Origin: Intoshia linei
Taxonomy: Eukaryota; Animalia; Orthonectida
DNA: 37,005 bases
Direction of reading: 5' to 3'
Assembly: GCA_001642005.1 (NCBI GenBank)
Contig: LWCA01000243.1
Location: forward strand, 1 to 37,005
Shown here: positions 1 to 37,005 of the stretch, one piece after another
Position numbering within the stretch: the stretch's first letter is position 1
Layout: each line of letters opens with the position of its first letter
The notes under the pieces: model-generated
What the model saw: the letters and a program-made list of their open reading frames with translations, nothing else
Databases searched by the model: none
What the model was told of the DNA's origin: nothing
Position numbers and translations under genes: made by a program

Positions 1-291
1 ATATTTTTCTGCGAATTCTTTCTAATCTTTTGCAAAAAATATTTTTGGCTTAAATTGGTTTTTAAATAAATCTAAGTAAAATTCTAATTAATCGAACTAA
101 ATCGAGATATTACTGTATAAAATTATCAATTATAGATGTGCAATGCACATTGTGCATGTAACAAAAGGCCTCAAGTCACAGGATCAATTGTTCATGTAAG
201 GACATGTAATGTTATGTCATCTATATTGTTTTAATAAATTAAAACCTTTTTCATTTATATTACAAAACATAATTACATTTTTTTTAAATTT

Positions 292-333
292 AGGGGTGTA
301 ACTGCATCTTCTGCACCCCCTTGAATCCGCCAT
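292..333. mobile_element. GC-rich MITE terminus (partner end not seen)
   Basis: TAGGGGTGTAACTGCATCTTCTGCACCCCCTTGAATCCGCCA is a GC-rich hairpin-like end typical of MITEs. Confidence 0.35.
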
Positions 334-595
334 TACCATTTAGAAATATATTACTGAATATTAAAGAACCAACTCTGGCGTGTTTTTAAGATTAATTAAA
401 TATAGTTAATCACAATGGCGTGTAACACACATGCAGACCCGAACTATCGTGGTCAAAAACCTCTCCAGAGGGCCAAAGGCAAGATTTGTAAAATGGTCCA
501 TCAATTTCCAAAATGAGCACTTAATAATTATATTTTTGAATAGCGTAAATGTTTTTTATTAACAATTTGTAAATTCAAATGGTCTAGTCAAAACA

Positions 596-1032
596 CGTGG
601 AGAGGTGGATAGGGCTATATGGCATTACGTATCGTTTGTGAAAAATATTTACTTGACTTTTGATTTAAGGGGTGACATCCTGTGTGGGACGGTTGGCTCT
701 GCAGACATTGTACACACACGCACATTAACAGACTAACGATTATATCATGTCAGATAATGTCATAAAAATATATTATAGAAGGGTTGAGGGTCGTGGAGAG
801 CCAGCAGTAGGCCCGAACCAAATGGAAATTACAGGCCAATAAAAAAATTTTTTTAAAAATGTGACCTATATACATTACCTAATCAATTGTTCATTATTTA
901 AAAATTAAAAATAACTAATAGAACATTTTATTATACGATAATTTTGGTTTACTTGAGAAATTTTCCAAAATTACCTATTAATAAATTAAAAAATTAGGCC
1001 CGCGCCATATGGCCCCTAGCCACCTCTCCACG
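596..1032. mobile_element. Non-autonomous TIR element (MITE)
   Basis: Imperfect TIRs of about 28 bp: CGTGGAGAGGTGGATAGGGCTATATGGC, and right-end reverse complement CGTGGAGAGGTGGCTAGGGGCCATATGGC. A related terminus lies at about 4040-4068. Confidence 0.65.
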
Positions 1033-1198
1033 GTCATAGAGGGGTTTATGTATCAAAACATTCAATTTTCTAATGTTGCAATATGAAAAATATTGGGCAA
1101 TTAGAGGAGGAAATATTGTTTATCATTTTATACATTATTATTATTGTTAATAAATGTATTTTCCCTTGTTATAAATGCTTATATAATTTATTTTCTAG

Positions 1199-4100
1199 AA
1201 ATTTTAACATATTTTATGCCATTTTCCATGGACTACCAGAAAATTTATGTAAAGAATTTCATATATCTGAAAACCACAATTTTAAAATTTTAAATATAGT
1301 AATATTTATAAATATAAAAAATAATTGTATAGTTGCGTTGTTATCAACATTATCCAGTATTATATTCCAATTTTTGGAATACAGATTTATATTATGTAAT
1401 AATTGTAGAATACCATTGATGGAACACTTCAAAAGTGGAACAGTCAAAATTTAAAGTTCAGTTCAGTTTAATATTTATTTTATTGGCATAAAATATTACT
1501 GTTCAAAGATTTCTTCACTGCATACAACTATTGCCATCCACCTAAAAAATTTAATTTAGATAAATCTAACCTCGATTATATCATAGCTTTTCATCCATAT
1601 TGCTTATTGAGCTGTGTTATCAAAAATGAGATGTGTATTTATTGAATGATTATATACATTTTTTTTATTTTTTATAAATTAATTATAATTTATTTATTAA
1701 AAACATGATAAATTCTGCTCTTTTAGTTTGATTTTATAATTGCATTGGATAAAAAAATATTTATGGTGTTCACACCAAAGAATATTTTTTAATATGGTTT
1801 GTAGGTTAAAAATTAATCTTAATATTTCAGTTTTAAATTAGTGTGGCCAGAAAAAAGACGTACTATCAATTTTAGTTTATTTGATGGTAAATGTAAAGCC
1901 AAAACTACTTATCTATGATGACGAATAAAAATTTTCGGCTTAAAATTTATTCTAAATAAACTATTAGTGATAGTACGTCTTTTTTCTAGCCACACTATTT
2001 AAATTAAGTCTATAGTGGATGAATTTGTATGAAGCTATATTGATAATTCAAAGTTAATTGTTTAGTTTTTCAGTCTTAACTTAGGTTGTAGGCACCATTA
2101 TTCAATTTATAATATAATCAGATGTAAAGAAAAGAAAAAAGATTTTCTGATAAATAAACAATGAATAAATCGATTGGAAACATAAAGAATTTATACTAAA
2201 AAACACACTTTAATTAATTTTTTTATTTGCATTAGAAACAACTCTACTTACAATGTTATCGTCCAATTCTGACTGCACTATTAACTTGACCAGATTTACC
2301 ATACTAGCCGATTATTATCATTTATAGTTATAATAAAGTTTATTTATAGTTTGTAATTTTTAATTAAATTTATTTAAATTGAACTTTAAATTTTGACTGT
2401 TCCACTTTTGGGGATGTCCCATCAATGGTATACGGCAATAATTAATGGGAAAATTAAGATACTCGGTTTCAGTGATTGAAAATTTTTTTTAAATTCCCTT
2501 TTACAAATGTAGCAAATTCAAAAATGATCCTCTAATTCGGAATAAACATTAATGGGTAAATAAAATAATAAATATGTAATAGAATTTTTTTTCAATGTAC
2601 AATTTTTCTAATTAATAATAACTTATTTCTAACTGTTTAAGTAGACAAGGTCTTATGGATTTAAGGAGATTTAAGATTTAAGATTAAGATTTAAGGATTT
2701 AAGGTCAACACTTTTATGATTATTATAAAACACATTTTAGCAATAACCTTCAAAATATCCTTTAGATTTTTTTAATTTTACAAGTTTTCGATTAATAATT
2801 ATTAAATTAATATTTATTTTTATTATTATTTTGATAAATTATAAATTAAAACAATTTTTGAGATTGTTTACCAAATTTACTCATATCTTTTCGGATTGTA
2901 ATTTGCATTCCAAAAAATTAGTTAGTTTAGTTGAATAATCCATAAATGTAAGGATTATTTTGATTGATGAATATGGGCGCTAATATGATAAAGTTTCGGA
3001 ACCTCTCCTTTACACACTTTAAATTTCATAAATTTTAGATAAGCTCTGATGATGATGAGGAATTTATCGACAAATACCACAATATGGTCAAATCTATTAA
3101 AATGGCTGGAATATCTATATATTTAAGAAACAAAATATTTAAAACGCTGGTCACTATAATGCACATAGGAAATGTTGATTACGTTAAAACTTCGGTAAAT
3201 ACAATTTTATAAATTGTGTCAATCAAAAGTCAATAAGTCAAACATATGATTAATTTGGCGTATTCAATATATTGTTTAATTTAAAATTTAAATTACACTA
3301 AACAGTTTTATTTTTAAATTTAAAAAAGTGATTATTGAGTGCTAGCTTGTTTTATCTTGAAAAGTCAGATTTATGATTGATTGAGCTGAAAATTATAATT
3401 TTGGGTAAAAAATAAAGGAAGAATATTATGTAAATAAGGCATTCTCAACTCTTGAATCATGGTTGTTAATAATAAGGATAACTACATATATTTATATATG
3501 TATAATAGGGTGTCACACCCATCAAAGAATCAAAGGCAATTAGCACTAAAGGTGTGTATTTTTAAAATAGAAAAACTATTTCGCAATCAAAAACATTTAA
3601 AGCTATTGATTCGAGTTGCGTTTGTCATCTTAAATATCACTTTAAAAATATTATGGAGAAATTAAAATTGAACTCTATTTTAACGGCAATGGACGTTTGA
3701 GCTTTTCAATGTAGTACCGATTTTATAATATTGTTCTCCATGTTTAGTTATACAATTTATTTTTTTAAATTTGTTTTTAGCTAATTTTTTTTGATTTTAT
3801 TAACGATTTAATTTCTCGAATTATGGCAATTTACATTATTTAAATTGTATTCAATGCATAATAATGCATTGCATATAATTTAGTAAAAATCCTACCGTAT
3901 CCGAGATTCGACGTCGGAGGGATCTAGAAGAAAAATTTTTAAAATGGAGGCATTAATTTGCTAAATTGAACATTAAAAAAATCTTGAATAACATAAATAA
4001 TTTGTATTTTAAATTTAAAATGCCCACTTAAGAGTCTCAGAGATGTGGATAGGGTTATATAGCACTACAATTTGCTAATTTTTTTAAAGTTCGATTCTGG

Positions 4101-7100
4101 GATCTACTATCCAACTAATTTAAATCGTGAATTAGATTAAATTTAAGGCACGTGAAAATTATTAACGTTATGCAGTGAAACCTTCCTTCATTTTGAAAAA
4201 ATGTTTATAAAATGTTTACGTTCACTAATAATAATAATAAATGATCGATAATGAATAATATTATAATTTAATTTTATTTAAAATGTTTCTTGTGGACCAC
4301 CTCGAATTTCCTATGGACCACTTTTGAAACAACTGATTATTATGGATTCTTATTATTATTATTAACATATTATGGAACATAGTAAATATCATATGATATT
4401 TTCATTTCATTATTGTTCGATATTAACATAGCTGGGCATATTTATATCAAATTTTAATAATTATTAAAAGTTATAATTGAATTCATTTTCTATAACACTT
4501 TATAATAATATCACCCTTAATAGAATTCCATCCTTAATGTTCCATCAATTCATTAAATTTTTTTTAAAACAGGTTGCATAATCAATATCTGATTTTTCAG
4601 AGAATCCGAAGAAAATTTTTCGATAATCCAATAAAAAGTGAATCAGCCTTTTTGGAAAAGAATTTGGAACGTTTATTAAGAAATACACTTAGAAAAAAGT
4701 GATTTTTAGAAATGACTCAATACTGACGTAAAAAATAGAAATTTTGGCCCATATAATCATTGTTATAATTTTAATTAGTTGTAACGAAGTTTAGTGTTTA
4801 TATTTATGTAAGATTTTTCGAATAAACCCCCATTATCACATTGCATTTAACTATTATCACATTCAAAGTAATTACTATCACATCGCTTGTAATTGTTATC
4901 ACATTAACAATCGTTATTCCATTTTGAATTTAGCTATTATCACATCGATTGTAATTACTATCATATCGATAGTGAAATGGTATAGATACGGACTAGTGTG
5001 CATTCACATACTGACAATTATTTTAAACACATTTTTTATAGGAGGGCCTATAATAGTTGAATAAGACCGGGGGTCGACAATACTTTTTTTGGGCACCAGT
5101 ACAATATACAATATTATCACATATGTAGATGGATGGTGATGTTACAATAACAAATAAAGACATAATTCCAATAATTGCCGAGCTATTGGAGGTTTATTTT
5201 TATATGATAATTATACTTATAATCACATTAAGATTGAAGAAATAGTTATAAGCAGTATGCTTCTAGTTCAAGAAAAAAGAATATCAGAAGAAACTATTAT
5301 CATTCCATATACATTAGATGAGGTATCATCATAATCAACTATATATAGTTACTCATTTGTGTATTGAATCAAAATAATGAGTCATTACATGTATTACTAA
5401 CATTTAAATGATCAGTAAATCACGTTTAAAATAATGTTGATTTTATTTAGTGTAAAAGATTTCAACAATCAATTTGTAAGAGTATATACTTGTACTTATT
5501 TAAATGGATCATTAGCATAATGAACAGACAACTAAACGTATCTGATGAAAAGCTTATGGTAAACTTTATAAATGTTCTAGCTTAAATGTTATGTACTTCG
5601 TACAACCAGCAGCTAGCTCTGCTGACGGTCAACTTTTAATTGAAATCAGAAAATTAGTATATTATCTTAAAAATAATCCAATTATAGTTAAAATCGTTAT
5701 AAATATAGTCGATTCTGTTCTAGAGGAACATGAAGGGATCAGGTTTTGATCATGTGTTAATAGGATACAACTGTACAACCTGTAAAATTTTTTAAATTCG
5801 ATGGCTGTTTTCATTAAAAAAAAAAGGGGTAATTTGGGGTTTTGGCCCTGAAAATATAATTTTTTTAAATTTAAATTTATGGTAATGTATATGATTTTAA
5901 AATCCGTATCAGTGTATATATTTTTTTAAATTCTCCAATTCGTTTAATTTTTAAAAAGAGGGACAACTAGGGTTTTTGACCCGTAAGATGTGAAATTGGG
6001 AGGTTGAAATTTAATTTTAATATACTTCCCGAAAAAAACTGTAATTGAAATATGGTCTTTAAAAAATTCTAAGACGAGTAGTTATTTAAATAAAGCATAA
6101 CACACACACAGAAACAAAAATCGCGTAGCATATTATATAAGTTAGGATTTTTTTAATACTCAAATGTCGAGGCCCCAGAAGAGTGTTTCATGGTGCGGTA
6201 TGTTCTGCACTAGGTACTTATGGTAAAAATTATCCAAACCTCGTTGACTCAACGACGTTGAGTGAATGATTTACAGTTTAACACGATAACAGGCAGTTAA
6301 AGAAATTGTTCAATTAAATGTGATATTGAGTGAATTAATTGAATTATTATTAGAGATTATATATTCAGTTTTATACATTAAATTGAAACATATTTAGTTG
6401 GGTAATATCAATATAGTCGACATGTATAGATTTGAAAATTTGGTGGAAAACAATTTTGAACAATTTATCGGAAATTACATTACCGAAAAAATAGACAATG
6501 TTTTGCTATCGAGCATATTTCGATATCGGAAGGTAAATTTCTTTCGTTTCACTTCACTAATTCCAATAGATGTTGTATATGTCGGAAGGACAGGAATACT
6601 TGGAAAATAACATTTCATATATGAATGAATCTCTTTACTCTGATAAAAATTGCGGTTTATTCATACTCATCAATGAAGAATGTCGGTAATTTATACTTTT
6701 ATAACGTTTTCTCATTACTCATTATTTTTTTGTTTGTAGTTTTAATTATTTATAAATTAGATATCGAGTTGGTAATGCCGAAAGACTGTCACAAAACATT
6801 CACAGTCAAAACCCATCAACTTCAACACACATAAAAATGAAAATGTTAATATGTCATTATAAAGATACAGCAAAATATGACATTTCAGTAAATTTTTAAT
6901 TGTGAATACTTTCAAAATTTTTAGACTTTCCGGGAAAAAAATATGGACATTGCATCAGATATAATAATGCAAATTGGAATACACACAAAATCTTTATTTT
7001 TAAATGATATTATACGTATTTTTTTATTAATAATATTTATAAATTATAATTATTATTGTTATTCTCAATTTCTTTATTTTTCAACCGGAAATTTAGATTT

Positions 7101-10100
7101 TGAATTGTCATTACATGAAACACTGGCAAAATTGCGATTATTTATAAAATTTATTATAAATTTAAAATGTGCTGTTACATTGAGTAAATTTTGTCTAATA
7201 AGTACGTTAATTTGATTTAGAACAATGCAATAAGCTACAAATCAAAGGGTATATATTATAATAATATTCTATAACTTGGAATTACATTAAATCATAAAAA
7301 TCGAAAATCTAATTTTTGATCTTACTTTGCACGTTTACTTGAAAAATCTTATACAACAGTAACAATTTTGAATCACCACCGAACAGATATAAGCTGTTCA
7401 CCCAATTTTTTTTTAAATTACTTGAAAAAATTTAAGTGCACCCAAATGGAACAAAGGGTAAGAAACACTGATTATATGGAATATTATTGATAAAGTTGGG
7501 ACCACTGTACTATTTTTCAGTATTCAAGCATGTATACAATTGGATGTGAGATTTGATAGAGGTTTGATAGAAATGGATTCGCTTATGACAAAACGTTAGT
7601 TACCCTTGTTTTAATGAATATATTTTACAATATAAAAATTTTAATAGAGTTGATTGAATTTTTGCAAGATTTTTGTAACTTGACTAAGTGGCCATATTTG
7701 TATAAAATGTTAGTACCCTAGTAGAGAATCAAAAAAAAATTTGAAATTTATTTTCATTATTTTTGTGTGAATTGTAAAAATTGTAGAATTTTTTCAAAGT
7801 CCATAATATAAACAATATGAAAAGTCTGATTTAGATCTAAGTATGCATAAACAACATTTATTTACATTTTCAAAGTAAGGATTTATTTTATTTTTTTTAG
7901 AATGAAATCACGGTATTTATTAAAGAATCGACATCAATACTCAAACTTTGCAGTGTAATCAAACATTTTTCATTGATCAATATATTTTAGATTTGCCACA
8001 CTTAAAAGCAATATTGACGTATTTTTAAGTAGTATTATTAGTCTATGTAAACAGTGTACTTAGTGTATTTTTTAAATTTACTTTATCATGAATCATGATA
8101 CTTTATATAATGATATTGATCATGTTTATAATTCAGTACTTTATTTTTGGTGGCCCTTTCAGTAAATATGTAAATTATTTATTTTTAAATTTTTTCATCT
8201 TTAACACCGTTTTAAACATTTTCTACTATAATTGGCTCACTATAATCATTTTAATACTGATTTTTTACATTTATTTTTTTTTTTTACAATGGATTTTATT
8301 TTGTTGAATATATTACAACCGTTTAATTTCAGTTAAAACTGAAATGTATCATGTGTAAATATTCAAAAACGAGGCCCGTATAATTTTTTGGTATAAAAAA
8401 GTGACCCATTAGATGCAAAAGGTTGTCGACCCCTTATATACATGTATAATAAACATTAGGAGTGTGAATTTTAGTAGTTTTTTTTTTTTTTAAATTTTAT
8501 GGTGCAGGAACGGATAAAGTCGTGTATGGTAGTTTTATGGTTACACTGAATAAAAATATTTTTGAAGAATTTTTTGTCGACCCATTTCATTTCAAAAATT
8601 TCATACAAAAATGTTCTACAAAAACTAAAATAACTTTATTTACTGGAATGTTATGAGATATTGTAGGTATATTTGTAGTGGTTTTGTGTTGATCGTCATG
8701 TTTGGTTGGTAACTTTGCATCTTTGAATTTTTGTTTTTATAATGAAAATTTTTATAAAATTATGAGAACTTTAAACATCGATAAAATAATAATACATGTA
8801 TAATATACATTATATATATTAATATGTTATTAGTAAAGTATATATAATATTATCATTAAACTATATTTAATTAAAATTCACATACATGTACATAAAAAAT
8901 ATAATCTGAAAATTCCCTTTAATGTTTATCATTTATGTTCATCTATTTAGATGTTAAAAAGAGTTTCTGAAAAATCGAAAGCTGATACTGTTATATCTAA
9001 AGTTGAGGTAAATATAAAGTTACATTTTTTGATAGATTAACAACTATTTGAGTTAATTAATAGATAGCCGTGCAAGAATTAATTGAAGAAATTGAAAAAT
9101 CTGAACCTCATATTATTCGTTGCATTAATCCAAACAAACTAAAAGTAAAAATAGTTATGTTTTATTTCTACAAATCGTTAGTGCTATATGTCTACAAGTC
9201 AAGTCGACATATATTTTTTAAACGTTATTTTATTGACAGGGGTTGTAGTGCGAACATTCAGTTGAGTAACATAATCATCGATTTTGTTAATTAATCAAAA
9301 TATTTATTTTTTGACAATATTTTTGTTGTTTCTTTAATGACAATGACCAAAATTTTGTAGGATTTTGAAGGGAATATTTATCATTTTATGGGATCTTCAA
9401 AATATTTACAAATTGGTTAAAAAATTGCCTTAAGAACCCTACAAAATTATGAATATAAGATAATAAAAATAATTAATAACTATGAATAAAGAAACCGACT
9501 ATACGTTCGTGAAAAATTCAATGATATGATAGATTAGTAAAATCGATGATTATGTCGCTCTAAAACAGTGCTTTCCATCCGGTGTGTCATGACACTTTTG
9601 TGTGTCGCCAAACTTAAAATTTTATTTAATTTTTTTTTAAATTTCATTAGCAGACAATATAATTGGAAGACGTAAAAATGTAAATCAAAGATATTTTTAG
9701 TAATGATGATAAATTTTACATAGCTTATTTTTAGATTATTATTAGAAAAAAATTGGTTCAACTATATTTATTAATCAATCCTTTATTTTTTTGATTGGTG
9801 TGTCGCGAAATTTTTTGAGATTGAAATATGTGTCGCCAACCAAAAATGGTTGGAAAGCACTGCCCTAATGTGTATCGTTCCAACAGTACATCGCTCAAAC
9901 GAATGTAGCTCCAAAGAATGGAAGTTTGTTGTAGTGATAAAAATTGGATTGCTATTTTTTAAGCATTATATTATTTCAAATAGGAAAAACGACTTTTTGA
10001 TGAATCCTTCGTATACCAGCAATTGCGACATTCGACCATATTTAATCAATTCAACCTCTTATTAAAAGAATACGACAACATCATGACCAAAAATGTAATT

Positions 10101-13100
10101 ATATTCAAAATTTAGTGTATTTTCATCGTCAGAATATATGGGAGATCAAGTAGATGATGACATCATTGTGTCAAAATCTTTACTTATATAGAGAAAAAGT
10201 TGCTACAAATGTGTCTCTGTCTATCTGTGTACCATTTATTTAGAAAACTGACAGTCCCAGATATTTCAAAAACAAAACATATATTATCAGTTTACGTCCA
10301 AATAGTTATATTCATGGTCAAACCACAAATCACCTTTTTTAAAAGAATAATGTCATAAAGTTTAAAAAAATACAAATTCTGGAAATGTTTTAAAATCATA
10401 AAAATTATCATAAATCTCAACATTAAAAACTATATAAAAAATATTAACATATAATATATGTCATATATGTACATTAGGGCTATTCCATTTGTCTAATATA
10501 AAAATGACATAATAGAAAATGAGCACCGCTTAATTTGCTGCAGAATGATAATAATATTTTTTATTTTTATCCAAAAAAACCCCCGCGTCTTGAAGTTTAA
10601 AATTTTAATTTTATGATTTTTCAGTTAATTTATTGAAAATTTTAATAATTCCTTGTCGTGTTAATAAATTTAAATATAATATCAATTTTCAATTTTTAAT
10701 TAATATTATTAATTATAATATTAATGAATATTGAAATGATTTCATCATTTAAAAGTTTACAAGAAATTTCTGAAATATTTTCATATTTTGTTGAATCAAA
10801 CGGTATAATAATGACCATTGAACCTTGTGAAAGATGATTTTCGACATTAATTAATGTTATTAAATTAACTACAATTATTGTATTAAAGTTGAAAAAATAT
10901 GTTCAAAAACTATAAACAAATGTAATTCATATTTGTTTCTTTGTTCTATGTAAAAATAGTTAAAAAATATAAATAGTATCTACGGTAATAAAATATTCAA
11001 AAAAGTAATGAATTAAATTTTATAATTTTTAAACTAGTTTTACTCTTAATATTATAAACTTAACAAAATTATTTTATTACAATATTACTTAATAATTATT
11101 TGAGTAGAAGCATTTAAAATATTTTGACCCAGTTCATATAAATTCATGTCTTTTTTATGATATTATATAATTTTTTTTTATTAATATAATTAGTGTCAAA
11201 TGATCTATGTCATATCTTAAAATTATAACAAATGCATGGAAACTACGGGGGAAAAAATGTTTGGAAAATAGAAAAGGGTAAACACGCGGGGGTTTTTTGT
11301 GACCAAAATAAAAAAATTATATCATTCTGCAACAAATTAAATGGAGATTATTATCTTTATATGTCTTTTCTAAATTTTAAAAAAAAGTCTAAATTGGAAT
11401 AGCCCTAATGTACATTATGTATATTATAATATTTAGGAATTTCAATATCAATATGATTTGATATTAGTACATTACGAAACAATTGAAAATCTTTTAGTGT
11501 GTGTGGGTTCCAGTGACCATTACAAAATTGGATTAGGAAAGGTATTTTATTGCATACTATAGATTAGGCGATATTGCTTTATATTTTAAAGCATACAGAA
11601 CTTTCTATTTTCATATTATTACGTAGATGTAACCTATATTAGATTATACATAAATTGATATAATTATTTTACTTACCTGCGTGAGAAAAATAAACAATAA
11701 GAATATTAATTCACTGTAATTAAGCTTGAAAAAAGGTACTAATTAAATATTTGGAATACAATGTATTATAATACATATATCATTTATATATGTATCATTT
11801 ACTTAAATTTCTGTGTCTGAAATGATAAATCACTTAAAACTTTTTTATTTAAACGGACGGTAGCAGATATATTTAGAATCTAGATTTTAGAATATCATAA
11901 ATTAAAATTATTGAATGCCAACAAAATTAAATTATATCCACTATGCGCGGTCAGTCAACCTTATATACAAATTGTAATAATTTTTATTGTAATTGACAAT
12001 ACAATAAAATAGTAAAATAATATCAAACGTCAATATCTAAGTTATTATCTTATATTTAAGTGACCATATGAAGAGCTACTCAACCAGTTTTGCGATGTTT
12101 CCGATGTTGGTCATTATAACAATCTCATAATGTAATTAAAGTAACATTGCCATTATATAATACATAGGTGTTTCCCTCAGAGCCATCTTAAGCCACTTCG
12201 TGACCCTGGACTAAACAAAGGACCGGAGACCCTTTAAAGTTTTGAACGAAGCAATAAAAACATTTAGGGCCCCTTTTTATAAGCTGCTTTTTTGAAAATT
12301 AATAATAGAAAATCAAAGATTTCCTACTTCCTTTTTTTGAATATTCACTTAATAGAAAGATTTTAATGTTTAATCAATTTATTGATTGATTATCATTGAT
12401 TGATAATGACATTGACAATTGATTATCATATGAAATAGTTTTTATGTCAATATTATATGATGAACATTGTAGAATATATTTTAAATTAAATATTTTAACC
12501 AGAACTTTGATTCTTTAAACTATTTTCTTTCTAGCTATTTGAATTCCCCACACTTCAAAACTTATAAACTGTTTCTTAAGATATAAATGTGAAGTATTTT
12601 TTAATAAATTGGGGCCTCTTTTTAAGATATAAGTGTAAAGTACTTTTATTAATTTCGGGGCCTTTTTTAATGAGTGGCCCTGGATTACAGCCCATACTAC
12701 CATGCCTTAAAACGGCTCTGGTTATTCTAGATAAAAAAGATTGAAAATCATTGATTAATTCATTTATCAGTGACCATAATTAATAGATAAGATCTAAGAT
12801 TATAATGTATATTTTAGTCGTTACTATAAAAAAAAATCCGGAATTGTATTGACTATATGAGTGAGCAAATAAAAAATAAATACAAGTTACCCTCATAAAT
12901 ACAGTGTATACATAATATAGTACAGAGTACCATACATAACAAATAAACAAACAAAATATTTGTACAAATACATGAATATCTTAAAATGTAAATTTTAGAT
13001 TTTTCTGAATAATACAATTTTGATAAAACTTGACAAGATACAAAACATGTGTTACAAATACATTACAAAAAATATATTTAAAGTATACAGCCAAATTCAA

Positions 13101-16100
13101 GTATTTTTTTTGAAAGAATTTAGTTTATACTGTAAATTTAGAAAAAAGAATCTGAAAAATATAGAAACGAACGCAAATTCAGTCTATTAGATTCGTAAAA
13201 TTATATCATTTTGATACTTATATTAACTTTTATTCATAAATATTCAAATTAAATTAGAACTGATAATTATTTATCATCATACATGGACAATTTGGAAGAT
13301 TTGTACAAATCCAGTTTAAATAAACCGGCAATTTCTGTTAGAGGCATCAGTAATTGGCGATCTAGTATTTCCTCCAATATGAAATGTAATACTACTATAA
13401 TTATATTATAATAGATATTATACATTGTATAACTGTATTTATTCCAATTTTTTTCATATTTACTAAAAGTTTTTTTTTAATTTTTATTTCAAAAATTATT
13501 TTTGTCTTTGATATATATCCTAACTTATATAATATGCTACGCTATTTTTGTTTGTGTGTGTGTCTGTATGTTACGCTTTATTTAAATTTTTTAAAGATCA
13601 CATTTTAATTACAGTTTTTTCCAGGACGTATAATAAGATAAATTTCAACCTCCCAATTTCACATCTTACGGGTCAAAAACCCCTGTTGTCCCTCTTTTTG
13701 AAAATCAAACGAGTTGGAGAATTTAAAAAAATATATATGTTGCATAGAATGTGTACAACTGTGAAATTTACACATTCCACGGGCAAGTTGTAGAATGTGT
13801 AAAACTTTCATTTAATTACGATTTTTTTTGAACCAAACTTTCAAGAGGGGTTTTTAAGATTTTTAGAAAACAAAATAATTGATTAGTTATCAATGATTTC
13901 TGTGTCAAATGTCAAATATGTTTCCAGTTATAAATTTTATAAAATTTATATATCGCTTTGTGAAGAGTGTGAAATGCGTCGCAACAAAAAAAGCATAAAA
14001 TCTATTGTTGTTAAGCCAATTAGATCATCAGATATTAACAGTAGAGGCCCAGTAAACTAAATTGATATGCAGAGTCATGCGGATGGCCATTAAAAGAAGG
14101 AGACTGTGTTAGAATCCCCATACCTCGTATTGATCGCGGACGACTTGATCCAGGAAATTTAATATTATGGTTAATATGGTATAATCATGGTGTCGTAACA
14201 GGTGTCGACCATGGACAATATACAATTGGAACATCTTCCGGTAAAATTGAAAATAACTTTACAAGAAACCAAATTCAAAAATGCCATCAACAATTAATAA
14301 ACCCTGAAGTTCCAAACCAAATTTTGAGTTTACGTTTTACTGTACGCGAGAAGTCAATTGGTTGATGTCAAGGATTTTTTAAGTGTAATTGCAAAAGTGG
14401 GTGTTCGGGTAATTAATGTAAATGCAAACGTAATTCAATTCTTTGTAATAGTCGCTGCCATCACAGCTTGTCTTGTACCAATAGATAAATATGTATATTC
14501 ACTTATATTTAGTATTTAATTTGAATCTGCTTCAACTTATCATGTATTCATTTCATTGTTCTTGGTTCATTATTATTATCGTTATTTTGGAAATTCCATT
14601 CAACGACTTATCCATGAAATGTGTAAATTTCACAGTTGTTTACATTCTATACCACATATACGCTGATGCGGATTTTAAAATCATAAACATTATCATAAAT
14701 TTAAATGTGAAAAAAATGATATCTATGGCCAAAACCCCAAATTACCCTTCTTTTTTTAATGAAAACAGCCCTAGAATTATTTTTTTATAAAAATGTGCCC
14801 TCGGCAGACTAGGTGCTGTTTGTATGTAGTACATAACAGTCAAGCTAGTAGTATATAACATTTGGCATCATTTTCTATTTATAGTGTGCTAGGTGGTCAC
14901 GTGATCTGCCTGTTGTAATAGGTAGTAATTATTAGATACAAATTGTGAGATGCAGAAGATTTATTAGATTATAATGTACTTTTTACATGGTATTTAAGTC
15001 GCTTGGTCGTGTTAATAATTATAATTTTAATAAATTATTCACAAAATAAATAAATATCCATAAAAACGGAGCGGTATATGTCTCATATTATATCTGTGTA
15101 AATATTTAGTTTTTAATTTTACAGCTTATTGTAGATCGCTTGACTTTGACTTATAATATTATCATTTAGGTAATTTGACAAATATAAATTTCCAAAGTTC
15201 TCGGAGAAATGAAAAAAAAGGTTTAATATTAGAATATTAATGTAAATATCAATTGTAATTGTGAATCACATAAATGCAGTGGATGATAGATAGCGCAGAT
15301 GAGTGTTTCTCAACCTATTTTCCATTCCGCGCACTTGGCAGTAATTTAAAAAATTAATATCTGCTGCTCACTGAAAATCTTTATTACTGCATTAGATTCT
15401 ACAAGGAATAGGTGCAAATTTAAGATACAATGTGGTTTTTTCGATACCAAAGACAAAAAATGTATAGTATAGATCAGTGATGGCAACCAATCAAATGTGG
15501 TGTGTTAATTTTGAGATTTTATTTGAAAATTATTTTATGGTATATTTTTCAGCAAATTTTTCAATTGAATGGAAAATGTCTATTGAACAAATTTTTTATA
15601 TTTAAATTTTAAATGATGCGCAAAAGAACCTTGTTTACTCATGGAATCTATTTCTTGATAAGTTTATTATTTGTAAACTAATTTTTAAGGCGCAGATTTT
15701 GTGAATTGTACTTTTATTTTTAAATATTTTTAACACAAAAACACATTTTTTGCGATCACTGGTATAGATTCTATAGTATAGAATCAGGGGTGTCAATTAT
15801 ACGGTCCACGGGCCATTTGCGGCCCCAAATTATGGAATGTGCGGGCTGAGTTACAATATAAATTTTTATTTTTTACACATATTTCTTATTTTACAGTTTT
15901 TTCATATATTTTTTATGATTTATTTATTCATTATTACAATTTTAACATTATTTGTACACTTATTTCATTGTTTTTATTTCATATTTCATTTTATGAATTA
16001 AAATTATTATAATCAATTAAAATTGTTAGTTTTAACATAATTTTTTGAGTATAGATTTTTTTTGTGCGGCCCGCGTAATAATTTTTTTTCACATTTGGCC

Positions 16101-19100
16101 CACCAAGAAAATTGAGACTGACACCCCTGTTCTATACTATATAACGTAAATGGTAGAGAGGTCGCTATACGTTTATATTGGCCCACGATAAAAAATATTT
16201 TGGAAACATGAAACTGAAAAATGAAACTAGTGGGCTAGGCGCACGGCTGAGAAACACTGGTGCACATGGAAATAATTTTATAATCTATGTAGGAAATATT
16301 TACTTTCCATTTTTATTGGCTTCATATCTAATTAAATAAATTCGAGGTATAGATATGTTTCCACTGCTTATAATATTTAGAATATATTTGATTAGCACAA
16401 AGTATCATTTTCAATTTTAATTTTAGATAACATAATTCCCACTTTTCCGAATATACCTAATCTCATTGAAAGTCGAAAAGGTATAATAAGATTTTGCAAA
16501 GTTCTCATCATTAAAGTAAATAATTTGATAAAATGTAACCATTAATTTTTTTAAATTAATATAGGTTGATTCAAATGTAACAAAATCTGTAATGAAAATG
16601 TGGGATGCAGAGGCTTTTAAAGAAATTTTGAAAAAGATGCTTATAAATCGCTTAAAAACAGAGTTATTCAAGATAACCGAAGTGGTAAGAATTTTTGTTT
16701 GTAATTAAATTATTTTTTGTTAATCAAAAATAAATCATTTTATCCTTTATTTGTAACTGACATTTGGAAGTTTAAACCATTTATTGACTTTATAAATCGT
16801 AAATTAGTTAATAAAGTTAAGGTAACCGTTAAATTGAAAATATTTAAATTTTTATGTGGATGCGCGAATATTTGAAATCTATTTCCAGATTGCCATTTCA
16901 TGACTCCATGTCCTATTTTTATAATAATTAATTTCTAAATATTAATTTAGGTTTCAGTCAATCATAAAATGTCGTCGGATGATATTTTACACATTGTTAA
17001 GAGAATACTACCTCAAGAATTGAAAGATTTTGTTGAAACTTACCCATCAGTTGAATTTGAATTAAATTCTCTTGAAACAGCTTCTCAGCTTTTGTTTTAC
17101 GAGAAATGTCAAAAGTTTAAAAGGAAATCTTCAAATTTAACCGGTTTTGTTGATAAATTCTCCAAAGCAGAAGAAACTATCAGGGTAATTAAAGTATTAT
17201 ATATATTAGTATTATTATACATTATACAGTAATATAATTATAATAATTATAATAATTTACGTTTATTGGAGGTATTTTTGTAGATTTAGCTAAGATGGTA
17301 AGTGGTCAGGCCACTTAATTGATCTTAATAGTGATTCCACATTTATGTAAATTAATATCTCAAGTTATAAAAATTTTAGATGAATTGTGGTCATCGTATG
17401 GTGATAGAGCATTCAATAATACCACATTACTGTGAATACTGTAACAAATTGATCGATATATACGACAAAATATATAGATGCCTGAGTAATTCTGATTATT
17501 CACTTACAATTACAGTATAACCACGATTTGGGGAAAATTAATAAAATTTAAATTTTTTTTATATTAAATGGAAACACTGTATTATCTATGATTTTTTTTA
17601 GATTTAATTCAAAATTCTGGGTCTTAGAATCTAGTAAAATCAAAATAATGGTCAATTTGTGTTTTCACAGTGAAGATGCAAATTTATTAGAGTCTAATTT
17701 ATCTTACTTTATGCGCCAGAAAAAACTGACAGAGAATTTATATTTTTTAAATTTATGGGTCTCTTAGTCTTATAAATTAATGGTTATACAGCTGACATAC
17801 ATTATTTATTATTATTTATTTATAAACATATACTTTATATAAGTTTACTTTTACATAAAAGTAAAAGTTTCAACAGTGTCTGATATAATTTTTCATAATT
17901 TAGCTTGTGAATACGTTATTCACCGAAAATGCTTGACTAAAAACAAGAGAATATGTATAGGAGCCAAAACCGTAATTAAATACAGTATATGTATGGTATT
18001 AGGACAATGAACAAAATATTTATTTTTTATTACAGACCCATTCCATATATTTTGAGCACTTAGTAAAATAGCCGCAATCTGTATACATTTTCAATTTTAT
18101 AATTTTTTAAATGGCTAACGTACTTAATAACAGAAATTCCATTCCTTAAAAAATTGTTTTGGTTGTGGTTGAGACGATACATTAAATTTAATAAAAACTG
18201 ATTTATTTATAAATAACAATATTTACTCTTTCAAATATTTTGAGCACTTTCACTTTCAAAAATGTATTTTTTGCAATATAGGTAATTAATATTATTCTTC
18301 TTTGAAATTTCAACTAGATGCGTCAAATAAATATTCGGAAGCGCGAATTAGTTGTCACATATTCAATAGAGGGTATACACAAGTAAAATTTGCTAGAGAG
18401 CTTTCCGTATTCAGATGCGCAGTTCAAGAAATAATTAAAAAGCACCAAAAAGGTCTACCTCTAATTAATCGACCTAAAAAAGGAAGAACAAGAAAAATGT
18501 CAGTCAGGGAGGGTCATTTATTAGAAATTAAAGCAAAATCAAACCCTTTCTTGACTGCTAATGAGCTGCGAAATTTGATATCGTCGGATACAACCTTTTT
18601 AAATTTAATTTATTTAATTATGTCGTTTAATCATTTAATTAATCACGGGTGCTTAAAACTATGAACAACTAAAATTATTATAATTTAATAATATCATCAT
18701 TCTTATATCTAATAATTATCTAACAGACTTCAAATTTAATTAATAACTTCCGATCATATTTGCATTCCCTCAAATATAAAATAAATTAATGAAAAACACT
18801 TATAAATAAAATAATTATAAATTTTATAAGGATCTTAAAACATATGGACGGGTCTGTATCATTAGGGCCAACAATGTCATAAAAATAGTTATTTTTTTTA
18901 ATAATAAAAAAATGTTAGAAATGTAAGAGGGAACTCTAATAAATACATTTAATGGAGTATATCGATTTTTAAAAAGTCATAAATGTCATATTTCTGACAT
19001 AATTGTCATAATAATATTATTAAAGTCATAATTTAAAAAAATGTTAATTCTCCTAACGAATATACCTAAAACGATAATATAAATTAACAATTTTCTATTA

Positions 19101-22050
19101 TACAGTAGACACTCGAAAAGTGACCACTTCGTATAGATGACCACCTCCCAAAAGTGACCTTTTTAAGACAATATAACAAATCCATACTAATATAAATAAA
19201 TTTCTCTTCGAAAAAGTAACCAAAAATATAAATTAAAACAATTCAATTATATTGAAGACCAAATTAATGACGTTATTGACAATAGCAATATAGCAGAAAA
19301 TAAAGAATTGGAAGATTTTGAAGAATTAAGAAAGGATGGAATCTATGCAATATTTAATAATCTTAGAAATTATGCAAACCAACATTGTCCAAAGAATCTA
19401 GAAGATATATTTATTGGAAAGCAAAATGATACACCTCAAGTTTGTTTCAAATGAAATCACTCTGAAATATTTTTGTATAATAGACAAATAATATATGATT
19501 AGTTTAGAAATTTTTCGTCTTATTTTTAATATATTTTCAAGATGATGGTCAACGTAATTAATAATTTTAGTCGATTAATCAATCAGCTTCTGTTTCAGTT
19601 ATTGTTAAAATGAATTGCCCAAAAAAGTGGTCACTTTTCGAGTGTTTACTGTACTGTGTGAAATCAAATCAATAAAATAATTAACTAAAATATAAAAATA
19701 TATAAAAAAATATAGTTTTATAATATTTAATTATTTATATATAATATAATAATACAGTGTATAATATATACTAATAATAATTAATAATACAATCGTGTCA
19801 AACTTTCGGCCCGCCGCAACTTTGTATATGTATATTAGGGTGTCAATTTTTTTCACAAATTGTCGAATCTCATTGGCGCATGGTTCTAATCGTCTAATTT
19901 TAAGATTTATAATATTCTAAATTCTTGTTTTATAAAATTATGTATTCGAGTGGGCACTTCAATTACACAAATTAATAATAATTAGAACCTTGTAATTGTT
20001 TCGAAAAATGTATCATCTATATTTTATATCACAAATAATGATCAAAATTTGTACTATATATGTAAGATTGTAATTTTTAGTTAATAAGAAACCTAATAAA
20101 CACTCCAATTCATCAGCTCATTGAAAACGATAAAATTCCTCCAGCTATCGAAAAACTGTTAAATTACATTGAAACAAAAAAACCCTATACTGAAAGAATT
20201 TATCGATTAAGTGGTGCCAAGAACAAATTGGATCATTTTATCAACATTCTCAACCACTGTGTGGATGGTATACTTTTTAATTTTAAAATTTAAGATGGTA
20301 AACTCTTTTTATGCATCATTTCCGGGAAAATAAAGCAGTTTTTATTTTTTAAATTTTCCAAGCTTTAATTAGTCATCTGATTATCAAATTCTTGAATAGT
20401 AATTTCTTGACTATATAAAACCAAATGAGCAAAAGATAAATTTTTTAAGTTTTGTATTCTAACCGAAAATATTTAATTTAAGTGTATTGTATTTCTTGAT
20501 TTACAATCATCACAATTTATACTTATATTTTAGATGAACGCGTTACACAGTTAAATCCTGATGAATACGATATTAGTATTTTATGCTCATCTGTTAAATA
20601 TTTTTTAAATCAATTACCAGAACCTTTAATCAACAAGGAATTTTTACCTTTATTAATTGAAGCCGCCGGTAAATTAAATTAATAATCATTGTCTTAATTA
20701 AATTTTGTAGAAATGGAGGATCTATTTGATAGGTATTTATTATTTCCCATTATATACATTTATGTGAAAATTCAAAAATGTATTAAATCATGATTCAGGA
20801 TATAACAAATAAATAAAAATTTATAATTTTTAGATATGAAATTATTAGCAATATAATATGTCGAATGCCCAAACATAATGTAATTTTATTTGACAGAATA
20901 ATCAACCATCTAGCAATGTAATTTTTTCAAATATCTTTTATATCATTTCATATCTTAAGGATGTCAAAAATATGACATATTTCACGTTTTAGTGCGAACC
21001 GTCACGACTTTGTACCTTTATTTAATATAATCTCTGTCTATAGGCTAAAATTTAGCCTAAATCTAAATTTTAGGGGGAAATTTACATTTTTAAAAGCTAA
21101 ATAATGTATCACTTGGAATAACTCAATTTCGATTACGTTGAGAATTGATAGTCAATAAATCTTTGAAACTTTTTGTAGTAAAAAGTTTATTTGACGACTG
21201 ATTAACTGCCACGCTCTTTTAGAAATGTTTTTAATGTAATTACATTGTAACATGTAAAACATACATTTTGTCTAATAAATTAAAAAAATAAGGTAACAAT
21301 TGTTTTCAAAATTCTTTATACAAATGTTAAAAAAAATTAAGATGGAATAGTTCACTTTAAAGTAAAAAGTAATGTGATATGACATGAAATTCCACCTGAA
21401 ATAAGTTTGGGAATCAGTCCTTTAAAGGATTGATAACAGTGAATAGTAGGATTTTTAAGTTAGATTTTCAACGTGAATTGATTTTTTAAGTATAATAAAA
21501 ATGACCCTCGGCAGAGCTAGGTGTTGTTTTTACGTAGTACATAACAGTCAACCTAGTTACATTATAATAATTATTAAGAATATTATAAATGGAATCTAAT
21601 AAGAAGAAGGTTTAGCTACCCTGTGTTATACATTTCTTTATTTCATTTTTACTCTACTAAATTGGTTATTCAATTATATTTAGAATTGCACGTGAAAGTA
21701 ATATTAACAAAATGGATGCTCATAATCTTGCAATTATATTTGCTCCAAACGTAATTCAACCAAATTACGATGAAAAATCAATGAAAAATAATCTAATCGA
21801 TGCCTACATAAAGTAATGTTTTCATAAATCTAAACTGTGCCGAATTTTTCGTCATAGTTTTGGAGGGAATCTATAAAATTAATTATGGTTGCCTTTTAAT
21901 CACCAATAAATAGCATATTTAACTAATGGAACTATAAAATAAATGTGCTGAATCCCTGGTTCAGATTATTTATAATTCATTATATTTAGAATAATTGAAA
22001 CAATGATCACCACAACCATATACATAATTGACGGAATGTCAGAAAATTAA
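1199..22050 (+). CDS. MYO9: Class IX unconventional myosin (myosin-RhoGAP), divergent motor, 5'-partial, multi-exon
   Basis: Phase-compatible GT-AG exons. Motor: 1199-1298 (NFNIFYAIFHGL), 1333-1356, 3039-3194 (IFKTLVTIMHIGNV), 5129-5191, 5233-5322 (ETIIIPYTLDE), 5451-5558 (ICKSIYLYLFKWII), 6398-6532 (IVDMYRFENLVENNFEQF), 6570-6685 (GLFILINEEC), 6761-6887 (ICHYKDTAKY), 6925-7015 (TFREKNMD, class IX-like), tentative loop-2 exons about 7648/7669-7708 and 7901-7952, 8951-9007, 9064-9144 (EPHIIRCINPN), 9984-10094 (FDESFVYQQLRH), 11437-11541 (YKIGLGK), 12999-13100 (IFL). Neck/tail: 13142-13194, 13258-13385, 15170-15220, 16427-16515, 16565-16684, 16951-17184. C1: 17380-17485 and 17904-17971 (GH..IPHYCEYC..C..C..HRKC..C). 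RhoGAP: 20081-20267 (YTERIYRLSG), 20534-20668 (KYFLNQLPEPL), 20711-20732, 20834-20917, 21684-21812 (NKMDAHNLAIIFAPN), 21990-22050 (TAA). Motor + C1 + RhoGAP is diagnostic of class IX. The P-loop and switch I are not seen and presumably lie upstream; a possible earlier exon is at 136-195/205. Confidence 0.9.
1839..1997. mobile_element. Small fold-back MITE
   Basis: 30-bp inverted repeats TAGTGTGG(C/T)AGAAAAAAGACGTACTATCA with 1 mismatch, continuing imperfectly inward, with TA at both edges. Confidence 0.75.
2658..2704. repeat. Short tandem repeat of GATTTAA(G)
   Basis: About 6 imperfect copies: gatttaagg a gatttaa gatttaa gattaa gatttaag gatttaagg. Confidence 0.6.
4830..4970. repeat. Array with about 21-bp period and conserved TATCACAT core
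   Basis: Cores start at 4834, 4855, 4876, 4897, 4915, 4938 and 4959, separated by variable linkers. Confidence 0.7.
5577..6147 (-). mobile_element. Non-autonomous Helitron, full-length copy
   Basis: On - it begins A|TCCTAACTTATATAATATGCTACG and ends with a hairpin (TGTAC-GAA-GTACA) then CTAG. It shares internal sequence (CATCTTACGGGTCAAAAA, GCTGATACGGATTTTAAAATCAT, CCCCAAATTACCC) with the other copies. No TIR or TSD. Confidence 0.75.
9566..9862. mobile_element. hAT-type MITE
   Basis: TIR CAGTGCTTTCCA...TGGAAAGCACTG with subterminal TGTGTCGC repeats. The 8-bp flanks are degenerate (CTCTAAAA/CCCTAATG). Confidence 0.7.
10177..10430 (+). mobile_element. 5' fragment of diverged Helitron family member
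   Basis: Starts A|TCTTTACTTATATAG..GCTAC and contains CATGGTCAAAACCACAAATCACCTTTTTT as in other copies. No 3' CTAG end. Confidence 0.45.
10475..11407. mobile_element. hAT-type non-autonomous element with perfect 8-bp TSD
   Basis: Termini TAGGGCTATTCCA...TGGAATAGCCCTA with long imperfect subterminal inverted arms (AAAAAACCCCCGCGT / ACGCGGGGGTTTTTT). TSD ATGTACAT at 10467-10474 and 11408-11415. Confidence 0.85.
12178..12720. mobile_element. MITE with CAGAGCC termini
   Basis: CAGAGCCATCTTAAG at the left, and reverse complement of the right end CAGAGCCGTTTTAAG. Internal GGGCCC/GGGGCC motifs. Confidence 0.6.
13518..14848 (+). mobile_element. Non-autonomous Helitron carrying a nested Ginger2-like insertion
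   Basis: A|TCCTAACTTATATAATATGCTACG ... CTGTTTGTATGTAGTACATAACAG-TCAAG-CTAG|T, inserted between A and T. Confidence 0.8.
13738..14656 (+). mobile_element. Internally deleted Ginger2/TDD-like (KRBA2/SCAND3-like integrase) DNA transposon
   Basis: TGT...ACA ends with imperfect TIRs of about 55 bp (ATAGAATGTGTACAACTGTGAAATTTACACATT). A 4-bp TATA TSD is inferred from the empty site AATATATACGCTGAT in sister Helitrons. Pseudogenic peptides: SLCEEC..VVKPIRSSDINSRGPVN*IDMQS, EGDCVRIPIPRIDRGRLDPGN, and QGFFKCNCKSGC..CKCKRNSILCNSRCHHSLSCTNR. Confidence 0.8.
15475..15761. mobile_element. Nested hAT-type MITE with perfect 8-bp TSD
   Basis: CAGTGATGGCAA...TTGCGATCACTG, with TSD GTATAGAT at 15467-15474 and 15762-15769. 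Confidence 0.75.
15785..16129. mobile_element. Nested hAT-type MITE
   Basis: CAGGGGTGTCA...TGACACCCCTG with subterminal GCGGCCC motifs. Confidence 0.75.
18033..18856 (+). mobile_element. Internally deleted Tc1-family transposon
   Basis: TA-flanked TIRs CAGACCCATTCCATATATTTTGAG, and reverse complement CAGACCCGTCCATATGTTTTAAG. An internal direct repeat ATATTTTGAGCACTT at about 18235 suggests the IR-DR type. Confidence 0.8.
18302..18595 (+). pseudogene. Tc1 transposase N-terminal DNA-binding fragment
   Basis: GYTQVKFARELSVFRCAVQEIIKK (HTH), RPKKGRTRKMS (GRPR-like) and KSNPFLTANELRN. The DDE domain is absent. Confidence 0.75.
19103..19651. mobile_element. pogo/Tigger-like non-autonomous element
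   Basis: TA-flanked 26-bp TIR CAGTA(G/A)ACACTCGAAAAGTGACCACT, subterminal TGACCAC repeats, and an acidic ORF-like remnant at about 19250-19420. Confidence 0.8.
21345..21556 (+). mobile_element. 3' part of a Helitron family member
   Basis: Ends CCCTCGGCAGAGCTAGGTGTTGTTTTTACGTAGTACATAACAGTCAACCTAG|T. The upstream part resembles 22710-22830. The 5' limit is uncertain. Confidence 0.65.
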
Positions 22051-22059
22051 AAAAATTTA

Positions 22060-22065
22060 AATAAA
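22060..22065 (+). terminator. Putative polyadenylation signal of the myosin IX gene
   Basis: AATAAA about 10 nt after the TAA stop at 22048-22050. The AT-rich background weakens this. Confidence 0.4.
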
Positions 22066-22310
22066 TTTTTAAATATACAATGTGAATAGTATAGTTTCCC
22101 ATTTACCTCAAGGGTATTATATATAAATTTGTAAATCATAATATTAAGGTTTGCTATTATTAATAACTATCACTCTATTTTCTTTTTTTGAAATGTTAAT
22201 ATTAAAATATTTAAAAATGTTAAATTAGTACACAGAATTTGACATTAACTTAACTATATTTTCGAAATTTTTCACTACTGTCACTGACAGTCTGTTAGGT
22301 TTGATTGTAA

Positions 22311-22896
22311 TCCTACTTACATAAAGTAAACACCCTTATTTATATAAAGTAATTTAGTTAAAAATGTCTGTTTGTTCCATTTTATTTAATAAAATAAGAC
22401 GAGACTTTCAACTTTTTTCTAGACAGAGTAAGTTTTAAAAATTCAGTATTTTTATTATAGATTTTCGAGGGTGATGTTTTAGCGTAAAATTTCATTTTTA
22501 AATATTGAGTCCTTTAATGTCAATAACCCCATTTATCCTTTTTTTAAATTCAAACGAGTCCTAGAATTATACAAAAGACACAATCTGATAAATATTTTAA
22601 AATCATTAACATTATGATATATTTCAAAATCTTATATCATCACGGCCAAAACCACAAATTACCCTTTTTTAAAAAAAGAAAATAGTCGTTGTATTTTAAA
22701 ATCATAGAATTCACTTTAAATTAAAAGGTAATGTGAAATTACCCGTCCATGATGAGACACGTTTTGAAACCATTCCTTTATAGGATTTGTAATAGTGAAT
22801 AGTATCATTGTTAACTAAGATTTTAGATATAATTAAAAAAGCCCACCCTCGGCAGAGCTAGGTGCTTTTTGTACAAAGTGCAAAACAGTCGAGCTA
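22311..22896 (+). mobile_element. Diverged Helitron copy between the convergent MYO9 and RPA1 3' ends
   Basis: Starts A|TCCTACTTACATAAAG, contains CCAAAACCACAAATTACCC, and ends CCCTCGGCAGAGCTAGGTGC..GTACAAAGTGCAAAACAGTCGAGCTAC. Confidence 0.6.
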
Positions 22897-22914
22897 CTGT
22901 AGTTTAATATAAAA

Positions 22915-22920
22915 TTTATT
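22915..22920 (-). terminator. Putative polyadenylation signal of RPA1
   Basis: TTTATT on + (AATAAA on -) about 30 nt downstream of the RPA1 stop. Confidence 0.4.
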
Positions 22921-22951
22921 GAATAAATTACATTTTGAATAAAATATAACT

Positions 22952-25900
22952 TTAATTTAACATTTTTAAATAAATTAAATGTAATTCTTTATAATCAATT
23001 TTATTTGCAGATACAATAGTTACATTACGTTTTATTTCATCCTAATAAATGTTTTAATAAAATAAAAATTGACTGACTATTCAAAAATAAATCTGTTATA
23101 ATAATGTGTCACGCTAGAGATTCTCAAATACAGATCAGCTGCCTATTACAGACACATACAAAAAATTTACCAGTTTGCAGAAAAAATTAAATGTTTTACA
23201 TTTAATGTTTACAGTTCGTGGCAGCTAGTTGAGACTTTTTTTACCTGTTCGAATTCAATTTTAAAAAATTTATAGGGTTAATTTTTTTTCTGTGATCAAT
23301 ATAATTATCGTAAATTTTATTTATTCTTCACTACCCGAATGTTGTTAATATAATAATAATTACATTATAATATCGAATGTTGTTTTTCAACGTGAAACGA
23401 TATTGTGTACATTCCGCTTCATCAAATGTATCAAAATACTCCGAATTTTCTTCCTAAAAAAATACTTTACATATTCCAGTATTAATTAATTTCAAAATAA
23501 TTATGTAAAGTTTACATTGCACGCTTAATTATCAATAAAATTTAAAAGTATAATTTATTCTATATTCATTTATGAGAAGACAATACAAAAATCTTTTTAA
23601 ATTTAAAGAGTCACTGTGAGAAAAATATTGAGAAACCTTATAAATGACACGGTTCGAATACAGTGTACATTTACTGTGATTTTATACATCGACTTAAAAT
23701 TTTGTATACATTGTACAATACATATAAATTTGTATAAAGTACGTATAAATTTTTCTAAATAAAATAAAATTATTATAATCACACGGATTGCCCACGGAAG
23801 CACATAAACGTCCTGACACCGCAGGTTGCGCACCCCTGATCTAGTTGGATGAGAAAAAAAATTATGAAGACCCTCGGTGAATATTTAATATCTACAACTT
23901 TATTTAAATAAAAATAATAATTACATCATTTGAAAATTTTTCATCCAGTTCATTAGCTGTTATTGTCATAATTTTATTACCAATATTGTCAAAACATTTA
24001 GTCCAAACATTTCCAGTGTAATCAAAAATACAAGCATTCAATAAATACGAGTAATTAAAGTTTTTAAATGATTTTTGACATTTTTCACAATTGTATATAT
24101 CATTTGTGAATATCAGCTTTTTATAACAATTTTCTGAAAGGCAAGACTAAATTTCATATAATAAATGGTAAAAATAATAATCCTCGTTTATATATAAAGT
24201 AACTAGCTTGAATTTTATATTTTCCATATAAATAACAACTGGCCCGCTAAGGTCAGAGTTTTTAATTTAAATCCAATTTTTTAATTGATTATAGATAATG
24301 AATATATAATAATATACTATATTATTCTGCTCAAAATGTAATTTACTACATTTTTCAAAAGTCATATTTTATATATAAACTTGTATAATGAATCAATCAA
24401 AGCAATGATTATCAACATTGAATATATCTCAAAATTATAATATTTAATGTCACTAAATTAGGGGTGCCGGTGTGGAAAAAGATTAGTAAGTCATCATTTA
24501 AATGTAACCATATAAAATGCATCATATATTTATATATACCGTCAACCCTTTCAATTTGAACACAAGGTGTGCAAAATGTTTGAGTATTGAAGTTGTAATA
24601 GAATTACACGTTAATAATAATAATATAAATCATGTTATATTGTCAAATAAAATACCTTATAATAGGGAGAATCACGTTTAATTGTCATTATTGTTCCTAT
24701 GATGTCGAAATATTCCATTTTTTCACTTTTCATTTTATTTAAATCAAAAATTGTTTCAATTTTTTTTTCAGTTTCGATGTAATCTAGTGACATTTAAAAT
24801 GATATATTATATCAGGTATATAGTCAGGAATCCTGACTCAGGATATAAATCTAATGAATTTATGTTTGAAGTTTTAATAAAAAAATTTAGTTATCATTTG
24901 ATAATATTTGCGGTACACTGAAAACCATTTCTTAGTCAGTTTGTTAGACTATCTTTCACCAAAGTTTTTTCTTTTTAACAGTTTAGTGTACTACCCTGTC
25001 GAAGGTCGTTCAAAATATTTCAGCAGAATAATGCATCAATCCATAAATCTCAAGAAACAAAAAGGTGGCTAAATTCAAAGATGTTAAATGTTTTGGGATG
25101 ACCGGTATGCTCTCCAGATCTAAATCCTATTGAAAACTTAGGGGAAGTTTCTTTCTCGCATGATATATAAGAATGACACACAATATAGAAATTTAAAGTA
25201 GTTAAAAACGACAATTCAAAAAGCCTGGACATCCATACCAGCATATACAATTTCTACCCTCATTTCTAGCATGGACGACAGGATTTTTGAGGTTATAAAG
25301 AAACATGGTGGCCACACGCATTCTTGAACCGTATTTATATTATATATTTTTATCATTTTATCAAAAATAAAACTTTAAAATGATAATTGTGCTATAGTTT
25401 TGTCACACATGAAATACTTATATTTTCGATAATTAGTCATTATTATTTTTTTACTTACCATATTATAATTTCGACAGTAAAATATTTATTTCAATGACAC
25501 AGAAGATTACGTAATGTAATAAATTTTAATTTTTAAAAATAATTTGGAAATATCAAAATTTTAAATGTCCTATAGTTTTGTCGCGGAGTGTTTGAGTTAA
25601 TTGCAATAAATACTACATATTTATATTTGTATTCACATAAAATCAAATTCACTCAATATCATACCTTTAGTAAGTTCTTGAAAATCATTCGAATTAGCTT
25701 CAATATTATACCATCCTTTTAAAATGTGAGCTTCTTCAATGTCAAAATTAATAAATAACTGAGAATTTCCTGAAACAGTTAATTGTAATCCTAAATGTTT
25801 AATAAACACAGTTTATAGTAACGTAAAAAAATTATTTTCATAATCCTTACTTATATAATATGCTACGTAATATTTTTTGTGTGTGTGTTACCGTTTATTT

Positions 25901-28900
25901 CAATAAATACGATCTTAGAATTTTATAAAGTCCACATTTCAATTACATTTTTTGTCGGAGTGTTAGCAAAATAAATTTCAACTTCCTAAACTCACATCTT
26001 ACGGGTCAAAAAGCGCAATTGTTTTTTTTTTTGAAAATCAAACAAGTCGAGAGTTTGAAAAAATATATACTCTGATACGGATTTAAAATCACAAATATTA
26101 TCATAAATTTAAGTTTAAAAAAATATATCTTCAAGGTCAAAACTCCAAATTACCTTTTTTTTAATGGAAACAGCCCTAGAATTTTAAAAAATTTAAAGGT
26201 GGAACAGTTGTATCCTTTTAACACACAGAAAAAATTTCAATCTGAATAAGTGCGCCTTCATGGTCAAAAAAGCATTTTAGTTTTCATATATTTTTTTTCC
26301 GAAATATTTTATTAAAACAAAGAATGTGAAAAAATTAACAGTCCGAAAATTAAAAAAAAAATTATTCTGATAGAGCTTATTCCAGTTTGATATAAATACA
26401 GACAACCCGAGAAATCTACGCATTGCCAGTGAAAAATAATTAATAATATATTATCAACCAGATTTTTCAAATATTTTGATTAAAATAAAAATATAAAATG
26501 TAAATATTAATCCTACAATTTCAAAAAAAATGTGCATTGTACGTCTACACATTTTCAATAAAGACATATGGGTGAAAATCTATATAATTCATTCCTTCGA
26601 AATTTTTTTCATTGCTACGCAATTTTTAAATTTCAAATACAGTTATGTTTCGATTATGAATAATGTACAACGTTAAATTTTAGTTTATTTAGAAACAATT
26701 TTAAGCCAATAATATTTTTTACAATTATAGATATGTAATTTTGACTTTACATTTAACTCAAAATAAACTAAAATTTAACATTGTACATTATTCATAATCG
26801 AAACATTACTGTACTCATTTTCAAAACATTTTGTTTCAAATTTAAATTATAACTACAACAACGATTACTAAAAGTAATACAACTTTGTTATAATAATAAA
26901 TAAGTTTTTATATTTTTATTTTTTTTGGAATTTATGCTGTTTGTACTTAGTACATAACAGTCAACCTAGTTAATATATATTACTGTTAAAGCATATATTA
27001 TTTATATATTATTTGGTAGCGCTGTGGAATTTTTTTCCCCATCAAATATTTTAAATTTACATATACCATTATAATATCCCATTTTTGCAGATTTAATAAT
27101 AATAACTGGATGATCATCGTATTCAAGATTGATCGCCTATTTATAAAATATAAATATAGATATATGTTTATATTTTCATTATCTTTAGAGGTTATTAATT
27201 ATTAATTATAATTTATTATAATAATTATTAATTAGCCTAATGTAATTATTATTCATAAATTTCAAAATTCACCGTAAAGCTTCGGTTAAAAACAAACCCA
27301 ATTTTGTTAACGCGATATTGTAGTAATTGTTTAAAATGGAACCGATAATAAATCTTAAAAATATAAATTTCAGTCACTTCCCCATGTATTTCACATTAAT
27401 TTCCAATTTTCAAGTAAAATATGAAACTGTATATTATAACAGAGTATAGTCTCCATTGGGTAATATAGATAAGTCATAGGTTAAGAAAAGTTAATCTTGT
27501 TGACCCGTAACGATCCACAGGACTAAAGATGAAATACATTTTGTGAAAAATTAATAGACTTTTCCAATGAGATAATAATTAATAAAAATCTACCATTTCA
27601 TCCCATAAAGTACACGTAATGAGTAAATTTGATTTATCAACTATAACCACGTTTCTTTTTGACAAATTTTTACCATTTTTAGAATTTACAATAACAATAT
27701 CATCAACCTTGTGAATTACTCCGATAACATCTAAAATACAAATTTTTCAATATTTGATTCAATCTAAATTACCAACGTATTCCTGTTTACAGTCAATTAA
27801 TAAATTGTATCCAATAAAATTAAATGGAATTTTAGGTACATTATCTGATTCAAATGATGGTGTTATAATCGTATTTTTTGTAAAAAATAGTTCATAATTA
27901 TTGTTAGTTGAGCTATATTTTTTGTTGGCTAATTTTACGTTAGCTTTAGAAATGTAATACACCTAAAATTAATATTTTTTAATTTTAATAATTGTTAATT
28001 ATAATTAATATATGTTTTATATAATTCCGGTTTTCTTCAAGTGCATTATATTTTTGAGATAGTATTTTAGAGAAACTAACACTATGTTTCTTTTTACTGC
28101 AATTTATTGCATTTCTCATACCGTACCGCCCGGTATTTTTATTATTTCTAAAATTCGATAAAAACATTAACACACAGTTAATATAAAATGATAGAGCAGG
28201 GGTCGGTAACCTTTTGTATCTAGTGGTCCACTTTTTTAAATCAAAAAATTCTACGGGCCCCGTTTATGAAAATTCATACATGATAAATTTCAATTTTAAC
28301 TGAAGATAAACGTTTCAATATAAATAAAATAATCACATATATACAATAATACAATAAAATTCAGGGCAATCTGAAAATTCAGTATTAAAATGATTATAAT
28401 GAGCCAATTATACTAGAAAATGTTTAAAATAGTGTTTAAAAGTTGCAAAATAAATAATTCACATATTATTATTATTATTACATATTTACTCAAAGGGCCA
28501 CCAAAAATATTATGCCGACCCCTGCTCTAGATCAGTGGTTCTCAACGGTGAGCGAATCGCCCATTTTCTAATATACAGGGCGATTTTTCTATTTTATTTC
28601 ACAAAATACATAATCTAAAAAATATCTAAAAACAGTTAATAAATTATAAATATGTCAAAATCTTTTAACAATTTTCTGATATTTAATTTATTCATTAATA
28701 AATACATGTATATTTAAGAGTTCAATATTTTCTTTTTTTAATTTGAATCGAAAAAGGTATTATTTCTATATATGTTACCTTATCTTTTATATTTTAAACA
28801 TGTATAATAGTAATACCATACAATACTACCATATTTATGTTACCATATACAATATTAGCAGTTTCCAACTACATGTCCTTGAACCACAACCGCCTTCATA

Positions 28901-31900
28901 ATAAAATTAAAATAATTTGATATTGAATTAAGGTCGTTGAAAAGTTAGTAATGATACTTAATCATGTCAATGAGATTTGAGTATGCGTGAAAAATAAAAT
29001 GTGAATTACCGGATCGTGATAAAAAAGTTTCAATACATTATAATATATGATTACTGTACCTGATTAACGTGAATTTTTGAAAAATAATTATCAACAAGTG
29101 TTCCAAAGCATGTGCATCTTATTGGACCAGAAATATCAAATATTTCAAAAGAAAATAGCTGTCCCGTGCCTTTTGTGTTTTCAAAATGTTTGATATCAGA
29201 TTTGGAAGAAATTCTCCCATGAATTCTCCATCTAAATCGATCGTTTAAATTTAACTGATTCGAAAATTTCAATAATTTAAATTTTAAATAAACCTATTTT
29301 GATATGGAGTTATTGCAACAATTTTGAAGAATTTAGTTGACCCGTTTTTAATAATATCCAAGCTATCACCATTTTCTTTTATTTCTAAAATATATTAATT
29401 AACCAACCAACAAGCATAAAATATATAGTTGAAATATTAAGCTTTTTTGATATTTTTAACTTAACTTTTAGAGTTTCAAAATTACTTATTATTAGAATAT
29501 AATCGTCAATTATATTTATAATTATAAGGACAAACTAAGATTTTTGGATTTTTTGTATTTTTTCACATAATTTCGCTCTAACGTTGTTCAACATGCATTA
29601 TTCAAGTAAAAAAGTTATCAATTATCTGATATTTGTTAAATGTTGCCTAAAAGTGAATAGCTTATATGAAACGTGAATTTAGTTCACTAATATCACATTT
29701 AATTGTATATCAATGTTTATCAACCTTTTTTCCTACATTACTCATATTATAGTACTTATTACGACATTATCCACAATATTTTTTTAACTACATATGAATC
29801 ATTAGGCTCTTAGAATAAGCGCGATATAAATTTTTTAAAAATCTATTTATACAAAATAGTAAAATAAAATTTTTTTAACAAAAAAAACGTAAAAACCATT
29901 TACGTTTCGTCGATTTATACAAAAATTCTCTTTACATTTTTATAATGATATAGCTCATGTTTAAAATCTCAAAATTCTCTTTCATATGATAGTAATTTTG
30001 TCTGGGTACTATAAAGTCTTGATTATTCGAAAATTTGAAAAACCGGTTATCGAATAATTCCGGTTATTTAAACAACTATTATCCGATTAATCGGAATTTA
30101 AAATTTTCAACATAAAAACCAATAATCCCGATTTTTGTTTGTGAGTGTGTTACAACTTTATTAAAATAACTACCAGTCTTAGAATTTTATAAAGTCCACA
30201 ACATCCCAAACTCACATCTTACGAGTCAAAAACCCAAATTGTTTTTCTTTTTGAAAATCAAACGAGTTGGAGAATTTAAAAAATATATACGCTGATACGG
30301 ATTTTAAAATCATAAACATAATCATAAATTTAAATTAAAAAAAAATATATTTTTTAGGGTCAAAACCCAAAATTACCCTTTTTTTTTTAATGAAAACAGC
30401 CCTAGAATTTAAAAAAATTTACAGGTAATACAGTTGTATTCTGTTAACACACAAAAAATTTCAATCCAAATAAGTGATGCTTCACGGTCAAAAAAGCATT
30501 TTAGTATTCATATATAAATTTTTGAAAATCCGATTATTCGAAATATATTTCGATTATTTTTCTCCGATTATTGTAAGCGATTAACCGGGTTTTAGATTAA
30601 TTGATTAATCGGATATCATTCCCTACTGGGTAGACAATAATAAGTTGGAAATTGTCTATTAGTGTTATCCATGAAAAATATCAAATTACAGAAAAATACC
30701 TACAGGTTGAGAATCACTGTTGTATATAGTAATTACCATAATTGGAACTTTTCAAATTCATTTTCATTTTTTTTGCAGGTGAATTGGTAATGTTGGTTGT
30801 AACAATGTTCAATTGTTGCGGACATCCCAAAATTGTATTTATTGTAGTATTTTCATTTAGTATAGTAAATAAGTTGATGTAAATAATGAATCTAATATTA
30901 TAATGAAAATATGATAATGATTATATTAATTATTAATAATATAAATTAAATAAACATGTTCTTAAAAGTTTTTAGATTATAATCATTTAGCCTTATCACT
31001 GCATATTCTCTAACACTATTTTCACTCAACTTTGGATAATTTGTGTTCATAATTTGGCAATCTAAATATACAAAATTCAATTTTATTTTAAAGATATATT
31101 TATATCAAAATATCATAAACTATTACCAAAATATTAAAGTTTTAAATTAAAATACAGACAGGCTAACTAGTCAATAAATATTGATTAATCATAATTAATT
31201 CACTAAATAATGCTTTTCGAGTATGATGGATGTTTTATTTCAAAATGAAACTTGCAATAATTAAACGTACATATTTGGTATGTATTAAATTTTCACAAAT
31301 AAAGACCATCGTAAATAATGGCGGGTGTTTGTTAGTAAACCATATACTCTCATATGGTCATTACTATAACCAATATATTGGTATTCACCGAAAAAATACT
31401 TTATTCAATTTTTTTAAGTACATTATCCATAGCATAAAATTAAGTACAATATTTATATTAATATCAAGTATACCATTAATTTATGTATGTCAGTATTTAA
31501 AAGACTGACAAGGCTAAATAAAAAGTGAATTGGTATCTCTTAAAATGTTTGTCAAAATTAGTCATTTCATCCAAATTTCGACAATCTGGACACCTTACTT
31601 ACTTAAAACTTGAACTTACTTCAAATTGTCCATTCATAATATTAAATTGTCAATCTATATGTAGTAATAACAACACTTTTCAAATACAAATAGTTTTTAA
31701 TTTGAAATTAATTAAAAGATAGAAAATGTGAAATTAAAAAGTTACAATCACACTTGTAAATTCCGTCAGAAATGATTAATCTAAGTCGCAATGATCCATT
31801 TTTTTTTGAAACGATTGATTTTCTATAAATAACTTGAACAACAGGCATTTCAATTCGTTCACCGCCAGTCAAGCACTAAATTATAAAAGTACATTAAACC

Positions 31901-31977
31901 ACTAAAATCATTTAGTCATTAAAAATTACTTCAATTGAACCTTTGGATAGCTTTGAAAAAAAATTTTCATTCAACAT
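22952..31977 (-). CDS. RPA1: Replication protein A 70 kDa subunit (complete, 14 exons, 584 aa)
   Basis: Exons: 31930-31977 (MLNENFFSKLSKGSIE), 31746-31875 (PVVQV..LRLIISDG), 30956-31061, 30737-30891, 29294-29384 (ITPYQNR), 29060-29231 (WRIHGRISSKS..GQLFSFE..IRCTCF), 27773-27962 (VYYISKANVKLANKKY), 27594-27730 (DVIGV..KRNVVIVDKS..TLWDE), 27067-27136, 25665-25790 (EAHILKGWY), 24656-24783, 23925-24146 (CLSENCYKK..YNCEKC zinc ribbon), 23364-23453, 22952-23041 (TAA). The total is 1755 nt, in frame. All four OB folds and the ssDNA-stacking aromatics of DBD-A/B are present. Confidence 0.93.
24900..25590 (+). mobile_element. Tc1 (DD34E) transposon relic, 3' half, inside an RPA1 intron
   Basis: FQQNNASIH..WL..VLG*PVCSPDLNPIENL (34 residues between the mutated D and the E) and LISSMDDRIFEVIKKHGGHT. 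Right TIR ..TCCTATAGTTTTGTCGCGGAGTG with an inner repeat CTATAGTTTTGTC near 25392. Confidence 0.8.
25844..26969 (+). mobile_element. Non-autonomous Helitron with internal extra sequence and a nested MITE
   Basis: A|TCCTTACTTATATAATATGCTACG ... GCTGTTTGTACTTAGTACATAACAG-TCAAC-CTAG|T. Confidence 0.8.
26640..26811. mobile_element. TA-flanked Tc1/pogo-type MITE nested in a Helitron
   Basis: Near-perfect TIR of about 50 bp, CAGT(T/A)ATGTTTCGATTATGAATAATGTACAA(C/T)GTTAAATTTTAGTTTATTT, with TA on both sides. Confidence 0.8.
28197..28524. mobile_element. hAT-type MITE, followed after 8 bp by the left end of another (CAGTGGTTCTCAAC at 28533)
   Basis: CAGGGGTCGG...CCGACCCCTG with subterminal GGGCC motifs. 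Confidence 0.7.
30010..30625. mobile_element. hAT-type element with CGATTA subterminal repeats enclosing a Helitron internal fragment (about 30130-30515)
   Basis: Right end ..ATTAATCGGATATCATTCCCTA, flanks CTGGGTAC (30002-30009) and CTGGGTAG (30626-30633), and many CGATTA(A/T)TCG motifs at both sides. The centre matches the Helitron body. Confidence 0.6.
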
Positions 31978-32246
31978 GATTTAAATTTGAAACTGAAAAA
32001 TTATAAAATAATGAATAATAATTTGAATTATGATGAGATAACGATAAGAAATTGCGCCAGGTCTTTTAACAGGTAATATTATATAGAAACCAAAGGTTCA
32101 CATATAGCAACTATACTGAAATACAAACAAATAATGGCGCAATTATTAAAAATAACGCTACAGGGAATAATTTAATATTTATGGAAATCAATTTGAAAGG
32201 CAAAAAAAAGTAAATATGTGCATATAAATATTTTTATTATAACAAA

Positions 32247-32804
32247 TTATTTTATTTTTTTCTTATTTTTCTTTAGAGTTATTAAGTCTTTAGTTTGTGA
32301 AATTAATTTTTTTGAATTTTTTAGATAATAACTAGTTAACCATTTGTTTTTACGTATAGATTTGTTTTTCATATCAAAATAAACTCTTTTTTCCCATTCA
32401 AGTGAAAAATTGTTGGATTGAACAAAAGGGCTATTTAATTCATTTAAATGATGATTCTTTTTGAAAAGTAAAATTGATAAAAACACACAACTCTTTTTTT
32501 GATATTCCTCTGGGTTTTTAGTTTTAATGGACCAAACTTTTGATAATTGAAATAAATTTATGTACTTTTCTTTGCTAATTTCTGAAAAAATGACAATTTT
32601 TTGATATAATTTGCAATCACCAGTATGAAAAAGTATGAAATTTATTTCTTCATCATCAAATTTATTCAAACAGCCTTTTAATGTTGTTGATATTGTAGAA
32701 GATTTTGTTGTATTCACAAAAACACAATTTGACTTTGATAAATAGTTATTGATAAAAATATCATTATCATTTAATAAATTAATTATTCCTAGTTGCTCAT
32801 CCAT
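32247..32804 (-). CDS. Intronless hypothetical protein, 185 aa, basic C-terminus
   Basis: A 558-nt ATG-to-stop ORF is unlikely by chance at this AT content. It fills the gap between RPA1 and the PTP gene, with AATAAA at and after the stop. No family confidently recognised. Confidence 0.65.
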   Translation of the reverse strand: MDEQLGIINLLNDNDIFINNYLSKSNCVFVNTTKSSTISTTLKGCLNKFDDEEINFILFHTGDCKLYQKIVIFSEISKEKYINLFQLSKVWSIKTKNPEEYQKKSCVFLSILLFKKNHHLNELNSPFVQSNNFSLEWEKRVYFDMKNKSIRKNKWLTSYYLKNSKKLISQTKDLITLKKNKKKIK

Positions 32805-32881
32805 ACAATCAAATTTAATTTCGTTATAGATTCACTAAATAAAGTTTATTCTGAAATATTTCAATTTTTAATTATTCAAAT
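32805..32881. promoter_or_regulatory. Candidate minimal bidirectional promoter
   Basis: 77 bp between divergent ATGs, containing the palindromes AATAAA-G-TTTATT (32838-32850) and TGAAATATTTCA (32852-32863). Confidence 0.4.
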
Positions 32882-35800
32882 ATGGAAAACGAACAAAATA
32901 ATTTAAATCAAAATTTAAATGACGCCAAGGATGTTGAAATTATTGAAAACGGCAAAGTTGATACCCAAGACAAAATTGACTCTGAAGAGGACACCCAAAT
33001 AGAAAATACAGTTGATATAATTGAGAATGAAGCTGAATTAAAATCTCATGTACAGTCTCATGTATTGGATTGGCAACACGTTGTAAGTCAATTGGACGGT
33101 AATCACGAAGAATGCAATGATGAGTTTGACCACAACGAATGTTCTGATGAATTTTATGAAAGTGATACAGATGAATTTGATGCCGTGTGTTTAGATGAAT
33201 TTAATATAGACAATTCTATTGAATTCGATGATATTCAAAATTCAATTAAAACTAATGTAGAAATTGATTTTTTTAAAAAAATAAATTCCAAAAATGAAGA
33301 CACGGGGGTTTCCCCTTTAGAAACAACTGCAGAAAAACGCAAAAAGGGAAATTCACATTTTGAATCAGCTTATGATATTTATAAGAGTAAAATTAGTAAA
33401 GGTAACAATCAACAGAATGTTTACCAAAATTCAATTGATATTTCCTATAAAAATGACAATACTCAAAATTCAGATAAATTGTCCAATACGAAAATTCTTT
33501 TAAATCATAGTCAAAAAACTGGTGATGATAATGATCAAAATGAATCTCAAATTTTTAAACACCATGTTGATGAGTATTATAGTAATTTAAATAAAGAAAA
33601 TCCTTGCTCTGAAGAGGAGGAAGAGAAATTTTTTGATATTAATCCGCCTTCAAAGTACTTGGATGATTGTTTGTTTAACAATATTTTTACTTTTTACAAA
33701 TCAACTTTAAATGAATATCAAGAAATTGAAAAATCTGATGGGTGGAATGATTATTATCAAGTAATTTTTTATTTTTATTTGGTATTTTTTGTTTATTGGC
33801 AATTTTCAGTCTAATGTAGATATTTGCTAATAATTTTCAGCTATATATAAGCAATACTTATATACAAGCATATACACTGTATAAGGTGTGTCCTAAAACA
33901 CTTTTTCGAAACCATGCAAAAGTAGCCAACGGGGAAAGATGAAACTTTTTATTGCGAACAAGATATTGTGCTTGAAATTGTCTAACTCTTAAAAAAACCC
34001 TTGACTTTTTGCATTTTAAACTAATTTTTAATACAATTCTTCAAAACGTACATGAACTTTATAAAAAATTATTGGTGTGGTAACGATATGAATTCATGCG
34101 TATAAATAGTATATGTAACATTTGTGAATATATATAATTCCATGGTTATCACAGTTTATCAGAAATCCTTCTCAATAAAACCCTATTGTACCCAAAAATT
34201 CATAAATAATTTATAGGATAGAGGGTTTCTTGCTGTTTTTTTCTAACAATTATGGCATTTCAACTACATGATCTTGTTCGCAGAATTTTTGTTATATTTA
34301 TATTTGGTTACTTTTGTGAAGATAGTTAATAGAACTAATTTGCAGTGAAAATAAGAATGATCAATTTTATAAAAAATTAAAATTTTTTTTTTTAATTTTA
34401 AAGTTTATACGCGATTCATTAAATTTGTAGGACCCTGAAGTTTAAAATTGATCTATACTGAATGGGGATTTAATAAATATATGGCATAATATTTTACAAA
34501 AAATTTTTGGATTGATTTTTTTTATTACTATTTTTATGAACTCTTACGAGACTATTCATTTTTAGAAATTTTTACACTAATTTTATTAAAATTTTTACTT
34601 CATGAAAACTTAAATTTCAAAAAATAAAAGCCAAATTATTTCATAAAATAATTTATCATTAACATCATAAACATTTTTTGAACAATTGAAAGTGTCTCTA
34701 TTAAAATACAATACTCTTCGTTTTCTACACTGCCGGACAATATTATAAAGCACCTCATATATTTTGTCAAAAAAGGACAAATAATACTTATAATTCGCTA
34801 ATTTCTCTTAGTAATATCTTAATTTGGAGTTAAAACAGTTGATTTTTAAAAATATGCCATCTAAGCAATATTTTTAGGTCGGCTAAAAGTTAATTTTGGT
34901 TATGTTTATCGGCATGAAATTACAACTATTATGATATTAATTAGCTAATTAAAATTTGATAAAGTTACATAGTGAAACAAGTGATTTTAAAGTATATTTC
35001 CTTTAAGCGTTAGTAATATTGGAGTTTTATTTTGGAGTTGAAATAAGAGGTTTTTCTTATAATATTTGGTATAATCGTGTTTTTCAAAAAAATATCGGTA
35101 AAAGTCAATTTTTTCATGTAGCTTGAAATGGTATTTTTTATTAAATTTTATTAATAGTGGGATAAAACTAGGATTTTTTAAATAATACTGTAGCGGTCGT
35201 TTAGGCTTTGGGGTAATCAACATCTTGATTCTAGAAATATTATCTGTAATAAATATTAAAAATTATCTTCTAAAAGTTGATCAAAATTTTTCTATATTTA
35301 TTTGAATCTCACGGACCCAGACATATAATTTTGGACCCGAATCGGAACCACTGTTTTAATGCAACTATTATTTATAAAAAAAATCCGTTAACGAGGAATT
35401 AGTCTGTACTATACAATTGTGTAATTTTAGAATGCATGTGATTTGTCAAGAGAAAATACGAAATGCTTTACTTTTAACGAATCTTTGAAGCATAAAAAGT
35501 GCAACAGATACTCGGCTATATTACCATGTAAATTTTTAATTTATATACTACATGTAAAATGTAATTATTACTCTGGTAGAGATTATATTATTAGTTACCC
35601 TTAGACACTATCATCCTATGACTATTTAAGATATTTTGACCCCTAATCTGCATGTAAATGGTGTTTGAAGTTTGATGAAATGTACTAAAAATTTAAGTTT
35701 CATAACCTACCAGTTATATTATTAATTATTTACATATTGTTAATTTGATTTTTAGACGATCACAACATTGTTACTGTAATAATGAATAACATTGATTATT

Positions 35801-36111
35801 TTAATGCTAGTAGAGTTTGGTTGGAGGGTTACCCTTCGAATTATATAATGACACAAGGCCCGCTTAAATACACTACTCCTCATTTCTGGGCATGTGTATG
35901 GGAACAGCATACACGAATTATAGTCATGCTTACTAGAACTGTCGAAAGAAATATGACTAAATGCTATCAGTATTATCCTACATTAGACTCACCAATTTTA
36001 GACATTAATGAAATATATAAAAACAATAATATACCTCTAATTATTAAATTGAAAAAAGAAACTGAAGAAAATGATTATATAATTCGGCATTTTACTATGA
36101 CAAATACTAAG
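32882..36111 (+). CDS. PTPN1: Non-receptor protein tyrosine phosphatase, PTP1B/TC-PTP (PTPN1/2, Ptp61F-like), with long acidic N-terminal extension; 3'-partial
   Basis: Exon 32882-33760 ends LNEYQEIEKSDGWNDYYQ (cf. PTP1B EKEFEQIDKSGSWAAIYQ). Exon 35431-35527 has CNRYSAILP. Exon 35756-36111 has DYFNAS, YIMTQGPL, HFWACVWEQ, IVML and KCYQYYP. Phases are compatible. The WPD loop and HCSAG motif lie beyond the window. Confidence 0.85.
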
Positions 36112-36593
36112 GTATTATCAGTTTAGGCTCGAGAACTGCATTTACAGTACGCAGTAGTTGGTTACCTTTTAATAATTTTCGTCACCATTTACCACAGTGT
36201 TTCTCAAACGGTGTGCCTCGTGATAATTTTCTTTTTGTAAAAAAATAAAGTGTCTAAAAAGCGAGGGTGTCCCGCTGCCGAGGTTTATCCCAAACCGGGG
36301 TCTTACTGTAAAATGAAATTCAAATCAATATACATTAGGAGCAATATTTTTATTAATTAAGTATTAAACTATTTTAATTACTTAAAATACGATAAATATT
36401 TTGATTAATGTAATTCTCCGAATCAATTTGTTATGTTTGATATTTTTTTTATCAAAACTGTCAAAATGCGGATAATGGTACATACTCAATGGATAAACAA
36501 TACCGGTGTACTCAATATAATTTCGTATTACAGTTACAGTAAGTGAATCGCGTTAAATGTATTCTTGTTTTTAAGGGCAGGATTGCTACTTTA

Positions 36594-37005
36594 CAGTGTT
36601 GATCATAATAATTATTTTTTATATATTCTTTTGTTACTAATTCACTAATGAGTAGATGAAATTAAATAAAATTTTGAATATAATTACATATATATTTATG
36701 TTTAATTGGAATTAATTAATATTTTGTAACACCTCCTTCAGCATGTATGAGAGCCATAATTCTCCGTGGCATACTATTAATACGTCTTTTGCCAGTTTTT
36801 TCAAATTAGAAGAATTGTTCCATACTGTATGTAGGCGAATAATCAGTTCCGATTTTGATCTTATTGGAATTGTATGAACTTCCTTTTTTAATTATGCCCA
36901 CACATTTTTGATTGGGTTCATATCTGGGGAATTTCCGGGCATTCAAGAACAGCAATCCCTTCATTTTGGAAATATGAAGTTACAGATTTGGCTTTGTGAC
37001 ATGGA
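36594..37005 (-). mobile_element. Tc1 transposon relic (C-terminal transposase pseudogene), runs off the window
   Basis: On -: PCHKAKSVTSYF..IAVLE/PGNSPDMNPIKNVWA*LKK ... SMPRRIMALIHAEGGVTKY* (stop at 36716-36718), with frameshifts. Candidate TIR TA|CAGTGTTGATCATAATAATT at 36594. Confidence 0.8.

Follow-up and report, generated by a model that had tools for sequence, protein, structure and literature searches.

Does the head of an animal myosin in which the switch-II glycine has been replaced still work as an ATP-driven motor? The question is raised by the NCBI gene A3Q56_02574 of Intoshia linei, located on the + strand at 1197-22050 of the window, i.e., the stretch of 37,005 bases that was analysed and that represents one entire scaffold. 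The encoded protein combines a myosin head with a C1 and a RhoGAP domain. The original prediction was that glycines of switch II and of the SH1 helix are replaced and that the protein is a RhoGAP scaffold with a pseudoenzyme for a motor.

The gene and its transcripts

When mapped on the scaffold, the NCBI model yields 36 coding pieces. Contigs from three runs of a second study of 2024 (4803 nt in run X4, 4345 nt in X5 and 1397 nt in X2) span parts of the gene in spliced form with an open frame and confirm 12 introns, all 12 with GT..AG joints. These runs, listed without a library type, were treated as RNA-like because of their GT..AG-spliced contigs and the lack of cover in introns 2345-2930 and 7326-7618 in X4; if the libraries were DNA, the spliced contigs would represent a retrocopy. 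Run X1, which is represented by a DNA contig and possibly belongs to the source data of the assembly, shows none of the 12 spliced joints. The spliced contigs cover the exons up to 8018, and the SH1 exon and the C1 and RhoGAP domains are as given by the NCBI model. The exons and domains are as follows.

1197..1298, + strand: motor exon (RNFNIFYAIFHG...), Myosin_head positions 189-222; first on the scaffold, absent from the NCBI model; joined from 1298 to 3039 in X2, X4 and X5
3039..3194, + strand: motor exon, Myosin_head positions 235-276; spliced contigs, open frame
5129..5191, + strand: motor exon; joints 3194>5129 and 5191>5233, both GT..AG
5233..5322, + strand: motor exon; spliced contigs, open frame
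5451..5558, + strand: motor exon, helix with Y..LF.W...N, Myosin_head positions 332-369; spliced contigs
6398..6532, + strand: switch II (DMYRFE) and relay helix (NNFEQFIGNYITEKID); AGA at 6428-6430, no other letters in four runs
6570..6685, + strand: motor exon, relay loop region; spliced contigs, open frame
6761..6887, + strand: motor exon, HYKD replacing HYAG in the myosin X alignment; spliced contigs, open frame
6925..7015, + strand: motor exon, FREKNMD, lower 50K; spliced contigs, open frame
7097..7183, + strand: loop-2 region exon, absent from the NCBI model; joints 7015>7097 and 7183>7221 in X2, X4 and X5, open frame
7221..7248, + strand: loop-2 region exon; spliced contigs, open frame
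7901..7954, + strand: loop-2 region exon; spliced contigs, open frame
7991..8018, + strand: loop-2 region exon; start from a spliced contig, end from the NCBI model
8951..9007, + strand: motor exon, end of loop 2; NCBI model only, AG/GT flanks
9064..9144, + strand: motor exon with HIIRCINPNKLK, Myosin_head positions 566-593; NCBI model only
9984..10094, + strand: SH2/SH1-helix exon (QLRHSTIFNQFNLLLKEY), Gly to Thr and second Gly to Glu; NCBI model only
11437..11541, + strand: converter exon, myosin X alignment; NCBI model only
12999..13100, + strand: end of converter and the sole IQ-like motif, IQNMCYKYITK (from 13038); NCBI model only
17380..17983, + strand: C1 domain (Pfam C1_1, 8 zinc ligands), exons 17380-17484 and 17906-17983; boundaries within 2 bases
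20081..22050, + strand: RhoGAP domain, six model exons (20081-20266, 20533-20667, 20710-20736, 20838-20915, 21685-21813, 21991-22047) and stop codon TAA

The claim that the frame stays open over more than 25 phase-compatible exons was checked in part. Besides confirming the 12 introns, the spliced contigs contradict three exons of the model and add two real ones; the frame is open across all 18 motor exons. In these contigs, the transcript extends a further 1833-1855 nt upstream of position 1197, the side on which class IX myosins carry an N-terminal RA-like extension. No upstream exons were found in 1-1196, where depth in unique bins is ~1, and the exons encoding the P-loop and switch I fall outside the scaffold. 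A switch-I-like string, ARFVKWSINF (+ frame, 410-562), was rejected as an exon, its depth in the spliced runs being ~1 as compared with 114-269 for the contigs of the gene. A3Q56_02574 is a genuine gene: its transcripts are spliced, and its domains follow the order of class IX myosins.

Replaced residues and class of the motor

The translation of the exon at 6398-6532 begins with LGNINIVDMYRFENLVENNFEQFIGNYITEKID, and bases 6419-6436 read GAC ATG TAT AGA TTT GAA. Thus, switch II reads DMYRFE, with AGA at codon 6428-6430. The DNA contig of X1 and the spliced contigs of X2, X4 and X5 all read the exon with no other letters. In a HMMER alignment to a solved myosin X, DMYRFE lies on DIFGFE, HYKD on HYAG and QLRHSTIFNQF on QLRYSGMLETV. 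The motifs quoted in the original prediction (VDMYRFE, GNYITEKID, HYKD and the SH1 region) were all present where it had placed them, and the replacement of the two glycines was borne out. All 149 other myosin representatives, including long-branch, AT-rich myosins from ciliates and Theileria, have glycine in switch II (DxxGFE), where Intoshia has arginine. Similarly, the pivot glycine of the SH1 helix, present in 50/50 other myosins, is a threonine, a second glycine of the SH1 region (46/50) is a glutamate, and an isoleucine of the relay (50/50) is a glycine. Switch II retains its Asp, Phe and Glu, and the motor retains the motifs FEQ, RCINPN and QL, a pattern that an unusual but functional ATPase would show as well.

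Among the matches to the motor, the best informative ones belong to spiralian myosin IX proteins. When the motor alone served as query in an exhaustive phmmer search, the non-self matches at ranks 2-6 were class IX by domain architecture; four are named myosin IXa or IXb (from molluscs, a nemertean and an insect) and one is an annelid protein. A RhoGAP domain is carried by 14 of the best 25 matches. The AT-rich matches, where named, come from ciliates, Theileria and fungi. In the phylogeny proposed as a check, a free IQ-TREE search left the Intoshia motor unplaced on a branch of 4.4, whereas a tree in which it was held with the 26-row Myo9 clade was better by 4.23 log-likelihood units (p-AU 0.616). 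The trees are compatible with a position of the motor within the class IX clade but do not establish it. A FastTree analysis of 132 rows was discarded, since it broke up the Myo9 group and long branches were attracted.

At the C-terminus, a C1 domain (C1_1, 30.5 bits) is followed by a RhoGAP domain (118 bits, positions 1-147 of the 148 of the Pfam profile). All eight zinc ligands of the C1 domain are present. In RhoGAP domains, the arginine finger and, within the NKM motif, the Asn have catalytic roles. The finger is kept, in ERIYRLSG, as are a Lys and the Asn in NKMDAHNLAIIFAP; all three are among the 17 retained of 26 Myo9-invariant columns; one invariant Arg (in FxRDLP) is an Asn. The tail is predicted to be still competent. 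The loop-2 segment is basic and 105 residues long, which exceeds 23 of the 24 myosins of other classes (median 53.5, 23/24 at most 84) but is shorter than the Myo9 median of 190 (25/26 at least 122). Several IQ motifs past the converter, as in class IX, were not found: Pfam IQ gave no match in the protein at E up to 0.1, and a loose pattern in 12990-17300, a region covered by the NCBI gene model only, detected one degenerate IQ-like motif.

Divergence of the motor and other explanations

The motor is strongly diverged overall. Pfam Myosin_head matches the NCBI protein (P0001) with 150.2 bits (E 9.1e-44) over positions 231-640 of 679, and the extra exon extends the coverage to position 189. Per profile position, this corresponds to 0.37 bits; the GAP domain reaches 0.80, and the RPA1 and PTP exons located on this scaffold reach 0.8-1.0. 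Fifty myosins from several classes define 54 columns with an invariance of at least 94%; of these, Intoshia keeps 35, departs in 18 and has a gap in one. In trees with the same 21 Myo9 proteins, its end branch is 6.17 for the motor, ~20 times the median of 0.29, and 3.29 for the GAP domain, with a median of 0.53; across analyses, the GAP branch ranges from 3.29 to 4.24 (medians 0.53-0.57). Branches of 6-10 changes per site, as found for Intoshia, are saturated and imprecise. Identity to Myo9 proteins is 23.9% for the motor and 26.7% for the GAP domain. High rates of sequence evolution in orthonectids have been noted in a review (PMC6543705). Since the GAP domain is hyper-diverged too, part of the strangeness of the motor is general fast evolution of orthonectids.

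In bits per position and in branch length, the motor is eroded more than the rest, which favours a head without motor function. The general fast evolution, in turn, gives some weight to the unlikely but serious alternative that the head is a highly divergent, perhaps slow, working ATPase, in which near-universal residues have drifted and the changes have been compensated. The GAP domain, likewise on a very long branch, has lost 9 of its 26 Myo9-invariant columns, and the difference with the motor, which keeps 54 of 117, is not significant (Fisher p = 0.086). Furthermore, the motor is diverged to a similar degree throughout its length, with no concentration at the active site, the Asp, Phe and Glu in DMYRFE are among the retained pan-myosin invariants, and an AlphaFold2 model shows an intact fold (mean pLDDT 74.9; top PDB matches all myosin motors), as predicted from an input alignment of canonical myosins. 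However, long branches and AT-richness did not cost other myosins the switch-II glycine, and the next most deviant myosins show only 8, 6 and 5 departures at the 54 columns. Also the loss of two more 50/50 invariants, both in force-transmitting elements, and the lack of a Pfam IQ match argue against a working motor.

A further explanation, which we consider improbable, concerns the origin of the gene and is compatible with a dead head: the protein could be a diverged extra copy, with a canonical second Myo9 elsewhere in the genome. The length of the motor branch is of the kind often seen after duplication, and the trees give the motor no firm place inside the Myo9 clade. On the other hand, a word-indexed search with the motor, which could also have provided another Intoshia myosin as a lineage control, returned no second Intoshia protein in its 10 matches, and there was none among the 20 of 149 non-self matches for which names were looked up; both observations argue only weakly against such a copy. 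Neither of the two protein collections contains an orthonectid orthologue for dN/dS analysis, the best non-self matches having 26-31% identity.

That the gene is a pseudogene in decay, or a relic that is still transcribed, is less probable still. Such a relic could show the very long branches and the loss of invariant catalytic residues, and the frame at the 5' end of the NCBI model is held open by spurious exons. However, the canonical introns are all removed in the contigs of three runs and the motor exons are in open frame throughout. Moreover, neutral decay would have removed the 35 invariants, the GAP arginine finger and the eight C1 ligands, all of which have been kept despite several changes per site. 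The kept invariants and the predicted myosin fold are taken as signs of continued selection. The original view that this is no decaying pseudogene thus agrees with both the spliced transcripts and the architecture. Finally, AGA and GGA differ by a single change in the first position and X1 may be the assembly's own data, but an assembly or sequencing error is hardly credible, as the contigs of the second study read the same codon and many neighbouring invariant residues are changed as well.

A candidate actin anchor for the RhoGAP tail

It is somewhat more probable than the alternatives taken together that A3Q56_02574 is an expressed, selected Myo9 orthologue, the head of which is predicted to be deficient in hydrolysis and motility. 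The sites of the lost switch-II and SH1 glycines presumably correspond to G457 and G680 of Dictyostelium myosin II. In laboratory mutants at these positions (G457A and G680), ATP is reportedly bound but not hydrolysed, or the lever is uncoupled. Without the glycine, switch II would be unable to close on the γ-phosphate; for arginine, this effect is an extrapolation from Dictyostelium myosin II in which Gly was changed to Ala. The missing SH1 pivot, together with an IQ region of one degenerate motif at most, would leave the head with no working lever. With ATP hydrolysis and lever coupling both predicted to be lost, the head would be a non-motile actin-binding module. Actin binding may be kept via the basic loop-2 segment and the conserved core of the head, and the head would be locked with ATP or nucleotide-free, depending on the P-loop and switch I encoded off the scaffold.

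Such a head would place the C1-RhoGAP tail on actin. Since the switch-II glycine is invariant in all other myosins compared, the head is likely no longer an ATP-driven motor and would serve as an actin-binding anchor for the tail. The retained GAP finger and C1 ligands fit a RhoGAP carried by a non-cycling head. Of the proposed scaffold with a pseudoenzyme motor, the replaced glycines and the kept tail residues are therefore in place, while the loss of motor function itself is deduced from sequence. The more far-reaching version, in which the class IX myosin of a living animal has turned into a pseudo-motor with its head selected only as a nucleotide-independent actin-binding module for the RhoGAP domain, is put forward tentatively, with a chance that falls a little short of even.

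Myosin IX is thought to deliver its RhoGAP activity along actin by processive single-headed movement with loop 2 as a tether. If the proposed reading is correct, Intoshia would provide a natural experiment separating the functions of Myo9 that need motility from those that need only actin binding, and the Rho-silencing role of Myo9 would be fully uncoupled from motility. It would also mean that "dead-head" myosins arose independently a second time, apart from class XVIII, and would add another class to the short list of myosin pseudo-enzymes, so far class XVIII and Limulus myosin-3, via loss of the glycine itself. Its value is tempered by the general hyper-divergence of orthonectid proteins and because I. 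linei is not experimentally tractable. In the open-access literature, no paper was found on an Intoshia pseudo-myosin or on loss of the switch-II glycine in class IX. Loss of motor function is known from the class XVIII tethers, and the predicted novelty is its occurrence in class IX, with the glycine itself lost.

Compared with the single-headed class IX myosins (Myo9a, Myo9b and HUM-7 of C. elegans), which also have a RhoGAP tail, the Intoshia protein has the same order of head, C1 and RhoGAP, the GAP arginine finger and a loop 2 of more than the length usual in other classes. It differs from them in the replaced switch-II Gly, SH1 Gly and relay Ile, in its shorter loop-2 segment, in the score of its motor (150 bits vs. 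686-782 for full-length Myo9 heads) and in the lack of a Pfam IQ match, which most canonical matches have. Drosophila myosin-18, mammalian Myo18A and Limulus myosin-3 have ATPase-less heads that tether actin, a likeness that for Intoshia is predicted from sequence. The tail of class XVIII has a PDZ domain and a coiled coil, in contrast to the C1-RhoGAP tail of Intoshia. The head of Drosophila myosin-18 is described as not binding ATP and as tethering actin by ATP-insensitive binding, and its switch II as having kept the glycine, with Glu changed to Gln and an added Pro (PMC3122231). Myosin-18 thus keeps the glycine and alters the Glu, whereas Intoshia loses the glycine and keeps the Glu. The Dictyostelium mutants are hit at the same two positions as Intoshia, but each of them carries one substitution introduced by design into a functional motor, whereas the replacements in Intoshia arose naturally, are fixed and occur along with many further changes.

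Motor motifs and transcripts of the gene

The switch-II exon matches a single database protein with 98% identity, i.e., the NCBI entry 'hypothetical protein A3Q56_02574 [Intoshia linei]' (P0001, 1237 aa), and the window in which it lies, a whole scaffold of 37,005 bases, is AT-rich and eukaryotic (GC 0.22-0.32). The original prediction, a motor-dead class IX myosin, had quoted aberrant motifs at switch II, HYAG and the SH2/SH1 region, and the exon translations contain all of them at these positions. The exons concerned, and those where spliced contigs and the NCBI model differ, are:

6398-6532, plus strand: switch-II exon, reading LGNINIVDMYRFENLVENNFEQFIGNYITEKID..., with AGA at 6428-6430
6761-6887, plus strand: exon with HYKD
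9984-10094, plus strand: exon with QLRHSTIFNQFNLLLKEY
1197-1298, plus strand: real exon in the spliced contigs, absent from the NCBI model
7097-7183, plus strand: real loop-2 exon in the spliced contigs, absent from the NCBI model
136-195, 3509-3559 and 4938-4979, plus strand: pieces of the NCBI model that the spliced contigs skip

In a HMMER alignment of P0001 with a solved myosin X, DMYRFE falls on DIFGFE, HYKD on HYAG, and QLRHSTIFNQF on QLRYSGMLETV. The proposed loss of two glycines was borne out. At switch II, Intoshia has Arg (DMYRFE), whereas DxxGFE is found in all 149 other myosin representatives (139 by a first pattern and the remaining 10 at a second look); the SH1-helix Gly, present in 50/50 others, is Thr. 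Other residues invariant in 50/50 are lost as well, i.e., the relay Ile of CINYANE (Gly in Intoshia), a Phe before HYAG (Met) and, before switch II, a Leu (Val). Intoshia further differs at the second glycine of the SH1 region (46/50; Glu), at the Ala (48/50; Lys) and Gly (42/50; Asp) of HYAG, and at a relay Glu (48/50; Arg). A set of 50 myosins from several classes has 54 columns of at least 94% invariance that the Intoshia model covers; of these, 35 are kept, 18 are changed and one is a gap; the next most deviant myosins change 8, 6 and 5. An AlphaFold2 model of the motor fragment, which takes its alignment from 33 canonical myosins and is thus not independent, has a mean pLDDT of 74.9, low in loop 2 only, and its top PDB matches, driven by the same alignment, are all myosin motors.

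Six sequencing runs, none of them recorded as RNA, cover parts of the window. Contigs from runs X2 (1397 nt), X4 (4803 nt) and X5 (4345 nt), which come from one 2024 study, skip 12 intervals, all 12 with GT..AG ends, and none of these joints is present in a DNA run of 2016 (X1). Splicing the window at the joints yields an open frame across 12 exons. The switch-II exon is read with no other letters in X1, X2, X4 and X5. Thus, the AGA codon is not an assembly slip, and the A3Q56_02574 gene is present as spliced transcripts.

Compared with the spliced contigs, the NCBI model is wrong at the 5' end and in loop 2; exons past 8018 are based on that model and on AG/GT flanks. Since the contigs run on for 1833-1855 nt upstream of position 1197, and depth in the unique bins of 1-1196 is only ~1 in X2, X4 and X5, the exons for the P-loop and switch I are located off the scaffold. 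Two further pieces of the model, 14075-14362 and 18320-18511 (plus strand), are both long and look transposon-derived by eye; the former falls in the bin with the highest GC content within the gene region, and the latter has the look of a Tc1/mariner-like helix-turn-helix. Neither gives a Pfam match or has clean AG/GT flanks, and both are probably intronic repeats mistakenly included in the model. High-copy repeats lie inside introns of the myosin gene at 5568-6153, 1759-2051 and 3517-3809, where the summed contig depth in X1 is 2400-19900 vs. ~7-20 in unique bins.

Proposed assignment to class IX

By its architecture, as read from the predicted protein, P0001 is a class IX myosin (Myo9). Pfam finds Myosin_head (150.2 bits over profile positions 231-640), C1_1 (30.5 bits) and RhoGAP (118 bits). 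A Pfam scan of the plus strand of 1-23500, covering 143 stop-to-stop frames of 30 aa or more, placed collinear Myosin_head pieces in five of them, C1 pieces in two and RhoGAP pieces in four. With the motor part as the only query, an exhaustive phmmer search of 1.84 billion representatives gave 4490 matches at E ≤0.001. The top non-self match is a Brassica myosin, and ranks 2-6 are taken by a protein of Owenia that has the class IX architecture and by proteins named myosin IXa or IXb of Plakobranchus, Haliotis, Lineus longissimus and Ischnura. RhoGAP is present in 14 of the best 25 non-self matches, mostly together with RA, IQ and C1, and one further match has RA.

A 51-row IQ-TREE analysis recovered a Myo9 clade of 26 sequences (SH-aLRT 98). 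The free search left Intoshia unplaced, with an end branch of 4.4 vs. a median of 0.48; constraining it with the Myo9 clade gave a tree 4.23 log-likelihood units above the free search (p-AU 0.616). Therefore, class IX identity is drawn from the architecture and the best matches, and the tree permits but does not prove it. In the free tree, Intoshia pairs by long-branch attraction with P0019, an AT-rich, long-branch myosin from the phmmer matches that has a DIL domain (myosin V-like) and keeps DxxGFE. The loop-2 segment of Intoshia counts 105 residues, including 17 K/R and 7 D/E, with median lengths of 190 in Myo9 and 53.5 in other classes. Pfam finds no IQ match in P0001, and a loose pattern finds one degenerate IQ-like motif.

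Divergence of the lineage and of the head

Intoshia, an orthonectid, is a reduced spiralian parasite. In orthonectids, rates of sequence evolution are high according to a review (PMC6543705). The main rival explanation, which appears unlikely, is that the head is an odd yet working motor in a hyper-diverged lineage. Fast evolution of the lineage partly explains the oddity of the motor. The branch of the GAP domain is also very long (4.24 vs. a median of 0.57), and divergence along the motor is even. Compared with 21 Myo9 proteins that have both domains, Intoshia shows 23.9% identity in the motor and 26.7% in the GAP domain; the Myo9-to-Myo9 means are 48.9% and 43.4%, respectively. Intoshia keeps 54/117 Myo9-invariant columns in the motor and 17/26 in the GAP domain, a difference that is not significant (Fisher p = 0.086).

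Beside this general divergence, there is evidence in the sequences that the motor may have drifted further than the GAP domain. With the same 21 proteins, the end branch of Intoshia is 6.17 vs. a median of 0.29 for the motor without loop 2 and 3.29 vs. 0.53 for the GAP domain; path ratios come to 6.9 for the former and 2.7 for the latter, with all of these distances saturated. Per matched profile position, Pfam gives 0.37 bits to the motor and 0.80 to the GAP domain, and exons of two other genes on the scaffold, PTP and RPA1, reach 0.80-0.98; in canonical Myo9 proteins, the value is ~1.05-1.09 for heads and GAP domains. In the RhoGAP tail, the arginine finger (within ERIYRLSG), the Lys and the NKM Asn are present, and all eight C1 zinc ligands are kept in P0001. 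Thus, as far as the predicted protein tells, the residues for the chemistry are kept in the tail and not in the head.

Predicted function and other features of the scaffold

The amide of the switch-II glycine contacts the γ-phosphate, and in Dictyostelium myosin II, a Gly-to-Ala substitution at switch II already stops hydrolysis while ATP still binds. Movement passes to the converter via the SH1 glycine pivot. By these sequence features, the Intoshia head does not qualify as an active motor, and a deficiency in hydrolysis and motility is the prediction that we somewhat favor. Closure of switch II would not be possible, and there would be no lever swing, with an IQ lever that is nearly absent. 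The head would nonetheless be retained by selection, as suggested by the open frame and by 35 kept columns among the 54 near-invariant ones. Its core may bind actin together with the basic loop 2, and such binding would put an active RhoGAP on actin-rich structures.

In this respect, the function likely resembles that of class XVIII tethers. Among myosin heads for which measurements exist, that of Drosophila myosin-18 comes closest; it is an ATP-insensitive actin tether that does not bind ATP, and the authors likened it to Limulus myosin-3 (PMC3122231). Drosophila myosin-18 keeps the switch-II glycine and has the Glu changed (PMC3122231), the opposite of the Intoshia pattern. In the open literature, with subscription journals outside the scope, no paper was found on Intoshia myosin IX or on a class IX pseudo-motor.

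Besides the myosin gene, the scaffold contains two long open frames, 32855-33814 (plus strand; 319 aa, acidic, rich in Asn, Asp and Glu) and 32247-32831 (minus strand; 194 aa), neither with a Pfam match. A multi-exon gene for RPA1 (replication protein A 70 kDa) occupies 23904-31875 on the minus strand, with Pfam matches to Rep-A_N, tRNA_anti-codon OB, REPA_OB_2 and Rep_fac-A_C in minus-strand order. Inside one of its introns, frames at 24905-25339 (plus strand) resemble by eye a Tc1/mariner transposase in its C-terminal portion, and two pieces tested against Pfam gave no match. Finally, an exon at 35749-36126 (plus strand) belongs to a protein-tyrosine phosphatase gene that extends past the scaffold end, with a Y_phosphatase score of 90.8 bits over profile positions 14-126.
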